Source: an uncultured bacterium (lineage in GTDB: Bacteria > Fidelibacterota > Marinisomatia > Marinisomatales > UBA1611). From it: a DNA stretch of 64,000 nt. This document shows positions 1-64,000 of the stretch, one piece after another. The notes beneath the pieces were generated by a model. That model was not told the origin of the DNA, made no database searches, and was given only the letters and a program-made list of their open reading frames with translations. The translations under genes and the position numbers were made by a program. The DNA is taken from the NCBI GenBank assembly GCA_943788175.1, contig CALSPG010000007.1:96001-160000 (forward strand). The letters are read 5' to 3'. Numbering within the stretch: position 1 is the first letter of the stretch; every line of letters starts with the position of its first letter.

Positions 1-2
1 AA

Positions 3-563
3 ATCACATTGGTCGGTGAACACGCAGATAACATTGGATATCAATCTGGGGGCTGGACAATTCATTGGCAGGGTGGTTCCGGAGACATTACACCTGGAAC
101 AACGATTTTAGATGCGTTTAAATCTGCTGTTGCTGACTCAAACAGTATTCATTATTCTAAATATGGTGAGAATTTATTGAATCCAGATGTGGTTGTGGTC
201 GCTGTTGGAGAAAAGCCATACTCAGAAGGGGTCGGTGATAGAGAGTCCCTTCACCTTTCAGATGAAGATATCAAACTATTAAAAAAAGTAAAAAATTCTA
301 ATTTACCTTATGTGGTTGTATTGATATCTGGACGACCAATGATTATTAATGAAGCCTTGGCTGAAAGTGATGCTTTCGTTGCTGCTTGGCTTCCGGGTAC
401 TGAGGGGGAAGGAATTTCAGATGTTATTTTTGGGGATTATAATTTCACAGGTAGGCTATCTATGACATGGCCTAAATCTATGAAGCAAATACCAATTAAT
501 TATGGTGACAGCAATTATGACCCCTTATTTCAATTTGGTTTTGGATTATCATATAAAAAATAG
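3..563 (+). CDS. Glycoside hydrolase family 3 (beta-glucosidase-like), C-terminal part; 5'-truncated by the window edge
   Basis: GH3 C-domain motifs: ADNIGYQSGGWTIHWQG, VVAVGEKPYSEG, LISGRP, AAWLPGTEG, PLFQFGFGLSY. The frame is open from position 3. Confidence 0.9.
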   Translation: MTLVGEHADNIGYQSGGWTIHWQGGSGDITPGTTILDAFKSAVADSNSIHYSKYGENLLNPDVVVVAVGEKPYSEGVGDRESLHLSDEDIKLLKKVKNSNLPYVVVLISGRPMIINEALAESDAFVAAWLPGTEGEGISDVIFGDYNFTGRLSMTWPKSMKQIPINYGDSNYDPLFQFGFGLSYKK

Positions 564-574
564 GTTTTGTTTTA

Positions 575-3500
575 ATGCTTAAAAAAATTATTAATTCATT
601 AATTATTTTTTCATTTTCTTTTTCTCAAAATGTACAATTAAATGAAATAGTCTCTTCAAACCAAAATACCTATTATGATGAAGATGGAGATACGCCTGAT
701 TGGATTGAACTGTATAATTCTACATCGAATAACATATCACTTAATAATTGGGGTTTATCAGATGATATTGAAGACCCATTTAAGTGGCGTATTCCAAACG
801 TGATATTAGCACCAGAAGATTTTTTAATGATTCTGGCATCTGATAAAGATCGTGTTGATATGATATCAGAGTGGGAGACTATTATAGATATAGGAGATTC
901 GTGGTATTACTTTGTAGCTAGCCAAGAGCCAGTCTCAAATTGGAATCAGTTAAGTTTCAATTCTAGTAGTTGGAGTATTGGTCCGAGCGGTTTTGGATAT
1001 GGTGATGGTGATGATAATACTGAAATCACTAATACTGTTTCTGTTTATCTCATTAAACCTTTTTCAATAACAGATTTTGACCAAATTAAAAAGTTAGCTT
1101 TTCATATTGATTATGATGATGGTTTTGTAGCTTATTTAAATGGTAACGAGTTTGCTAGAGATAATATTGAAGGAACGCCACCTGCATTCAACCAAGGTAC
1201 ATTAACATGGCGTGAAGCAGAAATGATAAATGGTGGGTCTCCTTCTCTTTTTTGGGTTGATTCAGCTGAAGCATGGGTTAATGAAGGACCTAATGTCCTA
1301 GCAATTCAAGTTCATAATTTTAATAGTAGTTCTTCGGATTTAACATGCATTCCTTTTTTTACTTTAGGTAGAAATTCTCATTCAGGTAGTGCTCCAACTA
1401 TCGCTGAAGAAATAGACTTACCACTTTCAATTCTTCACTCTAATTTTAAGATTAGTTCTAACGGAGAGACTATTTTGATGACAGATTCAGATAGTGTTTT
1501 AGTTGATTCTATTTATACAGGAATTCTTCAATCTGATGTATCAATTGGTAGAATAAATGATGGTGAAAATTATGGTCTATTTTTAGAACCCACCCCAGCT
1601 GAAACAAATGGGGAAGAATCTGTACTAGGGGTTTTAAATGATATTACATTTTCACAAGAATCTGGTTTTTACAATTTAGCCATACTACCTGTTTCAATAA
1701 CTACTTCAGATGAAGATGCCGCTATTTATTATACATTAGATGGTTCTGAACCAACGATAAATTCAATTTTATATACTAATAATCCAATATTGATTTCAGA
1801 AAATAGAGTATTAAGAGCTACTAGTTTTAAAGCTAACTGGATAAGCTCTCCAATTAAAACTGCGACGTTTATTTTAGAAAGTGGGGATAACAACTTTCCT
1901 ACAATCTTTTTATCAACTAACCCTGATAATTTTTTCGATTTCAACACCGGGATATATGAAATGGGTCCCAATGCTTCTCAAGATTATCCACATTTTGGTG
2001 CAAACTTTTGGGAAGATTGGGAGAAACCTATTTTCTTAGAAGTGTTAGAAACCGATGGTACTTATTTTTCTGCTCCAGCTGGAGTTAAAATTTTTGGCGG
2101 GTGGAGCAGGGGACAGTCCCAAAAATCCTTGTCTCTTTTTGCGAGGAGTCAATATGGAGCTTCAGAATTTAATTATCGTTTTTTCCCTGATTTAGAATTA
2201 GAGGACTTTCAGTCCTTAGTATTACGTAACTCTGGAAATGATTGGAGCTTTACGATGCTAAGAGATGGGTTTATGACAAGTATTTTTCATGATGTGGATC
2301 TTGACGTTCAGAGCTATCGACCAATGCTAGTGTATTTAAATGGTGAGTTTTGGGGTTTGTACAATCTTAGAGAAAAAGTAAATGAGCACTTTATAGCTGG
2401 ACATCACCCTGTTGATCCTGATGAAATAGATTTAATTGAAGTTCAAACCGCAAATGAAGGGTCCATTGATGATTATGATGAATTGCTTGATTATGTAACT
2501 CAATCTGATATGACTGACCCTATTGTTTTTGATTCACTATCAAAATGGATTGATATTGATAACCACATAGATTATAACATTGCTCAAATTTTTATTGATA
2601 ATAGAGATTGGCCTGGTAATAATATCAAATATTGGAGGCCACAACAAAATGATGGGTTATGGCGGTGGATTTTGTATGATACAGATTTTGGATTTGGAAT
2701 TCCTTGGAATGGTCAAGGTTATGATTATAACACACTTTTATTCGCCCTTGAAGAAAACGGACCAGGATGGCCAAATCCGCCTTATTCTACATTTTTATTA
2801 AGAAAACTTTTTGAGAATTCAGATTATAGAGATCGATTTGTTAATATATTTTGTGATAGGCTTAACACTGTTTTTAAGTCAGCGTTTTTGAACGGAAGAA
2901 TAAATGAGATGGCATCTTATATCCAAGATATAATACCTTTTCATCGTGGCAAGTGGCCTAATTCAGCTCAAGATTGGAATTACCATATTGAAATTTTAGA
3001 AAACTTTGCTAATAATAGATCTTTATATGTAAGGCAGCATTTATCAAGCTTTTTTAATTTATCTAGTCCTGCCTTGGTAACATTTATTTCTAGTCTAGGT
3101 GGTGAAATTAAAATTAATTCTATTTTCCCGGATTCTTATCCCTGGGCTGGATATTACTATCCCAGCGTCCCAATTGAAATTGAGGCGATACCAGAAGATG
3201 GATACAGGTTTATTGGCTGGGCTCAATACTCAGATTCAACCGCCAAAATGAAAGTTCAAATTTCTAACAATTCAATGATAACAGCATTATTTGAAGAAAT
3301 ACCTGGCGACGCCACAATTGATTTAGTGATAAATGAAATTAATTATAATAGTTCTGACCAATTTGATACAGGTGACTGGGTTGAACTTTATAACAATGGT
3401 TCTGAGCGGATAGATATATCAGGTTGGTATTTCACAGATGAAAATGAAGACAATAAGTTTATTTTTCCTGAAAATTCGAATATTGATCCAAATGCTTATA

Positions 3501-4108
3501 TTGTTTTAGCCCAAAATGTAGAATCTTTTTTAGCTCTTTTCCCCGAGACTTCTAATCTATATGGTTCTTTTAATTTTGGCCTTAGTGGAGGAGGAGAAGA
3601 AATTAGTTTGTATGATGCTTCTGATGCGTTAGTTGATCAAGTTGAATATAATGATGATCTACCTTGGCCAACTGAGCCAGATGGGAATGGGCCCACTCTT
3701 GAGCTTATGCATCCAGACTCATTAAATGAATTTTCCAGTAGCTGGGGGTCTTCCGCTGGGAATGGAACACCAGGTTATATAAATAGTATATTTGAAACTT
3801 TAAAAAACACAGAGGATGAAATTAATCCCTCTGATCGTATTTTATATTCTGTTTTCCCCAACCCATTTAATTCACATGTTAAAATTATTTTTGATATTGT
3901 AAAAATGAGTCAAATCAATTTCACCATTGTTAATATATTAGGTGAAAAGGTACGCACATTTGAAAATCAAAATTACTCTAGTGGATTAAACACTTTAGTT
4001 TGGGACGGTAAAAATAATTTTGGACAAGACTTAAGTACTGGTATTTATTTTTGCAGGTTAAAATCAAAAAATATTGATAAGAGCATTAAACTTCTTTACG
4101 TAAAATAA
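575..4108 (+). CDS. Secreted CotH-kinase family protein with two lamin-tail domains, a chitobiase/FN3-associated domain and a C-terminal FlgD-Ig/T9SS-type-A-like domain
   Basis: Signal peptide; LTD motifs NEI..DWIELYN and INEINYN..DWVELYN; IYYTLDGSEP; CotH motifs YLNGEFWGLYNLRE, NRDWPGNN, WRWILYDTDFGFG; C-terminal FPNPFN...WDGKN..G..LSTGIYF. Confidence 0.85.
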   Translation: MLKKIINSLIIFSFSFSQNVQLNEIVSSNQNTYYDEDGDTPDWIELYNSTSNNISLNNWGLSDDIEDPFKWRIPNVILAPEDFLMILASDKDRVDMISEWETIIDIGDSWYYFVASQEPVSNWNQLSFNSSSWSIGPSGFGYGDGDDNTEITNTVSVYLIKPFSITDFDQIKKLAFHIDYDDGFVAYLNGNEFARDNIEGTPPAFNQGTLTWREAEMINGGSPSLFWVDSAEAWVNEGPNVLAIQVHNFNSSSSDLTCIPFFTLGRNSHSGSAPTIAEEIDLPLSILHSNFKISSNGETILMTDSDSVLVDSIYTGILQSDVSIGRINDGENYGLFLEPTPAETNGEESVLGVLNDITFSQESGFYNLAILPVSITTSDEDAAIYYTLDGSEPTINSILYTNNPILISENRVLRATSFKANWISSPIKTATFILESGDNNFPTIFLSTNPDNFFDFNTGIYEMGPNASQDYPHFGANFWEDWEKPIFLEVLETDGTYFSAPAGVKIFGGWSRGQSQKSLSLFARSQYGASEFNYRFFPDLELEDFQSLVLRNSGNDWSFTMLRDGFMTSIFHDVDLDVQSYRPMLVYLNGEFWGLYNLREKVNEHFIAGHHPVDPDEIDLIEVQTANEGSIDDYDELLDYVTQSDMTDPIVFDSLSKWIDIDNHIDYNIAQIFIDNRDWPGNNIKYWRPQQNDGLWRWILYDTDFGFGIPWNGQGYDYNTLLFALEENGPGWPNPPYSTFLLRKLFENSDYRDRFVNIFCDRLNTVFKSAFLNGRINEMASYIQDIIPFHRGKWPNSAQDWNYHIEILENFANNRSLYVRQHLSSFFNLSSPALVTFISSLGGEIKINSIFPDSYPWAGYYYPSVPIEIEAIPEDGYRFIGWAQYSDSTAKMKVQISNNSMITALFEEIPGDATIDLVINEINYNSSDQFDTGDWVELYNNGSERIDISGWYFTDENEDNKFIFPENSNIDPNAYIVLAQNVESFLALFPETSNLYGSFNFGLSGGGEEISLYDASDALVDQVEYNDDLPWPTEPDGNGPTLELMHPDSLNEFSSSWGSSAGNGTPGYINSIFETLKNTEDEINPSDRILYSVFPNPFNSHVKIIFDIVKMSQINFTIVNILGEKVRTFENQNYSSGLNTLVWDGKNNFGQDLSTGIYFCRLKSKNIDKSIKLLYVK

Positions 4109-4111
4109 GAT

Positions 4112-5092
4112 ATGATTCAAAAAGCTCTTTTTATATTTATTATCGCAAATATAGTGTTCGCGAACATTGATTTATCAACCGACTTAGCATACCAATTAGT
4201 CTTAGAAAAAATAAATAAAAAAACAGTTCCTGTCTCTTTTATAGATAATGTATTCAAAAATCCAAAAATTGAACTACATGCAAAAATACCAGAGCGCTTT
4301 GCTAGGCCGTACGAAAAAAAATCATGGGAGCAGTACAAAAAATTATTTATAAAAGAGTCGCGGATTGTAGCGGGTGTCAAGTTTTATAGTGAAAATAAAG
4401 ATTTAATATTAAAAGTTTCAAAAAAGTACGGCGTAGACCCGTTTATAATATTAAGTATTGCAGGAATCGAGAGTAATTATGGTAAGCATTATAAAGGATT
4501 TACTGTTTTCAATTCATTATACACACAAATTCATGAGATGCCTAAAAGAGCAAAGTGGGCTTCTAAGGAATTAGCCTCTTATTTAGAATATTGTTACAAA
4601 GACAATGTCGACCCGCAAAGTATTGAGGGTTCGTATGCTGGGGCCTTTGGTTTTGGACAATTTATCCCATCAAGTTTCAACAGATATTCAGTAGACTTTG
4701 ATAATGATGGTGTTAGACGACCCCATGATTGGCCAGATGTTTTAGGAAGTATTGCTAACTACCTTATCAAAAATGGTTATACTTCTGGAAGTGCAAATTA
4801 TAAGAAAAAAGGAGATATTTGGAAATCTGTTTATGCATATAACCATTCAGAAAATTATGTGATGGCAGTGCTTGGCCTAACCGAAAAAATTAGAGAAAGA
4901 TCTAGTTATCTTCATTCAAATGTTGAAGATAGATTAAACTATGTTATTGAGAATTTTGATCCATTAGACAATAAATCTGTTAGTGACTTGCAAAAAGTTT
5001 TAAATGCGAATGGCTATGATCTAGAAATAGATGGAAGACTTGGTAGAAGCACTTTAGATGCTCTCAGAGAGGCTCAGTTAAAGCGAAATTAG
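4112..5092 (+). CDS. mltB: Lytic murein transglycosylase (MltB/SLT_2 family) with a C-terminal peptidoglycan-binding domain
   Basis: GIESNYG (catalytic Glu), GSYAGAFGFGQFIPSSF, DFDNDG, SIANYL, YNHSENY; PG_binding_1-like LQKVLNANGY..IDGRLGRST. Confidence 0.85.
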   Translation: MIQKALFIFIIANIVFANIDLSTDLAYQLVLEKINKKTVPVSFIDNVFKNPKIELHAKIPERFARPYEKKSWEQYKKLFIKESRIVAGVKFYSENKDLILKVSKKYGVDPFIILSIAGIESNYGKHYKGFTVFNSLYTQIHEMPKRAKWASKELASYLEYCYKDNVDPQSIEGSYAGAFGFGQFIPSSFNRYSVDFDNDGVRRPHDWPDVLGSIANYLIKNGYTSGSANYKKKGDIWKSVYAYNHSENYVMAVLGLTEKIRERSSYLHSNVEDRLNYVIENFDPLDNKSVSDLQKVLNANGYDLEIDGRLGRSTLDALREAQLKRN

Positions 5093-5102
5093 TAGCCTAA
5101 GC

Positions 5103-6914
5103 TTAAAACCTTATAGTTAACATAATTATTCTTCCATCTCTTTTGATATCTATTGGAACACTTTGTCCTTTTTTAAAATCTTTTATCCTCTTCATGTATT
5201 CATAAATATCTTTCACCGGCTTTTTATCAATAGATTTTATTATATCACCCGATCTAATCCCTGCTTTAGCAGCTGGTCCATTAGGGTCATATATTTTATC
5301 AATTTTTAACCCATCAATTGTCCCGCCATAATGTGGTATAATACCTAACTTTATTTTATTGTTATTTCTTTGTGTCTGTTGTTTTTTTGGCCCAGCCAAA
5401 GTAAATGATGGTTTTAGATTTTGTCTACTTATATCGATAACTAGGTTGTGAATTACGCTAAGTATTTGTCTCTCTCCTTTTAAATTAATGGATTGCCAAT
5501 CATCTTCTGGTAAATGATAATTATTATCATAATCACCAGTAAAAAAGAATAGAACCGGAATGTCTTCAGAGTAAAAACTAGCATGATCGCTCGGGCCGTA
5601 TCCAGCCTGGTCAAATTCGAATTTTAAACCAGAGTCCATAGATAGGCTATCTAATATTTTTTCAAATATTGGTGATGTTCCTACACCGCCAATGACAACT
5701 GTTGAATCCTTCATTTTGCCTATCATATCCATATTGATCATTGTAACAATATTACTTTTTTCAACTGTTGGGTTTTGAATGAAATATTTAGACCCTAGCA
5801 ATCCTTTCTCTTCTGCATCAAACCCGATTAAAAGCACACTTCTTTTGAGTAATTGTCTATTGTTTTGAAGTTTGTGAGCTAACTCAAGTAACCCAGCTGT
5901 TCCGGAGGCATTATCATTTGCACCATTGTGTATAGCATTAGTATCCGGCTTAAGTGAGCCGGAACCCGGTCCACCATAACCCAAGTGATCAAAGTGCGCA
6001 CCTATGACGATATATTCATCACGATATTTATGATTTCTGCTTACAATTTTTCCAATAACGTTTGCTGCCCTTGAATAAATATTTTTCAATTCAACATTAG
6101 CTGATATTTTAATGTCTGAGATTTTGAAGGTTTCCGGTTTTAGATTATTATTCATTTTATCTTGAACTATTTTTCTAGAACGTCCAATAGAATTAAGAAT
6201 ATCATCAGCAACTTCATTGTTTATGTGAATTGCGGGTATACCAGATTTTGAATATCCTGGTATATATTTAAATGGTATTAAAGTTGAATCTTCAACTTGT
6301 GATATGAAAACAATACCAACAGCGCCTCGATCTCTCGCTTCTATCATTTTTTTATGAAGATCAGAATGTGGTGCATATACACTATAAGGGTTTTCTCTTT
6401 CAGGGTTATGCCTCATAACCATTACCCATTTTCCGTCAACATTCAGATCTTTATAATCATTCCAAACTAAAGAGTCAGTTATTAGATTTATACCATATCC
6501 AGCGAAAACTACTTCTGCTGATACACTTGAGTTACCTGAAAACCAGAGGGGAATGTAATCTTCTTCAATATTTAAAGGGCGGTCATTTATTTTTAATGAA
6601 TTATTTCTTCCAATTTTTACACTATCTAGAATACTGAAAGTCTGCTTAAAGGAAGAACCCTCACCAGCGGGTTGGACACCATAACTTTTTAACTGATTAA
6701 TCAAGTAAGCAATTACATCTTTAGATTCTCGTGTTCCTGGGTAGCGGCCAGCTCTTTTGTCATCTGATAAGAAACGTATGTGTTTCACAATGTCTTTTTC
6801 TGAAATATCTGAGGTTCCATTTAAACCTGGCCCTGTTTGACGAAACCAGAAAAAACAAAGTCCGACAATTATAATTACTAAAATAGTTGATAATAAGCTT
6901 TTGTTTTCTGTCAT
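5103..6914 (-). CDS. M28 family metallopeptidase with PA and PDZ domains
   Basis: IGAHFDHLG, NGANDNASG, DAEEKGLLGS, NMDMIG, SDHASF, YH..EDD; PA insert VVFAGYGI; C-terminal PDZ GPAAKAGIRSGDII. Confidence 0.9.
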   Translation of the reverse strand: MTENKSLLSTILVIIIVGLCFFWFRQTGPGLNGTSDISEKDIVKHIRFLSDDKRAGRYPGTRESKDVIAYLINQLKSYGVQPAGEGSSFKQTFSILDSVKIGRNNSLKINDRPLNIEEDYIPLWFSGNSSVSAEVVFAGYGINLITDSLVWNDYKDLNVDGKWVMVMRHNPERENPYSVYAPHSDLHKKMIEARDRGAVGIVFISQVEDSTLIPFKYIPGYSKSGIPAIHINNEVADDILNSIGRSRKIVQDKMNNNLKPETFKISDIKISANVELKNIYSRAANVIGKIVSRNHKYRDEYIVIGAHFDHLGYGGPGSGSLKPDTNAIHNGANDNASGTAGLLELAHKLQNNRQLLKRSVLLIGFDAEEKGLLGSKYFIQNPTVEKSNIVTMINMDMIGKMKDSTVVIGGVGTSPIFEKILDSLSMDSGLKFEFDQAGYGPSDHASFYSEDIPVLFFFTGDYDNNYHLPEDDWQSINLKGERQILSVIHNLVIDISRQNLKPSFTLAGPKKQQTQRNNNKIKLGIIPHYGGTIDGLKIDKIYDPNGPAAKAGIRSGDIIKSIDKKPVKDIYEYMKRIKDFKKGQSVPIDIKRDGRIIMLTIRF

Positions 6915-6953
6915 AATAAATTTTTCTTAGCTTAATTTAATACCCTTGAATTT

Positions 6954-7334
6954 ATGTCTATAAAAAACAATAATATTAGTATTAAAGTTCATTCAAACTT
7001 TATCCGCGATCGTTCATTGCCTGAAAATTCGATTTTTTTATTTTCATATGACGTTGTTATTAAAAATCATAATCTTTTTGATGTTCAGCTTTTATCAAGG
7101 TATTGGCATATCCAAGATGGAAATGGGGAGGTTGAAGAAGTCAGTGGCCCAGGTGTAGTTGGGTTAAAACCAATCATAAAATCGGACGGTATATTTAAAT
7201 ATTCTAGCTTCTGCCCTATTAAAACGCCGTTTGGAGTAATGAAGGGTTCTTATAAAATGAGAAGCAATGCAGAGGAAGTTTTTGAGGCTAAGATAGCAAC
7301 ATTTATTTTACGTGCTAATGAATACGTTAATTAG
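6954..7334 (+). CDS. apaG: ApaG domain protein
   Basis: VQLLSRYWHIQDGNG, GPGVVGLKP, YSSFCPIKTPFGVMKGSY. Confidence 0.92.
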   Translation: MSIKNNNISIKVHSNFIRDRSLPENSIFLFSYDVVIKNHNLFDVQLLSRYWHIQDGNGEVEEVSGPGVVGLKPIIKSDGIFKYSSFCPIKTPFGVMKGSYKMRSNAEEVFEAKIATFILRANEYVN

Positions 7335-8057
7335 ATTTTTCAGAAAAAGAAGAATTAAAAAAACCAATACAAACCATTTACCATATAGGCCCAAAACATG
7401 AATTGGTTTCAGGACTTTCCTATAATTTGTCATATCGCCCTTAATGGGTGTTGATTTATCATCAATGGGTTTTGAACTATATTGCCAAAGATTATAGCCA
7501 AAAGTTTTTACAATATCTATATGGCTAGTTTCAAAAGATTCACTTGAATATAAATTTTTATATTTTTCTATAGGGAGTATGTAATCACCGGCATCTAAAA
7601 TATTCATACAGATGTTATTAAAATATTTTTTTTCAATTACGGCCGGTTCTAATCCTATAATTTTACCGCTGTTTTTTAAAACTCTATGAAATTCTTTAAA
7701 AATAAGTTTGCAAGTTTTTGCATTAATATGGTGAAGGCACAATGAAACAAAAATTAGATCAAAAGAATCTTTTTCCCATGGCAGTCGTTGTTTACTAGAG
7801 TGTATTATTGGAATTTTTTCAAATTTGTTTTTAGCATACCTTTCTTTTGAACTTTGGACTCTGCTCATGTCTACTTCAGCCCCAATATAGTCTTCAGCGT
7901 GAAATAGTTTTGAATTAGATCCTGTTCCACAACCAAAATCGAGTGTTTTCATACCTTTTTCATAATGATTTTTAACAAAATCAAAAGTTGTTTTTCCTTG
8001 AAGAGGAACAACAATATTACGATAAGCCAAAGTTTCTAGTTTTGAAAAAATGCCCAA
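7308..8057 (-). CDS. Class I SAM-dependent methyltransferase with a C-terminal transmembrane helix
   Basis: Motif I LDFGCGTG; LPWEKDSFDLI, LHH, EFHRVLKNSG; hydrophobic C-terminus. Confidence 0.8.
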   Translation of the reverse strand: MGIFSKLETLAYRNIVVPLQGKTTFDFVKNHYEKGMKTLDFGCGTGSNSKLFHAEDYIGAEVDMSRVQSSKERYAKNKFEKIPIIHSSKQRLPWEKDSFDLIFVSLCLHHINAKTCKLIFKEFHRVLKNSGKIIGLEPAVIEKKYFNNICMNILDAGDYILPIEKYKNLYSSESFETSHIDIVKTFGYNLWQYSSKPIDDKSTPIKGDMTNYRKVLKPIHVLGLYGKWFVLVFLILLFLKNLINVFIST

Positions 8058-8060
8058 ATA

Positions 8061-9026
8061 TTAATTCCTATATAATGAAAAAACCCAAGAGGCTTCTTCT
8101 TTAGTGAGCCTTTCACTAAGCTCTCCCGCTGCCGCTGCTTGAGATTCGTTTCTTTGACCTAAAAGAGCGCACCCTGTAGGATTATCAAATAAGATTGATC
8201 CAAGCAATGCATGCATTATTGCATTATCCCCAAAATGAGCAAATTTTTCCTCTATTTTTATTCTATTTATCTGCATCTTTTTTATAAAATCAATATCTTG
8301 AAACTCTTTTACTGTTTTTCTAAAATCACCTTTTGGAAAAGCGGTAATAGAATCATATTTCCCTGTAAGTATACCATGTTTTATAGGTGAAAAAAAACAC
8401 ACACCTAGATTATTTGTTTTGACATAGGCTTTTAGTCCCGATGTATCATATTCAATATCAAAGACATTGTAAAGAGTTTGTACAACGTCAGGATTTACGA
8501 ATTTAATGAATTTCATAATTCTTGCTGAGGACCAATCTGACAAACCAATAAAACGTATTTTACCATCTTCTTTAAATTGGTTAATTATTTCTAGGGCGCC
8601 TTCAAGCATTTCATCATTATTTCCAAAATTACAGTGATGTAGATAAAGAATGTCAATATAATCAGTTCTAAGGTTTTTAAGAGACTTTTCAATTTTTTCT
8701 TTAATATAACTGGGTTCATACCATTGTTTGTATGGTCCTTTATCCCAGCCTACCTTGGTAGCAAGAAATATGCTTTTTCTTGAAATTTCTTTCCACATTG
8801 ATCCGATAATTTTTTCTGAGTGTCCTTCTCCATAAACATCAGCTGTATCCCAATGGTTTAAGCCCAATGAAAATGATTTTTTCAAGGCATTTATTGAGTC
8901 TAAATCAGATTGATCTGACCAGCCGACATTATGACCGCCGCTAGTATTCTGTTTACCATGTGACCATGCTCCGAGACTGATTATAGACACTTCTTCGTTT
9001 GTTCGACCTAAGGTAATTTTTTTCAT
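8061..9026 (-). CDS. Aldo/keto reductase
   Basis: DTADVYGEGHSE, LATKVG, SLKNLRTDYIDILYLH, GKIRFIGLS. Confidence 0.9.
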   Translation of the reverse strand: MKKITLGRTNEEVSIISLGAWSHGKQNTSGGHNVGWSDQSDLDSINALKKSFSLGLNHWDTADVYGEGHSEKIIGSMWKEISRKSIFLATKVGWDKGPYKQWYEPSYIKEKIEKSLKNLRTDYIDILYLHHCNFGNNDEMLEGALEIINQFKEDGKIRFIGLSDWSSARIMKFIKFVNPDVVQTLYNVFDIEYDTSGLKAYVKTNNLGVCFFSPIKHGILTGKYDSITAFPKGDFRKTVKEFQDIDFIKKMQINRIKIEEKFAHFGDNAIMHALLGSILFDNPTGCALLGQRNESQAAAAGELSERLTKEEASWVFSLYRN

Positions 9027-9084
9027 AGTATTATTATATAAACAAGGTAGTTAGTTAGCAATAAGATATTATAATTTTCACATT

Positions 9085-9420
9085 ATGCAGCAACATTATT
9101 TGAAAGTTTTGGACATAGGTCATAATGGAAAATCGCCTGATGAAGCAATGATGATCCTTGAGACGACAGTAAGTCAATGCTCTTTTGAAAACAAGATTAA
9201 AGCTATAAAAGTCATTACCGGTCATGGTTCCGGGAAATTACGAAAAATTGTAAGGGCATGGTGTAATGATCAAGAAGGTCGGTTTAATAAAGTAATATAT
9301 GGTGAAGACTATGATATGTTTAATAAAGATGCAGTTAATATGAGGAGTGATTGCAACCAACCTCTTGATAATGATTTTGGCAGGAAAAATGCAGCAGTAA
9401 CATATATATGGTTGAGGTAA
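9085..9420 (+). CDS. Stand-alone Smr (small MutS-related) domain protein
   Basis: LDIGH..SPDEAM, VITGHGSGKLR, N.AVTYIWL. Confidence 0.75.
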   Translation: MQQHYLKVLDIGHNGKSPDEAMMILETTVSQCSFENKIKAIKVITGHGSGKLRKIVRAWCNDQEGRFNKVIYGEDYDMFNKDAVNMRSDCNQPLDNDFGRKNAAVTYIWLR

Positions 9421-9421
9421 C

Positions 9422-10009
9422 ATGGTAAAAGCAAAACATATTAAACTTATTCTATTAATATTCGCTGGGGTTCATTTATTTAATTGTGCGGGTACAAATT
9501 ATAAAAAAATGAGTATTGAAGACCCTCGTTCGCTATTAGCGATTCAAGATTCGCTAATACTTGAAAACAAAAACAATCAAAATATTATGGATGCTCTAAT
9601 GACAGCTAATAACAATATGGGTAAAAACTATCTAATAAAAGGAGAATTGTTTTTAGCTATTGATCATTTTAAAAAAGCTATTTCTTTAAATAGTGAAAAT
9701 AAATTCTCTAAATATAGTTTGTTAATTGCTGAGGGCCGTGTGCTGATAAAAAGAGGAAATAAAAATGGTATGTGGGATGCTATTGAAAAGTTTTCAAAAG
9801 CTTCAAGTTTTTTCCCAGACAAAGGGGAGCCCTTTTATTGGATGGCTATTTCTTATACAAAACTAGGCGATACTGAATTTGATTTAATTCTTGAATCTTA
9901 CGAAAAATCTTTATCTTTGGAGTTAAGTGAAAATATTAAGAGTGAGGTTGAAAAAAAGTATGAAAAAGCAAAAAAGCGAAAACAAAAACTTGATTCATTT
10001 TGGAAATAA
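9422..10009 (+). CDS. TPR-repeat protein, probable lipoprotein
   Basis: Signal peptide ending LFNC; TPR-like helices (AIDHFKKAISLN, AIEKFSKA..FPD, YEKSLSLE). Confidence 0.7.
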   Translation: MVKAKHIKLILLIFAGVHLFNCAGTNYKKMSIEDPRSLLAIQDSLILENKNNQNIMDALMTANNNMGKNYLIKGELFLAIDHFKKAISLNSENKFSKYSLLIAEGRVLIKRGNKNGMWDAIEKFSKASSFFPDKGEPFYWMAISYTKLGDTEFDLILESYEKSLSLELSENIKSEVEKKYEKAKKRKQKLDSFWK

Positions 10010-10063
10010 TGCTGTGCCTTCCTCGTCGATTATACATAAATATTTATAGTAATTAATAATTTC

Positions 10064-10092
10064 TTGACACGCGATTGATTATTAAGTAAGAT
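10064..10092 (+). promoter_or_regulatory. Sigma70-type promoter of the motor operon
   Basis: TTGACA (10064-10069), 17-nt spacer, TAAGAT (10087-10092); SD-like GAGG at about 10138 before ATG 10148. Confidence 0.65.
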
Positions 10093-10147
10093 TGCTCCCA
10101 CTCTGCATTGTAAGATGCAAAGTGACTTAAAATATCCGAGGTAAGAT

Positions 10148-11311
10148 ATGAGATCACAATTGAGCTTTATAAGGCGAGTTGTTAGCTCGCTGTACGTTCT
10201 ATTGCTTTTAGGGCATTCTGTGTCTTTAGCTGCAAAGTACGACTTAAAGGGCACGGTAATAGGTGCTGATGGTAAAGTTAAAGTCGAACTAGCAGGCACA
10301 AAAAAGGATGCGCGGACTAAAAAAAATGGTGCGTTTAAATTAAGTAATGTTCCTGAAGGGGAATATACGCTTCAGGTTTTTCAGGATAAGAAAGTTATCC
10401 ACGAACAATCTATTAATGTAACGGAAGATGACGACAACTTAGAAGTTAAAGTTGGAGCTTCTTCTATTGCTCCTGTTGAAAAAACTGTTTCATCATTAAC
10501 ACCAGCTTCAGTAGCAACATCTGCAAATCCAATTGTCGAAAGTTCGCCAATTCCGCAAACTGCTGAGTCTTCTGGCGGAGCTTCAAATGACTTCATTGTA
10601 AATGAACTTAATTTTGAGATTAAAAAATTAACTGCTGAATTCAAGCACCTTAGTAGGGAGATGGATGATCTTAAGGCTTTAAGTAAAATGTGGATTAATC
10701 CTTTAACTATTTATTCTAAAGAAATAATTTTAAAAAATGGTAGTACTGTTTTTGGTAAAATTGTTTATCAAGACGATAAGTCCTTAAAAGTTGAAACTTT
10801 AGTGGGTTATCTTATCATAAAGCGTGATGAGGTAGTTCGAATAGTAGACAATGTAATTACTGAGGATCAGCAAGAATATGTTCCGGAGCAAATTAGAGAA
10901 AGTTATGCCCCTCCACCTATGCCAAAATTAACAGTTCCAAAGTATACTTCATCAAGTATGTCAAATAGGGATGCTGGCCAAAAATTTTCTGCTAATTGCG
11001 TCCTCATGGGAAATATTACTGAAAAGAAAGACAGCCAAGGTAATATTGTTTTTAATGGTGAAATTAAAAACATCGGTGGAAGAAGAGCTGATTTTGTTAA
11101 AATGGATTTTGTTTTTAGAAAAAATTGGAGCGGCGAAACCCGAACGCTCACTACTTTCATTCAAGGTTCATATAATACTTTTGACAGCGGTATTGTCTCT
11201 GATGCGAGTTTGCTTCCAGGTGCTCTCGGAAAATTCGAATTATATGTTCCACAAGATTTTGGATCATTCATAGGATATTCCTACGTTATTGATTGGGAAG
11301 AGTATCAATAA
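10148..11311 (+). CDS. Exported multidomain protein: carboxypeptidase-regulatory-like beta-sandwich, S/T/P/A linker, coiled coil, small beta domain and C-terminal FxLYD-like Ig domain
   Basis: Signal peptide (SLA|AK); LKGTV...T.KNGAFKLSNVPEGEYTL; IILKNGSTVFGKIV...IKRDEVVRI; FNGEIKNIGGRRADFVK...LLPGALGKF. Confidence 0.6.
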   Translation: MRSQLSFIRRVVSSLYVLLLLGHSVSLAAKYDLKGTVIGADGKVKVELAGTKKDARTKKNGAFKLSNVPEGEYTLQVFQDKKVIHEQSINVTEDDDNLEVKVGASSIAPVEKTVSSLTPASVATSANPIVESSPIPQTAESSGGASNDFIVNELNFEIKKLTAEFKHLSREMDDLKALSKMWINPLTIYSKEIILKNGSTVFGKIVYQDDKSLKVETLVGYLIIKRDEVVRIVDNVITEDQQEYVPEQIRESYAPPPMPKLTVPKYTSSSMSNRDAGQKFSANCVLMGNITEKKDSQGNIVFNGEIKNIGGRRADFVKMDFVFRKNWSGETRTLTTFIQGSYNTFDSGIVSDASLLPGALGKFELYVPQDFGSFIGYSYVIDWEEYQ

Positions 11312-11324
11312 AAATATTCCAAAT

Positions 11325-12203
11325 ATGTTTAAATACTTTTACATAATATTATTTTTTTCAATGTCTATGGCGGTTAGTCAGAATGGCGCTGGCGATACAT
11401 TTTTCCTAGATATGGGCGTTGTTATCCAGTCAGAAAACAAAGGGATAGCATTGCCTGACTTTTCTTCTCCGACACCTAGGCTAAAATCAAATAATATTGT
11501 CAAAACAATAGAATCTAGTTCTGTTTACATGGCGACAACATCTGATATGATTTCATCCTTGGATAGAATCACATCCCAAGTTACAGATATTGAAAAAGAT
11601 TTTGAATCGAAACTAGACATGCTAGAAATCGAAAACTTTAATTTGAGAAATCAAATTACTGGACTCAAAAAAAGGTTGAACGCTGAAATCTTAGATGCAA
11701 GTCTTATCGATGTTAATTTAGAGAAACCGCAAAAAGAATCATCACTTCCTTATGAGAACATCACAAAAAATTTAGAAATGAATGAAGTTGTCGCGCATTC
11801 TAATGATATTTTAACTAAAAGATCAGTTTTACAAAGATTTGATTTTGATATTTTTACTGAAGGCGTTATTCACTATAATAATGAAAAATATTACGATTGT
11901 ATTAGTAGTCTTAGCGTGCTGCCTGTGGATGATAATAGTAATAAAAACGCTAGTAAAACTTTATTTCTATTAGCTGATTCGTATGAAAACATGGGAAGAT
12001 ATAAACAAGCTCTTAATCATTTAGATAGATTGTCATTGGCTAATGATGATGAGTATTCAGATTTAATTTTATTTAAAAAAGGTATAATTTACAGAAACAT
12101 TGGCATGATGATTGAAGCGCAGAAAGCGTTTCAGGAGCTAGTTGAATCATTTCCCAAAAGTGAATTTAAAATCTTTGCTGAAGAAGAAATCCAAAATATA
12201 TAA
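11325..12203 (+). CDS. Exported coiled-coil plus TPR protein (CpoB/YbgF-like architecture)
   Basis: ATG 11325 gives signal peptide MFKYFYIILFFSMSMAVS|Q; heptad region LDMLEIENFNLRNQITGLKKRL; TPRs ending AFQELVESFPKSEF. Confidence 0.65.
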   Translation: MFKYFYIILFFSMSMAVSQNGAGDTFFLDMGVVIQSENKGIALPDFSSPTPRLKSNNIVKTIESSSVYMATTSDMISSLDRITSQVTDIEKDFESKLDMLEIENFNLRNQITGLKKRLNAEILDASLIDVNLEKPQKESSLPYENITKNLEMNEVVAHSNDILTKRSVLQRFDFDIFTEGVIHYNNEKYYDCISSLSVLPVDDNSNKNASKTLFLLADSYENMGRYKQALNHLDRLSLANDDEYSDLILFKKGIIYRNIGMMIEAQKAFQELVESFPKSEFKIFAEEEIQNI

Positions 12204-13582
12204 TGAGAAATATTAAAAACATTATAATCTTTTTTCTTATTACTTCAAGTATGATTTTCGCATCTGCCAGGGTTGCATACACTCGACCAGGGCTTATGAT
12301 GCGAATTCCAACATCAAGCATTCAAAAAGCTCCGTACATATTTAGAACGGGTTTTGGTGTTGAGTTGCATAATTTTGATCCAATAAATACCGCAAAAGGT
12401 GTTTATTTTGACATGGAATTTGGCAAGGGTTTTTCAGCTGGTTTTTCAGCTGTCCAAGGTGGTGATACTACCTCTTTAGACCTAATTTCAAAATCTCAAT
12501 ATTCGCCACAAGTAGAATTCGGTTTTCACTTTCAGCAAAGAGTCTTTGTTTACAATGATATTTCTCTATCTGCTGGATTGCAAGATATTGTTTTTCAAAA
12601 CAACCAAGATGACGAACAAGTTTTAAGTTTAAATACTGATCTATTGTCTTTTTTTCTAGTTTTAGCTAGTGAAAAAGACTTAGGTGATTATAAAATGAGC
12701 ACTTTCATGGGCTTCGGTACAGGAGGCCTTGGTCCAATGGATAGTGTCAAAGTAATAAGTGATTCAACGCAAACGGCAAATGCGGGTGTCTTTGTTGGAT
12801 TCTTATTGAAAACACCCTACTTCGGTAGAAATGGTGGAATGGATATTGTGGGTGAATTCGATGGAACAGGTGTCAATGTGGGACTCCGCATCCCCCTTAC
12901 CTCGGATTACCGCCTGAACCTTGGGTTCACCCACATAGAGCGTTTACCAAGTTGGAAAACGCGATATTGGACAGGCCATCCTGCTTTCACAATTGGATTT
13001 GATATGGCAGTCCCTAGAATTGGAGGGAGTTCGAGATCTTCAACTAGTGGGCCATCAAACCAGCCTTTATCAACCGCAAACCTGGCGTTTTCTAATGATG
13101 GAACTGTGCCAGCATATATGGATTCAACTATTGCTATGGCAGATTTCACAGTTATGTCATTAAGGGATTCCATGTTGATGATGAACAATGAAATGCGAAA
13201 TTTAATGGTTCAGCTTTCAGCCTTGGAGCAGGAGTCACAATTTCTTGTTGACTCATTGAAACAATTAAAACTCGGAAAAAATGTTCAAGAAAAAAATATG
13301 AATGAATCAATGAGACATCTATCACGGAGTCTTCGCTTCTTTTATGCTGGTGATTTTCGTGAAGCTTTGAAAGAAGTTGATTTATCATTGGAACTGAAAC
13401 CTGATTTAGCTCTAGCTTACGCTAGACGTGGTTCTATATATTACAAATTAGGTGATGTTCAAAGAGCCACAATTAATTGGAATTTAGCCCTTAGGTTAGA
13501 TCCCGAATATGATGATGTAAGAAATATTTTGAAGGCGCTTCATGAGAACCGTCTCAAAGATGCTAATTTATTTGAGGAGTAA
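12203..13582 (+). CDS. Putative outer-membrane beta-barrel (YjbH-like) fused to a coiled coil and C-terminal TPRs
   Basis: Signal peptide; GLMMRIPTS N-motif; amphipathic strands (GFHFQQRV, SLSAGLQDI, TFMGFGTG, VGEFDGTGVNVGLRI, FTIGFDM); coiled coil at about aa 320-370; TPR LKPDLALAYARRGSIYYKLGD...ALRLDP. Confidence 0.6.
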   Translation: MRNIKNIIIFFLITSSMIFASARVAYTRPGLMMRIPTSSIQKAPYIFRTGFGVELHNFDPINTAKGVYFDMEFGKGFSAGFSAVQGGDTTSLDLISKSQYSPQVEFGFHFQQRVFVYNDISLSAGLQDIVFQNNQDDEQVLSLNTDLLSFFLVLASEKDLGDYKMSTFMGFGTGGLGPMDSVKVISDSTQTANAGVFVGFLLKTPYFGRNGGMDIVGEFDGTGVNVGLRIPLTSDYRLNLGFTHIERLPSWKTRYWTGHPAFTIGFDMAVPRIGGSSRSSTSGPSNQPLSTANLAFSNDGTVPAYMDSTIAMADFTVMSLRDSMLMMNNEMRNLMVQLSALEQESQFLVDSLKQLKLGKNVQEKNMNESMRHLSRSLRFFYAGDFREALKEVDLSLELKPDLALAYARRGSIYYKLGDVQRATINWNLALRLDPEYDDVRNILKALHENRLKDANLFEE

Positions 13583-13585
13583 TTT

Positions 13586-14374
13586 ATGGATATTGCATTA
13601 ATTATAGGTGTTGTACTCGGTTTAGCTGCTATGATTGGTAGTATTGCTTATGCTCTATTTGTTGAGGGGTCAGCAGGGGGTTTTGGTAATTTTCTATCAG
13701 CACCTAGTTTTGGAATTGTATTTGGAGGTATGATAGCCTCTATTTTTGTTGCATTTCCGATGCCACACGTGGTTGCGCTAGGAAAAGCTATTGGAGCAGT
13801 GCTTAAACCAGCAGATGATAAGATGGGTGGATTAGTCGACGAAGCAGTTGAAGTTGCAGATGTCGGACGAAAAGGAGCAGCTGATCTCGAAAAATCAGTT
13901 GATAGTATTAAAAATTATTTTTTTAAAGATGGCGTGCAAATGGTTGTTGATGGCTACTCTTTAGACGAAATCACAGAAATTATGGAAACCAGAATTGAAT
14001 ACAGAGAGAAAAGGGAAAATGTTCAGAAATCCATGCTTAAATCTATGGGCGACCTTGCTCCTGCTTGGGGTATGGTAGGAACTCTAATTGGTTTAGTACT
14101 CATGTTAGCTGGTTTTGGTGGAGAAGGTGGAGCAGATAACCTTGGTGGTGGTATGGCGGCAGCGCTCATTACGACTCTTTACGGAGCTGTATTTGCCAAC
14201 TTGTTTTTTCTTCCAATGGCAGATAAAATGGGTAATAAAACTACTCAAACATCTATGTCAGCAGCGCTTTTAGTAGAGGCTGCTCGATTGATACATCAAA
14301 AGAAGCACCCATTAATCGTGCGAGAAAAATTAAACTCTTTCATTCCTCCTGGAGAGTGGAAATCAGAGGGCTAA
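13586..14374 (+). CDS. motA: Stator A subunit (MotA/PomA family)
   Basis: SFGIVFGG, GRKGAADLE, FFKDGVQMVVDG, APAWGMVGTLIGLVLML, MAAALITTLYGAVFANLFFLPMADK. Confidence 0.93.
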   Translation: MDIALIIGVVLGLAAMIGSIAYALFVEGSAGGFGNFLSAPSFGIVFGGMIASIFVAFPMPHVVALGKAIGAVLKPADDKMGGLVDEAVEVADVGRKGAADLEKSVDSIKNYFFKDGVQMVVDGYSLDEITEIMETRIEYREKRENVQKSMLKSMGDLAPAWGMVGTLIGLVLMLAGFGGEGGADNLGGGMAAALITTLYGAVFANLFFLPMADKMGNKTTQTSMSAALLVEAARLIHQKKHPLIVREKLNSFIPPGEWKSEG

Positions 14375-14383
14375 GGTTCTTTT

Positions 14384-15265
14384 ATGGCTGGAGCAGAATT
14401 CAAAAAAGGTTATAATAAAGGTTTCGCAGCTGGAGCGGACTCTGTTGAAGAGGGGCTTCCTGGATGGTTTGGAACGTTTGCAGACATGATGACTCTATTG
14501 TTTGCTTTTTTTGTATTATTAGCTGCTATTTCAACAATGGACCCTGTAAAGTTACAAGAGATGTCTAATTCTGAGGGTAAATCTCTTGGTAGTAAAATCA
14601 AATCTTCTGGAAAAGCCGAACTTGAAGGAGAGTTTGAGCCAATTAAAAATTTAGCTGCCATGAAAAAAGAAATGGAAGAAACCATTGAAGAAATGAAAAA
14701 AGAAAGCCCTAAAGGAGATCCTCCCATTGATATTCAAACTAGTTCAAAAGGGCTAATAGTGAATATTAAAGGTGATTACGCTTTCCCGATTGGTAAGGCA
14801 TCAATGAAAGAGGAGTTAAAAGGACTTTTAGATGAAGAAATAATACCTAAAATCCAAAATAGTCCATTCCAGGTAGAGGTCGCTGGGCATTCAGATTCTG
14901 ATAGAATGCCAAAAAAATGGAGGAAAACTTTTGCAACTAACTGGGAACTTTCTGCAGCAAGAGGTGCAAGTGTTGTAAGATATATGATAGATAAAGGGAT
15001 ACCCGCTCCAAGGCTATTAGCAGCTGGATACGGACCTTGGGCTCCGCACGGACTCGATAGTGTAAAAAAACAAAATCCGATGTGGAACCCGTTAACTCTG
15101 ACTTGGAAAAAGGCAGTTTTAACTAAAGATGGTAAAGAAATGCCAACGGTTTTGGGTCTTAATAAAAATGAAAAAATGAAGTCTAAAAACAGAAGAATTC
15201 AAATTACTTTTTTAAATCCGCCACATCATGGTAAGGGGCGGTCAGCAACTAGTTATGATGAATAA
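14384..15265 (+). CDS. motB: Stator B subunit (MotB/PomB family) with OmpA-like peptidoglycan-binding domain
   Basis: WFGTFADMMTLLFAFFVLL (essential Asp34), plug region, VAGHSD, NWELSAARG, GYG, NRRIQI. Confidence 0.93.
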   Translation: MAGAEFKKGYNKGFAAGADSVEEGLPGWFGTFADMMTLLFAFFVLLAAISTMDPVKLQEMSNSEGKSLGSKIKSSGKAELEGEFEPIKNLAAMKKEMEETIEEMKKESPKGDPPIDIQTSSKGLIVNIKGDYAFPIGKASMKEELKGLLDEEIIPKIQNSPFQVEVAGHSDSDRMPKKWRKTFATNWELSAARGASVVRYMIDKGIPAPRLLAAGYGPWAPHGLDSVKKQNPMWNPLTLTWKKAVLTKDGKEMPTVLGLNKNEKMKSKNRRIQITFLNPPHHGKGRSATSYDE

Positions 15266-15286
15266 ATACATACCGAGGAGTATTTC

Positions 15287-17098
15287 ATGATAAAAACAGG
15301 TTTAAATCTTAAAAAGAAGTTAGCAGTATTTATGCTAGCTGGTCTTTTAGTTGGGCAAGGTTCTGGCTACTTAGCACAGAAGCTAATGGTTGAAAATAAT
15401 ATTAGAGAGAGAGTTAAAGATGCTTTATCTAAAATTATTGACAATAATAAATACGTTATAAATGTTGATATAGATTTAGAGATTAGCGATGAAGTCGAAG
15501 AACAAATCACTGTATTGGCTGAAAGAGAATCAAGGCGTTCAGTAGTTGAAGATTCAAATGAAGAAACCGAAACTGAGAAATCATTATCAAGTATTCAACA
15601 ATCTATAGAATCAGAAGAAACATCTGAAAGGTCGAGTTATTCAGTGGGACTACCTATACCTGGGTTTGAGATGGACTTCACTAATTCAAATAAAAGTAAT
15701 AAAAAATCTGAAGAACCGAGACCACCTGTGATGTCTGTTGAAACTAAAAAACCTATTCAGGTTTCAAGTGTTGACAGGGACGCTAGCGAACCTAGGGTTG
15801 ATAAGGTTTTATCTAGAACTCGTCCTTCAAGAGCAGAAATTAAAAAAATGTATATTAGCTTGATTTTACAAGAAGGTGCTGCACCAGAATTAATTGAAAA
15901 TATTCGTCAATTGACAATGGCTGCCGCAAAATTTGATAGAAATCGTGGTGACAAGCTTACTATTATGACAGCAAGTTTTAGAGAAAAAAGAGATCAGCGC
16001 TCCGCAGAGCAGATTATGTTGAAAAACATCGCTGAAAAAATTGAATTATTAGAACAAAAAAGAGAATACGAAGAAAACACGCAAGATGCTACATGGAAAG
16101 ATGAGTTAACTAAATACAGGGATGAAGAAACTGCTAGACGAGAAGATGATAGAAGATTTTTCGAAGGTCAGATATCGCAATTAGAGCAACAGGCCAAAAA
16201 CAGAGCTTATAATCAAGAAAAACAAGATATGCTGTTGAGAGACTCTCTGAAGTTAAAAAAATTGAATGACGAAATTATGGCGCTTAAGTCAATGCTAAGG
16301 TCTTCTGAAAGAAGAGATAGTTTAAAAACAATCAGTAAGCAAGAACGAATTGATTCTCTAAGGTATGTTAGTCTAAGCAGTGAGTTAGATGAATTAGCAA
16401 AATCTCTTCAAGTGGCAGTAAAAACCAAATCAAAAGATGAAGAAGTTATAGCAAAGCGTAAGATTCAGGCTGAGATGGAAGATAGAGAAAAGCAAAAAGA
16501 AGAAAGAGAAAAAGAAATTTCTGATAAGATTCGTGAGCTTGATAGCGTCCAAGAAGAACTTGATCAGCTCCATGAAAACATGGAAAAAGAGAGCGGGAAT
16601 ACATTTATTATTTTAATTGCTCTAGGCGCTATTGTCTTTTTATTAATAATTGCATTAATTTTTATTTTATTAAAAAACAATAATAGGCAGGCTCCTGTCC
16701 CTCCTTGGATGATGCCTCCACCTCCTCGTAAACCAAGGAGAAGAAAAAGAGAAACTTCAAAAGAAAAAAAACCTATTGAAGCAAAAAAAATTGAAGAGCC
16801 AGCAGTTGTCGTACCTGAGCCAAAGCCTGAGCAAGCTGAAGTAAGCCAACCTGCTGAAAATACTTCTGGGCAAGAAAGTTCTTTACCATCAAGTGACGAT
16901 GATCCCGATGTCGTTCGTAGTGAAATAAATGATATCCGGAAATCAGTTGTATCCATGAGCGTTGGTCAGCCAGATAGAACTACAACTATTGTTAAGGAAT
17001 GGTTAGAACAACCAGAGCCTACACCTACAGCAGAGCCTGAGCAAGAATCTGCTGAAGATCCAGCAGATGGTAGTGATTCTGAAGAAAAAGAAAAGTAA
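15287..17098 (+). CDS. Divergent FliF-like ring protein: RBM3 only, long coiled coil, TM helix and FliG-binding C-terminus
   Basis: VENNIRERVKDALSKII...VINVDIDL and EIKKMYISLIL...IENIRQLTMAAAKFDRNRGDKLTIMTASF match the two halves of FliF RBM3. TM at about aa 439-462. IRKSVVSMSVGQPDRTTTIVKEWL matches the FliF C-terminal motif. Confidence 0.75.
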   Translation: MIKTGLNLKKKLAVFMLAGLLVGQGSGYLAQKLMVENNIRERVKDALSKIIDNNKYVINVDIDLEISDEVEEQITVLAERESRRSVVEDSNEETETEKSLSSIQQSIESEETSERSSYSVGLPIPGFEMDFTNSNKSNKKSEEPRPPVMSVETKKPIQVSSVDRDASEPRVDKVLSRTRPSRAEIKKMYISLILQEGAAPELIENIRQLTMAAAKFDRNRGDKLTIMTASFREKRDQRSAEQIMLKNIAEKIELLEQKREYEENTQDATWKDELTKYRDEETARREDDRRFFEGQISQLEQQAKNRAYNQEKQDMLLRDSLKLKKLNDEIMALKSMLRSSERRDSLKTISKQERIDSLRYVSLSSELDELAKSLQVAVKTKSKDEEVIAKRKIQAEMEDREKQKEEREKEISDKIRELDSVQEELDQLHENMEKESGNTFIILIALGAIVFLLIIALIFILLKNNNRQAPVPPWMMPPPPRKPRRRKRETSKEKKPIEAKKIEEPAVVVPEPKPEQAEVSQPAENTSGQESSLPSSDDDPDVVRSEINDIRKSVVSMSVGQPDRTTTIVKEWLEQPEPTPTAEPEQESAEDPADGSDSEEKEK

Positions 17099-17115
17099 GG
17101 ATAAGAGGTTAAGAT

Positions 17116-18060
17116 ATGATTACAGATTATAATCGCCTATCAGGGCTTCACAAAGTCGCAATTCTTTTCTCAGTGCTTGGTGAGAGTCTTGCTATGTCTC
17201 TTATTAAAGGCTTGTCTCGTACAGAAGTTCGAAAAATACGAGCAACTATTCGCGAAATGGGTAATGTTTCCTTTACTCTAAAAAGACGAGTTATGGAGGA
17301 ATTTTATTTTGGGTTTCTGAGCGAACAATTCTCTGATGAAAGTGATAATAATGAAGACGAAGGACCTATTAAGCCTTTTGAGTTTTTAACTGAAATGACA
17401 GATGAGCAACTTATTGCATTATTAGCAAATGAAGATGTCCCAGTTGTAGGAATTGCATTAGCTCAATTAGACGCAGGTAAAAGAATGACTATTTTAGAGC
17501 GAATGAAGCCTGAACAAAAAGGTAAAGTCCTTATTGAACTTGGTAGTTTACAAGAAATTCCATTAGAAGCTATTGTAGAAGTAGCTGGGAAGCTTAAAGA
17601 AAAAGCATCTTATCTACCAAAACCAGTAGAGTTTTCTAGAGGGGGAGCGAAAGAAATTGCTGACTTAATAGGAGAAATGGATGCAGACGAAGGTGAAAGA
17701 TATATGCAAACTCTTCAGAATGAAAATTCAGAGCTTTATAAAGCTGTAAAAATGCTTGTTCTAACGTTTGAAGATATTTTAGATAATTTCCCAGATGGAA
17801 TTTTAAGAGATCTTTGTAATAGTGTTGAGCTTGATTCTTTGTCTATGGCTATGAAAGGCATAGATCAAGAGGTCGTAGATAGGGTAGTGGGTAATTTGCC
17901 TCAAAAGAAACAAGCCATGTTTGAACCAGTAGAGGGGCCTAAACCAAAAAGAGAAGTTGATGATGCTAGAAAAATTATTGTTTCTGCAGCGAAAGAAATG
18001 GAAAAAGAAGGAGCTTTTAATTTAGCTGATATGATGGGCGGCGGAGAGATGGTAGAGTAG
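17116..18060 (+). CDS. fliG: FliG-like rotor protein (divergent)
   Basis: LSGLHKVAILFSVLGE (N domain), PFEFL...QLIALL (M domain), RGGAKEIADLI (GG linker), LTFEDI, GPKPKREVDDARKII..KEMEKEG (C domain). Confidence 0.9.
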   Translation: MITDYNRLSGLHKVAILFSVLGESLAMSLIKGLSRTEVRKIRATIREMGNVSFTLKRRVMEEFYFGFLSEQFSDESDNNEDEGPIKPFEFLTEMTDEQLIALLANEDVPVVGIALAQLDAGKRMTILERMKPEQKGKVLIELGSLQEIPLEAIVEVAGKLKEKASYLPKPVEFSRGGAKEIADLIGEMDADEGERYMQTLQNENSELYKAVKMLVLTFEDILDNFPDGILRDLCNSVELDSLSMAMKGIDQEVVDRVVGNLPQKKQAMFEPVEGPKPKREVDDARKIIVSAAKEMEKEGAFNLADMMGGGEMVE

Positions 18061-18087
18061 CATTATTGTTCTACAATTAATTGTTTT

Positions 18088-18115
18088 AAAAAAGCCCCGG
18101 TATCGGGGCTTTTTT
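18088..18115. terminator. Bidirectional intrinsic terminator between fliG and ppdK
   Basis: AAAAAA-GCCCCG-gtat-CGGGGC-TTTTTT between convergent genes. Confidence 0.92.
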
Positions 18116-18126
18116 AATTAATATAA

Positions 18127-20823
18127 TTAAACTAATTCAGCTTGTGCGGCTGAAAGTCTTGCAATAGGAACACGGTATGGAGAGCAGCTAACATAATCTA
18201 ATCCATTATTTCTGCAAAAATGAACAGAATCTGGGTCACCACCATGTTCACCGCAGATACCAATTTTTAAAGATGGATTAACTTCTCTTCCATACTGAAC
18301 TGCCATTGTTACCAATTTACCTACACCTTTAACATCTAAACTTTGAAATGGATCTCCTGGTAAGATCTTCCGATCTAAGTATTCAGGTAAAAAAGAGCCT
18401 ATATCATCTCTGCTAAAACCATATGTGGTCTGAGTTAGATCATTGGTTCCAAAACTGAAAAACTCTGCATGCTCCGCAATTTCATCTGCAGTCAAGCATG
18501 CTCTTGGCAGTTCAATCATTGTACCAACTAAATAGTTCAATTTTAAATTAAATTTATTTTCAACTTCTGAAGCTACAGTACGAATTATTTTTTCTTGGTC
18601 TACATATTCTGTAACAGTTCCTATTAAAGGTATCATTATTTCTGGTAAAACATTTAGACCTTCGTTTAATAGTTCTGCAGTTGCTTCCAAGATAGCGCGT
18701 GCTTGCATTTCAGTTATAGCAGGATAAGCAATTCCCAATCGGCATCCACGGTGACCAAGCATTGGGTTTAATTCATGAAGACTTGCTATACGTTGGCTTA
18801 TAACTGACTTGTCAATTCCTATATTATTTGCTAATTCAGTTATCTGCTTATCATCTAAAGTAATAAATTCATGAAGAGGAGGGTCTAATAGTCTAATTGT
18901 TACTGGCTTTCCTTCCATCGCTTTTAAAATTTCTTTAAAATCTTCTTTTTGAAATGGTAATAATCCCATTACAGCTTTTCTTCTGTTATCATCATTTTCT
19001 GACAGTATCATTTTTCTCATAGCAAGAATTCTTTTTTCATCAAAAAACATATGCTCAGTTCTACAAAGACCAATTCCTTCAGCACCAAATTTTATTGCTT
19101 GTTGAGCATCTTCAGGACTTTCAGCATTTGTTCTTATCTTTAACTTTCTATATTCATCTGCCCAAATCATTAATTCTTTATATTCATTATTTTTATCTGG
19201 ATCTGCTGGTATAAGATCTAATTGGCCAAGATAAACTACACCTAAGGTACCATTCATTGTTATCCAGTCACCTTCATTTATTACTTTACTGCCAATTGTT
19301 AGAGTCTTTTTTTCTAAAGATATATTGATTTCGTTACATCCTACAATACAGCATTTTCCCCACCCTCTTGCAACCAATGCAGCATGAGAAGTCATACCTC
19401 CTCTAGCAGTTAAAATTGCTTCAGCAGCATGCATTCCATGAACATCTTCTGGCGAGGTTTCTTCTCTAACAAGAATTACTTTTTCGCCCTTAGCATTCCA
19501 TGCCTCTGCATCATCAGCTGTAAACACCACTCTTCCTTTTGCTCCACCTGGTCCAGCTGGAAGACCTTTTGTCAATTTTATAGCTTTATCTTCACTAGCC
19601 TTATCTAAAGTTGGGTGCAGTAATTCATCAAGTTGATTTGGGTTGACTCTCATTAGAGCAACTTTTTTATCAATCATCTTTTCTTTATACATTTCAACAG
19701 CTATTTTTATTGCAGCTACGCCATTACGTTTTCCTACTCTGGTTTGTAGCATCCATAATTTCCCCTCTTCTATTGTAAACTCGATATCTTGCATGTCAGA
19801 GTAATGTTGTTCAAGTCTGTTTTTTATATTAAAAAGCTCTTCATATATTTTTGGCATTAAATCTTCTAATGAAGGTAGGTGATTTGTTTCTTCTGTTTTT
19901 GTGTCTTCATTCAATGGGTTAGGAGTTCTGAGTCCAGCAACGACATCTTCACCTTGCGCATTAGTAAGCCACTCGCCAAAGAATTCATTTTTGCCTGTAG
20001 CAGGGTTTCTTGTAAAAGCAACGCCAGTTGCTGAATCTTCCCCAGTATTTCCAAAAACCATAGTTTGAACATTTACAGCTGTTCCCCATTTTTCTGGTAT
20101 ATTTTCAATTTTTCTATAACTAATTGCTCTAGAACCATTCCAACTTTTAAAAACGGCTTCTATTCCGCCCCATAATTGATCTTCAGCATTATCTGGGAAT
20201 TCTGACCCGAGGGATGTCTTTATCTCATTTTTAAATATTTCTATAACCTTTTTCCAATCATTTTCAGATAAGTCGGTATCATTTTCTAAATTGTTGTTAG
20301 ACTTGTAAGTAGATAGATGATGTTCAAGTTTATGTCTAATTCCTTTATCTCCATCTGGTTCGATACCTGCAGCTTTTTCCATTACTACATCAGAATACAT
20401 TGTTATAAGTCTTCTATATGCATCATAAACAAATCTAGGGTTATTAGTTTTTTCAATAAGCCCGGGTATTGTCTCACTTGTTAATCCAATATTTAGCACT
20501 GTTTCCATCATACCTGGCATAGATTGTCTTGCTCCAGATCTTACTGACAAAAGTAATGGGTTGTCTGCATCGCCAAATTTTGTGCCCATTATGGATTCAA
20601 CTTCAGATAATGATTTTTTTACTTCACTAGTTAGGCTTTCAGGGAACGACCTATTATTTTTGTAATACTCTGTACAGACTTCCGTGGTAAGAGTAAATCC
20701 CGGGGGGACAGGAATGTCTAGCAAATTCATTTCTGCTAGATTTGCGCCTTTCCCTCCAAGTAAATTTTTCATATCAGCTTTACCATCTGCCTTACCATCA
20801 CCAAAATTATATACATACTTCAT
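18127..20823 (-). CDS. ppdK: Pyruvate, phosphate dikinase
   Basis: LLGGKGANLAEM, LLLSVRSGA..SMPGMM, GGMTSHAA (phospho-His), GIGLCRTEHMF, SFGTNDLTQ, GICGEHGGDP. Confidence 0.98.
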   Translation of the reverse strand: MKYVYNFGDGKADGKADMKNLLGGKGANLAEMNLLDIPVPPGFTLTTEVCTEYYKNNRSFPESLTSEVKKSLSEVESIMGTKFGDADNPLLLSVRSGARQSMPGMMETVLNIGLTSETIPGLIEKTNNPRFVYDAYRRLITMYSDVVMEKAAGIEPDGDKGIRHKLEHHLSTYKSNNNLENDTDLSENDWKKVIEIFKNEIKTSLGSEFPDNAEDQLWGGIEAVFKSWNGSRAISYRKIENIPEKWGTAVNVQTMVFGNTGEDSATGVAFTRNPATGKNEFFGEWLTNAQGEDVVAGLRTPNPLNEDTKTEETNHLPSLEDLMPKIYEELFNIKNRLEQHYSDMQDIEFTIEEGKLWMLQTRVGKRNGVAAIKIAVEMYKEKMIDKKVALMRVNPNQLDELLHPTLDKASEDKAIKLTKGLPAGPGGAKGRVVFTADDAEAWNAKGEKVILVREETSPEDVHGMHAAEAILTARGGMTSHAALVARGWGKCCIVGCNEINISLEKKTLTIGSKVINEGDWITMNGTLGVVYLGQLDLIPADPDKNNEYKELMIWADEYRKLKIRTNAESPEDAQQAIKFGAEGIGLCRTEHMFFDEKRILAMRKMILSENDDNRRKAVMGLLPFQKEDFKEILKAMEGKPVTIRLLDPPLHEFITLDDKQITELANNIGIDKSVISQRIASLHELNPMLGHRGCRLGIAYPAITEMQARAILEATAELLNEGLNVLPEIMIPLIGTVTEYVDQEKIIRTVASEVENKFNLKLNYLVGTMIELPRACLTADEIAEHAEFFSFGTNDLTQTTYGFSRDDIGSFLPEYLDRKILPGDPFQSLDVKGVGKLVTMAVQYGREVNPSLKIGICGEHGGDPDSVHFCRNNGLDYVSCSPYRVPIARLSAAQAELV

Positions 20824-20866
20824 TTATTTAATCTTTCTTTTATTTTGTCTATTAATGTTACTTGAA

Positions 20867-21853
20867 TTATTTATAGATATTTGAAATCCATGGTTTAAAC
20901 TTAAATTCTTTTTTTAGTTTTATGGAAACTTGCTTTGCTACAGAAATCATTTTGTACTCACCATGCTGGACTCTGAACCAAGTTCTCTCTTTTACCCAAG
21001 CTTCTGTTACTTTTGAGGGATAACCCAAATTTGTCATTTTTTTTGCTAGATTTTCTGCTGCTTTTTTATTCTCAAAAGAGTTTAGTTGAATTGTGTAATA
21101 CTCGGTTTTTCCTTTTTTGTCTTTTTTTAATATTTTGTGCGGAGGCGATGTTTTGACTTGATTAGCCAATTTAATAATAGGTTTTAAACCTGGCTTCTTT
21201 TTTTTAATCGTTTTTATGATGTTTATAGCTTCGGCTTTATTGATATAACCACTTGAAATTAACTTGTAGAAATCGCTTCCTTCAGAAGATTTAATTTTTT
21301 CTAAAGATAATGAAATATTATTTAAAGTTAGGTCTTTAAATAAATTTTTTGCGTTATTCTCATTTCGGAAAGATGCTATTTGCACATAGTAGTTTTCACT
21401 ATTTATGGTTTTTGACAGATTTTGTTTTTCTTCTGGAGGTTGGTTTAATTTTGTTGCAGGTGCTTCTTTTAGCTTTTTAATATTAATGTTTTTTTCATTG
21501 TTATCTTTTTTTATATCAGCTAAATATATGGCTTCTAACCAACCTTCTTTATTATTGAAAATAGTTTTGTAGTACACTTTTTCATTGTCCGTAGCGCTTA
21601 CTACTATTTTTTCAAGTGCATTTACTTTGATGAAAGCAGGAATTTCATCAATTATTTCTTTACTGAGGACATCTCCATACAGACTTGCATCTTGCTTAGT
21701 TACAAATGTTATTTCAACTGTTTCTTGTGACAGTATTTCATTTTGATTACCGCATGCAGAATGGGATGTTAAGGTGATTAAGATGAAGAGAATAACTATA
21801 AGATATTGGGATAATATTTTATAGTTTATATTTTTTAAATGATTATATCTCAC
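20867..21853 (-). CDS. Envelope protein with two SPOR domains and an N-terminal SH3-like domain
   Basis: N-terminal hydrophobic segment; YYKTIFNNKEGWL; YYVQIASFRNENNA and YTIQLNSFENKKAAENL...WFRVQHGEY. Confidence 0.8.
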   Translation of the reverse strand: MRYNHLKNINYKILSQYLIVILFILITLTSHSACGNQNEILSQETVEITFVTKQDASLYGDVLSKEIIDEIPAFIKVNALEKIVVSATDNEKVYYKTIFNNKEGWLEAIYLADIKKDNNEKNINIKKLKEAPATKLNQPPEEKQNLSKTINSENYYVQIASFRNENNAKNLFKDLTLNNISLSLEKIKSSEGSDFYKLISSGYINKAEAINIIKTIKKKKPGLKPIIKLANQVKTSPPHKILKKDKKGKTEYYTIQLNSFENKKAAENLAKKMTNLGYPSKVTEAWVKERTWFRVQHGEYKMISVAKQVSIKLKKEFKFKPWISNIYK

Positions 21854-21897
21854 AAGATTGCGACTAATTGTTAGTAAGATAATATTAATAAAAGTAA

Positions 21898-24800
21898 TTA
21901 AAAAACAGGGGAGAAGTATCTTATTTCTTTTAAATTCCCTTTATTGTTATAAAAATACCATTTATCAACCATTTTTCCACTTTTATATGCACCTTGCATT
22001 TCTTTGCGTGTCTTATCATAATCTCGCCAACTCGTCCAGGTACCGTCTTTTTTCCCATTTAGATATTCACCCTCTGTAAGTTTTCCATCCTCAAAATATG
22101 CTATCCATTTCCCGTTTTTGAGACCTTCGTTAAAAAGTCCTTCCTGAGTTTTTTTACCGCTCTCATTGTAAAACACCCACTTACTATGCGCATTACCATT
22201 TTTTAAGGTACCTTCTTTTTCTTTTTCTCCATTTTTATAATAAAATGTCCATTTACCATTGTAAATACCATTTTCATAGGTACCAATATCTTTTATTTGT
22301 TGGTTAGAGTAGTATGTTGTCCATAAGCCGTGTTTTTTGCCATCTTTATATGCTCCTAAAGTTTCTTTTCCACCGCTCCATGTTCCTCTGGGTTGAGGCT
22401 CTGGAACAGGCATTAAAACAACTTCAGGGACTTTTTTGCTCTCGTACCACCTAATCCAAGGTCCGTCTTTTTTACCATTCAGTAATCTACCTAAAAATAA
22501 ATACTCTTCTTCTTTGTTTTCATCTGCGATTACACCGGTAAACGGTTTGGTATTATCATTAATTTTATAGAGTAGTTCAGTTTCGTCAATTTTAGATAAA
22601 TCTTTAAATTTTACATGGTCAAGGTTTTTTCCGTAGTCAAAAGTAAAATCAACTTGCCCATCTTTATTCCAGTAAGTCCAAACACCTTCGGGTTTAGAAA
22701 GATTTTTTTCAATATTGGCAGATAAGTTTCCTTCTTTCTTCTTACTACCGTTTTTATAAAAATATGTAGTTAACCCATCTTTAATATTCTTTTTGTGGAA
22801 CCCTTGTTCCATAATTTGGTCACTATTTAAATACCAAGTTACCCATGGGCCATTTGCTATCTCTTTTCCTGTTTCAGATTCTCCTTTATAAGTAATCATT
22901 TTTGACCTGAAACCATCAATCCAAGATGTTGCAGGTCCGTTAAGCTCTCCGTTTTTCCAAAATTTTTCGTATTGTTTTCCTAGACTATCTGACGAAGAGA
23001 TAACCCATTTAGTTTCTCTTCCATTTAGGAGATCATTTGAATAAGTAAGCTCTTGAGTTACAGCTCCATCTTTATTGTAGTAAAGCCAAAGTCCAGATCT
23101 TTCATTTTTTGAAAATGTTCCCTCACTGCTTTTTATTCCTGTTGGAAACCACGAAAACCAAGCGCCCTCCTTTAAGCCGTCTATGTAGTATCCCTCTTCT
23201 TCTTTATTGTCGTTTAAATACCACCACCAGCTCCACAATTCATTACTTTCATCTTTATAGACACCATCTTTGTATTCCCAGTTTCCATTTTCTACATATT
23301 TAAGAGTGGGGTCTTCTTTATACCATTTTGTCCATCTGCCATGCGGGAGCCCTTTTTTATACCGTTGTTCTTCTTTTAGATGCCCATTATCAAACCAATA
23401 TTTATATAAGCTATCAACTTTCCCGAAACTAAAAGTTCCTTGTTCCTTTGATTTACCATTATTATACGAAAGAGACCATTCCCCGTGTTTTTTACCTCTA
23501 TAATATTCACCTTGGACTTCAACTTGTCCGTTATCATACCACTGAACCCATTTACCATCTCTCGCACCATCTAAAAATCTTCCAAGAAGTTTGTATCCTC
23601 TTTTACCACCAATTTCTTCAACGATTCCAGTATAAGGCTCATATTTACCAATCTTGTAAGTAATACCATCACGTTCTTCAATTTCACCTAAAGTGACTCT
23701 CTCTAAACCATCACCGTAATCAAATTTTAGCCACCTTTTTCCACCTTTTTCCCAATAAGTCCATTCGCCTTCTCTTTCTTTACCTCTCATGATGCCTTGT
23801 CTATCAATGTCACCTTCTTTATACCATTTGGTCACATTACCGTCGATTATATCATTTACAAAAGTTTCTTCATGGAGTTTATGATATGCAGCTCCAGAAG
23901 AATCATTCCAAACGGTCCATACACCATGTTTTTTTTCTTCTTTGTAGAAGCCTTCTTTGTCTTTGAGCCCATTGCTTCTCCACCAAACCCAGGGGCCATC
24001 TTTTTGACCTTCAAGATAGCTAGACTTGAGGGAGTCTACCCCGGTTGTATACCAATAATGCCAAGCACCATCTCTATCACCATTTTTAAAATTTTTATGA
24101 AACTTTTTGTGCTGATCACTTGAATCGCCAAACCATTTAATATGCGGCCCATTTTTAATACCAGTATTATAATTTATTTCTTCACTTTTCTGTCCGTTTT
24201 TACCCCAAAAAACCCATTTATTGTGTTTTTTGTTATCAATGTAATCTCCATCTTGTTCTTTGATTATTCCACCTTGGTACCAACGAATGTATTTACCGTT
24301 GAGTTTTCCATCACTATAAGTAGCAAGAAATCTTTTATTACCATTTTCATACCAAGTGTTCCAGGTGCTATCTCTTTCACCGTTTTTAAAGTTTCTTTCT
24401 CTTCTTTTTTGGCCATCTTCAAACCATTCTGTCCACAAACCTTCTTGTACACCATCGATGTAAAAGGTTTCTTCTTTTTTAATTCCGGTTTCTTTGTAAT
24501 AGAGTGTCCACAACCCTTGCTGCTTTCCATTAATGTAGTTTTTTTCTTCTATTTTGTTACCATTAGAGTTCCAGTAAGATTGCAGGCCACTAAACTTACC
24601 GTTAGAATAATTTAGTTCAGTTTTTCTTTTTCCATCCTTAAAAAATTCTGTCCATGTTCCATCTCGGTTGCCATTTAAGTAGTTGCCTTGGAGTTTTAAT
24701 TTTGGTTTAAATTCTGGGATAACTACTTCGATTGAGTCCCACCGTCCATTATTTTCTAGTGTATCTTTAGTATTGGCTTCACCATCTTCACCGTAATCAT

Positions 24801-24981
24801 ACCACCATACTTCTTGCCAATATTCTGCCCAAGCACCATTTCGAACACCGTTGGCATAATTACCTTCTACCTTCAGTCCACCATCAGGATATTTAGTAAC
24901 AACTAAACCATTGTTCTGTGCCCACATTGCAGATAGCAGTAAAACCGCAGTAAGTAACTGTTTCATAGTTTTTATATACAT
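21898..24981 (-). CDS. Large exported MORN-variant (YwqK-like) repeat protein
   Basis: Signal peptide AMWA|Q; dozens of G.W..(W/Y)(Y/F).NG.K..EG.Y..G.K.G repeats. Confidence 0.85.
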   Translation of the reverse strand: MYIKTMKQLLTAVLLLSAMWAQNNGLVVTKYPDGGLKVEGNYANGVRNGAWAEYWQEVWWYDYGEDGEANTKDTLENNGRWDSIEVVIPEFKPKLKLQGNYLNGNRDGTWTEFFKDGKRKTELNYSNGKFSGLQSYWNSNGNKIEEKNYINGKQQGLWTLYYKETGIKKEETFYIDGVQEGLWTEWFEDGQKRRERNFKNGERDSTWNTWYENGNKRFLATYSDGKLNGKYIRWYQGGIIKEQDGDYIDNKKHNKWVFWGKNGQKSEEINYNTGIKNGPHIKWFGDSSDQHKKFHKNFKNGDRDGAWHYWYTTGVDSLKSSYLEGQKDGPWVWWRSNGLKDKEGFYKEEKKHGVWTVWNDSSGAAYHKLHEETFVNDIIDGNVTKWYKEGDIDRQGIMRGKEREGEWTYWEKGGKRWLKFDYGDGLERVTLGEIEERDGITYKIGKYEPYTGIVEEIGGKRGYKLLGRFLDGARDGKWVQWYDNGQVEVQGEYYRGKKHGEWSLSYNNGKSKEQGTFSFGKVDSLYKYWFDNGHLKEEQRYKKGLPHGRWTKWYKEDPTLKYVENGNWEYKDGVYKDESNELWSWWWYLNDNKEEEGYYIDGLKEGAWFSWFPTGIKSSEGTFSKNERSGLWLYYNKDGAVTQELTYSNDLLNGRETKWVISSSDSLGKQYEKFWKNGELNGPATSWIDGFRSKMITYKGESETGKEIANGPWVTWYLNSDQIMEQGFHKKNIKDGLTTYFYKNGSKKKEGNLSANIEKNLSKPEGVWTYWNKDGQVDFTFDYGKNLDHVKFKDLSKIDETELLYKINDNTKPFTGVIADENKEEEYLFLGRLLNGKKDGPWIRWYESKKVPEVVLMPVPEPQPRGTWSGGKETLGAYKDGKKHGLWTTYYSNQQIKDIGTYENGIYNGKWTFYYKNGEKEKEGTLKNGNAHSKWVFYNESGKKTQEGLFNEGLKNGKWIAYFEDGKLTEGEYLNGKKDGTWTSWRDYDKTRKEMQGAYKSGKMVDKWYFYNNKGNLKEIRYFSPVF

Positions 24982-25090
24982 ATTTTATACAAATGGAAGG
25001 AAAGCAAATATATTTCTACCTCCCCTCGGATTCCTTTTGTATTATAAATTTAAAACAACAATACCACAAAGTCAAAAAATGAATGAAAAA

Positions 25091-25912
25091 TTAATTTTTC
25101 TTATTTAACCTAATCCAGAAGCTTTGCCCGAATTTGTCGTTTAGGTTTATAAGGCCTTCGTTTGCGTTATTAGTTCCTAGAAAAACGGTTTCCGTTTCAA
25201 ATTTATTGTTTGTTCTTAGGTACCCACCGCCATCAGAAGCATTACCAATGAACGTAGTTAGTTTACCAAACCTATTATATGTTCTAAAATAACCACTACC
25301 TAGAAAAGATCCAGTTTCCCCAGAATTATCATAAATTCTAATTTGACCAGAGCTATCTGCTCCCGTTCCAACATAAATACTTTCTTGTCCACTAAAATTA
25401 TATGTTCTTAGGTATCCACCTCCATTTGTACCGGTACCGAGAAATATAGTTCTCTCTCCAAATTGATTATAAGCTTGAAGATATCCATCACCAATGTAGG
25501 ATCTTGTTTCTCCTAGTTTGTCGTAGATACGCAATTGGCCAGAATTATCAGATCCAGTACCTAGGTAAGAAGTTTCTCGACCTGAATTATTATAAGTTCT
25601 TATGTATCCACCGCCCATTCTTCCAGTTCCGACATAAGCGGATTCATCACCTTCTCCATTGTATGCTCTAAGGTATCCTCCACCATCTTTTCCAGTACCC
25701 ACAAATAATGTTGGCTCACCAAAAGTGTTATAAGTTTGCATGTAGCCATTTCCCATATAGCCCATAACTACACCGCGATCATCTTCAACCGTAATGCTTT
25801 TAACTACAAGGTGTCCAAGTTCATCGGTCTCAGGTCTAAATCCAAAGATGGATAGAAAAAGTAGAGTGATTAAAACTCCAATTATAGTACTTTTAACATC
25901 AATGAATCTCAT
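25091..25912 (-). CDS. Membrane-anchored Gly-rich beta-repeat hypothetical protein
   Basis: N-terminal TM IDVKSTIIGVLITLLFLSIFG; about 10 repeats of GY(L/I)R(T/A)YN..G.E..(F/Y)(L/V)GTG..G. Confidence 0.7.
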   Translation of the reverse strand: MRFIDVKSTIIGVLITLLFLSIFGFRPETDELGHLVVKSITVEDDRGVVMGYMGNGYMQTYNTFGEPTLFVGTGKDGGGYLRAYNGEGDESAYVGTGRMGGGYIRTYNNSGRETSYLGTGSDNSGQLRIYDKLGETRSYIGDGYLQAYNQFGERTIFLGTGTNGGGYLRTYNFSGQESIYVGTGADSSGQIRIYDNSGETGSFLGSGYFRTYNRFGKLTTFIGNASDGGGYLRTNNKFETETVFLGTNNANEGLINLNDKFGQSFWIRLNKKN

Positions 25913-25956
25913 TGTGCCTCCTGAAATTAAATTTCACCAAAATTATAAAGTTTAAT

Positions 25957-26997
25957 TTAATCATATTCATAAGTAATAATATTAATTAGTATTGGTTCGC
26001 CTTGTTCAGATGGTTTAAGCATATCATAGTCATGTACTCTTGCTATGTTTCCATTTTTATCATAACCCATTGTCTTTTTTTGAATTAATCTACTTTTATC
26101 ATCAAAGGTAGCCTGGATGATTTTTTTATTGAGGCTATTATTTCTGTATTCAATTCTACGTATAAGCTTTTTAGAAGCATCCGTAATTATCTTTGTTTCT
26201 CTTCCTAGTTTTTCATCATACAAATTAGTAATAGTTTTTTCAAGGTTTCCATCCATATTATAATGTATTATGCTGCCAACTCTTCCAGATTCATCATATT
26301 CAAATTGTTCAGAACCAATTGCATAACCCCTTCTTGAGCTTATTATTTGGTCGACATTACCATCATCATTATAGGAGTACGTAATTTTTTTCATTATTGA
26401 GGGATCAAAATTTTCTTCTTTTACAAATATATTTCCACTACTGTCCTTATCATAGATGGTGTGCTCGATTATAAAACCAGCATAAAATTCTTTATGTTCT
26501 TTAATCTTGCCATCATCATTGTAATCAAAACTTTCGCCCCAAGGCATATTTTCATTATCTGTATTTAAACCATCTAATTTGTTAGACATATTTACTTTTG
26601 ACGGATCAAATCTTATTATTTTCCATAAATTACCGTTGCTGTAATATTTATAAAATTCTCGCCACTTCAAAGAGTCGTCATTGGAACTGTATAGGTGTTT
26701 AGCTACGAGTTTCCCACCCATATTGTAATCATATTTAAAATGCATTAAACGTTCAATGCCTTCTAGTTTTTGAAGTGATTTTCTATTCTTATAGTTGATG
26801 TAGTCATATTTTTTTGATAACGGAATGTTATGTAAATATATAGTGCTATCTAACGTTTGGCGTTTTGAATTATATCTAACAACTGTGGATTGAGAAAGCT
26901 CTCTAGTTTCTGTGCCAAAATTCTGTGAGATGCTGTAGCTTTTAATTATTTTTGCATTCGTTTTACCAAATACAATAAGGCCTGGCATTAACAACAA
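25957..26997 (-). CDS. Exported YD/RHS-like repeat protein; start uncertain (ATT 27018 or frameshifted ATG 27028)
   Basis: Repeated Y.Y(D/N)..G motifs (YDYNMGG, FDYNDDGK, YSYNDDGN, FEYDESGR, YDKNGN); ends TYEYD. Confidence 0.7.
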   Translation of the reverse strand: MLLMPGLIVFGKTNAKIIKSYSISQNFGTETRELSQSTVVRYNSKRQTLDSTIYLHNIPLSKKYDYINYKNRKSLQKLEGIERLMHFKYDYNMGGKLVAKHLYSSNDDSLKWREFYKYYSNGNLWKIIRFDPSKVNMSNKLDGLNTDNENMPWGESFDYNDDGKIKEHKEFYAGFIIEHTIYDKDSSGNIFVKEENFDPSIMKKITYSYNDDGNVDQIISSRRGYAIGSEQFEYDESGRVGSIIHYNMDGNLEKTITNLYDEKLGRETKIITDASKKLIRRIEYRNNSLNKKIIQATFDDKSRLIQKKTMGYDKNGNIARVHDYDMLKPSEQGEPILINIITYEYD

Positions 26998-27247
26998 TAG
27001 TAAAAGTTTATTTACAATCTTTGTTCATAATTTTTTGCATATGTAGTACGTTTAAAAATTAATTTTTAATTATTCACTTATTAAATGAATAGGGTCACTC
27101 AATCTAAAAAGCTTTTTAAAACTCTTTAAGATTACTATTAAAAATTTAATAAAATCACAAAATTTTCATACTTAAAGTAATTGATTAAATAGCTTAATTT
27201 TCTATAAGTCCCTTTATGGTAGGTATTTAAAGAATATTAATTTATTG

Positions 27248-27277
27248 TTGACATTAGATTAAAGAATGTTTTAATAT
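27248..27277 (+). promoter_or_regulatory. Possible sigma70 promoter
   Basis: TTGACA at 27248-27253 with TTTAAT or TAATAT 16-18 nt downstream; GGAG before ATG 27299. The AT-rich context lowers specificity. Confidence 0.4.
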
Positions 27278-27298
27278 TAAATCATAGCGGAGTCCAAT

Positions 27299-28756
27299 AT
27301 GTTAAAAAATATAAAACATATCATTATAGGTGTGTCCCTAATTGTATCAGGGGCCCTGGCGTCAGAACTTAAAGATATTAAGTATGATCCTAAGAGCAAT
27401 GGTCTTATGATTAGTATTGATTATTCTGAGCCAATACCTGATGATAATATAATAGGCTGGAAATCAGATAGAAATTGGCTTTATATCACTCTATTGGGTG
27501 TGAAGCACGTAAATGAGATTAATCCAAAAGCTGATCCAAACAACTTAATTAAAGAACTAGTCATCGACAGTTTTGATGAGTCTGTTCAAATAGCAATTCT
27601 TCTTACAAAAAAAATACATTGGTATGACATTATTAATAGTGAAGGAAATTCGTCAGCTGTTGTTTTCATTCATACAGAGATGAAAAATAATCTTCAAGCA
27701 AATTTAAAAGAGCATTTAGATAAAAAAGGAAAATCTGTCTTTTCTGTTATTGCTCAGAAAGGTTTCCCTACATATAATACGAGCTTTCAAGCGGCATTTA
27801 ATAAAGCTAGAGAGGAACTAGGTTCTAATGCCATCTTTAGATTCAAAGGAAAGCTTTATCACACAAACCACCCTGGCGAAGGTTCTGTAAGTGTAGCTTC
27901 AAACGTAATTGAAAAAAATAAGTCAGAAAATATAAATGATATTTTTTCCAACTATGCTTCAGCTTCAAAGGATTTTGATAGTTTTGATTCAAAACCTGTT
28001 AAATCCGATGAAAAAGCGTATCAAGAAATTGATGAATATTTTATCGAAGAAAACTCCGGTGAGGAGTTTGCAGAATGGTCTGATTTAACAGAAAGTTCTA
28101 TCGATGATTCTCCAACAGAAAGCAGTCTTTCTTTCTGGGATAAAATGACGGCTGCTAGGGAAGATGATGAAAAAGCAAAGTTATTTGATAATCTAGAATC
28201 TTCTAAAGGTCAATTAATTGAAGAGCTAGCAGATCATTCAATAATAAATGATGATTTAGATGGCAGAATTGTAAAAGTTCCGAAAACTTCTTGGTGGCAG
28301 AAATTACCTTTTGTGTCAATTACAAAAAGTAGATTTGGTTCTATTAAAAAGAACAGAACTAACAATGAGTTATTACTTGGTCAGTCTGCAATCAGGGTTG
28401 ATGCAAATTTAGAAGGAGTTCCGATTTACATTGATGGTAGATATGTCGGGCATACCCCTTTGAGAACGCCTATTCGTGTTGAGCCGGGTTGGCACCAAGT
28501 TAGTGGGTTTTCTCCTCAATATTTAATGTATTTAAATACTGGCACTGTTGACTATGTATCAAATGACCCAATGTTGAAAAATCAAATTTTTGGAACAGAG
28601 ACTATATATGTTGAGGGTGGTAAGATTGCCAGGTCTGAGATGAGGTTTGATTATGTTGGGCCATCGCTTCCGGTAAAGAAAAAAAATGGTGGCTGGATGG
28701 TTGGCTTTCCTATTTTATTATCTTTCTTCTCATTAATTGCTTGGGGAGTAGCATAA
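27299..28756 (+). CDS. Exported PEGA-domain protein with an AMIN-like N-terminus and C-terminal membrane anchor
   Basis: Signal peptide ALA|S; PEGA IRVDANLEGVPIYIDGRYVGHTPL...PGWHQV; hydrophobic C-terminus GFPILLSFFSLIAWGVA. Confidence 0.7.
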   Translation: MLKNIKHIIIGVSLIVSGALASELKDIKYDPKSNGLMISIDYSEPIPDDNIIGWKSDRNWLYITLLGVKHVNEINPKADPNNLIKELVIDSFDESVQIAILLTKKIHWYDIINSEGNSSAVVFIHTEMKNNLQANLKEHLDKKGKSVFSVIAQKGFPTYNTSFQAAFNKAREELGSNAIFRFKGKLYHTNHPGEGSVSVASNVIEKNKSENINDIFSNYASASKDFDSFDSKPVKSDEKAYQEIDEYFIEENSGEEFAEWSDLTESSIDDSPTESSLSFWDKMTAAREDDEKAKLFDNLESSKGQLIEELADHSIINDDLDGRIVKVPKTSWWQKLPFVSITKSRFGSIKKNRTNNELLLGQSAIRVDANLEGVPIYIDGRYVGHTPLRTPIRVEPGWHQVSGFSPQYLMYLNTGTVDYVSNDPMLKNQIFGTETIYVEGGKIARSEMRFDYVGPSLPVKKKNGGWMVGFPILLSFFSLIAWGVA

Positions 28757-28817
28757 AAGATATCACATCTTTTAATCTCTTTATCAATTAGCTTTACTTC
28801 AGTTTTAGATACTCCTT

Positions 28818-30074
28818 TTGTCAGTTAAAGAACAATTAAAATCATATATTTTATCAAAAAGTATTTCTAGCGAAGAAAGAAAATTGGGTATAGAGGTTGA
28901 ATGCTTTATTTTCGACAAGAATAATAACAGGATACCTGTTAATAAGGGTAGTTCTTTCTCTGCTTCCGATCTTTTAAAAGAGCTTGAATCCTCATCTAAT
29001 GGAAACTACTCTTTAGAGCCTGGAGGGCAAATTGAATGGTCCAGTCCGCCTTCATATAAATTAAAAGATATAGAGAGAGATTTGCATGAATATAAAAACT
29101 CCTTAGATAAAATACTAAAAAGAGAAGGATTTAAATCTTTATATATAGGAGTCGATCCTTTTAACAATCCTAGTGAAATTGATTTAATAGATCAAAAAAA
29201 ATATTTACTTATGAACGACAATATGGAGAAAAAAGGTTCTTTAGGTAAATGGATGATGCGGAACACTTGTAGTATCCAAATCAATTACGATATCATAGAT
29301 GAGCCTGATATAGAAGAGTTAACTTTTATATTAGATTGTATACACCCTATCACATCTTACTTATTTTCAAATAGTCCTTTCATAGAAAAAAAACCAAACG
29401 GAAATTTAAATTTAAGAAATCATATCTGGGAAAATACTGATAGTGACAGATGTAGGTCTTTAGTCGATCATGGAATTTTTAAACGGAAAGATTTGTTAGA
29501 GCTCTATTTAGAATTTGCTTCAAAAGTGCCTTCTATTTTTAAACTAGATGATGATCTTAATATTCAGAGCTCTAAGTCTGTGCTTGGAGATGATTTGAAG
29601 TCTAGATTTGACAAGGGTTCATTAAGGCCTGAGGACATACAAGCCGCCTTGCATCAAATATTTACAAATGTTCGTTTAAAAAATTTAATTGAAGTTCGAG
29701 ATATAGATTGTTTGCCTTTTGAGCACATTATGGCTCCGGTTGCATTCATTACTGGTTTAATAACTAATAAAAAAATCAGAAAAGAATTACTTCTTACATT
29801 TGAAAACTGGTCATATAGAGATAGGTCTTCTTGGAATGAATTAGGTTCCTCTTTAGATGGGACCTTAATGGGGCCAAATAAAAAAACATTTTTACAGTGG
29901 ATAGATTTTGTCGGTCAACTATCCTTAAAAGGTCTCAAAAGTCGCAATCTTGGAGAAGAAAAATATTTTTACGATTTTTTTGAGGTTATTAAATCTAAGG
30001 GACCGATAAGTAAGCAAATACAAGATAGCTTTACATTATCTGGTCAATCTTTAAACAAATTTATTTTTAGATAA
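28818..30074 (+). CDS. Glutamate--cysteine ligase (GCS2 family)
   Basis: LGIEVE, SLEPGGQIEWS, MMRNTCSIQINYD, LFSNSPF, R..IW..TD..R, FTNVRLKNLIEVR. Confidence 0.85.
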   Translation: MSVKEQLKSYILSKSISSEERKLGIEVECFIFDKNNNRIPVNKGSSFSASDLLKELESSSNGNYSLEPGGQIEWSSPPSYKLKDIERDLHEYKNSLDKILKREGFKSLYIGVDPFNNPSEIDLIDQKKYLLMNDNMEKKGSLGKWMMRNTCSIQINYDIIDEPDIEELTFILDCIHPITSYLFSNSPFIEKKPNGNLNLRNHIWENTDSDRCRSLVDHGIFKRKDLLELYLEFASKVPSIFKLDDDLNIQSSKSVLGDDLKSRFDKGSLRPEDIQAALHQIFTNVRLKNLIEVRDIDCLPFEHIMAPVAFITGLITNKKIRKELLLTFENWSYRDRSSWNELGSSLDGTLMGPNKKTFLQWIDFVGQLSLKGLKSRNLGEEKYFYDFFEVIKSKGPISKQIQDSFTLSGQSLNKFIFR

Positions 30075-30166
30075 AATAATTTATACTTGATGAAATAAAA
30101 AGTAAATGAGTTTAATTTTTGACTCATTATGAATGCTTGTTGTATCATTATTAGTAATCAAAAATT

Positions 30167-30832
30167 ATGAAATTATATTTTAGCTCAAAAATTTTTCAAA
30201 AAGCATTAGCCGGTTTGTCTGGAGGGTTCCTTGTCGTGTTCTTAATCGGGCACTTAGCTGGGAATCTGCAATTATTTATTCCTGGGGAATTGGGTCAAAA
30301 ACAGTTCAACGCTTATGCCTTATTCATGACGACAAACCCTGCAGTGATTGCTCTTTCATATATTACATATACAACGATTATTTTGCATTCGATAGTAACC
30401 ATATATTTAGTTTTTAAGTCAAAGCTTGCAAGACCAATTAAATATCATGTGAGTTCAGGCAATAGTAATAGTACTTGGGCTTCAAGAAATATGGCTTTTT
30501 TAGGCACTATGATATTAATATTTCTTATTATTCATCTTAGGAGTTTTTGGTATGAGATGCATTTTGGTAATATTGGATTCGATAAATGGGGTAATAAAGA
30601 TTTGCATACTGTAACTGTTGCTGCGTTTCAAAATGTTTACTACACAGCATTTTACATTTTATCAATGTTGATGCTCGCTTTTCATTTATCGCATGGAGTT
30701 GGATCTGCATTTCAAACTCTTGGCTTGAATACTTCAAAATACAAAAAGTCAATTACATACATAGGAAAAGGAGTAGCAATTATAATACCATTAATTTTTG
30801 CAAGTATACCAATCACATTATATGTTAGATAG
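30167..30832 (+). CDS. sdhC: Succinate dehydrogenase/fumarate reductase cytochrome b subunit
   Basis: [36 protein letters not shown]; five TM helices; first gene of sdhCAB. Confidence 0.92.
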
Positions 30833-32735
30833 CAGAATACCTCCAGGAGATTTATCGAGTAAATGGTCAGACTTTAAGTCGAAAGTACCACTTGTTAGTC
30901 CAGCAAATAAGCAAAATTTAGATATTATTATTATTGGTACAGGCTTAGCAGGGGCTTCTGCTGCGTCTTCTTTAGCTGAAATGGGATACAATGTTAAAGC
31001 TTTTTGTTTTCAAGACAGTCCTAGGAGAGCTCACTCAATTGCAGCTCAAGGTGGAATTAATGCTGCAAAAAATTATCAAAATGATGGAGATAGCGTCTAC
31101 AGGTTGTTTTATGACACTATCAAGGGCGGTGACTATAGGTCTCGTGAAGCAAATGTACATAGACTAGCTGAAGTTAGTACAAACATTATAGATCAGTGTG
31201 TAGCTCAAGGAGTGCCATTTGCCAGAGAGTATGGAGGTACGCTCGACAATCGCTCATTCGGCGGGGTTCAAGTCTCTAGAACGTTTTATGCGAGAGGTCA
31301 GACTGGTCAACAGCTTTTATTGGGTGCTTATAGTGCTCTTAGTAGACAAATAAGCAAAGGCTCTGTTCAAATGTATAATAGACATGAGATGCTTGATGTT
31401 GTTATGATTGATGGTGTAGCGAGGGGAATTATTGCTAGAAATTTACTTACTGGTCAGTATGAAAGGCATTTTGGGCATGCAGTTGTTTTAGCTACTGGTG
31501 GATATGGTAACGTATTTTACCTTTCAACTAATGCGATGGGAAGTAACGTTACAGCTGCTTGGAAAGCATACAAAAAAGGTGCAATGTTTGGCAATCCTTG
31601 TTTTACTCAAATTCATCCTACTTGCATCCCGGTGTCTGGTGATTATCAGTCTAAGTTAACGTTAATGTCAGAATCACTTAGAAATGATGGAAGAATTTGG
31701 GTACCTATTAAAAAAGGTGATACTAGAGATCCAAAAGATATACCAGAAGATGAAAGAGACTATTATCTTGAGCGAAGATACCCAGCTTTTGGAAATCTTG
31801 TTCCACGAGATATTGCCTCAAGAGCAGCTAAAGAAAGATGTGATGAAGGTTATGGTGTTGGTTCGACCAAAATGGCTGTTTATTTAGATTTTAAAGATGC
31901 AATTAGTAGCATGGGTGAAGATACTGTCAGGTCTCGTTATGGAAACCTCTTTCAAATGTATAATAAAATTACAGGAGATGATCCTTATCATACTCCAATG
32001 AGAATATATCCTGCTGTACACTATACTATGGGGGGTCTATGGGTTGATTATAACTTAATGACATCAGTTCCGGGTTTATACTCAATAGGAGAATCTAATT
32101 TTTCTGATCATGGTGCAAACAGATTGGGTGCGTCAGCTTTGATGCAAGGCCTGGCAGATGGTTACTTTGTTTTACCTTATACAATTGGAGAGTTTCTATC
32201 TAAAGACATAAGAACAGAGAGAATTTCCACTGAAGATGAACATTTTGTTAAAGCTGAAAAAAAAGCTAGAAAAAGAAACGAAACACTACTAGAAATTAAG
32301 GGGACAAAAAGTGTAGAAAGTTTGCACAGAGAATTAGGTAAGATTATGTGGGACAATTGTGGAATGTCCAGAAATGAAAAAGATTTAAAAAACGCATTAG
32401 TCCAGATTAAAGATTTAAAAAATAGTTTTTGGAGTGATGTATTTGTTCCTGGTTCTGATAACGAGCTTAACACTGAACTTGAAAAAGCTGGTAGAGTAGC
32501 AGATTTCATTGAATTAGGTGAACTCATGATATATGATGCTCTTGATAGAAATGAATCATGTGGTGGTCACTTTCGCGAAGAATATCAAACTGAGGAAGGA
32601 GAAGCTTTTAGAGATGATGAAAATTATACATACGTTTCTGCCTGGGAATTCAAAGGAAAAGATAAAGAGCCTAAATTGCACAAAGAAGATTTAGATTATA
32701 AAGAGGTAACCCCAACCCAGAGGAGTTATAAGTAA
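30822..32735 (+). CDS. sdhA: Succinate dehydrogenase/fumarate reductase flavoprotein
   Basis: [55 protein letters not shown] at 30822. Confidence 0.96.
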
Positions 32736-33488
32736 GTGGAAAATTTTTCAATTAAATTAAAAGTCTGGCGTCAAAAAAATAATAAAACTCAAGGAAAATT
32801 TGTCGATTATGATATTGATGATTTAAATGAGCACATGTCATTTTTAGAGATGTTAGATGTTTTGAATGAACGATTGATTTCTTCTCGAGAAGAACCCATT
32901 GCTTTTGAGCATGACTGTAGAGAGGGAATCTGTGGTAGTTGTTCTATGGTCATTAACGGCAAACCTCATGGGCCGCTTAAAGGAACAACAACATGTCAAT
33001 TGCACATGTATCATTTTAATGATGGCGATAACATAACGATAGAGCCTTGGCGCGCAAAATCATTCCCAGTAATTAAAGATTTAGTTGTCGATAGGACGCC
33101 TTTTGATAGAATTATACAATCAGGTGGTTATATTTCTGTAAATACTGGTAGCGCACCAGATGGAAATGCGATACCTATATCTCAAGAAGATGCCTTGTAT
33201 GCTTTTGATGCAGCTGCTTGTATAGGTTGTGGTGCATGTGTAGCCGCTTGTAAAAACGCATCGGCAAGTTTATTTGTTTCTGCTAAAATTTCACAATTAG
33301 CATCTTTACCTCAAGGGCAACCTGAAAGAGATAAGAGGGTTGTCGCTATGGTAGATCAAATGGAAGTAGAAGGATTTGGTCACTGTACTAATACTGGGGC
33401 ATGTGAAGCAGAGTGCCCAAAAGAAATCTCACAAGAATATATTAGAAAAATGAACTGGGAATATCACAGAGCTAACATCAAGGGCTAG
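32736..33488 (+). CDS. sdhB: Succinate dehydrogenase/fumarate reductase Fe-S subunit
   Basis: [37 protein letters not shown] start. Confidence 0.96.
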
Positions 33489-33498
33489 CTAATAAATT

Positions 33499-34113
33499 TT
33501 ATTTTAATCTGAAGTTTACTGGGATTGATATCCAAACACCGACTGCTCTTTCTCTTTGCTTTGCGGGTCTAAATCTTGTCTTTCTTATTGCGTCCATTGC
33601 GGCTTCATCTAGTCCTGTGTTCGGTATTCCTTTTAAAATTATTGTCTCTTTTACTCGTCCTCTATCATCTATAAAAGCCTGCACAACAACAACGCCTTCA
33701 ATACCTGCTTCTTGTGCTATCTCAGGGTATATTGGCCTTATTGCACTTATAGGCTTTGGCGGATCGTCATAAGGAATAAACTTTACTTTAGGTCCGCTAG
33801 GAGCTGGAGGAGCATCCCAAGCTTCAAAATCATCAAAATCTAAATCATCCAATGTCACATCATCTGCAATATCTTCATCGTCTGTAGGAACAGGGATTGA
33901 TGGTCTAGCTGGAGGCGGAGTATTATCGATTTGTTGTGTCTGTGGGATGTCTATATTTTCAATGGAAATTTGTTCTACGTTTCCAAACTCCGATTTAGAA
34001 ATAAACCTAGGAAATATTAAAAACATAAAAACTAGACTAAATATTCCACAAAGACCAGCGACTCTTACTACGATAGGGTATTTGCCTTTAAGTGGGTTTG
34101 TATTCAGCTTCAT
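33499..34113 (-). CDS. tonB: Energy transducer TonB
   Basis: N-terminal TM, Pro/acidic linker, YPEIAQEAGIEGVVVVQAFID..G.V...F.PA.Q. Confidence 0.9.
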   Translation of the reverse strand: MKLNTNPLKGKYPIVVRVAGLCGIFSLVFMFLIFPRFISKSEFGNVEQISIENIDIPQTQQIDNTPPPARPSIPVPTDDEDIADDVTLDDLDFDDFEAWDAPPAPSGPKVKFIPYDDPPKPISAIRPIYPEIAQEAGIEGVVVVQAFIDDRGRVKETIILKGIPNTGLDEAAMDAIRKTRFRPAKQRERAVGVWISIPVNFRLK

Positions 34114-34523
34114 TAACGAACGAGTGTTTTTGTAGAGTAGTTAAGTTTTAAAGCATCAGCTTCGCGTAATTCTTCATGAATAGATGATATAAGTTCCATT
34201 TTTGCCTCTTCATCAGCTTTTAACGATACAATTAGCTGTGGGTCGGAGACCCTTTTTTCATACATTATTTTTGCTACATCTTGAACGGCAAACAACCTAT
34301 CGTTTATTGAAACTAATCCTTCTTTAGATATCCAAATATGAGCAGTATGTCGTTTCCCTTTTAATTTTTCGATTTTTTCTGCTTTTGGAATATTTACGGG
34401 TAAACCAGAGTACTCACGCAAAACGGTTGTTACCATAAAAAATATTAGAAGCATGAAAATAATATCAGGCATTGAAGAAGTTGGTATCTCACTTGAGATT
34501 TTTGTTTTTCTTGAAAAATTCAT
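34113..34523 (-). CDS. exbD: Biopolymer transporter ExbD
   Basis: SMPDIIFMLLIFFMVTT; SLKAD. Confidence 0.9.
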   Translation of the reverse strand: MNFSRKTKISSEIPTSSMPDIIFMLLIFFMVTTVLREYSGLPVNIPKAEKIEKLKGKRHTAHIWISKEGLVSINDRLFAVQDVAKIMYEKRVSDPQLIVSLKADEEAKMELISSIHEELREADALKLNYSTKTLVR

Positions 34524-34921
34524 TAGTTCGAGTTAGCTATAGATATCTTTTTTGCATTAGCAATTTTTAGTTGGTCAAGAACGCGTATATAATCGCTGTA
34601 GTCTGTTTTTGGATGTGCTTTAACCGAAACAATTAATAGCGGATTTTTTGCTAATCTTTTTTTAACTATTCTTCCAATTTGTTCAACGTTGGTAGGTTCT
34701 TCATCAAGGAGAACTTTACCCTGAGAGTTAATTAGGCAGTTTATTATATTCTTTTTTTGAATTTCGATTTCTACATCGCCTGCTGGAGGTAGGACTATTC
34801 CAAGACCTTTATCAGTGTCTATTGTAGTTGTAACTAGGAAAAAAACGAGTAACAAAAAGGCAATGTCTGCCATAGAACCCGTTGGGATTTCCCCACCCTT
34901 AAATCGACGATTTCTAATCAT
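34523..34921 (-). CDS. exbD: Biopolymer transporter ExbD
   Basis: SMADIAFLLLVFFLVTTT. Confidence 0.9.
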   Translation of the reverse strand: MIRNRRFKGGEIPTGSMADIAFLLLVFFLVTTTIDTDKGLGIVLPPAGDVEIEIQKKNIINCLINSQGKVLLDEEPTNVEQIGRIVKKRLAKNPLLIVSVKAHPKTDYSDYIRVLDQLKIANAKKISIANSN

Positions 34922-34931
34922 TTAATAAGAA

Positions 34932-35537
34932 TTATTTTGTGTTCTGTAGGTACTCAACAATCTTAATGGACTGTTCTTCCATATCTAAAATAAGCTTATC
35001 AATCATGGATACAAAAAAGTTTTGAGAAACTTGCATTATCATCGCAACAATTAATCCAAAGGCAGTAGTCAAAAGCGCTTGGGATATACCTCCTGCAACT
35101 ACTGCTGGAGAGATATCATTCGCCATTTTAATATCTTCAAATGCTTTAATCATTCCAACAACTGTTCCGGTAAATCCAAGCATTGGAGCAATGGTTATAA
35201 CAGAATTAATCCAGATCATGTTTTTCTCAAGAAATGCCATTTCAAGCCCACCAGCATTTTGGACAGCTTTTTCGATTTCTTCTTTTTGTTTACCCATTTT
35301 AGATAGGCCCGCGTAAAATATAGATGCAACAGGACCTGGTGCGCTTTCACAAAACTCTATTGCTTTTTCCTTACCAGAATCATCGTATGTCGTTTTTACA
35401 TCTTCAAAAAACTTATCAGTATCAGAACTTGAGTTAATTAGTGAATATGCTCTCTCGCCAACTACAGCAAGTCCAAAGAGTAGTGCGATGAGAATTGGCC
35501 ACATAAAACCACCACCTTGTACAAAAAAATCAACCAT
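34932..35537 (-). CDS. exbB: ExbB/TolQ proton channel
   Basis: GGGFMWPI, APMLGFTGTVVGMIKAF, AGGISQALLTTAFGL. Confidence 0.92.
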   Translation of the reverse strand: MVDFFVQGGGFMWPILIALLFGLAVVGERAYSLINSSSDTDKFFEDVKTTYDDSGKEKAIEFCESAPGPVASIFYAGLSKMGKQKEEIEKAVQNAGGLEMAFLEKNMIWINSVITIAPMLGFTGTVVGMIKAFEDIKMANDISPAVVAGGISQALLTTAFGLIVAMIMQVSQNFFVSMIDKLILDMEEQSIKIVEYLQNTK

Positions 35538-35616
35538 GTAATACCTCCATTAATTATGAAACAATTTATTTTTTAAAAATCTATATAAGCAATTTAATTT
35601 ATAAACAGCTTATAAT

Positions 35617-37233
35617 TTAATTACGGTAACCCAAGAAAGCATCAGCTTCGTTAAAATATTTTAACGCTTCCGAAACTTGGTTATCTAGAAAAAGCCTGAT
35701 GCTCGCTGACTCATCTTTTCCCCAGATGGTACCAGCAATTTCACTTTTAATTCTATTATGTATGAAAGATTGATCAACTAGAAGAGAATCAGAATTAAAT
35801 GAAATCGAATCATTTTCTAAATAATCCAAAAATTGTGAATATATAGATTGGTTTACGTTCCAGGTTTTTTTAAAGTTTTTAAAATCCTTGTAACCTAAAT
35901 CGTTCTGGTTAGCATATGTTGAAGAAAAATTAAAAATAGGTCTTTCTGGGTTCCTTAAAAGTTTTTGAGTCGTTTTTGTTAATTTATTTTTGTAAGGAAC
36001 ATATTTATCGGGGGTTATTCCACCTCCACCATAAACAGTTCGTCCCTGTCTAGTCTGATATTTTGGTCTTAGTTTTTTTAAACTATCTAAAACAGACTCT
36101 CTATCGTTCGCATATAGTTCTTTGTAATATGTTAAGTCATGACCCTCTTCATAAGGGCGTTGTATTAGTCTCCCGCTAGGAGTAAAATATCTTGCCATTG
36201 TTATTCTTATTGCGGCACCGCCTTCCAAAGGGAGCTGTCTCTGAACTAATCCTTTCCCAAAACTAGTTTCTCCAATTATTAGTCCTCTATCAAGATCCTG
36301 GACTGCTCCAGAAACGATTTCACTAGCACTAGCGGAACCTCTGTTTATTAAGACAATTAAAGAAAAATCATTTCGTCCTTTCTGAGGGTCTGAAATAAAT
36401 GCTTGGTTTGAATCTGATATTTTCCCTTTAGTATAAACTAAAGTATCCCTTGTGGAAATAAACAAGTTAGAAACTGCTGCAGCTTGCTCCAGATACCCAC
36501 CACTATTACCCCGAAGATCAAATACTAGCTTTTTAAAATTTTGCTTATCCAATTTATCTATAGCTTTATTTACTTCATCAATAGTCGTTGCTGAAAACCT
36601 TCTCAATAATATGTATCCAGTTTCTTCATCGAGCATAGTGGCAGCCCCTACGCTGTATATTGGGATGTCATCTCTAATAATCGTAACATCAAAAGGTTCC
36701 TCAAGTCCTATGCGCTGAATAGTTATGTCTACTTTAGTGCCTTTCTTACCTCTTAGTTTTTTAACAACTTCATCTTTTGTTATTTTGTATGCATCATCCC
36801 CATTTATAGCAATAATTTTATCTCCAGATTGAAGACCTGCATAATCAGAAGGGCTGTCAGGGACTGGTGATATTACTGTTATATAGCCATGGAGTATATC
36901 AAATTCAATTCCTATTCCTTGAAAATTCCCTCTAAATAATTCGTCAATGTTTTCTTGATCTTTCGCTGGTATATAGGTTGAATGAGGATCTAATTCTTCC
37001 ATTAATCCATGGAATGCACCATCCATAATTTTATCCATGTCGACATCATCAAAATAAAAATGATCAACGTAAGAAATGATTTGTTGCATGACCATTATCT
37101 TATCTTTTAGGACTCTGTAGATGTTTTTATTTTTTGAATAAGCCTCTGGCATAAAAATTAATATTGCAAAAACGAAGCCAAATAGTGCAGATGTCACCAT
37201 AGGCCAGAGACGAGTGACTTTTTTTTCGGACAT
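35617..37233 (-). CDS. S41A carboxy-terminal processing protease
   Basis: LDPHS, PDZ GIGI...SPSDYAGL, DLRGNSGG, SASASEIVSGA.QD, SFGKGLVQ, GGGGITPD. Confidence 0.93.
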   Translation of the reverse strand: MSEKKVTRLWPMVTSALFGFVFAILIFMPEAYSKNKNIYRVLKDKIMVMQQIISYVDHFYFDDVDMDKIMDGAFHGLMEELDPHSTYIPAKDQENIDELFRGNFQGIGIEFDILHGYITVISPVPDSPSDYAGLQSGDKIIAINGDDAYKITKDEVVKKLRGKKGTKVDITIQRIGLEEPFDVTIIRDDIPIYSVGAATMLDEETGYILLRRFSATTIDEVNKAIDKLDKQNFKKLVFDLRGNSGGYLEQAAAVSNLFISTRDTLVYTKGKISDSNQAFISDPQKGRNDFSLIVLINRGSASASEIVSGAVQDLDRGLIIGETSFGKGLVQRQLPLEGGAAIRITMARYFTPSGRLIQRPYEEGHDLTYYKELYANDRESVLDSLKKLRPKYQTRQGRTVYGGGGITPDKYVPYKNKLTKTTQKLLRNPERPIFNFSSTYANQNDLGYKDFKNFKKTWNVNQSIYSQFLDYLENDSISFNSDSLLVDQSFIHNRIKSEIAGTIWGKDESASIRLFLDNQVSEALKYFNEADAFLGYRN

Positions 37234-37259
37234 TATACTTAAAGAATAGTTTGAGGGAG

Positions 37260-38144
37260 CTATAGACCTAGATATAACATGGTTCTGAATGTTACACCTC
37301 TGAGAGTATATTCTTCTGAGTCTCCAATTAAATATCTACTATTAAGTTTCCAGCGACCTTGGCCTATAGTACCTTTATTAAATCCAGCACTAATTCTTAA
37401 GCCAACCCTGTCAAGAAGTTGCCATTTAACGGCAACGTACGGTTGAAAATTAAAAAATGTTCCGCTAAGGTCTGACATAACACCAGGAGCATTTGCAGCA
37501 TTAAAACCTGCAATAGGGGTTCCAGTATCATCTACAGCATAATAATACATCAGAGTAGAGTCAGTACCATCAGCATTTACTTCCCATTCTTTTGACCCGT
37601 AGGAAAAATCAAACATTTCGCCCCATTTAGGGTTAGCAGCATATTGATCGATAGATAAATTTAATCGTCCTAGTCCCATCATGGCTCCAGCAGAGATTTC
37701 AAGATCTTGAAAAACTGGCATTACGTATTCAATGGATGCGGCTCCTAAGGCAATGGTTATTTTAGCTTCAATTGATGGATTAAAATTTCCATCATAAGGC
37801 ACTTTGGTTTCATCTTGATATCCAGGCTCACCGGTATCTACATATAATTGAACATTAGTTACTGTACTAATACTTGAGCTGCCAACTCCAGCATAACTTC
37901 CGATTCTCCATTTTCCAGTCATGTGAGCGAACCCTTCTCCCCCATGCACCACAAAAGGGGTATCAAATTGATTAGAGTTTAACCCAAGGCTTTTTAGTAA
38001 GTCTGTAGCTGGGAATTTTTCGACATTTATATACATCGGACTATATCCGATGCCACCACCAAAAAAATCTGTAACTGGATATAAATCAAATTGACTATGT
38101 CCAGTAGATAGTAAAATTGTAATATATGTTAGTATTTTTTTCAC
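37260..38144 (-). CDS. Hypothetical exported protein, probable outer-membrane beta-barrel
   Basis: GTG 38144 gives signal peptide ...STGHS|Q; Gly/aromatic amphipathic strands; C-terminal strand VTFRTMLYLGL. Confidence 0.55.
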   Translation of the reverse strand: MKKILTYITILLSTGHSQFDLYPVTDFFGGGIGYSPMYINVEKFPATDLLKSLGLNSNQFDTPFVVHGGEGFAHMTGKWRIGSYAGVGSSSISTVTNVQLYVDTGEPGYQDETKVPYDGNFNPSIEAKITIALGAASIEYVMPVFQDLEISAGAMMGLGRLNLSIDQYAANPKWGEMFDFSYGSKEWEVNADGTDSTLMYYYAVDDTGTPIAGFNAANAPGVMSDLSGTFFNFQPYVAVKWQLLDRVGLRISAGFNKGTIGQGRWKLNSRYLIGDSEEYTLRGVTFRTMLYLGL

Positions 38145-38371
38145 AGTATAAGACCTCTCCGCACGTATTTGAAATCTAACCAATTTATGTACTATAGACT
38201 AAATACAAAAGGAATTATATATCAAATTTGATGTATAAAATGCCTAAACTAATTTTTGGGCTTTTTCTTGGAAAAAACGGTGCTTTAACCTATATTTTTT
38301 GCTAGAGTAAACGAGGTAAGGGAGTTTATTTCTATATTCTCCTGTGAAATAGACATGTTTTGACCTAAATA

Positions 38372-40828
38372 ATGGTCAACACAGAAAGTATAATTATGCG
38401 GAAAAATAATAATATTTTTGGTAACTCCGGGTATTTGCTAGTACTAGTTTTGTGCTACGAGTTTTTATCTGGCGGCCAACTAAATAGAACTAGTGGTCTC
38501 TACGATCTCGATGGTGATGGTCGTAAAGAGGTCCTTGTTATTAATAGCTCTGATAGAAGAGCATCATTGATCGAGTTTCAAGGTGAAGTGATAAGTGACA
38601 CTTTGTGGACCTTTATGCTACCGGTTGGAACTTACTTTACAGACGTTGCTGTATTAGACATTGATAAGAATGGGCAACCTGACTTAGTAGCAACTTCAAA
38701 AATTAATGCAGACAGTAATAATGATGGATGGTTATATGTATTTCAAGGGACACTAAGCGGTTTTTCAAATGAGCCACTTATTTCAGAATCATCTGGGCTC
38801 AAATTAAAAAATATTCGACCTCTTAACCTCTCAAAAGTTTATGGGCTGTCAAACTATCTTTCTGTGTCTTTTGGAACGCCAGTTCGAAAGACATTGATTT
38901 TTCAACCTCAAATACAAAATAATCGGTTAAATATTAAAAATCCTAAGATGCTTTCAGACCCTTTAATTCAAAATGGATATGGGCATATGTATTCTGGTGG
39001 ATTTAGTTCATACGGAGGTAATTATGTTGCACAATTTTCAGCGGAACTAAATACTTTAAAGGTCTCCGTTTTTAATTCGAATAATAATTTTAAGCATGTT
39101 AATACTGAAATTTTAAGCCTTGGTAAAGCTCGTGGTATTATTGGCGCGGAAGTACAGGCTTACAATAATTTGAAAAAAGGTGAAGAGGGCCTACTCATCC
39201 CTTTTAGAACCGGAGAGGTTAAAATTCTTAATTTTCAAAATGGTAAAATTAGTTTGGTAGACTCTGAATTTTCCCATGAAGAATTATTTTTAGAAATGGA
39301 AAACCCTAATAAATATGAGATCTTAGATTTAGTTAGCTCAAGAATTGAATCTGGATTTTACAATAAAACAATTACGAAAGATGATTACAGTCAGAATAGA
39401 AAAGATAAAAACGCTGGAATTAATAGAAAACCTATAGATGGGCCAACTTTAGTTGACTACCTTAATGAAGCTGGAATTGTTAAAAAGTCTAGATCTCAAG
39501 ATAAAGTTGACATTCCCAATCAAAGTGCAGATATGAATAGTAAAATATGGGCGGCAAAAGCTTCTGTAAAAGTAGAGCAAATAGATTCTACCTTATTATC
39601 ATTAACGGATTCTGTTTTTACAAACCCAATTCCAGATGAAGATAAAGAAATTGCTTTTCATAAGACTGTATTCGGGTCTTCTGACTCGGTTACTATTGCA
39701 GAAACTTGGGAAGACACACTACGAAACGTTTTAGTGCCTGAATCAATTAACATAACACAAGAAGATGAGGATGAAAAAAACATTGATCTTTACTATGTTA
39801 TGGCGATGACTCCATCAAAAGGGAGTCAAGACAGATATGTTTTTGATGGAGAGGCGCCATTTGGAATCAATGTAACACAAATTCCACCTATGGGTGAAGC
39901 AACACACTTTCAGCATAGTGTATCTGCAAATACGAATTTTTTACGTAGGGGTAACGATTATGACTTTGCTTATACTTTAAAAGAGCAAGTATCTGATAGT
40001 GTAACGACACTTACAATGGTTCATGATATGCAAACTAATATAATATTTATGTCGATTTCTCCTGAGGTTGATTCTATTTCTCAATCTTATCAACCAGAAG
40101 CATTTGATCCTAAATTATTTGAATTCCCTGATTATTTTTTCGAAGGGTTTCCTACTAGTTTGGGGATGGACTTTAAAGATAAACTTATAAAATTTTCATT
40201 TGATGATTCCGGAGATAGTGTTAATTATCAAGGTCTGTATTTATCCTCAACCACACCATCAACTCCATCTCAATCATTAGCTGTGTTTTTAAATGAGGGG
40301 ACACTTCAAGCAATTAGAGGTGAGGTAAAAGTTCGTGAAAATGGTTCAAAAAAAATAACTACTCAATTTGACATATCTGGATACTTACAGCCAGCAGCAA
40401 TGTTCTCCAGGCTTATTCAGGAAGAGTTTTCAGATTCGCTTAAAACAAACTTATTGCAAGGTGCTTATCTTGAAGAGCCTCTTTTTGGCCCAAATGGGAA
40501 GCTTCCGAAAGTATCTCATGAAAGAAGGCTCCCTGAGGCGCAATTTGACCAAAAAAATCCAAAAATTCCTGTAGATCCACTTAAAGGGATTTACCCTGAG
40601 GGTCAAGGAGTAACCACAAACTCTAAGGCGAAAACAGAGATTGCTGCACCCGATCCTCAAGGACCAGTTGATGTTCCAGCCTCTACAGACATAGAAACTT
40701 TATCTGATACTTTAAAAATGGAGAGTGCTAAAGTTGTACCAGATTCTCTAAACAGAATTAATATTGGCAACGACAATCTTCCTGAATCGGTAGACCCAGA
40801 CACTAATAATTCTGGAATTAAAAAATAA
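38372..40828 (+). CDS. Exported FG-GAP/VCBS-repeat protein with a long uncharacterised C-terminal region
   Basis: DLDGDGRKEVLV and DIDKNGQPDLV Ca-binding blades; hydrophobic N-terminal segment. Confidence 0.65.
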   Translation: MVNTESIIMRKNNNIFGNSGYLLVLVLCYEFLSGGQLNRTSGLYDLDGDGRKEVLVINSSDRRASLIEFQGEVISDTLWTFMLPVGTYFTDVAVLDIDKNGQPDLVATSKINADSNNDGWLYVFQGTLSGFSNEPLISESSGLKLKNIRPLNLSKVYGLSNYLSVSFGTPVRKTLIFQPQIQNNRLNIKNPKMLSDPLIQNGYGHMYSGGFSSYGGNYVAQFSAELNTLKVSVFNSNNNFKHVNTEILSLGKARGIIGAEVQAYNNLKKGEEGLLIPFRTGEVKILNFQNGKISLVDSEFSHEELFLEMENPNKYEILDLVSSRIESGFYNKTITKDDYSQNRKDKNAGINRKPIDGPTLVDYLNEAGIVKKSRSQDKVDIPNQSADMNSKIWAAKASVKVEQIDSTLLSLTDSVFTNPIPDEDKEIAFHKTVFGSSDSVTIAETWEDTLRNVLVPESINITQEDEDEKNIDLYYVMAMTPSKGSQDRYVFDGEAPFGINVTQIPPMGEATHFQHSVSANTNFLRRGNDYDFAYTLKEQVSDSVTTLTMVHDMQTNIIFMSISPEVDSISQSYQPEAFDPKLFEFPDYFFEGFPTSLGMDFKDKLIKFSFDDSGDSVNYQGLYLSSTTPSTPSQSLAVFLNEGTLQAIRGEVKVRENGSKKITTQFDISGYLQPAAMFSRLIQEEFSDSLKTNLLQGAYLEEPLFGPNGKLPKVSHERRLPEAQFDQKNPKIPVDPLKGIYPEGQGVTTNSKAKTEIAAPDPQGPVDVPASTDIETLSDTLKMESAKVVPDSLNRINIGNDNLPESVDPDTNNSGIKK

Positions 40829-40841
40829 ATATTTTTGTAAA

Positions 40842-43800
40842 ATGAATAGTACTTTTCAAAAAATAAAAAAACTAGTTCTAGTTGTTAGCTTTTTTAGTTT
40901 GACCCTTTCTCAAAAAATTGTTCATATGGATGGTTCATTTGACTTAGATGGGGACAATCTATTAGAATTTATATCATTGGAATTAAACCCTGATAAAAAT
41001 GTGTTTCCAACGATGGTTAAATACAATGAGATAGATAGGGATGGGTACCAAACAGCTATTTGGGAGTTTGATGCCCCTAAAGAATTAGATGGTTATTTTG
41101 TAGATGCAAAAATAGGTGATTTAGATGGTGACGGAATACCAGACTTAATAATCGTCATGAATCTATCTAGGTTTGGCACTAACTCTACTCCTCATGTTTT
41201 TGTAGCTGTATATAGCTGGGAGGGAGATTCATTTTCGGAGTTGCCTTCAGTCACATTAGATATTGGTAAACAGGATAGATCATTAAGGTGTAATAATTTT
41301 TCAATGTTAGACCAAGATGCCGATGGTGATCAAGAACTAGTTTTATCATTGGGAAGTCCTTACAGAGGATTTGCATTCTTAGATTTAGATAATCAAGGAA
41401 GGTTGGTAATAACAAAAAAAATTAGACCAGATGAATTACTCGTTGGCTCAGGGTTGCTGTACTCCGCAATTGTTGATTATGATAATGACGGTTATGAAGA
41501 TTTATTAGCTATTAGTCCTGAAGGCAATACAATCAAGGCGCAGCCTTTTTACAATATTGGAGGTATTTTTGATTCAGGTCCTCTGATTAGAAAAAACTTT
41601 AATGGGATCAGCGGTATTTTACATAATTCTTTTCAACTTACTGATTGGGATGCTGATGGATTTAAAGATGTATTAGCATCATTTAGATCCGGAGATATAA
41701 TTGCGCTAACTCTCACTCCAGCTACATTGGTTATTGAAAGGGTACCAGTACAACCGGGACCCTTAACCCAAATTGAAATTGCAGACTTTAACCAAGACTC
41801 TTACAAAGACTTACTAATGCTTTCAGCGGATATTAACGCTTTAACAATGGTTTCAGGCGAAGATGGTGGAATGGAAAGTATTCGAAATGTTATGTCAAAA
41901 GTGCCAGAAGAGATGCAAATATTTTCAATGTTGCCCCTCACTAAATTAGGGAAGTACACAGGAAATGTAATTGTTTCTGGATGGAATGGTAACGAAAATT
42001 CTATATATATTTTAGACTTTGGTAAAAAATCAGCAGAATATGACCAAGGGTTTTTATTAAGCACTGATTTTATTTCGGAGCAGTTACCTGATTTACTTTC
42101 TAATATCGAAGATGTTCAGCCGGAAGTACCAGAAATATACGTAGAAGTAATACCTGAGCAATTTCCTCAACTTCCTCAGCCAGAAAAAGAAGTTATTACA
42201 GAAATGGGCGAACAAAGAATTGCTAGTGTTCCAAAAGCATTGGACCCATCTGTTGTTGAAGGAGATGTCCTAAAAGAACAGCCAAAATCTGTTCCGCCTA
42301 AAAAAGTTATTCGAACTCTTGAAAGTCCTAAAAGTCTTAAAGAGGAAGAGATGATAGGGCAGCGCTTGCCTAAACATGTTTTGCCCCAATATATATTGAC
42401 ACTAAATCAGCCTTTTGAATATATGCTTTTGAGAGATACTTCAGAGTCTTTTCACAGTTTTAGATGGCAAATCTCTCCTCCAAAAGGAATGTTTTTTCAT
42501 TATGAAAGTCAAACAATTAGATGGGTGCCAAACCAAGAACAATTAGATGCTTTTCCAGTTTCTTATTTAGTTAGAGTAAAAGTTGATGAGATAATGGAAT
42601 CATTGTCCTCATCAGATAGTAAAAACCAAGAATATAAAACTGTCCCAGTATTAGAGAGCAGAGATGAACAAGTTTGGATTTACGTTAATGACCCACCGCG
42701 TTTTTTAACTCAGCCTCTTGGAACTGAATTTGTTGCTGGGGGTTCATTCCAATATGAACCAATTGTTCGAGATAGAAATAAAGATGCATCCTTACAATTC
42801 TTTTTAGAAATTGCACCTCCAGGTATGACGATAAATGACGGAGTTTTATACTGGAAATCTGATAGCATCAATGCAGAACAATATGACGTTAGATTAGTTG
42901 TCTCTGATGGGTTTGAGAGAGATGTTCAAGAATTCCAATTATCTGCAAGGTCTGGAATTAGAATATTATCGAAAGCACCCGTAATTGCAACTGTTGGCGA
43001 AAAATATGATTATGATGTTAAAGTCTGGAGGCAGAGAACTAGTCAAGAAGCTAATTATAAACTATTCTTTGGACCTAGTGGAATGAGGGTTGATAAAAAT
43101 TCTGGATTACTTACCTGGGTCCCAAATGAAACACAAATAGATACTGTTGAATACGCATTGGTCTCTACCCACGGCGTTGCTTCAGATACGCAGTTTGTAA
43201 AGGTATTTGTTAATCATCCACCTATTATTCAAGCAGCACCTGCACCAATGACAAAAGTCAATGTAGGTGCAATTTGGGATTTTGATTTAAAGGTACAAGA
43301 CCCCAACATAGGTGATAAATTAATTTATACAGCCCATGTCCTTCCAGATGGAATGCGAATGGATGCATATTCAGGACGATTACATTGGGAACCTTCTACA
43401 GCTCAAGTTGATTTTCACAAGTTGAGAATTGAAGTTTCTGATGGGTATCTTAGTAAGTTTATAGAATCAGAGTTTTTTGTGAATGCACCAATAAAGATTG
43501 TTTCTGTGCCAACGATGACAGCAACGGTTGGAGATGAGTACAGTTACAAATTAATAACTGTTGATAGGAATAAAGGAGCTTTACTTCCTTTTGATAAAGT
43601 TGTAAAAGTTGAAGATGTAAGTAACACAAAGATTTATAGTATAAACATATCTGATGATGTAGTTATTCAAAACATCGACAGATTTTTAGGAGATTGGTAT
43701 AATGCAAAAGAAGTATACTATGTGAACCCTAAATATCCTGCTGATACTTTGGTGTCAAGAGTTAACCTTAAAAGATACGTTCAAGCAGTATTTTACGAAG

Positions 43801-44717
43801 ACAATCGTTTATGGGTAATTGCTTCTACCCTTAATGGAAGAACAATTAAAATAAAAGACTTTCTTTGGGAATTTTTTCAAGGAAATAAAGGAAAACCTCC
43901 TCGCTTACTTGTAGAGAGAGTCAACCCAGTTCGTTTTACTCTTACAGAGTTTCCTGAGGGCATGGAAGTTGATGAGTCTCTAGGAGCGATAAAGTGGATA
44001 CCAAAAAAAGCTCAAACAGATATGCATAGAATATCTGTAATGGTATCAGATGGATATACTAAAGATGAACAAGTGTACGAAGTTTATTCAAATCACTTAC
44101 CAACTATTATATCAAACACTCCAAGGATGGCATTGGTTGGAGAATTATTTAAATATCAAATTAGAGTTGAAGATCTAAATGAAAGTGCTAATCTAAAATA
44201 TAGTCTTATAAAAGGTCCACATGGAATGCAACTAGATAAAAGTGGTAAACTTTTATGGGTACCTAAGGCCGCACAAATAAATTACAATGATTTTGAAGTT
44301 TCTGTTACAGATGGTTATGGAACAGATATTCAATCAGGAAAAATATTCATAAATAATCCACCTTCTATTATATCTACCCCAAAACCTGTTGGGCTAACGG
44401 GGCATACTTGGAGATATAAATTAACCACTGAAGATTTAAATGGAGACAGGGTAACGTATCGTGCTGTTAGATTACCTAAGTTTGCCAAATTCGATAGACG
44501 AACTGCTACTCTAGAATGGACACCTAGAAAAAATCAAGATGGGGTTAATGATTTTATTTTAATGGCAGTTGATGAGCATGGAGCAACAACAACACATGAT
44601 TTTCAAGTACACGTATTCTATGATCCAAGTGCAAAGCAATTAGTTAATAGCGGATGGCCTCTTATGTTGACATTTGTTGGGGTTGTGTTTGCCTGGGGTG
44701 CGGGGCAAATGAACTAA
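40842..44717 (+). CDS. Large surface protein: FG-GAP/VCBS propeller, multiple cadherin-like/putative Ig (He_PIG) domains and C-terminal anchor
   Basis: DLDGDG, DQDADGD, DYDNDG, DWDADG, DFNQD repeats; repeated N.PP.I.S.P...Y.Y...P.GM....G.L.W.P...V.VSDG units. Confidence 0.8.
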   Translation: MNSTFQKIKKLVLVVSFFSLTLSQKIVHMDGSFDLDGDNLLEFISLELNPDKNVFPTMVKYNEIDRDGYQTAIWEFDAPKELDGYFVDAKIGDLDGDGIPDLIIVMNLSRFGTNSTPHVFVAVYSWEGDSFSELPSVTLDIGKQDRSLRCNNFSMLDQDADGDQELVLSLGSPYRGFAFLDLDNQGRLVITKKIRPDELLVGSGLLYSAIVDYDNDGYEDLLAISPEGNTIKAQPFYNIGGIFDSGPLIRKNFNGISGILHNSFQLTDWDADGFKDVLASFRSGDIIALTLTPATLVIERVPVQPGPLTQIEIADFNQDSYKDLLMLSADINALTMVSGEDGGMESIRNVMSKVPEEMQIFSMLPLTKLGKYTGNVIVSGWNGNENSIYILDFGKKSAEYDQGFLLSTDFISEQLPDLLSNIEDVQPEVPEIYVEVIPEQFPQLPQPEKEVITEMGEQRIASVPKALDPSVVEGDVLKEQPKSVPPKKVIRTLESPKSLKEEEMIGQRLPKHVLPQYILTLNQPFEYMLLRDTSESFHSFRWQISPPKGMFFHYESQTIRWVPNQEQLDAFPVSYLVRVKVDEIMESLSSSDSKNQEYKTVPVLESRDEQVWIYVNDPPRFLTQPLGTEFVAGGSFQYEPIVRDRNKDASLQFFLEIAPPGMTINDGVLYWKSDSINAEQYDVRLVVSDGFERDVQEFQLSARSGIRILSKAPVIATVGEKYDYDVKVWRQRTSQEANYKLFFGPSGMRVDKNSGLLTWVPNETQIDTVEYALVSTHGVASDTQFVKVFVNHPPIIQAAPAPMTKVNVGAIWDFDLKVQDPNIGDKLIYTAHVLPDGMRMDAYSGRLHWEPSTAQVDFHKLRIEVSDGYLSKFIESEFFVNAPIKIVSVPTMTATVGDEYSYKLITVDRNKGALLPFDKVVKVEDVSNTKIYSINISDDVVIQNIDRFLGDWYNAKEVYYVNPKYPADTLVSRVNLKRYVQAVFYEDNRLWVIASTLNGRTIKIKDFLWEFFQGNKGKPPRLLVERVNPVRFTLTEFPEGMEVDESLGAIKWIPKKAQTDMHRISVMVSDGYTKDEQVYEVYSNHLPTIISNTPRMALVGELFKYQIRVEDLNESANLKYSLIKGPHGMQLDKSGKLLWVPKAAQINYNDFEVSVTDGYGTDIQSGKIFINNPPSIISTPKPVGLTGHTWRYKLTTEDLNGDRVTYRAVRLPKFAKFDRRTATLEWTPRKNQDGVNDFILMAVDEHGATTTHDFQVHVFYDPSAKQLVNSGWPLMLTFVGVVFAWGAGQMN

Positions 44718-45760
44718 TTAAAAAGACTATTAACGTATTTCTTTAATTTTTCTTCAGGAGAAAATTTTAGTACCATTTGAACAGCATAAACATCTATTGA
44801 TGTTTTAAAGCCTTTTATTTTAACCATATCTTTTTCCGTAGTAATTATGAATTTAGCTTTATTTTTAAAGGCTGACTCTTGGATTTTTTTCAAATCATAA
44901 TTCTTATATCTATGATGATCTGGATATTTTTGGTGCCCCACGATATTACATCCAATTTTACCTATTGACTTTTTAAACCCTTCATTATCACCAAGAGCTG
45001 AAAATAGATATACATCTTGAGATTCGACTTCAGATATTTTTATTTCAGCATCATTTTTATTTTTAAGTAAACTACTTAACTCAACTAGACTTTTAATTTT
45101 ATCAGTTTTAGTATTATTGAATTTTTTGAAAATGTAGTCATTTTTATCATGAATATTTGTTTTTGTAAAAACTAATAAATCTGCTCTTTTTAAATTTTTT
45201 AAGCGCTCTCTCAAAAGGCCTACTGGAATCAGTCGATGAGTCCTCAACGTATCTTTACTGTTTATAAGAACAATATCTAGATCTCTATAAAGAGAACGAT
45301 GCTGAAAACCATCATCTACAATGATAACGTCTATATTAAAATTATTAATCATTTTTAAACCAGCTTGGTATTTTGAGTTACCAACTATTATTGGAATGTC
45401 ATCTAGTTTATTTGAAAGTAGAAATGCCTCATCACCAAATTTTTCCCAAAGAAGTGGTTTAGTTTTTCCATCTGTTACAACGACAACATCTTTTGATACT
45501 CGACCGTACCCCCTACTTATAATCCCGACATTTTTGCCAATAGATTTTAAGTAATGAGCTAAAAATTCTACGGTAGGAGTCTTGCCAGAGCCACCTGTAG
45601 TTATATTCCCGACACTAATTACTTTACATGTTAAATGTTTGGGCTTAATAATACTTGTATCATACAAATAATTTCTTATTGCAGAAACCAACCCATATAA
45701 GATGGAAAAAGGGAAGATGATGATTTTGAAAAAATAATTATTAATTATTTTTTTTAACAT
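44714..45760 (-). CDS. lpxK: Tetraacyldisaccharide 4'-kinase
   Basis: VISVGNITTGGSGKTP, SRGYG, GDE, DDGFQH, YPDHH, TTEKD. Confidence 0.96.
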   Translation of the reverse strand: MLKKIINNYFFKIIIFPFSILYGLVSAIRNYLYDTSIIKPKHLTCKVISVGNITTGGSGKTPTVEFLAHYLKSIGKNVGIISRGYGRVSKDVVVVTDGKTKPLLWEKFGDEAFLLSNKLDDIPIIVGNSKYQAGLKMINNFNIDVIIVDDGFQHRSLYRDLDIVLINSKDTLRTHRLIPVGLLRERLKNLKRADLLVFTKTNIHDKNDYIFKKFNNTKTDKIKSLVELSSLLKNKNDAEIKISEVESQDVYLFSALGDNEGFKKSIGKIGCNIVGHQKYPDHHRYKNYDLKKIQESAFKNKAKFIITTEKDMVKIKGFKTSIDVYAVQMVLKFSPEEKLKKYVNSLFN

Positions 45761-46403
45761 ATTCTTTATTTTCTTTTTCTACGTCGTCCATCGCTTTAAT
45801 TAAAGAACTTTTACACAATTCAAAATCATCATCAATTTTGAATGTTATCGGCTGTCCATATTTAAGATATATTTTACCAAATGGTTTTTCTAAAAAAAAA
45901 GTGTGCCAGTTAACAAATTTCCAATTCCTTGTAGAAATTGATGAAACAGGTATAATTATGGCGCCAGTTTTTTGAGCAGCTTTAATTACACCTGCCTTGG
46001 GTATTTTTTCAGGACCCCTTGGTCCATCAGGGGTGATACCAATTAAAGTTGAAGGTTGCCGCAAAATTTTCACTATTTCAATAAATATTCTGGATCCACC
46101 TTTTGAACTAGATCCTCGAAGAATCTTCCAGCCCAATTGATTCCCCACTTTAGATATTAATTCACCGTCTCGATTTAGCCCGGCAAGGCCATAATGTTTT
46201 TTTTTTGCTAAATGCATAAATGGAGTGAGTAGTTGACCATGCCAAGTTGATATTATTACGCTTTTGTTATTGCTTAACGCTATTTCAAAATTTTCTGTTC
46301 CCCTTATGTCCCATCTATTTGTTTTATAAATAAGTAGCAACAACCATTTTGCCAAAATTGCTTGGCATGTAATTAGTAAATTATCATAATTATTCTTCAT
46401 CAA
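45741..46403 (-). CDS. DUF374 lysophospholipid acyltransferase (LpxJ-like)
   Basis: WHG, RDGELI, RGSSSKGG, ITPDGPRGP; lies between lpxB and lpxK. Confidence 0.85.
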   Translation of the reverse strand: MMKNNYDNLLITCQAILAKWLLLLIYKTNRWDIRGTENFEIALSNNKSVIISTWHGQLLTPFMHLAKKKHYGLAGLNRDGELISKVGNQLGWKILRGSSSKGGSRIFIEIVKILRQPSTLIGITPDGPRGPEKIPKAGVIKAAQKTGAIIIPVSSISTRNWKFVNWHTFFLEKPFGKIYLKYGQPITFKIDDDFELCKSSLIKAMDDVEKENKEYVKKNN

Positions 46404-47521
46404 CTTAAACCATGAATAATCATATTTGCTATCCTATCGAAAACGCCACTTGGGCCTAATTGGTCACTCAAAATTTTATAATTTTCTAAAACTATTTTTC
46501 TTTCTTTAGAATTTTTGTTGATAAAAGGCATAATATTATCAAATAAATTTTTTGGGGTCATATTACCTTGAATTAATTCTGGTACAATATTTTTTTCGGC
46601 AATCAAGTTCACTATTGAAATAAAATTTATTTTCCCAAAAAAATTAAAAAGTGTATAATTAATAAATGAGGTCTTGTAGCAAACAATTATTGGTAATCTC
46701 GCTAATGCGCATTCTAATGTAACAGTACCAGATGAGCTAATAGCCGCAGTTCCGTACTTTAATGCTGAAGAAGAGGAGCTTTCAATTTTTATAAACGTTG
46801 GCACATCGGATATTCTTATATTATCTGATTTCACAACAAGAAACTGTACGTCAGGGGTTTTATTAGTTATTAATGCAATAGTTTTCAAAAAAATAGGCCA
46901 ATGATAATCAATTTCTTGTTGTCTGCTTCCAGGAAGTAAAATTAATAAAGGGTTGTTTTTCTTAAGGCTATGTTTATTGAAAAAATCATTTTTATCATTT
47001 CCATTATATGTTTTTTCTATAAAAGGGTGTCCTAAATAAAGTGTCTTTAGCCCTTTAGAATTATACCAATTTGCTTCAAAAGGGAATATGGAGATGAATT
47101 CATTTATATGCTTTTTCATAAAATAAATTCGATTCTCCTTCCATGCCCAAGTTTGAGGCAGTATAAAATATGTAATAGGAATTCCAAGATGTTTTATCTT
47201 ATCAACTAATCTAAGGTTAAAACCTGGATAATCTATAAGTATGATTTTATCAGGTTTACTGGATATAATATGTTTGACGGTGTTGTCTAAAATCTTGAAC
47301 AAGCTCGGAAGTTTCTTTAGGACATCCGTAAAGCCCATAACTGACATCTGATTAATATGGTTACATATTTTTACCCCTGCGTTAGCCATTTTATCTCCTC
47401 CATTACCAATGCAGTTGATTTTGGGGGAAGCATTTTTTAAGGACAAAACTAGTTTTGCTGCATGAAGGTCACCTGAGGGCTCTCCGGCAGAAATAAAAAA
47501 AGTACTCATTTTATTTTTCAT
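46400..47521 (-). CDS. lpxB: Lipid-A-disaccharide synthase
   Basis: AGEPSGDLH, IDYPGFN, PQTWAW, IFPFE, GHP, LPGSR..EI, SGTVTLE, PELIQ. Confidence 0.96.
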   Translation of the reverse strand: MKNKMSTFFISAGEPSGDLHAAKLVLSLKNASPKINCIGNGGDKMANAGVKICNHINQMSVMGFTDVLKKLPSLFKILDNTVKHIISSKPDKIILIDYPGFNLRLVDKIKHLGIPITYFILPQTWAWKENRIYFMKKHINEFISIFPFEANWYNSKGLKTLYLGHPFIEKTYNGNDKNDFFNKHSLKKNNPLLILLPGSRQQEIDYHWPIFLKTIALITNKTPDVQFLVVKSDNIRISDVPTFIKIESSSSSALKYGTAAISSSGTVTLECALARLPIIVCYKTSFINYTLFNFFGKINFISIVNLIAEKNIVPELIQGNMTPKNLFDNIMPFINKNSKERKIVLENYKILSDQLGPSGVFDRIANMIIHGLS

Positions 47522-48111
47522 AAAAAATAAAAGAGAGCTACAATCTTGTTTTTGAACACGATGACAAAGAAAATAAAGAATATATTTTGCAAGGTTCGTT
47601 TTTCAGTTTTAATTGTGCTGAATATGTCTTTTGGAGTTATTCTATTTCCACTTTCCCATGGTGTTATTCTAGGTAAAAGTTTTGGCACATTTTCAGTGTA
47701 GGTTTTATATTGATTTTTAAATTTTAATCTAAGAGTTTCTTCTTCAAGAGATATAATAAAATAATATTGAACAATAAAGAATATTCCTACAAAGGAAAAA
47801 AGCTCCCACATAATTATACCTCCTCCTAATAGTGCTACTCCTAGATATATAATTATATTTCCCCAATATAATGGATTTCTTGTTTTGGAATAAGGGCCAG
47901 ATGTACACAAAAAAGGAGCTCCTACTTTTCTAGTCCTGGTTGCTCCACCTGCAAAGCGGACAGCACTTATTCGAATGATTTCACCCATAAGAATTAACCC
48001 AAAACCAATGAAAGAAAAAGGTAAATAAGGGTCGCTAAAGTATATTATTGTCAATGCGATTGGAATAGGTGTGTAGCTTCTGAATTTGAAAAATATATTT
48101 CTTATATCCAC
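47518..48111 (-). CDS. ICMT/PEMT-family membrane methyltransferase
   Basis: GE.IRI, LCTSGPYSKTRNPLYWGN, EEETL..KF..QY..Y...VP.L.PR. Confidence 0.85.
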   Translation of the reverse strand: MDIRNIFFKFRSYTPIPIALTIIYFSDPYLPFSFIGFGLILMGEIIRISAVRFAGGATRTRKVGAPFLCTSGPYSKTRNPLYWGNIIIYLGVALLGGGIIMWELFSFVGIFFIVQYYFIISLEEETLRLKFKNQYKTYTENVPKLLPRITPWESGNRITPKDIFSTIKTEKRTLQNIFFIFFVIVFKNKIVALFYFL

Positions 48112-49103
48112 TATTTTATATCCTCAAGAATCATATTATTTATCTTTATAACCACGTCAAGTGCATCGCGAGCATCGTAACCACTTACTATTGGTTTTTC
48201 AATTTTGAGTATTGAGTTTACGAAATTATCAAGTTCCATGCGTAATGGGTCATAATCTTCAACCGGGGGTTTTTCATAAGTAATAAATTTATCTTTATTG
48301 CCGTGTGAAAAAGGTTCTGATCTTAAAGCCTTTTCAATTTGTTTTGAATCTTGAGTAATATGATAAATTTCTGTCTGGCCAATTAATAAATCTATTGTTG
48401 AATATAGGTTGTCCTGAAATATTTTTATTTTTCGAACTTTATCTTTTGAAATTCTGCTAGATGTGATGCTTGATATTGTGCCATTAGAAAATCGTATTCT
48501 TGCATGGGCAATATCAATGGAGTCAGTCAGGATAGAAACACCACTAGCATGAATACTTTTAACCTCAGATTTTACTAATGACAATAATATATCTATATCA
48601 TGAATCATTAGATCAAGCACAACAGGGACATCAGTACCTCTTGTGGTATATGGCGCGAGTCTTTGAATTTCAATAAATTTTGGATTTAAATCATATTGTT
48701 GGAAGGCTTTGAGAGCCGGGTTTAATCTTTCAATATGCCCAACTTGAATAATCAAGTTATTATTTTTTGCGATTTTTATTAAATCATCTGCTTGGTCAAC
48801 TGTTTTGGTAATTGGTTTTTCTATAAAGACATTACAATTGAATTCTTTTAATGCTCTTTTTGCAACATCATAGTGAGCTAGAGTGGGTGTTACTATTGAT
48901 ACTCCATCGCACGCCTTCATAAGGGAGGATGCTTTTTCATGAAATTTAACACCGTACTGTTTTGCTATTTCTAAACCTCTTTTGGGGTCATTATCATGTA
49001 AACCTAAGAAATTTATGTTATTCATCTGGGCATAATGTTTGACATGGTATTGCCCTAGATGACCTACTCCAATAACTCCAATGTTAATTTTTTTTGAATT
49101 CAT
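48111..49103 (-). CDS. Gfo/Idh/MocA oxidoreductase (GnnA-like)
   Basis: IGVGHLG..H, EKP, QVGHIERLNPA, RGTDVPVVLDLMIHDID, SSRIS..KVRK. Confidence 0.85.
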   Translation of the reverse strand: MNSKKINIGVIGVGHLGQYHVKHYAQMNNINFLGLHDNDPKRGLEIAKQYGVKFHEKASSLMKACDGVSIVTPTLAHYDVAKRALKEFNCNVFIEKPITKTVDQADDLIKIAKNNNLIIQVGHIERLNPALKAFQQYDLNPKFIEIQRLAPYTTRGTDVPVVLDLMIHDIDILLSLVKSEVKSIHASGVSILTDSIDIAHARIRFSNGTISSITSSRISKDKVRKIKIFQDNLYSTIDLLIGQTEIYHITQDSKQIEKALRSEPFSHGNKDKFITYEKPPVEDYDPLRMELDNFVNSILKIEKPIVSGYDARDALDVVIKINNMILEDIK

Positions 49104-49253
49104 AAAATTAAAAATTTCTTTAATTATGTAGCTTTCAAAGTTGATAATTAATTAGTGAAATCTCCATAAAAATAATTGAGTAAAAAAACTTGCATTTAGT
49201 ATCTATATAAATCAATTTTAGGCGTAATTCGCAGGTAAAATCGGAGTTTCGTT

Positions 49254-49916
49254 ATGAGGAACGATATTAAATCCGGGATTGGGTATATAATACCATTTGG
49301 AGCTGTTATTGGTTTTTTCACTGCTCTCTTTCTTGGTCAGTTTTTAATTAGTATTATTATTGCCATAGCAGGTATTTTGGTATGGTTTTTGTATATGGTG
49401 ATAATGGAGTCTTCTCCACCATCAAACTTGGGTAACCTGATAATATTTTTTGGCGTGCTTCTTTCTGTCGGAATTTTTATGGGTTTCGGAGTATCTCAAA
49501 ATATGTGGGGAGGTGTTGAGTTTGTTTCAGAAGGGTCATTATTTGCTCTCGTAATACTTTTCTTTTCTATTCTGACAGGTATGCTTTTTAGGGGTCAGCC
49601 GTTTATCCAGCAGCCCGCAGCATCATATGACTTAAATGCTCAAGAAAAAAAATGGGTTGAAAATGCACTGCAAAGTGAAAACCAACCTAGTAGTTCAACA
49701 GAACCAAAAGTTATTGTCGTAAAACAGGAGAGTAAGTCAAGTGATGAAAGTGATAACCAGAGAAAAACATCAAATGCAAAACATGAATCTGATCAATACA
49801 ATAATCCATACGTATACGCATATCCGCCAGAATATTACTATGACGAAGATGATGACTACGAAGATGATGACTATGAAGATGATGACTATGAAGATGATGA
49901 CGAAGAGCAATCATAG
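49254..49916 (+). CDS. Hypothetical four-TM membrane protein with an acidic Tyr/Asp repeat tail
   Basis: Four hydrophobic segments, then YVYAYPPEYYY(D/E)-rich C-terminus. Confidence 0.7.
   Translation: MRNDIKSGIGYIIPFGAVIGFFTALFLGQFLISIIIAIAGILVWFLYMVIMESSPPSNLGNLIIFFGVLLSVGIFMGFGVSQNMWGGVEFVSEGSLFALVILFFSILTGMLFRGQPFIQQPAASYDLNAQEKKWVENALQSENQPSSSTEPKVIVVKQESKSSDESDNQRKTSNAKHESDQYNNPYVYAYPPEYYYDEDDDYEDDDYEDDDYEDDDEEQS
49845..49901 (+). repeat. 15-bp tandem repeat GAAGATGATGACTAY, about 3.8 copies (encodes EDDDY)
   Basis: Directly visible in the sequence. Confidence 0.9.
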
Positions 49917-49934
49917 GATAGTAGATTTTATTTT

Positions 49935-51035
49935 TTAGACATTGAATTTAAAGAAAATGCAATCTCCATCTTTCACGATATACTCTTTTCCTTCAGTCCT
50001 TTTTAATCCGAGATTAGATAATGCGCTTTCTGAACCATGGGTAATTAAATCTGAATAGCTAAAGACTTCAGCTTTAATAAAACCTCTTTCAAAATCGCTG
50101 TGTATTACTCCAGCCGATTGCTTTGCGGTTAATCCCTTCAGTATTGTCCATGCTCTTACTTCAGTTGGGCCACCTGTGAAATAAGTTTGCAATCCTAGGA
50201 GATCAAAACTGGTTTTTACTACTTTATTCAAACCTGACTCACTCAAATTATACTCTTTTAAAAAAACTTTTTCTTCTTCTTTAGATAATGTTGATATTTC
50301 TTGCTCAATAGATGCACAAACTTTTATAACAGTACTATTTTTATTTGAAGTGTATTTTACCAGTTCGTCTAAGTATTGATTTGTTGAATCGTTAATAATA
50401 TCATCTTCGCTAATATTTGCTACGTATAATATTGGTTTATTAGTTAGCAGGTGAAAAGATTTTGAAACCTCAAATTCTTCGGGCGAGTATTCTATACTGT
50501 TGGCCAAAAGGCCATCACCACAATGCCTTACAAGTTTTTCTAGTAGCTCAACTTCAAAGTTTAGTTTTTTGTCACCGCCTCTAGCGAGCTTTTTTGTTTT
50601 ATCAAGTTTTTTTTCAAGAGCATCTAAATCAGCAAGTAATAATTCAGTTTCGATAATTTCAGCATCTCTTACAGGATTTACTTTACCATTTACATGTACA
50701 ATATCAGGGTCATCAAAACATCTAACAACATGAATAATAGCAGATGTTTCTCTAATCTGACCTAAAAATTTATTTCCTAGCCCTTCTCCTTTATTCGCTC
50801 CCTGAACTAGGCCAGCAATATCAATAAATTCGACTGTTGCAGGTACAACTTTCTCCGGGTTGTAGATGTTTTTTAATTTATCTAAACGTTCATCTGGCAA
50901 ATTGACAATACCAACATGGGGGTCGATTGTGCAAAAAGGAAAATTTTCAGCTGGTGCATTTGATTTTGTTAAGGCATTAAAAAGCGTTGACTTACCTACG
51001 TTGGGAAGTCCAACTATGCCACACTGTAATGCCAT
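49935..51035 (-). CDS. ychF: Redox-regulated ATPase YchF
   Basis: GIVGLPNVGKST, NFPFCTIDP, DIAGLV.GA..GEGLGNKFL, HSDFERGFI.AE, FKFNV. Confidence 0.97.
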   Translation of the reverse strand: MALQCGIVGLPNVGKSTLFNALTKSNAPAENFPFCTIDPHVGIVNLPDERLDKLKNIYNPEKVVPATVEFIDIAGLVQGANKGEGLGNKFLGQIRETSAIIHVVRCFDDPDIVHVNGKVNPVRDAEIIETELLLADLDALEKKLDKTKKLARGGDKKLNFEVELLEKLVRHCGDGLLANSIEYSPEEFEVSKSFHLLTNKPILYVANISEDDIINDSTNQYLDELVKYTSNKNSTVIKVCASIEQEISTLSKEEEKVFLKEYNLSESGLNKVVKTSFDLLGLQTYFTGGPTEVRAWTILKGLTAKQSAGVIHSDFERGFIKAEVFSYSDLITHGSESALSNLGLKRTEGKEYIVKDGDCIFFKFNV

Positions 51036-51580
51036 TAAAATGAATCCAGAGAGGGATCTTTGCCAAAATCATATACTAGATTATCAAAAATTCCTACTTG
51101 CAAGTTTTTTGCTGTATATATCTTTTTATTATCAGCTTGCATTTCAGCATCGGCCCATATCATTGATTTAGATTTTGTAATTAGTTTTTTAATAGAAACA
51201 TTGTAAACTATTTTTTTATGATAAGGTCTTACTTGCCCACGAAATTTAACATCGCCTACTCCCAAAGCTCTGCCTTTGCCTTTTGCGCCGCTCCAGGTAA
51301 GAAAAAAGCCAACTAATTGCCACATACCATCTAGTCCTAGACAACCCGGCATTACTGGATCGCCTTTGAAATGACAATGGAAAAACCAAGATTCATCAGT
51401 TATATCCATTTCAGCAATGATTGAACCTTTATCATAAGTTCCGCCGCTGTTTTTAATGCTTAATATTCTATCAATCATTAACATTGGGTCTTGAGGTAGT
51501 TTAGCATTGCTCTGACCAAACATGTCTCCATTCGCCATTGATATTAAATCTTCCTTATTGTAAGAGTTTCTCTGACTCAT
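51035..51580 (-). CDS. fabA: 3-hydroxyacyl-ACP dehydratase/isomerase FabA
   Basis: LP..PMLMIDRI, WFFHCHFKGDPVMPGCLGLDGMWQLVGF, GRALGVG.VKF.GQV. Confidence 0.92.
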   Translation of the reverse strand: MSQRNSYNKEDLISMANGDMFGQSNAKLPQDPMLMIDRILSIKNSGGTYDKGSIIAEMDITDESWFFHCHFKGDPVMPGCLGLDGMWQLVGFFLTWSGAKGKGRALGVGDVKFRGQVRPYHKKIVYNVSIKKLITKSKSMIWADAEMQADNKKIYTAKNLQVGIFDNLVYDFGKDPSLDSF

Positions 51581-51708
51581 ATAATTAAATTTCCTTTATT
51601 ATGCTTTTTATTGGTGTGATATATTATTACCAAATTGCGAATTATACATTTGAATCTATTTAATAATTAAAATTTTGGTAATTTATTATCTAAATATATG
51701 GAGGAATT

Positions 51709-52491
51709 ATGTCTAAATGGGCTTTAATACTTGGTGCATCAACAGGACATGGTGGTGCTACTGCAATTAGTCTTGCTGAAAAAGGATATGGAATTATAGG
51801 CTTTCACTTTGATAGAGGTGAAACAAAAAAAGAGGCAGAAAAAACAATTTCTAAAGTAAATGAATTAAACGGAGGTCTATGCCATTATTGGAATACAAAT
51901 GCAGCCTCTGAGCAGGCAATGGATAAATATATTCCTGAAATTAAAAAAATAGTGGGTGATGGTCATCTTAAATTATTTTTACACTCGATTGCCTTTGGCA
52001 CGACTACTAATTTTTTTGGTGAAACTCCTGTAACTCAGCGACAAATGGATATGACTGTTCATGTCATGGGAAATTCTCTACTCTATTGGACCCAAAAATT
52101 ATTTGAACAAAAATTAATAGGCGAAGGCTCAAGAATTTTAGGATTAACCAGTGAAGGCAATTATCTTGCTATGGAGGGTTATGGTCCTGTTAGCGTTGCG
52201 AAGGTAGCTATGGAGGCAATCATTAGGCAAATCGGTTGGGAATTAGGAGAGTTTGGAATTACAGCAAATGCAATTCAAGCAGGAATAACGCCAACGCGTG
52301 CATTAACCAAGATTACTGATCGATGGGAAACTTGGGTTGAAAATACAAAAAAAAGGAACCCCATGCGTCGAACTACAACACCTAATGATGTCGCAAATAC
52401 TGTTAAGCTTTTATTAGAATCAGAAGCTGATTTTATTAATTGTTCAATTATTTATTGTGATGGAGGAGAGCACAGATCTGGCTCTTTTTAG
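51709..52491 (+). CDS. SDR family enoyl-ACP reductase (FabL/FabI-like)
   Basis: ILGASTGHG, HSIAFG, TSEG, Y-x6-K (YGPVSVAK), T.AL..I, NP..R.TTP.DVA, DGGE. Confidence 0.75.
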   Translation: MSKWALILGASTGHGGATAISLAEKGYGIIGFHFDRGETKKEAEKTISKVNELNGGLCHYWNTNAASEQAMDKYIPEIKKIVGDGHLKLFLHSIAFGTTTNFFGETPVTQRQMDMTVHVMGNSLLYWTQKLFEQKLIGEGSRILGLTSEGNYLAMEGYGPVSVAKVAMEAIIRQIGWELGEFGITANAIQAGITPTRALTKITDRWETWVENTKKRNPMRRTTTPNDVANTVKLLLESEADFINCSIIYCDGGEHRSGSF

Positions 52492-52507
52492 AAAGATAGA
52501 ATAAGTT

Positions 52508-52903
52508 TTAACTTGGTTCGTTTTTATTTTGAAGAGTTATTTTCTCTTTAATTAGTTCAACTAGTTCATGCGTATCTGGGGATGGCGATAAATCAAAGCT
52601 GTTTTCAGCTTCTCTTAAAGCATATTCCCACCAACCTTTTTTTGTGTATGAGAGAGCCAGTTTGAAGTGGGCTGTTCCTAAAATTTTAAATTGTTCTCTG
52701 TCTAGCTTGCTATGATCAGGGGGAAGCAAGCGACTAACTTCACGGTATTCTGTTATAGCATCATCGATTAGTCCTTTTTGGAGATACCAATTCCCTAATT
52801 CAAGGTGTTGTTCTGGATCTTTCTCGCAAGCGAATAGAAACAACATAGCGATTGTCATCAGAGCTTGTAGTACGTATTGTTTATATAATTTCATAATATT
52901 CAA
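52508..52903 (-). CDS. Small TPR lipoprotein
   Basis: Lipobox LFAC; HLELGNWYLQKGLIDDAITEY, AHFKLALSY. Confidence 0.7.
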   Translation of the reverse strand: MNIMKLYKQYVLQALMTIAMLFLFACEKDPEQHLELGNWYLQKGLIDDAITEYREVSRLLPPDHSKLDREQFKILGTAHFKLALSYTKKGWWEYALREAENSFDLSPSPDTHELVELIKEKITLQNKNEPS

Positions 52904-52950
52904 CTATGAATATTGATGTGCGTGCGTTCTAAAATCAAGAACAAAATAAA

Positions 52951-54198
52951 TTAAGCAGATAATTTCTTTAGTTTTGGGTCCTTTACAAAAAAATAAAGAA
53001 TTATCAACGCTATAAACAAGCAAAACCCTATAATGCAGAATGATAAAACAAACTGATTTTTGGTTATTAAAAATCCAATTCCCACTAAAAAGATTAAGGA
53101 AAAAGGTGCTAAAAAAGAGTCTATTAAAGCCATGTATGTTTTTTTATCTTCTAAATCAGCAAAGTCATAAATTAAATTCATTGCTGATGGCATAAAAGCA
53201 CCTTGTCCTGCACCTATCGATATAAAAATGCAATATACATAAAACATATTTTTTGATAACAAAGCTAGGATTACTGCTAATAAATGAAATGAATAAGCTA
53301 TTAGCATACTGACTTTGTGACCATGTTTATCTCCCAAGTATCCAGATATATAACTAGATATTCCCATGGAGATAACATTTAAAACTGTGAATGAGCCAAT
53401 TTCACTAATATTGAATCCGAATTTTTTTTGACAAAAAACTGCATATAGGCCTAATGCTGGTAGCGTAGCGCAATAAAATATTCTAGAATAGAGATATCGA
53501 TGAAAATTGGGACGGTTTTTAATGATTAGTTTTGTTTCTTCTCTAAACTGTTTGAAAGATGTGCTACTTTTATTTTGCTTTTTTTCCTTATAAAAAGAGA
53601 AGAAAAAAGTGCCAATAGATAAACAAAGGAACAAAATAATAAAACCATAGCCAAAGTTTTTTGGGAAAGGAGTATTTGATTCTAGTAAAAACTTTAGCAC
53701 TATACCTCCTCCAAATGCGCCCAGACTATTAAAAGCAAACCCCACTCCAAAAAACTTTCCCCTTAAAGATCTTTTTGTCGTTTTTTCTAAGAAGTCTGCC
53801 CAGATAGGAACAATAATTCCAATAGAAAGAGAATAGATAATAAAAAGGCTGAAGTATATTTTCCAGGCGATAATAGATTTTCCCATACCAGAAAAAGCAA
53901 AAATATACCCTAAAATAAATGTAACAACTAAAATTGTACAATGTGCGATTATCACCATTTTTTTCATATTGGTTACATTTCTTGTCAATGCCGCTGTAAA
54001 AAGCATAGGCATAGCTATAATAATCGAAAACAATCCAGCAGATGAAGTTGCGATTACATTGGGCGATCCCAGTTCTTTTAAAAATAATGGTACAACAGCA
54101 TATACAGTGTGAAATGCGGTTCCAAATCCCCAAAAAAATTCATGTAAATTGTTAAATTTTTGGTTTTTATAATGGTCTTTTAGGCTTAAGCCCTTCAT
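52951..54198 (-). CDS. MFS transporter
   Basis: About 12 TM segments; LRGKFFG, GYLGDKHGHK. Confidence 0.85.
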   Translation of the reverse strand: MKGLSLKDHYKNQKFNNLHEFFWGFGTAFHTVYAVVPLFLKELGSPNVIATSSAGLFSIIIAMPMLFTAALTRNVTNMKKMVIIAHCTILVVTFILGYIFAFSGMGKSIIAWKIYFSLFIIYSLSIGIIVPIWADFLEKTTKRSLRGKFFGVGFAFNSLGAFGGGIVLKFLLESNTPFPKNFGYGFIILFLCLSIGTFFFSFYKEKKQNKSSTSFKQFREETKLIIKNRPNFHRYLYSRIFYCATLPALGLYAVFCQKKFGFNISEIGSFTVLNVISMGISSYISGYLGDKHGHKVSMLIAYSFHLLAVILALLSKNMFYVYCIFISIGAGQGAFMPSAMNLIYDFADLEDKKTYMALIDSFLAPFSLIFLVGIGFLITKNQFVLSFCIIGFCLFIALIILYFFVKDPKLKKLSA

Positions 54199-55087
54199 TT
54201 GATTTTTCTTGAGTTAAAATTGTAACGGATGATAAAAGCATTACCGCTCCTAAAAGTTGAAATGAAGTAAGAGGGTTGTCATTTTTTATCCAATCTATGA
54301 TAACTGCAGATAGGGGCCAGAAAAGTTCAAACAAAGTTGTATGAGAAGCGGGAAGTTTATTTAAACCGTAGTAGTAAATAAAAAGAGCAAAAGTACCTGT
54401 AGATAGAACAATAACTAACAAAACCTGCCATTGTTTATATGTTACATTGCTATTTAATATATTCCAGTCTAGTACAAAAATAAGAGCGAGGCCAGTTATA
54501 GTAGTCATCATTAGCCTCAAAGCTGTGACAGCGCTATAATGTAAGTTTGCTAAAGCTTTTTTACCAATGACTGTTGAACTCCCCCAGCAAAAAGCAGCTA
54601 AGAGTGCAAACAAAGCAGCGATTAAAGTGTTATCATCCCAGCTAGAGATAGGATTGTTTCCAAAGGTAATTAAGTAGCCTCCTAAAATTGATATTGCTGC
54701 TAGCAGCATATATCTATTTGTTAATTTTTCTTTTAAAATAATTGTTGCTAATGACATTGCAAATAAAGGTTGGAATTTTTGTAAAAGGACAACAATTGAT
54801 AGGTCTATATAACCAACATAACTCAATGCTTTTGTGTAAAAATAAGTACCACAAATACCTCCGAAAAATGAAATCCATATAATAGAGAACCATCCAGATT
54901 GATTTAATTTTTTGATATCCTGCCAAAAGTTTTTTAAAAAAGGGAAGAAGATTAAACTCCCAATACCATGCTCAATGGTTATTACTAATAGCGGAGATAG
55001 TATATACAATGACTGCCGAAGAAAAGCATCAAGACTCCAAAGTAAAGCTGCAAAAATGATTGCAAAATAAGGTAAATATTTTTTCAT
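54167..55087 (-). CDS. DMT/EamA family transporter
   Basis: AALLWS, LQKFQPLFA, ILKEK, AAFCWGSSTV.GK; about 10 TM helices. Confidence 0.88.
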   Translation of the reverse strand: MKKYLPYFAIIFAALLWSLDAFLRQSLYILSPLLVITIEHGIGSLIFFPFLKNFWQDIKKLNQSGWFSIIWISFFGGICGTYFYTKALSYVGYIDLSIVVLLQKFQPLFAMSLATIILKEKLTNRYMLLAAISILGGYLITFGNNPISSWDDNTLIAALFALLAAFCWGSSTVIGKKALANLHYSAVTALRLMMTTITGLALIFVLDWNILNSNVTYKQWQVLLVIVLSTGTFALFIYYYGLNKLPASHTTLFELFWPLSAVIIDWIKNDNPLTSFQLLGAVMLLSSVTILTQEKSNEGLKPKRPL

Positions 55088-55095
55088 TAGATTGT

Positions 55096-55653
55096 TTAGC
55101 TGACCCCTGAAGTATTGGTGATGTCATTAACTTCAATACCTAATGAATGAGTTGCTAGAAGCCAAATATGCTCTGCCTCATTTTCAAAAATTAAGTTTGA
55201 TGTTGCTTTTTGTAAAAGCCAATCACCATTTTCAATCTCTCGTTCAAGTTGTCCTTGGCTCCAACCAGCATGCCCCAAAAACAGTTTGTGCTTCACATTA
55301 CTTGACTTCGCAATGGATGTTAATGATATGATATCACTAGAAATCGAAATTTTATCATCAAGTAAAAGAGATTTATTATCTGTATCATCATTATGCAAAA
55401 ATAATAGTTTATTAGTCAGGACTGGTCCACCGATAAATAATTTATTATCAGTAATGTAATCATCAAATTTAATTTTTTGTTTAGATTCAGAATTAAATTT
55501 GACGGAAATGCTATTTTTATTGATTTCTTTATTTATGATTAAGCCCATTGCTCCTTGTTCATCATGTTCACATAAAAATATGACTGATCTTCCAAATAAT
55601 TGATCTTTCATATGCGGTATTGAAATAAGGAAATGATTTTTAAGTGTGTTCAT
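55096..55653 (-). CDS. YqgE/AlgH (UPF0301) family protein
   Basis: FLIS.P.M.D..F.RSVI..CEH...GAMGL.IN, GGPV, GHAGW..GQLE.EI..GDW. Confidence 0.92.
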   Translation of the reverse strand: MNTLKNHFLISIPHMKDQLFGRSVIFLCEHDEQGAMGLIINKEINKNSISVKFNSESKQKIKFDDYITDNKLFIGGPVLTNKLLFLHNDDTDNKSLLLDDKISISSDIISLTSIAKSSNVKHKLFLGHAGWSQGQLEREIENGDWLLQKATSNLIFENEAEHIWLLATHSLGIEVNDITNTSGVS

Positions 55654-55727
55654 TCAAATATAATTTTCATTGAAAAAGATTACCTAAGGGTTTTGGTGCT
55701 AGGCAATAATTTGCTGTAATATAAAGG

Positions 55728-58580
55728 ATGCCTAAAATTAAAAAAACAAATGATAATGAAAAATCTTTAACACAAATTGTTGTAAAAGGTGCGCGCCAAC
55801 ATAATCTTAAAGATATTGACATTAGTATACCTCGAGATAAGTTAGTTGTAATTACAGGTCTTTCTGGCTCTGGTAAATCTTCGTTAGCTTTTGATACTAT
55901 ATATGCTGAGGGGCAGCGTCGATATGTCGAGTCATTATCAACATATGCAAGACAATTTCTAGGCCTCATGGAAAAGCCAGATATGGACACTATCGAAGGC
56001 TTGTCTCCTGCGATTAGCATTGAGCAAAAAGCTAGTGCTAGAAACCCGAGGAGTACGGTTGGTACTGTAACTGAAATCCATGATTATTTAAGATTGCTTT
56101 ATGCTCATGTGGGACAACCTGTTTGTTGGAAATGTAATGATCCCATTGAAAAACAATCAGTTCAACAAATAGTTGACACTATATTTAAAATTAAACAGAA
56201 AACTAAATTTTATATTTTAGCTCCTGTTATTAGAAGCAAAAAAGGGCAGCACAAAAACCTAATTAAACAGATCCAAAAAAAAGGGTTTCTGCGAATAAGG
56301 GTTGATGGAATTACTTATAAGGTAGATGACAAAATCAATCTGGATAAAAACAAAAAACATACGATTGAGATTTTAGTAGATAGATTAATAGTAGAAGATG
56401 CGATGCATGAAAGAATTACGGAGTCTGTTGAATTAGCTTTAAAGTTAGGAGAAGGATTAATTGTTGTACATGAGTTAAAGGGTAAAGATCATATATTCAG
56501 TGAAAACTTTGCTTGTGCTAAATGCGAAGTTAGTCTAGAAGAATTAACCCCTAGAATGTTCTCATTTAACTCCCCATTTGGTGCATGTAAAAAGTGTGAA
56601 GGTATCGGCACGCATATGGAGGTTAACCCAGATTTAGTAGTCCCTGATAAAAATAAATCATTAGTACAGGGCGCGATTGTCTCACTTGGCGAGCAGCCTA
56701 GAGGTAATTGGTATGGAAGTATTTTAAAGAGCCTGTCAAAACATTTAAACTTTAGCTTTTCTACTCCATGGATAAAGCTTGATAAAGATACTCGATATGA
56801 GCTTTTATATGGTTCAGGCAAGACAGAATACCAGATGCAATACAGTTCAGATAGATGGTCGGGAACATATAGCGGAGGTTGGGAAGGTGCAATTCCAAAC
56901 TTAATGCGGAGATATAAGCAAACAAAATCCAATGGAGTAAGAGAGTGGATAGAGCAGTTTATGAGTATGAGAGATTGCTCTGATTGTAATGGAACGAGAC
57001 TTAAGAAAGAGAGCAGGTCAGTGCTCATTGACGGGAAAAACCTTGGTGAAATTTCTTCTCTATCAGTAAAAAACTTACAGGTCTTTTTTAATAAAATAAA
57101 ACTTTCTAAAAAAGAAGAACAGATTGCAAATCAAATTTTAAAAGAAATTAATCAGAGATTGTCTTTTTTAAATAATGTAGGTCTTGGGTATTTGTCATTG
57201 AGCAGGTCTGCGGCTACTTTATCTGGCGGAGAGTCTCAACGAATTCGTCTCGCAACTCAAATAGGTTCACAATTAATGGGTGTATTATACATACTTGATG
57301 AGCCTTCTATAGGCTTGCACTCAAGAGATAATGCAAGATTGCTTTCAACATTAAAAACATTAAGAGATATCGGAAACTCCATACTCGTTGTTGAGCATGA
57401 TCAAGAGACGATGGAATCATCAGATTATATTATAGATATTGGACCAAAAGCAGGAAAGCTTGGTGGTGAAGTTGTTTTTGCTGGAGAACCTAAAGAAATA
57501 TATAAGTCAAAAAAATCGCTAACGGGAAAATATTTATCAGGTCAAAGATCTATTGAGATTCCAAAAAATAGAAGACTAAAAAAAACATCATCAATTAAGC
57601 TTACTGGAGCTAAGGGTAATAATTTAAAAGATATAGATGTTGAGTTTCCATTGGGGAAATTAATATCAATCTCTGGTGTTTCAGGGAGTGGGAAAAGCAC
57701 ATTAATTAATGAAACTTTATATCCAATAATTACTCAACATATAAATAGATCTAGGGTTTACCCATTAGAGTATTCATCTATTGAAGGTTTAAAGTTCATT
57801 GATAAAGTTATTCAAATTGATCAAAAACCAATTGGTAGGACACCTCGATCAAACCCTGCTACATATACGGGTCTTTTTACTTTTGTTCGAGATCTTTTTG
57901 CTAAATTGCCTGACTCAAAAATTAAAGGCTATAAGCCGGGTAGATTTTCTTTTAATGTTAAAGGTGGTAGATGCGAATCGTGCGAAGGTGATGGGATTAT
58001 AAAAATAGAAATGAATTTTTTGCCAGATGTATATGTTACATGTGAAATATGTAATGGAAAGAGATACAATAGAGAAACCTTAGAAATAAAATATAAAGGT
58101 AAATCAATATCTGATGTATTAGATATGGATGTGGATGAAGCGATAGGCTTTTTTGAAAATATTCCAGCAGTCACGAAAAAATTACAAACGCTTAAAGATG
58201 TAGGCTTGGGGTATATACATTTAGGGCAGCAAGCGACAACTCTTTCTGGGGGGGAAGCTCAAAGAGTCAAATTATCAACGGAACTTTCAAAAATGAGCAC
58301 ACGTAAAACTTTATACATTCTTGATGAGCCAACTACGGGGTTACACTTTGAAGATATAAGAATACTTCTTAAAGTTCTACAGCAATTAGTTGATCGTGGT
58401 AATACAGTTTTAATTATTGAACATAATATGGATGTAATAAAATCATCAGACTGGGTAATCGACCTTGGGCCTGAGGGTGGGGATGAAGGTGGAGAGATTA
58501 TTGCATGCGGAACACCGGAAATGGTAGCAGAGGATAAAAAGTCATATACTGGTCATTTTTTAAAAGACATGTTAAAATAA
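55728..58580 (+). CDS. uvrA: Excinuclease ABC subunit A
   Basis: [31 protein letters not shown], two LSGGE signatures, Zn fingers. Confidence 0.99.
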
Positions 58581-58663
58581 TTACAATTAGAATTAGTCTT
58601 CTTGGTGTCTGACGCTTGAATTCGTAATTTTAGTATCTAATAGAACAAATTTAGTTCAATTAT

Positions 58664-59692
58664 ATGACTGATATATTTATTACAGACCCAAGTCCCTTTG
58701 AAGAAGATATAATTTTAGAGAAATCACTTCGGCCTGTTAAATTCGATGAATTTATTGGTCAGAAAAAATTAGTTGATAACTTAAAGTTATATATTGATGC
58801 TGCAAATGGAAGAGAAGAAGCACTTGACCATGTTTTATTATTTGGACCTCCAGGCCTAGGTAAAACCACATTAGCTAATATCATTTCTAAGGAGTTAAAT
58901 GTGAGTATTAAGCAAGCGTCTGGCCCTGTAATTGATCGAGCCGGAGACTTAGCTGGCATGTTGACAAATATACAGTACAGAGATGTCTTTTTCATTGATG
59001 AAATCCACAGATTAAATAGTGTTGTCGAAGAATATTTGTACTCAGCAATGGAAGATTTCAAAATTGATATCATGATTGATAAGGGTCCAAGTGCTCGAAG
59101 TGTGCAGCTAGACGTAGACCCTTTTACTTTAGTTGGAGCAACAACTAGGTTGGGAAATTTAACCTCCCCATTAAGAGATAGGTTCGGCATTGTTTTGAGA
59201 GTAGATTATTATGGTGCCGAGGATTTATTCCATATAATTTGCAGATCTGCAGAAATATTAGAAGTTAAAATAGATGACAAGGGCGCGATGGAGCTCGCGA
59301 AGAGAAGCAGAGGCACCCCTAGAGTAGCGAATCGAATACTTCGGAGAGCAAGGGACTATGCCCAAGTAAAAGCAAGCGGAGAAATTACTTATGAAGTCGC
59401 AAACAAAGCGTTAAACCGTCTAGGCGTTGATGAATTTGGACTAGATATAATGGATAGAAATATTTTAGAAGTATTAATAGATAAATTTTCAGGCGGCCCC
59501 GTAGGCATAAAATCATTAGGCGTTGCAGTAGGAGAGGACCCTGCAACTATAGAGGACGTGTATGAACCATATCTAATTAAACAAGGATTCATGCAAAGGA
59601 CTTCAAGGGGAAGAATTGCTCAAGAATCAGCATACGAACTACTTGAAAAACCAATAAACAAAAATAACCAAAAGGATTTATTCAATGATTGA
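58664..59692 (+). CDS. ruvB: Holliday junction branch-migration helicase RuvB
   Basis: [47 protein letters not shown]. Confidence 0.98.
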
Positions 59693-60740
59693 AAAAAAGA
59701 AAAAATTTAAACTTGGAGATTTCGATTACCCATTGCCAAAAAAGTATATTGCCCAGTACCCAGGCGAAAAGAGAGACCAGTCTAAACTAATGGTAGTTGA
59801 TAGGGAGAAAAAAACTATTGAGCACAAAAAATTTAGTAATATTGTAGATCACTTAAGAAAAAATGATTTATTAATCTTAAATAACACAAAGGTATTCCCA
59901 GCTAGGTTATTTGCGACTAAAGATAGAACAGATGCTAAAGTGGAAGTATTTCTTTTGAGAGAACTTGCTCAAAATTTATGGGAAGTAATGGTTCGCCCGG
60001 CAAGAAAAGTTAGGATAGGAAATAAGTTAGTTTTCACACCAAAACTAATGTGCGATGTGATTGATAATACTGTCTCAGGTGGAAGGGTTGTTCGGTTTGA
60101 ATCTGAAAGTCAAGAAGAACTTCATAAAATAATCGATAAAATAGGTACTTCTCCATTACCACCATACATCACTAGAGACCCAGAGCCTAGCGATAAGAAG
60201 AGGTATCAAACAGTATATGCTTCTGAACGTGGCGCTGTTGCTGCCCCTACTGCCGGTCTTCATTTCACAAATGATTTAATAAAAAAACTTGAAAAAAAAG
60301 GTGTGAAAATAGAATACATTACCCTGCATATCGGTCTTGGAACTTTTAGGCCTGTTCAAGTTGAAGATTTAAATAGGCATCAAATGGATTCCGAATACTT
60401 TGAGGTTTCACCAAAAACAGCCATGGCAATAAATGATGCTAGAAAAAGGCATCGGAAAATTGTAGCTGTTGGAACTTCGACAATTAGAGCATTAGAAACC
60501 GTGGTCGTTTCGGGTTTTATGGTATCACCAAAACGCGGTTGGACAGATAAGTTTATTTATCCTCCTTATGACTATAAAATGGTTGATTCAATGATTACTA
60601 ATTTTCATACTCCAAAGTCTACATTAATGATGATGGTTAGTGCTTTTGCTGATATTGATTTGTTGAAAAAAGCCTATCGTGAAGCAAAAAAACATGATTA
60701 TAATTTTCTGAGTTATGGCGATGCGATGATTATCGTATAG
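59685..60740 (+). CDS. queA: tRNA preQ1(34) SAM ribosyltransferase-isomerase
   Basis: [51 protein letters not shown]. Confidence 0.97.
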
Positions 60741-60755
60741 CATCATAAAAGTGAT

Positions 60756-61433
60756 TTGAATAAAGTTTCTGCTATAATTCTTGCTGCTGGTTCTGGCACT
60801 AGATTTGGAGAGAAAAAACAATTTAAAAATCTTAACGGTAACCCAATATGGACTTACTCTTTAAAAACTTTTGTTCAATCAAAATATGTTGGAGAAGTGA
60901 TACTGGTTATTCCTCAAGAGTTTTTATCAAAAATTCAGAGTTCTCAAACGATTAAAAAATTTTCTAATCAAATTGATATTAAAATCGTTAAAGGTGGTAA
61001 GTCGAGACAAGATTCAGTAATGAACGGCTTAAGCGTCGTCAAAAAAAAATACAATCTTGTTTGTATTCACGACGCAGCTAGGCCTTTTGTTAGATCTTCA
61101 TATATAAAAAAAACTATTGAAGCTTGTACTGAGTTTGATAGTTCAATTGTAGCAGTTGCCGCTACAGATACTGTAAAAAAAGTTGAAAATGAGATAATTA
61201 AAAAGACCATAGATAGAAATTATATTTGGATGGCTCAGACACCACAAACTTTTCAAAAAGAAAAACTTTTAAAAGCATTTAAATTATTTTCTCAAGTCAA
61301 TATTACTGATGAAAGTATGATAATGGAATTAGCTGGTTTTTCAACAAAAATTATAGAAGGAGACCCAAATAACTTAAAGATTACGAAAGCTTTGGACTGG
61401 GAATTAGCAAAATTAATTGAGGGTAAAATATAA
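60756..61433 (+). CDS. ispD: 2-C-methyl-D-erythritol 4-phosphate cytidylyltransferase
   Basis: LAAGSGTRF..KKQF, GG.SRQDSV.NG, IHDAARP, AQTPQ, NLKIT; TTG start. Confidence 0.95.
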   Translation: MNKVSAIILAAGSGTRFGEKKQFKNLNGNPIWTYSLKTFVQSKYVGEVILVIPQEFLSKIQSSQTIKKFSNQIDIKIVKGGKSRQDSVMNGLSVVKKKYNLVCIHDAARPFVRSSYIKKTIEACTEFDSSIVAVAATDTVKKVENEIIKKTIDRNYIWMAQTPQTFQKEKLLKAFKLFSQVNITDESMIMELAGFSTKIIEGDPNNLKITKALDWELAKLIEGKI

Positions 61434-61435
61434 AA

Positions 61436-61924
61436 ATGGTACGGTCAGGAATAGGGTTTGATGTTCATCAATTAAAAAACGGGTTTGATTTGTACGTAGG
61501 TGGAATAAAAATTAAATCTGATCTTGGGTCTTTGGGCCATTCTGATGGAGACGCTCTAATTCATGCTATTGTTGATGCCTTGCTTGGGGCGGCATGTCTT
61601 GGCGATATAGGTAAATATTTTCCTAGTAATCAGAAAAAGTGGAAAGGCGTTGAAAGTGAATTATTTTTATTTGAAACAAAGAAGCTTTTATCGCGTAATG
61701 GGTTTCAAATATCAAATATCGACAGTACAATCATATTACAAAAGCCAAGAATAGAAAACTATCTTCTTGAAATTCGAAAAAATATATCCAGCATATTAGA
61801 CATTGATTATAAAGTCGTTTCTATTAAAGCCACTACTACTGATTATCTTGGATATGTTGGAAAATCAAAAGGTTGGAGTGTAATGTCAATTGCCACAATC
61901 AATGATTCAAATGAAATCAATTAA
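61436..61924 (+). CDS. ispF: 2-C-methyl-D-erythritol 2,4-cyclodiphosphate synthase
   Basis: GIGFDVHQL, GHSDGD..IHAI.DALLGA..LGDIG, SIKATT. Confidence 0.96.
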   Translation: MVRSGIGFDVHQLKNGFDLYVGGIKIKSDLGSLGHSDGDALIHAIVDALLGAACLGDIGKYFPSNQKKWKGVESELFLFETKKLLSRNGFQISNIDSTIILQKPRIENYLLEIRKNISSILDIDYKVVSIKATTTDYLGYVGKSKGWSVMSIATINDSNEIN

Positions 61925-62756
61925 AATAAATTCTTATGCCAAAGTAAATATTGGGCTTAAAATTTTAAATAAAAGAAGTGATGGTTATCACAATATTAGT
62001 ACTGTTTTTCAAGAAATTGATTTGTTTGATAGTATAACTATTTCAAAGTTTAATGGCCCTCTTAGATTTAGTTCAAATGTAGATTGGTTACAAAATGACC
62101 AAAATAATCTTTGTGTAATAGCATATAATTATATCAAAAATCTGTATAAGATTGGTGGCGCAAATATCGTTTTAAAAAAAAATATTTCAAGAGGTAGCGG
62201 CCTTGGAAGCGGCTCGTCAAATGCAGCGACTATAATGAAAGGGCTTCGAGAAATTTATAATTTGAAGGTAACAGATAACGAACTTATAAAAATTGGTTCG
62301 AGAATAGGCGCTGATGTACCATTTTTTATTAATGGCTTTACTCAGGTTGGTGAAGGTATTGGCGAAAAGTTAACAATTATAAATTCTTCGATGGATGCCC
62401 AATATTTAATTGTTACACCTGACATATCAATTGATACGAAATGGGCCTATTCGCAATACAAAAATAATTTGGATAACTGTTCTTCACCTACTAAGTTTTC
62501 AGACTTAATTCGTGGCAAGTCAATTAATCTTGACATGCTAAAGTTTTTTGAGAATGATTTTGAATCTGTTGTTTTTCCAACATATCCAGAGATTGGTGCA
62601 ATAAAAAACAAACTACTTGCTCTAGGAGCAAAGTTTGCCAGTCTGTCGGGTTCTGGCTCGACTGTGTATGGGATTTTCGATGATGATGCTAATATTAATA
62701 AAGCATTTTCTCATTTTTTTCCAAGACACAAGACATTTATCGCACATCCTGTTTAA
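61911..62756 (+). CDS. ispE: 4-diphosphocytidyl-2-C-methyl-D-erythritol kinase
   Basis: AKVNIGL....R.DGYH, GSGLGSGSSNAA, GADVPFF, NDFE, SGSGS; ATG 61911. Confidence 0.95.
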   Translation: MKSIKINSYAKVNIGLKILNKRSDGYHNISTVFQEIDLFDSITISKFNGPLRFSSNVDWLQNDQNNLCVIAYNYIKNLYKIGGANIVLKKNISRGSGLGSGSSNAATIMKGLREIYNLKVTDNELIKIGSRIGADVPFFINGFTQVGEGIGEKLTIINSSMDAQYLIVTPDISIDTKWAYSQYKNNLDNCSSPTKFSDLIRGKSINLDMLKFFENDFESVVFPTYPEIGAIKNKLLALGAKFASLSGSGSTVYGIFDDDANINKAFSHFFPRHKTFIAHPV

Positions 62757-62778
62757 TTAGTTGGTAAAATAAAAAAAT

Positions 62779-62849
62779 TGGGGCGTCGTCTAATGGTAGG
62801 ACACCTGGTTTTGGTCCAGGCAGTAGGGGTTCGACTCCCTTCGCCCCAG
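62779..62849 (+). tRNA. tRNA-Gln (TTG); CCA end not encoded
   Basis: Acceptor TGGGGCG/CGCCCCA, anticodon arm CCTGG-TTTTGGT-CCAGG, T arm GGGG-TTCGACT-CCCT; conserved ispE-tRNA-Gln-prs-rplY context. Confidence 0.96.
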
Positions 62850-62863
62850 CAACTAAAGTAAAA

Positions 62864-63808
62864 ATGAAAAGAGACTTGAAAATATTTAGTGGTAGGAGCA
62901 ATCCTGCTTTAGCATCGAAAATTGCTGAGTCAGCTAGTTGTAATCTAGGTGAAATGTCAATAAAGACATTTTCTGATGGTGAAATTTGGGTTAAATATGA
63001 AGAAAACATAAGAGGACAAGATGTTTTTTTAATTCAATCTACGAATGGCCCTTCTGAAAACATTATTGAATTAGCACTCATGACAGATGCTGCAGTTCGA
63101 GCGTCTGCCAGTACTGTAAATATTATTGTTCCTTATTTTGGCTACGGCCGACAAGATAGAAAAGATCAACCACGCGTTCCGATATCATCGAGAGTAATGA
63201 TTGATATTTTAACTAGTGCGGGAGCAGATAGAATAGTTACAATGGACTTGCATTCAACTCAAATTCAAGGTTTTGCAAAAATCCCATTTGACCATCTTTA
63301 TAGCAGGATGGTTCTAATGGACGCAATATCTCAACTAAAATTGAATCCGAAAAATTCAACTGTTTTATCTCCTGATGTCGGTTCTGCTGCGATGAGTCAG
63401 GCTTATGCAAAGCGTTTGGGTATGCACTTTGCTTTAATTGATAAAAGGAGATTCGCACCTAATCAGGCTAAAGTCAGTCATCTAATTGGCGAGCTTGATG
63501 GTATGGATGTTCTTATTATCGATGATATGATTGATACTGCTGGCACAACTGTTGGTGCGGCTGAAGCAGCGATTAAAAAAGGTGCTAAATCTGTTTCTGC
63601 GATAGCTACTCATGGAGTTTTATCTGGGCCTGCAATCAAAAGACTGCAAGAAGCTCCTATAAAAAATTTGGTTGTGACAGACACAATCTTTATCCCAGAA
63701 CAAAAAAGATTAAGTAATATGAAAATTGTAACAGTTGCTAACGTATTTGGTGCGGCTATAAATCGCATACATAATGGTGAATCCGTTAGTGCATTATTTG
63801 AATTTTAA
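62864..63808 (+). CDS. prs: Ribose-phosphate pyrophosphokinase
   Basis: FSDGE, PYFGYGRQDRK, DLHSTQIQGF, SPDVG, DKRR, IDDMIDTAGT, THGVLSG. Confidence 0.98.
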   Translation: MKRDLKIFSGRSNPALASKIAESASCNLGEMSIKTFSDGEIWVKYEENIRGQDVFLIQSTNGPSENIIELALMTDAAVRASASTVNIIVPYFGYGRQDRKDQPRVPISSRVMIDILTSAGADRIVTMDLHSTQIQGFAKIPFDHLYSRMVLMDAISQLKLNPKNSTVLSPDVGSAAMSQAYAKRLGMHFALIDKRRFAPNQAKVSHLIGELDGMDVLIIDDMIDTAGTTVGAAEAAIKKGAKSVSAIATHGVLSGPAIKRLQEAPIKNLVVTDTIFIPEQKRLSNMKIVTVANVFGAAINRIHNGESVSALFEF

Positions 63809-63823
63809 AAAGGAGAAATAGAG

Positions 63824-64000
63824 ATGGGTGCATCTTATTATAAATTAGATATTGAAAACAGAGATTCAGTTGGTAAAAAATCAACAAAAGAAATGCGAAA
63901 AGAAGGTAAAGTTCCAAGTACGCTTTATTTTAAAGGGGAAGAGCCAGAAAGTATCGCTGTTGAAAAATTAAAGCTATATCAAGCTCTTAAATCTGATCAG
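63824..64000 (+). CDS. rplY: 50S ribosomal protein L25/Ctc, 3'-truncated by the window edge
   Basis: AAGGAG SD then MGASYYKLDIENRDSVGKKSTKEMRKEGKVPSTLY; follows prs. Not present in the supplied ORF track. Confidence 0.88.
   Translation, partial: MGASYYKLDIENRDSVGKKSTKEMRKEGKVPSTLYFKGEEPESIAVEKLKLYQALKSDQ

Follow-up and report, generated by a model that had tools for sequence, protein, structure and literature searches.

The closest described counterpart of the locus reported here is the flagellar motor. Every FliG studied so far works as a ring, and the EHPQ..R motif of FliG binds FliM. For the sodium-driven PomAB stator of Vibrio, PMC6677748 assigns roles to PomA T158, T185 and T186, to the PomA pair R88/K89, and to PomB D24. 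Tol-Pal with CpoB and ExbBD-TonB combine a 5:2-type ion-driven motor of the inner membrane with an OmpA-like domain that binds peptidoglycan, a long helical protein of the periplasm and a coiled-coil/TPR protein. GldLM/PorLM, the rotary motor of type IX secretion and gliding, occurs in the same superphylum as the bacterium described below; it is driven by ions at the inner membrane and hands energy on to a complex in the outer membrane.

Here we analyzed a seven-gene operon from an uncultured Marinimicrobia (SAR406) bacterium that resembles each of these systems. With the flagellar motor it shares homologous MotA, MotB and FliG (N, M and C domains), the RBM3 domain and C-terminal helix of FliF, and the channel Asp, plug and peptidoglycan-binding domain; unlike that motor, it brings a predicted outer-membrane barrel and TPR proteins. 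Sequence comparison identified the operon as a paralogue of the core of the flagellar motor, with a PomAB-like stator, a FliG-like protein and a FliF-like protein reduced to RBM3, and its genes probably specify a non-flagellar rotor-stator machine that is self-contained and crosses the cell envelope. Its carriers are an abundant group of ocean bacteria, and a literature search found no published description of the split seven-gene system; the operon thus points to an envelope machine that is new to the literature.

Gene organization of the operon

In the open reading frame listing of the window (the whole stretch of 64,000 nucleotides that was analyzed), seven genes on the + strand occupy positions 10148-18060 in the order g1, g2, g3, motA, motB, g6 and fliG-like, the three exported proteins coming first (Table 1). 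According to the ORF coordinates, their spacers range from an overlap to 21 nt. The tight, co-oriented packing claimed in the original prediction was thus borne out, as was its part list of three exported proteins, MotA, MotB, a FliF-like and a FliG-like protein, which agrees with the Pfam and NCBIfam domain matches. A strong terminator had been claimed as well, and the GC hairpin with T-run downstream of the last gene folds with a dG of -24.6 kcal/mol (z -5.0), which 0 of 200 shuffles equalled; a simple terminator scan of the + strand did not list this hairpin. The claimed sigma-70 promoter was not sustained. The hexamers TTGACA-17-TAAGAT exist and agree with promoter hexamers at 10 of 12 positions, but 30 matches of this type occur in the window versus 28.8 ± 5.2 expected from shuffles, and because such matches are equally frequent in shuffles, they are no evidence of a promoter.

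In 37 of 52 related loci a further gene, g0, is found upstream of g1; in other families a PALP enzyme gene sits between g0 and the operon. As a conserved upstream neighbour, g0 is a doubtful member of the system.

Table 1. Features of the operon region, with positions counted from the first nucleotide of the window
Feature	Position	Strand	Description
g0	9422..10009	+	Small TPR protein with lipobox-like Cys; directly downstream of Smr-like gene
Promoter-like hexamers TTGACA-17-TAAGAT	10064..10092	+	56 nt upstream of g1; candidate only
g1	10148..11311	+	Exported protein, 387 aa; hydrophobic N-terminus, signal peptide read from sequence
g2	11289..12203	+	Exported coiled coil + TPR protein, 304 aa; TPR matches (Pfam/NCBIfam)
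g3	12203..13582	+	Predicted outer-membrane barrel/TPR protein, 459 aa; AF2 model, TPR match
motA	13586..14374	+	MotA/PomA-type stator A subunit, 262 aa; PF01618 MotA_ExbB 3e-27
motB	14384..15265	+	MotB/PomB-type stator B subunit, 293 aa; MotB_plug 9e-15, OmpA 7e-10
g6	15287..17098	+	Cut-down FliF, 603 aa; YscJ_FliF_C (PF08345) 3e-7
fliG-like	17116..18060	+	Rotor protein, 314 aa; FliG_N 2.5e-13, FliG_M 1.9e-8, FliG_C 1.2e-20
Bidirectional intrinsic terminator	18090..18117	.	A-run, GC hairpin, T-run; common to convergent ppdK-like gene

Stator proteins

The best NCBIfam match of the operon's MotA was MotP/PomA (2e-52, versus 0.016 for TolQ), and the protein matched MotA (2e-36) and PomA (4e-34) in PDB, where MotB matched MotB (2.7e-22) and PomB (2e-18). 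The hallmarks of MotAB/PomAB stators were found in both: MotA is a four-helix channel protein, and MotB has a transmembrane helix with Asp34, a plug and an OmpA-like domain for peptidoglycan binding, while its C-terminal tail is variable. D34 is aligned to the conserved Asp, as the counterpart of PomB D24, while MotA T166, T196 and T197 align to the identical PomA residues T158, T185 and T186, and the R-K pair (PomA R88/K89) is kept. Unlike in Vibrio PomA, the acidic residues of the cytoplasmic loop are shifted. Judged by these alignments, the stator carries the sodium-type residues of PomAB, namely, the Thr triplet and the Asp. The NCBIfam equivalog scores of the stator proteins were all under their cut-offs (e.g., MotP 177.8 bits versus 394), indicating that the stator is a divergent member of the MotAB/PomAB family.

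Rotor proteins

The N-terminus of g6 is hydrophobic. Next comes an RBM3-like domain (residues ~25-235) that is split and contains an inserted loop with GLPIPGFE; behind it lie two helices of ~110 residues each (237-346 and 353-464), a transmembrane helix at ~443-467, a cytoplasmic linker rich in Pro and Lys and, as predicted from sequence, a C-terminal helix of the FliG-binding type (~540-575). No match to YscJ_FliF (PF01514), which covers RBM1/RBM2, was obtained for g6, whereas the canonical FliF of another genome of the phylum (G030) scores 198.7 bits; compared with its flagellar counterpart, g6 is without RBM1/RBM2 and has ~200 residues more of periplasmic helix. The g6 family profile matched FliF in PDB (4.6e-4), colinear at RBM3 and the C-terminal helix. 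The AF2 model of g6 is of moderate confidence (mean pLDDT 66.6), and its top 18 Foldseek matches were all RBM3 of the FliF MS-ring (3e-7 to 6e-6). These data support the remodelled FliF that had been proposed, in which the RBM3 fold and the C-terminal FliG-binding helix are kept.

In the FliG-like protein the N, M and C domains are all present, and its TIGR00207 score of 101.5 bits lies under the 226.7-bit cut-off. Its gene is separated from g6 by 17 nt, and the two are separate genes in all 52 full loci. The original prediction held that this protein had lost its contact with the switch but kept that with the stator; the former stood up, the latter not in full. The EHPQ..R site reads EDVP in the window protein. 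Of this motif the 66 orthologs retain no more than the Glu (98%), and 89% of them have Glu at the R position, whereas H, P, Q and R occur in 77%, 89%, 97% and 97%, respectively, of 48 rows of canonical FliG. Thus, the FliM-binding motif is gone. The torque helix, however, is 3-5 residues shorter than the canonical one and the canonical acidic pair is replaced. The torque segment PQKKQAM(Y/F)EP is near-invariant in the 66 orthologs yet differs from the canonical segment, which, together with the reduced motif, speaks for a rotor interface of its own. Because the acidic pair is not conserved, torque through the known charge pairs cannot be assumed.

Exported proteins

The g1 protein consists of a CarboxypepD_reg/PEGA-like beta-sandwich (Pfam CarboxypepD_reg, 2.5e-7), a Ser/Pro linker, a short coiled coil and a well-conserved C-terminal domain. 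Its Atlas neighbours all belong to Fidelibacterota, and the gene is found in colinear order at every one of the 52 loci (dN/dS 0.039). For g2, an internal ATG at 11325 is a likelier start than 11289. Its product is weakly BamD/CpoB-like, with a weak match to TIGR02795 in NCBIfam (2.9e-4). Located between g1 and g3 in 32 of the 52 loci and present in two copies in L086, g2 is the fastest-evolving gene of the operon (dN/dS 0.11-0.25) and a dispensable member of it.

An outer-membrane barrel had been predicted, and g3 was modelled accordingly, with moderate confidence (AF2, mean pLDDT 66.6), as a 12-stranded beta-barrel (residues 45-271) followed by a linker, a 75-residue coiled-coil helix (308-382) and, at the C-terminus, a TPR (385-458) that is very conserved. 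Foldseek matched this model to FapF (1.6e-5), to further 12-stranded barrels and to TPR proteins, and the family alignment contains 76 invariant columns.

Conservation of the operon

The six core genes were colinear in 52 of 52 related loci that had enough flank, down to 40% FliG identity, with g2 as the variable member. Relative to locus L083, dN/dS across the operon genes ranged from 0.007 to 0.114 (motA 0.007, motB 0.008, fliG-like 0.034-0.041), far from 1, and the reading frames were all intact. Synteny and selection, two checks named with the original prediction, thus both came out in its favour. A check of metatranscriptomes had been proposed as well. The operon sequence is found in marine RNA libraries, as contigs from the libraries of four studies span every gene junction, but this evidence consists of assembled contigs, which are no proof that the operon is transcribed, from which strand, or as one transcript.

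Independence from the flagellum

The host genome (G000) comprises 2.27 Mb in 12 contigs and is 92.2% complete. In contrast to what a flagellar motor would require, and as had been observed for the surroundings of the operon, profile searches of this genome gave no match for FlhA, FliMN_C, FliP, Flagellin_N, Flg_bb_rod or PF01514; as a positive control, each family was matched in 4 of 14 named genomes. By these searches, the genome appears to be without the type III export apparatus, rod, hook, filament, FliE, FliM/N and FliH/I that go with the flagellar motor. The sole FliG_C match of the host genome was the operon's fliG-like gene. Among 41 relatives, PF01514 was matched in only 3, and the FliG-like protein in 35. 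Across 201 genomes of the phylum, with orthologs called at E <= 1e-53, the FliG-like ortholog was found in 130 and FlhA in 48, the ortholog being present in 31 of the 48 FlhA-positive and in 99 of the 153 FlhA-negative genomes. In G030, which was checked gene by gene, a full cluster flgC-fliE-fliF-fliG-fliH-fliI and the seven-gene operon occupy different contigs. According to these results the operon is independent of any flagellum, both in the host genome and across the phylum; it is kept under strong purifying selection and is conserved across Marinimicrobia with or without a true flagellum. In 71 of the 201 genomes the search gave no ortholog, including all 13 of family f12 and 26 of the 33 of f26; the operon is therefore dispensable.

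Proposed mechanism and alternative explanations

In the rotor-stator machine that we favour, MotB would tie MotA5B2-type units to peptidoglycan, and the passage of sodium ions (or protons) through these units would turn the MotA ring. MotA would push on the remodelled torque helix in a ring of FliG-like subunits. Beneath the inner membrane, the C-terminal helix of g6 would hold this ring in place, and the g6 subunits would assemble into an MS-ring-like ring via their RBM3 domains. The periplasmic ring and long helices of g6 may then engage g3 (barrel/TPR), g1 and g2 (coiled-coil/TPR), so that inner-membrane ion-motive energy would be converted into mechanical work at the outer envelope; both the rotation and its output, torque delivered to the outer membrane, are what we infer from the parts. 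As there is no export gate, rod or switch, such a machine would neither secrete through its centre nor reverse under chemotactic control.

A rather unlikely alternative is a non-rotary, Tol-Pal/TonB-like force transducer, in which the stator pulls or twists single g6/FliG-like units and thereby energises outer-membrane tethering, constriction or integrity. The MotA/ExbB-family loci of the host genome number only three, one ExbB-ExbD-ExbD-TonB set and two MotAB-like pairs, and no TolB_N match was obtained there, an absence that says little because the control matched in only 2 of 14 genomes. In addition, g2 combines a coiled coil with a TPR in the manner of CpoB/YbgF, OmpA-like peptidoglycan binding is common to MotB and Pal, and g6 is modelled with TolA-like long periplasmic helices. 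By its marginal TolQ match and the missing TolB_N, however, the operon is not itself a Tol-Pal locus. Its stator is flagellar-type, MotA/PomA rather than TolQR/ExbBD, and its FliG-like cytoplasmic partner and RBM3 ring domain are without counterpart in Tol-Pal or ExbBD-TonB; the ring-building fold that Foldseek recognized in g6 and the complete FliG N/M/C architecture, which functions as a ring wherever studied, argue for a rotor instead of single units.

It is very improbable that the operon is the motor for type IX secretion. The host genome contains 77 Por_Secre_tail matches and a SprA, SprA occurs in 199 of the 201 phylum genomes, and weak PorW and PorE matches came from g2 and MotB; GldM (TIGR03517) was matched in 0 of 201 genomes, and GldM_1st and GldL gave nothing over cut-offs in 21 genomes. 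The GldL/GldM searches also gave nothing in 14 control genomes and thus have no positive control, so that a divergent GldLM may exist. The operon, on the other hand, shows no sequence relationship to GldL/GldM, and its distribution follows neither SprA nor cargo: all 13 genomes of family f12 have SprA but none of the 13 has the FliG-like protein, that is, the secretion system occurs without the operon, and G056, G045 and G038, without a FliG-like protein, have 69, 65 and 32 sorting-domain matches, respectively. Operon-free genomes with SprA and cargo therefore speak against this role.

Still less probable, and in our judgement barely credible, is an accessory or alternative rotor-stator set for a true flagellum, comparable to the spirochaete FliG paralogues or dual stators. 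Such a set would fit the co-occurrence of the FliG-like ortholog with FlhA in 31 genomes and the intermediate FliG (32% identity) that lies on the flhA contig of G068, ~24 kb from flhA, but not the 99 FlhA-negative carriers, the absence of the other flagellar families from the host genome, the fliF and fliG that the flagellar cluster of G030 has of its own, or the lost FliM-binding motif. Finally, a decaying remnant of a lost flagellum, suggested by the missing flagellar gene set and by Pfam scores of the FliG-like protein and g6 far under the canonical ones (FliG_C, 74 versus 157 bits; YscJ_FliF_C, 31 versus 123 bits), has virtually no likelihood, being contradicted by the low dN/dS, the intact frames, the synteny, the coexistence with full flagellar clusters and the RNA-library sequences.

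Relation to FliF-FliG fusions

In a FliG tree, the orthologs of the FliG-like protein together with FliF-FliG fusion proteins were split by a branch with 100% support from 48 canonical FliG, a group defined by length, of which one member was checked against Pfam. The FliG-like protein thus belongs to a separate clade, which is a further difference from the flagellar motor. In this sister group, the natural fusions of other phyla, the FliF and FliG parts form one polypeptide, and g6 has in its periplasmic domain a homologue of their N-terminal half (99.3%, 2.3e-20), with the LPGLP-type loop motif and RGD in common; both observations, like the tree, support a contact between g6 and the FliG-like protein. 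A Pseudomonadales MAG (L104) encodes its fusion in a five-gene module together with MotA, MotB, a TPR protein and one more exported protein, for which no published description was found in the literature; the fusion-type relative P0080 does not adjoin motAB. The TPR of g3 is homologous to that of the module's TPR protein (hhalign 97.2%, 3.8e-11), whereas the first gene of L104 (352 aa) has no detectable likeness to the g3 barrel. These homologies established that the operon's rotor is related to FliF-FliG fusions in other phyla, one of them within the five-gene module. With a FliG of the non-canonical clade, an LPGLP-type loop, a TPR partner and its own MotAB, the operon groups with the fusion/MotAB/TPR module. 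It differs in that g6 and the FliG-like protein are separate instead of one fused polypeptide, the fusions have no equivalent of the long periplasmic coiled coil in g6, barrel and TPR are joined in one protein (g3), and g1 and g2 are carried additionally.

A wider reading, which we consider distinctly unlikely, takes the split Marinimicrobia operon and the fused five-gene module found in other phyla as one further type of rotary machine in the envelope, powered by ions and third in line after the flagellum and the type IX secretion/gliding motor. Here PomAB-like stators of its own would turn a free-standing FliF(RBM3)/FliG rotor, which would drive an outer-membrane barrel/TPR complex. Because this FliG clade branches apart from every canonical FliG in the sample, these machines may descend from a rotor-stator core that existed before, or just as, it joined the type III export apparatus; if so, the origin of the flagellar motor would become directly testable. 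The stators of the two arrangements are alike as well, that of the module being MotA/PomA-like with the same Thr motifs and 30% identity.

The flagellar motor-like genes form a compact operon

Seven ORFs in one orientation, named here g1, g2, g3, motA, motB, g6 and fliG-like, occupied positions 10148-18060, with spacers ranging from an overlap to 21 nt. This confirmed the tightly packed, co-oriented operon of the original prediction, and the strong terminator proposed behind it was found as well. The sigma70 promoter claimed in front of g1, however, proved to be a promoter-like match of a kind whose frequency is not above chance. None of the curated equivalog scores of the operon reached its cut-off, and so its genes are divergent relatives rather than ordinary flagellar genes.

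Features of the operon and of its surroundings, in window coordinates
Feature	Position	Strand	Description	Basis
111-aa ORF and small TPR protein gene	9085-10009		immediately upstream of the operon; TPR protein with lipobox-like Cys	
Promoter-like match	10064-10092			
g1	10148-11311	+	exported protein, CarboxypepD_reg-like domain	family scan
g2	11289-12203	+	coiled coil and TPR	family scan
g3	12203-13582	+	N-terminal half Gly/aromatic-rich; TPR at C terminus	family scan
motA	13586-14374	+	stator protein MotA	MotA_ExbB 3e-27; top NCBIfam match MotP/PomA 2e-52
motB	14384-15265	+	MotB_plug and OmpA	family scan
g6	15287-17098	+	603 aa, cut-down FliF	weak match to FliF C-region (PF08345, 3e-7)
fliG-like	17116-18060	+	314 aa; FliG_N, FliG_M and FliG_C	
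Terminator	18090-18117		strong, bidirectional	dG -24.6 kcal/mol, z -5.0
ExbB-ExbD-ExbD-TonB operon	33499-35537	-		
S41 tail-specific protease gene	35617-37233		follows the ExbB-ExbD-ExbD-TonB operon	

The operon is conserved, under selection and independent of the flagellum

Counterparts of the FliG-like protein (hereafter orthologs) were detected in 35 of 41 relatives and, across the phylum, in 130 of 201 genomes (E <= 1e-53, 34-100% identity), the latter count being the 151 genomes with any match minus 21 whose best match was weaker than E 1e-53. The 76 related loci belonged to Candidatus Marinimicrobia/Neomarinimicrobiota/Fidelibacterota (SAR406). The core six genes (g1, g3, motA, motB, g6 and fliG-like) were colinear in 52/52 loci with at least 7.5 kb of upstream sequence, and g6 lay directly beside fliG-like in 19/19 shorter loci; as the loci were fetched via the FliG-like protein, this colinearity tests the conservation of the neighbours only. 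The predicted seven-gene synteny thus held for these six genes, with g2, detected in 32 loci out of 52, being the variable member. Most loci with no detected g2 had a g1-g3 spacer of just ~30-90 nt, and therefore g2 is truly missing there; in loci L069 and L081, the spacer could accommodate a g2 that escaped detection. At the most divergent Marinimicrobia loci (e.g., L086 2720-4828, with a FliG 40% identical), g2-like coiled-coil/TPR genes stood as a tandem pair, giving an eight-gene version. Close to this pair in L086 was a gene for a subtilase that has a type IX sorting domain. The small upstream TPR gene preceded g1 in 37 of the 52 loci. Other families have a gene for a PALP enzyme between it and the operon, and in locus L053 the ORF at the place matching the 111-aa ORF had a Smr domain.

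In comparison with the close relative L083, dN/dS (Nei-Gojobori; dS 0.17-0.55) was 0.007 for motA, 0.008 for motB, 0.031 for g3, 0.039 for g1, 0.076 for g6 and 0.114 for g2; for fliG-like it was 0.034-0.041 versus loci L015-L017, where dS was near saturation. Together with the colinear loci, these ratios contradict a decaying remnant, for which dN/dS near 1 and no synteny were expected.

The host genome (2.27 Mb, 12 contigs) is 92.2% complete, and a family search of it returned no FlhA, FliMN_C, FliP, Flagellin_N, Flg_bb_rod or YscJ_FliF match, which upheld genome-wide, for these families, the absence of flagellar genes originally noted; its sole FliG_C match was the fliG-like gene of the operon. 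For the sole cultured representative of the phylum, a non-motile phenotype is reported (PMC11652737). Across the phylum, FlhA was found above cut-off in 48/201 genomes, and the ortholog was present in 31 of these 48 FlhA-positive genomes and in 99 of the 153 FlhA-negative ones. Among the genomes with both FlhA and the ortholog for which matches were listed, a second FliG with 20-26% identity lay on the flhA contig. Genome G030 carried both systems on separate contigs. Its contig C5 held flgC, fliE, FliF (535 aa), FliG (337 aa), fliH, fliI and flgD, with canonical scores for FliF (PF01514, 199 bits; PF08345, 123 bits) and FliG (FliG_C, 157 bits), and its contig C46 held seven ORFs with order and sizes as in the operon, the last being an ortholog with 56% identity to the FliG-like protein of the window. 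Canonical FliF (PF01514) occurred in just 3 of the 41 relatives, the same three that had a low-identity second FliG. The operon is therefore a paralogue, neither a flagellar remnant nor the flagellar gene set, and these data confirmed it as a conserved, selected rotor-stator module that is independent of the flagellum.

Two FliG entries of intermediate likeness, which need not come from one genome, were also observed. One, in genome G068 (G068:C8:10206-11150; 32% identity, E 7.6e-39), was encoded ~24 kb from flhA on the same contig; the other, the representative P0024 (342 aa, 31% identity), clustered with the orthologs in the FliG tree. They may be a link between the flagellar and operon systems.

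g6 is a truncated FliF and the FliG-like protein has a remodelled torque helix

AF2 modelled g6 (mean pLDDT 66.6) as a hydrophobic N-terminal helix followed by a split alpha-beta domain (strands 56-76 and 173-195, helix 200-214, strand 223-229), two helices of ~110 residues each (237-346 and 353-464, with a membrane span within the second) and two short helices at the C terminus. The best 18 Foldseek matches of this model were all to the RBM3 of the FliF MS ring (E 3e-7 to 6e-6; next match 0.05), and a profile of 15 g6 orthologs was colinear with Vibrio FliF over both RBM3 (286-470) and the C-terminal FliG-binding helix. These results indicated that g6 is a FliF that lacks RBM1 and RBM2 and has gained ~200 periplasmic helix residues. 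As modelled, the long helices would form either a ~16 nm hairpin or a ~30 nm single span, lengths that are arithmetic at 0.15 nm per residue and between which a monomer model cannot tell. A complex prediction of g6 residues 25-240 with the g3 TPR (355-459) scored 0.00, which speaks neither for nor against binding.

The FliG-like protein was compared across 66 orthologs, 34 natural FliF-FliG fusion proteins of other phyla (hereafter fusions) and 48 canonical FliG. Of the EHPQ..R motif, the orthologs retained the Glu alone, in agreement with the predicted loss of the switch (FliM) surface. The accompanying claim of a kept stator contact was not fully right, because the torque helix is remodelled: it is shorter by 3-5 residues, and Pro and Val, flanked by Glu on each side, stand in place of its acidic pair. 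Furthermore, Lys occupied the position of E. coli FliG R281 in 100% of orthologs, and a PQKKQAM(Y/F)EP segment was near-invariant among them. We infer from these substitutions that the FliG-like protein would form its own rotor-stator interface and would be unable to recruit FliM.

The stator is plausibly sodium driven

The operon MotA matched solved MotA at 2e-36 and PomA at 4e-34, carried Thr where PomA has T158, T185 and T186 and retained the Arg-Lys of the cytoplasmic loop. MotB possessed the channel Asp (D34) as well as the plug and an OmpA-like domain. In Vibrio, sodium conduction needs those PomA Thr residues and PomB D24 (PMC6677748). Taken with the Vibrio results, the PomA-type Thr residues and the MotB Asp make it plausible that the operon stator is sodium driven in its marine host.

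A second flagellar-type MotA/MotB-like pair was found in the flagellum-less host genome (its contig C5, 55274-56880; locus L098, 1141-2747), comprising a 292-aa protein with MotA_ExbB and a 241-aa protein with MotB_plug and OmpA, between a preceding rhomboid gene and a following gene for a cadherin-like/Big_9 protein. Its MotA was 26% identical to the operon MotA, with GT and TT motifs common to both. Families without the FliG-like operon (f12, 0/13; f15, 0/2; f26, 7/33) had no match to the second pair either. It could be a second stator of the same rotor or part of another machine.

Fused relatives are present in other phyla

The FliG-like protein, searched for exhaustively, matched 3376 proteins at E <= 1e-3, just 28 of them at E <= 1e-30. 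Next after the orthologs came proteins of 570-780 aa with a C-terminal FliG, in at least 33 clusters. The fusion sequences read had a signal-like N terminus, an RBM-like domain containing an LPGLP loop plus an RGD strand, a single membrane span, a short helix like the FliF C terminus and then FliG; one fusion also matched PF08345. In a 93-row tree, which is unrooted, has the best matches to the query as rows and has groups assigned by length, the 48 canonical FliG were set apart by a branch with 100% SH-aLRT support, on the opposite side of which lay the Marinimicrobia orthologs (97%) and the fusions (98%). By hhalign, the g6 periplasmic domain and the N-terminal half of the fusions were homologous (99.3%, 2.3e-20). 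The occurrence of g6 and the FliG-like protein as one chain in the sister group makes their physical association well supported.

A five-gene block flanked by housekeeping genes on both sides was found at locus L104, in a Pseudomonadales MAG, and consisted of a 352-aa protein, a 233-aa TPR protein, the fusion P0057, MotA and MotB. Like its operon counterpart, the TPR protein had the g3-type TPR (homology 97.2%, 3.8e-11), and MotA, 30% identical to the operon MotA, had the same Thr motifs. Of the fusions queried for their locus, P0057 alone showed this module. The locus of the 771-aa fusion P0080 differed (L094 10001-13709, on a gammaproteobacterial MAG chromosome), adjoining a KAP-family P-loop NTPase and an ABC transporter with no adjoining motAB, and single-protein locus queries with P0040, P0104, P0084 and P0066 found no locus. 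The operon belongs to a larger, undescribed family, of which it is a split form.

To our knowledge, FliF and FliG are known solely from the flagellum. A full-text literature search found no description of the seven-gene system, which supplementary gene lists could nevertheless mention, and matching passages of recent work on how MotAB evolved and on the ancestral flagellum did not mention it either. If the FliG/FliF/MotAB set works without export gate, rod, hook, filament and switch, it would put the best-studied rotary motor to a new use. Its carriers, the Marinimicrobia, are among the bacterial groups that are most abundant in the dark ocean, and it has relatives in other phyla. Such a natural rotor-stator core, separate from the type III secretion part, would bear on the origin of the flagellar motor and offer a minimal motor of four proteins for structural and synthetic work.

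Envelope proteins and possible output of the machine

The g3 model (pLDDT 66.6) began its ordered part with 12 long strands (45-271), which a disordered linker connected to a helix of 75 residues and then TPR helices, and its Foldseek matches were FapF (1.6e-5), a designed 12-stranded barrel, NanC, OMPLA and TPR proteins. Its TPR was the best-conserved stretch among all accessory proteins. The g3 barrel had no likeness to the 352-aa first gene product of L104 (probability 0.1%). A search of the Atlas protein database with g1 recovered only its own Fidelibacterota family, followed by PEGA proteins at 0.80.

A Tol-Pal-like, non-rotary role of the operon is possible, given that only the ExbBD-TonB set and the two MotAB-like pairs, and no TolB_N, were found in the host genome; the RBM3 ring fold of g6 and the complete FliG, however, favour a ring. 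For such a ring-based machine, we infer rotation, coupling ion and output. Service as the type IX secretion motor was considered in view of the sorting-domain matches, SprA and the missing GldL/GldM matches described below, but the distribution counts against it, as SprA occurred in 199/201 genomes, including 13/13 of the operon-less family f12, and three operon-less genomes had 32-69 sorting-domain matches each, so that the operon is not required for type IX secretion.

Type IX secretion itself is a major route in the host genome, which had 77 Por_Secre_tail sorting-domain matches in its 2.27 Mb in addition to SprA. GldL, GldM and GldM_1st gave no match above cut-offs, nor did any control genome, and thus their absence is unproven. 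The SprA match (contig C7, 328244-334275) was split over several frames, with one TGA within an N-terminal piece.

Operon sequences in RNA libraries

Parts of the operon were present in 14 runs recorded as RNA, among 20 runs of 7 studies. Four runs, each of a different study, had contigs with 95% identity or more that covered the operon and bridged every gene junction, a result that, with DNA carry-over possible, proves neither transcription nor a single transcript. Run X2 contained a 2690-nt contig across motA-motB-g6; in this run, depth was low (~2-4) upstream and 24-54 in most operon bins, with single bins at 86, 12 and 6, but contig depth cannot rank genes and is no measure of expression level or transcript ends. 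Bins without cover in runs X8 and X10 carry no meaning. At position 16813, RNA contigs of two studies (X1 and X2) had 12 additional nucleotides within the part of g6 that encodes its Pro/Glu-rich cytoplasmic linker, an insertion that represents frame-keeping strain variation.

Follow-up and report, generated by a model that had tools for sequence, protein, structure and literature searches.

A FliF derivative reduced to its RBM3/collar domain, encoded with FliG, MotA and MotB: a probable rotor outside the flagellum in Fidelibacterota

The window, a 64,000-nucleotide stretch of a contig from an uncultured member of the Fidelibacterota, carries on its + strand an open reading frame (15287..17098, ATG start, 603 aa) whose product is a FliF derivative that retains only the RBM3/collar ring-building domain. 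With FliG and MotA/MotB encoded beside it, this FliF-like protein probably serves as the rotor of a motor not described before. It is laid out as a signal-peptide-like N-terminus, the RBM3/collar region (aa 25-232), a helical spacer, a transmembrane (TM) helix and a conserved tail. Why does this matter? Research on FliF has so far treated it as the part that houses the flagellar export gate. If a ring domain and a FliG-binding tail are truly all that is kept, the MS-ring/FliG/MotAB module can persist as a unit of its own, and whether the flagellar motor core can work, or have arisen, apart from type III secretion becomes a testable question. Full-text literature searches, together with passages of PMC12505986 and PMC13277936, turned up neither a flagellum-less FliF/FliG/MotAB operon nor an RBM3-only FliF.

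The domain that ties the protein to FliF is RBM3. Pfam YscJ_FliF_C (PF08345) matches aa 47-231 across profile positions 1-147 of 147 (E 3e-7; 31.4 bits against a cut-off of 23.8). All 18 Foldseek matches at E<=0.001 are FliF RBM3/S-ring chains, and VIA-align returns Z scores of 15.5, 15.4 and 13.4 to FliF, the second of these to residues 231-438 of the Salmonella protein. Alignment by hhalign to E. coli FliF 237-431 has a probability of 92.7% (E 4.2e-7), and the best PDB matches of the family profile are to FliF only (6scn, E 6e-6). The hhalign and VIA-align registers place the start of the domain at residue 237 of E. coli FliF and 231 of Salmonella FliF; all FliF alignments begin at FliF residues 231-241. 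On the FliF equivalog model TIGR00206, whose cut-off is 129.75 bits, the protein reaches 21.7 bits and aligns through aa 32-254 with profile positions 241-457 only. As for RBM1 and RBM2, YscJ_FliF (PF01514) is absent from the nine families listed for the protein at E<=10 and has zero matches in the whole genome at the same threshold. The original prediction of a FliF relative that matches YscJ_FliF_C and lacks RBM1/RBM2 is therefore borne out: the RBM3 fold is recovered by Foldseek, VIA-align and PF08345 alike, the domain begins about 8 residues past the likely signal-peptide cut, and YscJ_FliF is unmatched in protein and genome.

The first 23 residues (15287..15355) read MIKTGLNLKKK, then a 12-residue hydrophobic run, with the likely cut at LVG|Q24. 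Kyte-Doolittle hydropathy peaks at only 1.59 (aa 12-30), and the 12-aa h-region behind the basic n-region has neither the length nor the hydrophobicity of a TM helix. Gln follows the putative cleavage site in 33 of 34 family members; it is also the commonest +1 residue at predicted cleavage sites genome-wide (58/281, or 20.6%, a sevenfold excess over the 2.9% background). Judged by these features, the protein starts with what resembles a cleaved signal peptide rather than an uncleaved TM1, and a signal-peptide-like N-terminus standing in place of TM1, together with the loss of RBM1/RBM2, separates the protein from FliF. As in Salmonella and Vibrio FliF (6scn, 8z5v, 8z4d), RBM3 is split into alpha-beta-beta and beta-alpha-beta parts around an insert at the collar position. 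The first half (aa 24-76, 15356..15514) is modeled by AlphaFold as helix 26-47 and strands 56-66 and 70-76 at pLDDT 89-95, with Q31 and K32 invariant in the family alignment. The second half (aa 173-231, 15803..15979, ending ...RGDKLTIMTASF) comprises strands 173-179, 183-195 and 223-229 and helix 200-213 at pLDDT 93-96, and R207, G221, D222 and F231 (...TASF) are invariant. Between them lies a low-complexity acidic/Ser-rich insert (aa 77-172, 15515..15802, pLDDT <50) at the site of the beta-collar and loop of canonical FliF. Its LPIPGF motif, in which P125 is invariant and G126 nearly so, aligns by hhalign with the G-x-P-G stretch of E. coli FliF. FliF and the FliF-like protein further share this G-x-P-G-like motif, a C-terminal TM helix, a Trp-containing helix at the end of the tail and an adjoining fliG.

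The operon runs on the + strand in the order CarboxypepD_reg-domain protein (10148-11311, Pfam), TPR protein (11289-12203, Pfam), outer-membrane (OM) barrel/long helix/TPR protein (459 aa, 12203..13582), MotA/PomA-type stator A subunit (262 aa, 13586..14374), MotB-type stator B subunit (293 aa, 14384..15265), the FliF-like gene and fliG (314 aa, 17116..18060), the genes overlapping or standing 3-21 nt apart. The CarboxypepD_reg gene is upstream in 18/18 fetched loci, and MotA, MotB, FliF-like and FliG are contiguous in 17 of them, the 18th being cut by a contig end. Promoter and terminator scans of 9000-18600 both came out at chance (36 against 31.4 +/- 4.9 and 5 against 6.0 +/- 2.5, respectively). 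The OM-barrel/TPR protein is the best-conserved member of the operon. AlphaFold (pLDDT 73) gives it strands across aa 45-271, a single helix (305-382) and, behind this, TPR repeats (385-457), and Foldseek finds 12-stranded barrels (FapF 5o68 at 2.7e-5, NanC, OmpG) as well as TPR proteins. A motif, LRDSL...EI..L, that seemed to be shared by its long helix and arm A of the FliF-like spacer (see below) was discarded, hhalign of the two profiles (A1 vs A4) aligning nothing there (2.7%, N-termini only).

The adjacent genes retain the features of a flagellar-type rotor-stator pair. MotA matches Pfam MotA_ExbB (E 3e-27) and, in NCBIfam, MotP best (2e-52) and PomA (3e-45), both under the equivalog cut-offs; in the PDB it matches MotA 9lu9 (2e-36) and Vibrio PomA 8brd (4e-34), with the R-K...E loop aligned. 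MotB matches MotB_plug (9e-15) and OmpA (7e-10), the latter its peptidoglycan-binding domain, and has an Asp in its TM segment (...FADMMTLL...). FliG is complete in N, M and C domains (FliG_N 2.5e-13, FliG_M 1.9e-8, FliG_C 1.2e-20) and aligns with T. maritima FliG 1lkv (4e-17), including the acidic pair of the torque helix. Three-domain FliG, charged MotA loop, MotB plug, TM Asp and peptidoglycan-binding domain are thus all kept, and in its three-domain FliG, MotP/PomA-type MotA and plugged MotB the set resembles the flagellar torque core (FliG with MotA5B2 or PomA5B2). It differs in that FliM/FliN are without a match and in that it is co-encoded with OM-barrel/TPR, TPR and CarboxypepD_reg proteins rather than flagellar parts.

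Is this ring built to turn? RBM-type rings serve as static scaffolds in sporulation and in injectisomes, and the protein could likewise form a periplasmic scaffold or channel collar of the SpoIIIAG or YscJ/PrgK kind, with FliG and MotAB acting as anchor, sensor or energizer as in Tol/Ton. SpoIIIAG (5wc3), which forms a ring outside the flagellum and has an RBM3-like fold with a likewise placed insert, is a detectable structural neighbor (Z 7.8, rank 50, 83 residues), and the TPR and OM-barrel partners have weak NCBIfam matches reminiscent of Tol-Pal/BamD-type scaffolds. The comparison with SpoIIIAG made in the original prediction is sound to this extent, but FliF is far closer in structure (Z 15.4), the family is FliF-derived by sequence, and SpoIIIAG has no FliG-binding tail, stator genes or helical stalk. 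Moreover, the stator belongs with the flagellar MotP/PomA/MotA proteins, MotB plug included, and not with ExbB/TolQ; FliG is complete in its three domains and aligned at the acidic pair of its torque helix; and the FliG-facing R-K...E loop of MotA is kept. To our knowledge, torque generation is the only role of the MotA/FliG interface. We therefore regard a static ring as quite improbable.

The tail is the candidate cytoplasmic contact with FliG. The single TM helix (aa 439-462, 16601..16672, hydropathy 3.44) is acidic on its N-terminal side and basic and Pro-rich on its C-terminal side (KNNNR...RKPRRRKR), which places the tail in the cytoplasm. A Pro/Arg/Lys-rich disordered linker (aa 463-539, 16673..16903, pLDDT mostly <50) leads to conserved tail helices (aa 540-574, 16904..17008; modeled as 540-560 and 562-574 at pLDDT 79-85) and then to an acidic C-terminal end (aa 575-603 with the stop codon, 17009..17098, pLDDT <50). 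The tail helices contain the motif ...SMSVGQPDRTTTIVKEWL at aa 553-572, a candidate FliG_N-binding element, and E546 and W572 are invariant in 18/18 tails. The motif had been named as FliG-binding in the original prediction. In its favor, hhalign aligns the tail with the last 30 residues of E. coli FliF in the correct place, Trp on Trp over 27 columns, at a low probability of 8.5% (E 0.0039), and complex prediction of the tail with FliG 1-100 gives ipSAE values of 0.46, 0.46 and 0.47 against 0.00 for the best control, with at least 84% of contacts common to the runs and partner pLDDT of at least 63. Of 80 solved complexes 58 reach this ipSAE mark, as do 2 of 110 mismatched pairs; values up to 0.60 count as a weak pass, and a similar FliF-FliG complex has already been solved, so that this pass may reflect model memory. 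The tail profile run against the PDB recovered two chance homeobox matches (E 0.7 and 1.2) and not the FliF peptide. We conclude that the tail may bind the FliG N-domain, with both lines of evidence weak.

What lies between ring and membrane also sets the protein apart. Where FliF has a short link between RBM3 and TM, the FliF-like protein has about 207 residues (aa 232-438, nt 15980-16600), 47% of them D/E/K/R and none Pro. AlphaFold places helices at 238-358 and 368-465, the second continuing into the TM helix, so that about 192 of the 207 are predicted helical; hydropathy, flanking charges and AlphaFold agree with the earlier description of the spacer as periplasmic and helical. The break at 359-367 has low pLDDT and lies inside a clade-specific insertion. 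The spacer is modular, consisting of a 33-aa linker, a 38-aa charge-rich segment and two equal conserved arms around the break. The amphipathic linker helix (aa 232-264, 15980..16078), defined by alignment columns filled in at least 25 of 34 members, has a median of 33 aa and conserved hydrophobic positions at 243-245, 248, 252 and 255. The variable charged helix (aa 265-302, 16079..16192) ranges from 1 to 80 aa across the family and holds nearly all of the spacer length variation. Arm A (aa 303-345, 16193..16321; median 43 aa, range 36-43, in 32 members) has conserved hydrophobic positions 3-4 residues apart between 305 and 337. Arm B (aa 389-432, median 44 aa in 32 members) occupies 16451..16600 together with juxtamembrane residues to aa 438. 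Between the arms sits the only clade-specific insertion (aa 346-388, 16322..16450), found in 3/34 members (30-43 aa; 43 aa here) and missing from the other 31.

The original prediction called this spacer a coiled coil, a description that is only partly borne out. In the single sequence, heptad periodicity is slight (z -0.4 for helix 238-358 and 2.2 for 368-438). Family columns reveal heptad seams in both arms, significant for one: arm B has z 5.7, a value reached by 2 of 2000 shuffles, with a hydrophobic period of 3.5-3.6 residues, whereas z is 1.7 for arm A, 1.6 for the linker and 1.75 for the variable segment. Across aa 255-312 the composition is 48% charged and 17% core hydrophobic, and opposite-charge i/i+3 and i/i+4 pairs are over-represented (z 3.3; matched in 2 of 1000 shuffles). 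On charge pattern, this stretch resembles a single alpha-helix rather than a coiled coil and is comparable to ER/K single alpha-helix spacers, by analogy and with no homology claimed.

Spacer length has a family median of 165 aa and a range of 45-208, with classes at about 130, 165 and 200 aa and two members of only 45-52 aa. Within the order (16 genomes) the figure is 162.6 +/- 2.7 aa, a CV of 1.7% against 6.5% for the collar insert (79 +/- 5 aa) and 11% for the tail linker, which indicates that spacer length is constrained. Comparing coil length across homologs, as had been proposed, thus shows lengths tightly kept within clades, but with variation confined mostly to one module. Over the 18 loci, MotB length had no obvious relation, by eye, to FliF-like length.

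Does the stalk stand upright or fold back? On the original prediction, the coil could reach about 30 nm when fully extended, keeping the RBM3 ring near the outer membrane and doing the work of the T3SS-exported rod as a built-in drive shaft or cage; taken this way, the spacer would be one parallel coiled coil or palisade. The near-complete helicity of a Pro-free spacer in a 603-aa protein, its ruler-like length within clades, the discrete length classes, an operon-encoded outer-membrane barrel protein in need of a periplasmic partner, and rod genes not found in the genome are all in keeping with such a shaft. Against it, the helix breaks at 359-367 with low pLDDT, the conserved arms are equal in length with the insertion exactly at the break, and model residues ~303-435 superpose on antiparallel two-helix hairpin proteins (6b87, 99 aa at 3.1 Å; 4lws, 100 aa at 3.1 Å; FliJ 3ajw, 132 aa at 4.7 Å). 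In addition, length varies mostly in a charge-rich, hydrophobic-poor module that is unlikely to be a coiled coil, and a ring at the outer membrane must also be reconciled with the two members whose spacers are shortest. A wide cage that rotates and stands 19-30 nm tall would need to traverse the peptidoglycan layer to which MotB is bound, and a P-ring-like bushing gene was not seen. We consider the 30-nm extended stalk unlikely, and the modular spacer, equal arms, insertion at the break and hairpin superposition speak against its central claim.

The stalk is instead probably folded back and helical, with the arms forming an antiparallel hairpin in the AlphaFold monomer. This model was computed from 34 sequences and its geometry was read from which PDB chains superpose, at VIA Z scores of 8-9, which by the tool's own account are unspecific when models are helical. 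Long helices tend to come out folded back in AlphaFold monomers, and two segments of a parallel oligomeric coil could likewise be equal in length. Periplasmic adaptor hairpins (EmrA, 113 aa at 4.0 Å; LipC) superpose on the same residues, an analogy at similarly unspecific Z for which we claim no homology. In the hairpin geometry, 71 residues tether the ring to the hairpin base, spanning at most about 10.6 nm, and fold-back would accordingly keep the ring within ~10 nm of the inner membrane rather than close to the outer one. We think it rather likely that the FliF-like protein is the ring subunit of a flagellum-independent rotor with its stalk folded as a hairpin and its ring near the inner membrane. 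This predicts a hairpin of ~10 nm in height, a ring no farther than 10 nm from the inner membrane, an N-terminal pyroglutamate, and spacer length classes set by one variable module.

How might such a rotor work? The protein would be exported, cut before Gln24 and anchored in the inner membrane by its one C-terminal TM helix. Many copies would join through RBM3 into an S-ring-like ring, as fold and homology suggest. Each subunit would contribute a stalk made of the 33-aa amphipathic linker, the 38-aa charge-rich single helix and an antiparallel hairpin whose 43/44-aa arms and 43-aa tip insertion would rise ~10 nm into the periplasm, with the ring tethered within ~10 nm of the inner membrane. 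In the cytoplasm, the conserved tail may hold the N-domain of the adjacent FliG, a step with weak support, and peptidoglycan-anchored MotA/MotB of the MotP/PomA type would turn the FliG ring, as the conserved interface residues suggest. Motion would then pass through the stalk to the periplasmic ring and hairpin palisade, which, more speculatively, would probably engage the helices and TPR domains of the co-encoded OM-barrel and TPR proteins. That the whole is a free-standing rotary envelope machine, its hairpin crown gripping the OM-barrel helices and TPRs so that MotAB ion flow moves or energizes an outer-membrane process, is a proposal we hold as doubtful; surface-protein handling or secretion is a candidate output. 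If true, the machine would either descend from the flagellar motor by loss of parts or survive as a model of the pre-flagellar rotor, working without type III export.

GldLM/PorLM is the ion-driven motor of the type IX secretion/gliding apparatus in FCB-group bacteria. The proposed rotor resembles it by analogy of function alone: GldLM/PorLM sits in the inner membrane and, by its periplasmic extension, passes motion toward outer-membrane-associated rings. GldLM is a 5:2 motor that uses its own B-type subunit as the shaft, whereas the proposed FliF/FliG rotor would be separate from its stators, multi-subunit and driven by several of them. SprA is present in this genome (587 bits) and in 149/151 genomes of the phylum sample. 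GldM and GldL are without a match in the genome, in searches without a positive control, and GldM is found in 0/151 genomes by both TIGR03517 and PF12081, neither of which matched any control genome, so that absence is not demonstrated. That the operon stands in for an absent GldLM in the type IX system we keep as a low-probability lead. An obligate partnership with SprA was rejected, the FliF-like gene being missing from genera that keep SprA (g5, 0/7; g31, 0/22).

In this 92.2%-complete genome, FHIPEP (FlhA), FliP, Flg_bb_rod and FliMN_C have zero matches at E<=1, and each of these models matched control genomes. Of the rest of the flagellum, export gate, rod and lower C-ring (FliM/N) thus went undetected, which is a further difference from FliF. 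The family occurs in 96/151 Marinimicrobia/Fidelibacterota genomes and 51/61 genera; in an Atlas look-up, only Fidelibacterota clusters score >=0.92, a canonical-FliF cluster scoring 0.81. Its absence from the other 55 of the 151 genomes shows that the family is dispensable. Could the operon be a decaying, functionless remnant of an ancestral flagellum? Loss from these 55 genomes, and a genome in which all other flagellar families searched are unmatched, would agree with decay. Reading frames, however, are intact in nearly all matches, motifs are conserved over the 51 genera, gene order is fixed with non-flagellar partners, module lengths are constrained, and the sequence is found in RNA libraries of four studies. 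We give the remnant almost no credence.

The Fidelibacterota are an abundant ocean phylum, and the operon genes are present in marine RNA libraries. Metatranscriptome contigs from the four studies cover the FliF-like gene at >=95% identity, mostly >=99%, and bridge the MotB/FliF-like and FliF-like/FliG junctions; such libraries may contain DNA, and this cover cannot prove transcription. Parts of the operon have no contig cover in runs X2, X5 and X9, which is uninformative on expression. In runs X1 and X2 the contigs have 12 additional nucleotides, inserted in frame behind nt 16813, within the tail linker.

The FliF-like ORF (15287-17098, + strand) opens with an ATG and encodes 603 aa, and every feature listed for it in the original prediction is present by translation, hydropathy, Pfam and AlphaFold. 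At the N-terminus, a basic stretch and a hydrophobic run of ~12 residues with a weak hydropathy of 1.59 lead to G|Q24. The AlphaFold model has two long helices (238-358 and 368-465), and the spacer (aa 232-438) is 47% charged with zero proline. Residues 439-462 form a strong TM helix, preceded by acidic residues and followed by a very basic, Pro-rich stretch; because of this charge distribution, aa 24-438 are assigned to the periplasm and aa 463-603 to the cytoplasm. Two short helices at the end of the tail (540-574) bear ...SMSVGQPDRTTTIVKEWL.

What is the periplasmic domain? PF08345 (YscJ_FliF_C) matches aa 47-231 over the whole profile (E 3e-7, 31.4 bits against a curated cut-off of 23.8). 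Four further, independent comparisons indicate FliF RBM3 and nothing else, as originally proposed. When A1, a profile of 34 FliF-like family members, was compared to the PDB, FliF chains were best: 6scn (E 6e-6, alignment beginning at Salmonella residue 241) is followed by three more FliF entries. Aligned to E. coli FliF by hhalign, A1 places aa 34-233 on residues 237-431 (probability 92.7%, E 4.2e-7) and the invariant LPIPGF motif of the family on the FliF G-x-P-G stretch. With the AlphaFold model as query, Foldseek gave 18 matches at E<=0.001, every one a FliF RBM3/S-ring chain (TM-score on target 0.29-0.62); the next match has an E of 0.06. VIA-align, a method independent of Foldseek, matched the model to FliF of Vibrio and Salmonella with Z 15.5, 15.4 and 13.4, superposing model residues 25-232 on Salmonella FliF 231-438; SpoIIIAG is structurally a more remote relative (Z 7.8 vs 15.4). 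Between the RBM3 halves, aa 77-172 are acidic, Ser-rich and predicted by AlphaFold to be disordered, and occupy the place of the FliF beta-collar/loop. The predicted lack of RBM1 and RBM2 also stands: PF01514 (RBM1/2) is absent among the matches of the protein at E<=10 and has zero matches in the genome that holds the window. RBM1/2 cannot fit, because the likely cleavage site is separated from the first RBM3 helix by only ~8 residues. The protein therefore has the FliF RBM3 fold without RBM1/2. Its score with the NCBI FliF equivalog model is 21.7 bits (cut-off 129.75), which makes it a derivative of FliF rather than an orthologue as annotation uses the term; FliF is its closest known protein, although it fails several defining FliF features.

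Across the 34 family members, the N-terminal hydrophobic run is short and Gln comes next in 33. A crude site picker, blind to Gln, returned 281 signal-like N-termini from 1999 ATG-ORFs of the same genome. After the predicted cut, Gln occurs more often than any other residue (58/281, 20.6% vs 2.9% background), with Cys (lipoproteins) second at 10%. In Bacteroidetes, Gln is preferred after signal peptidase I sites, and the enrichment at these predicted cuts fits that preference. The signal peptide of the FliF-like protein would thus be cleaved, and given the conserved Gln and its genome-wide enrichment, the mature product is probably a single-pass type I membrane protein, a topology from which canonical FliF differs.

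From the family alignment, the spacer was split into six parts, which together make a modular helical stalk. A linker helix (aa 232-264; 33 aa, equal to the family median) is followed by a variable charged helix (aa 265-302; 38 aa here, 1-80 aa in the family), arm A (aa 303-345; 43 aa, median 43, range 36-43 in 32 members), a tip insertion (aa 346-388; 43 aa) found in 3 of the 34 members, all of this protein's own clade, arm B (aa 389-432; 44 aa, the family median) and juxtamembrane residues (aa 433-438; 6 aa, or 7 by an alternative TM call, 5-14 aa in the family). Total spacer length runs from 45 to 208 aa (median 165, with classes near 130, 165 and 200), and nearly all of this variation resides in the variable module and the tip insertion. 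The spacer had been read as a coiled coil of ~200 residues, and part of that reading survives: the helices are periplasmic, and family-averaged hydrophobicity reveals in each arm a heptad-like seam of ~33-36 residues, which is significant for arm B (z 5.7, reached in 2/2000 shuffles) and has z 1.7 for arm A. It does not extend to aa 255-312, which are 48% charged and 17% core-hydrophobic, with opposite charges enriched at i/i+3 and i/i+4 (z 3.3, reached in 2/1000 shuffles); judged by sequence, this pattern is typical of an ER/K single alpha-helix and not of a coiled coil. Nor does it hold for the first long helix, where 3.5-residue periodicity is absent from the single sequence (z -0.4).

How far from the inner membrane would such a stalk hold the ring? 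The original prediction envisaged a shaft or cage of ~30 nm that would lift the RBM3 ring near the outer membrane. Against this speak the modular build of the spacer, the ER/K-like 255-312 segment, a helix break predicted by AlphaFold at 359-367 (pLDDT 50-58) inside the tip insertion, and the superposition by VIA-align of aa about 303-435 on two-helix antiparallel hairpins. The latter include the designed TMHC2 (99/100 residues, 3.1 A), an EsxA/EsxB chain (100/100 residues, 3.1 A), FliJ (132/134 residues, 4.7 A) and the prefoldin, EmrA and LipC hairpins, matches that describe only the shape of the model, since Z 8-9 is unspecific for helical folds. Equal conserved arms with lineage-specific growth at their junction are what would be expected if a hairpin grew longer from its tip. 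On balance we favor a stalk in which arms A and B pair as an antiparallel hairpin, placing the ring nearer the inner membrane, and consider the extended shaft or cage unlikely.

The dimensions of this hairpin can be estimated at 0.15 nm per helical residue. Arm B continues into the TM helix, so the hairpin would stand on the membrane, with a height of ~10.6 nm here (71 residues) and ~7.6 nm where family members lack the tip insertion. Arm A would run back toward the membrane, leaving the ring on the remaining 71 residues at a distance of at most ~10.6 nm; across the family, the corresponding tether would measure 34-113 residues, or 5-17 nm. Owing to this fold-back, full extension to ~30 nm is an upper bound and not the value that the evidence favors. 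A straight hairpin pairing the whole 121-residue first helix with the 71-residue second is impossible, because RBM3 would sit below the membrane; the model would need a bend near residue 303, precisely at the start of the conserved arm. In 16 genomes of the same order, the spacer measures 162.6 +/- 2.7 aa (CV 1.7%) at 48% identity, compared to CVs of 6.5% for the collar insert and 11% for the cytoplasmic linker at similar or higher identity, and its length does seem to matter. Compared across homologs, as originally suggested, coil length is thus tight within the order but not in the family at large, where almost all variation falls in the variable module and tip insertion.

At the cytoplasmic end, Glu546 and Trp572 are invariant in 18/18 tails. 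A tail profile matched no FliF peptide in the PDB; hhalign gave a weak alignment of 27 columns with the very C-terminal end of E. coli FliF (probability 8.5%, E 0.0039), in the expected place and with Trp on Trp. Complex prediction of FliG 1-100 with tail 533-588 lends weak support to an interaction (ipSAE 0.46, 0.46 and 0.47 vs 0.00 for the best control), with at least 84% of contacts agreeing between runs and a partner pLDDT of at least 63. The ipSAE mark is reached by 58/80 solved complexes and 2/110 mismatched pairs, a rough guide here, where our own alignments were used; passes at 0.60 or below comprise only 7 of the 80 solved complexes and both passing mismatches. The pass may reflect likeness, because a similar FliF-FliG complex has already been solved. 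The predicted complex suggests that FliG may dock on the FliF-like tail.

The gene lies in a compact operon, its members overlapping or 3-21 nt apart, in the order CarboxypepD_reg-domain protein, TPR protein, 459-aa protein, MotA, MotB, FliF-like protein and FliG. This arrangement is conserved: among 18 loci, each from another genome of the phylum, 17 have MotA-MotB-FliF-like-FliG unbroken, the 18th ending at a contig edge, and every locus has the CarboxypepD_reg protein upstream. By the family profile, the FliF-like gene occurs in 96/151 sampled phylum genomes (69/96 high-quality, 51/61 genera), and a single-sequence search detected it in 92/151. Of 1.84 billion representative proteins searched by phmmer with aa 1-240, only 120 matched, with canonical FliF barely among them; close homologs belong to Candidatus Neomarinimicrobiota by database names and Fidelibacterota by Atlas clusters. 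In the 459-aa protein, an outer-membrane barrel of ~12 strands resembling FapF, NanC and OmpG (Foldseek) precedes a 78-residue helix and TPR repeats (AlphaFold, Foldseek). In G055, one of the sampled genomes, this barrel/TPR gene is split into two overlapping ORFs (229 and 354 aa; locus L029, 7557-9265), which may reflect a frameshift or assembly error. A helical segment was noted by eye in each of the three non-flagellar partners (10148-13582): the CarboxypepD_reg protein has one of ~35 aa, the TPR protein one of ~50 aa and the barrel/TPR protein one of 78 aa, only the last being model-predicted; they may be docking partners for the stalk. A suspected motif common to stalk and partner was not confirmed.

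The stator and FliG show flagellar-type features at the sequence level, and the flagellar rotor-stator core is the closest known system. MotA is nearest to the MotP/PomA/MotA families and retains the aligned R-K...E loop, while MotB has the TM Asp, a plug and an OmpA-like domain. FliG (17116-18060) has three domains and aligns to T. maritima FliG with the torque-helix acidic pair in place. In this 2.27 Mb, 92.2% complete genome, the models for FHIPEP, FliP, the rod motif and the FliM/N C-terminus were unmatched; each of them did match in control genomes. At about aa 100-115, FliG reads E-D-V-P-V where the middle domain of T. maritima FliG has E-H-P-Q, the stretch known as the FliM-binding motif; the altered stretch and the missing FliM/N C-terminal match would fit a rotor without the lower C-ring.

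How might such a machine work? After cleavage of its signal peptide, the FliF-like protein would assemble into a ring via RBM3, its stalk hairpins forming a palisade and its cytoplasmic tail receiving FliG. Peptidoglycan-anchored MotAB would drive rotation, to be passed on through the stalk; more speculatively, the hairpins or ring might engage the barrel protein through its 78-residue helix and TPR domain, and other partners. Full-text literature searches found no description of this FliF-like/FliG/MotAB system. GldLM offers a functional analogy only. SprA, the type IX secretion translocon, is encoded outside the window (G000:C7:329197-333384 of the same genome; 587 bits vs a cut-off of 200) and in 149/151 phylum-sample genomes, and the large CotH/LTD protein encoded at 575-4108 bears a T9SS C-terminal sorting domain. 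GldM and GldL were unmatched in this genome; two models found GldM in 0/151 phylum-sample genomes, a count that does not establish absence, as the same searches matched in zero control genomes.

Several minor observations were made. A SPOR-domain protein of 328 aa and a MORN-repeat protein of 1027 aa are encoded on the minus strand at 20867-24981, past a convergent pyruvate phosphate dikinase gene. FliF-like matches with one in-frame stop occur in loci of genus g35 (G029, G070, G110) and of G045, G117 and G105; the codons are TGA in three genomes of one genus and TAG in two others, and each could stem from reading past the terminal stop, from a sequencing error or from a genuine break. Marine metatranscriptome contigs from four studies cover the FliF-like gene at >=95% identity, mostly >=99%, and span the MotB/FliF-like and FliF-like/FliG junctions, although such contigs do not by themselves prove transcription. 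In contigs from two of the RNA-library runs (X1 and X2), 12 nt are inserted in frame at 16813, in the cytoplasmic linker, adding one Pro/Glu/Lys-type repeat; this agrees with 607-aa variants among near-identical homologs, a strain-level length variation in a disordered linker.
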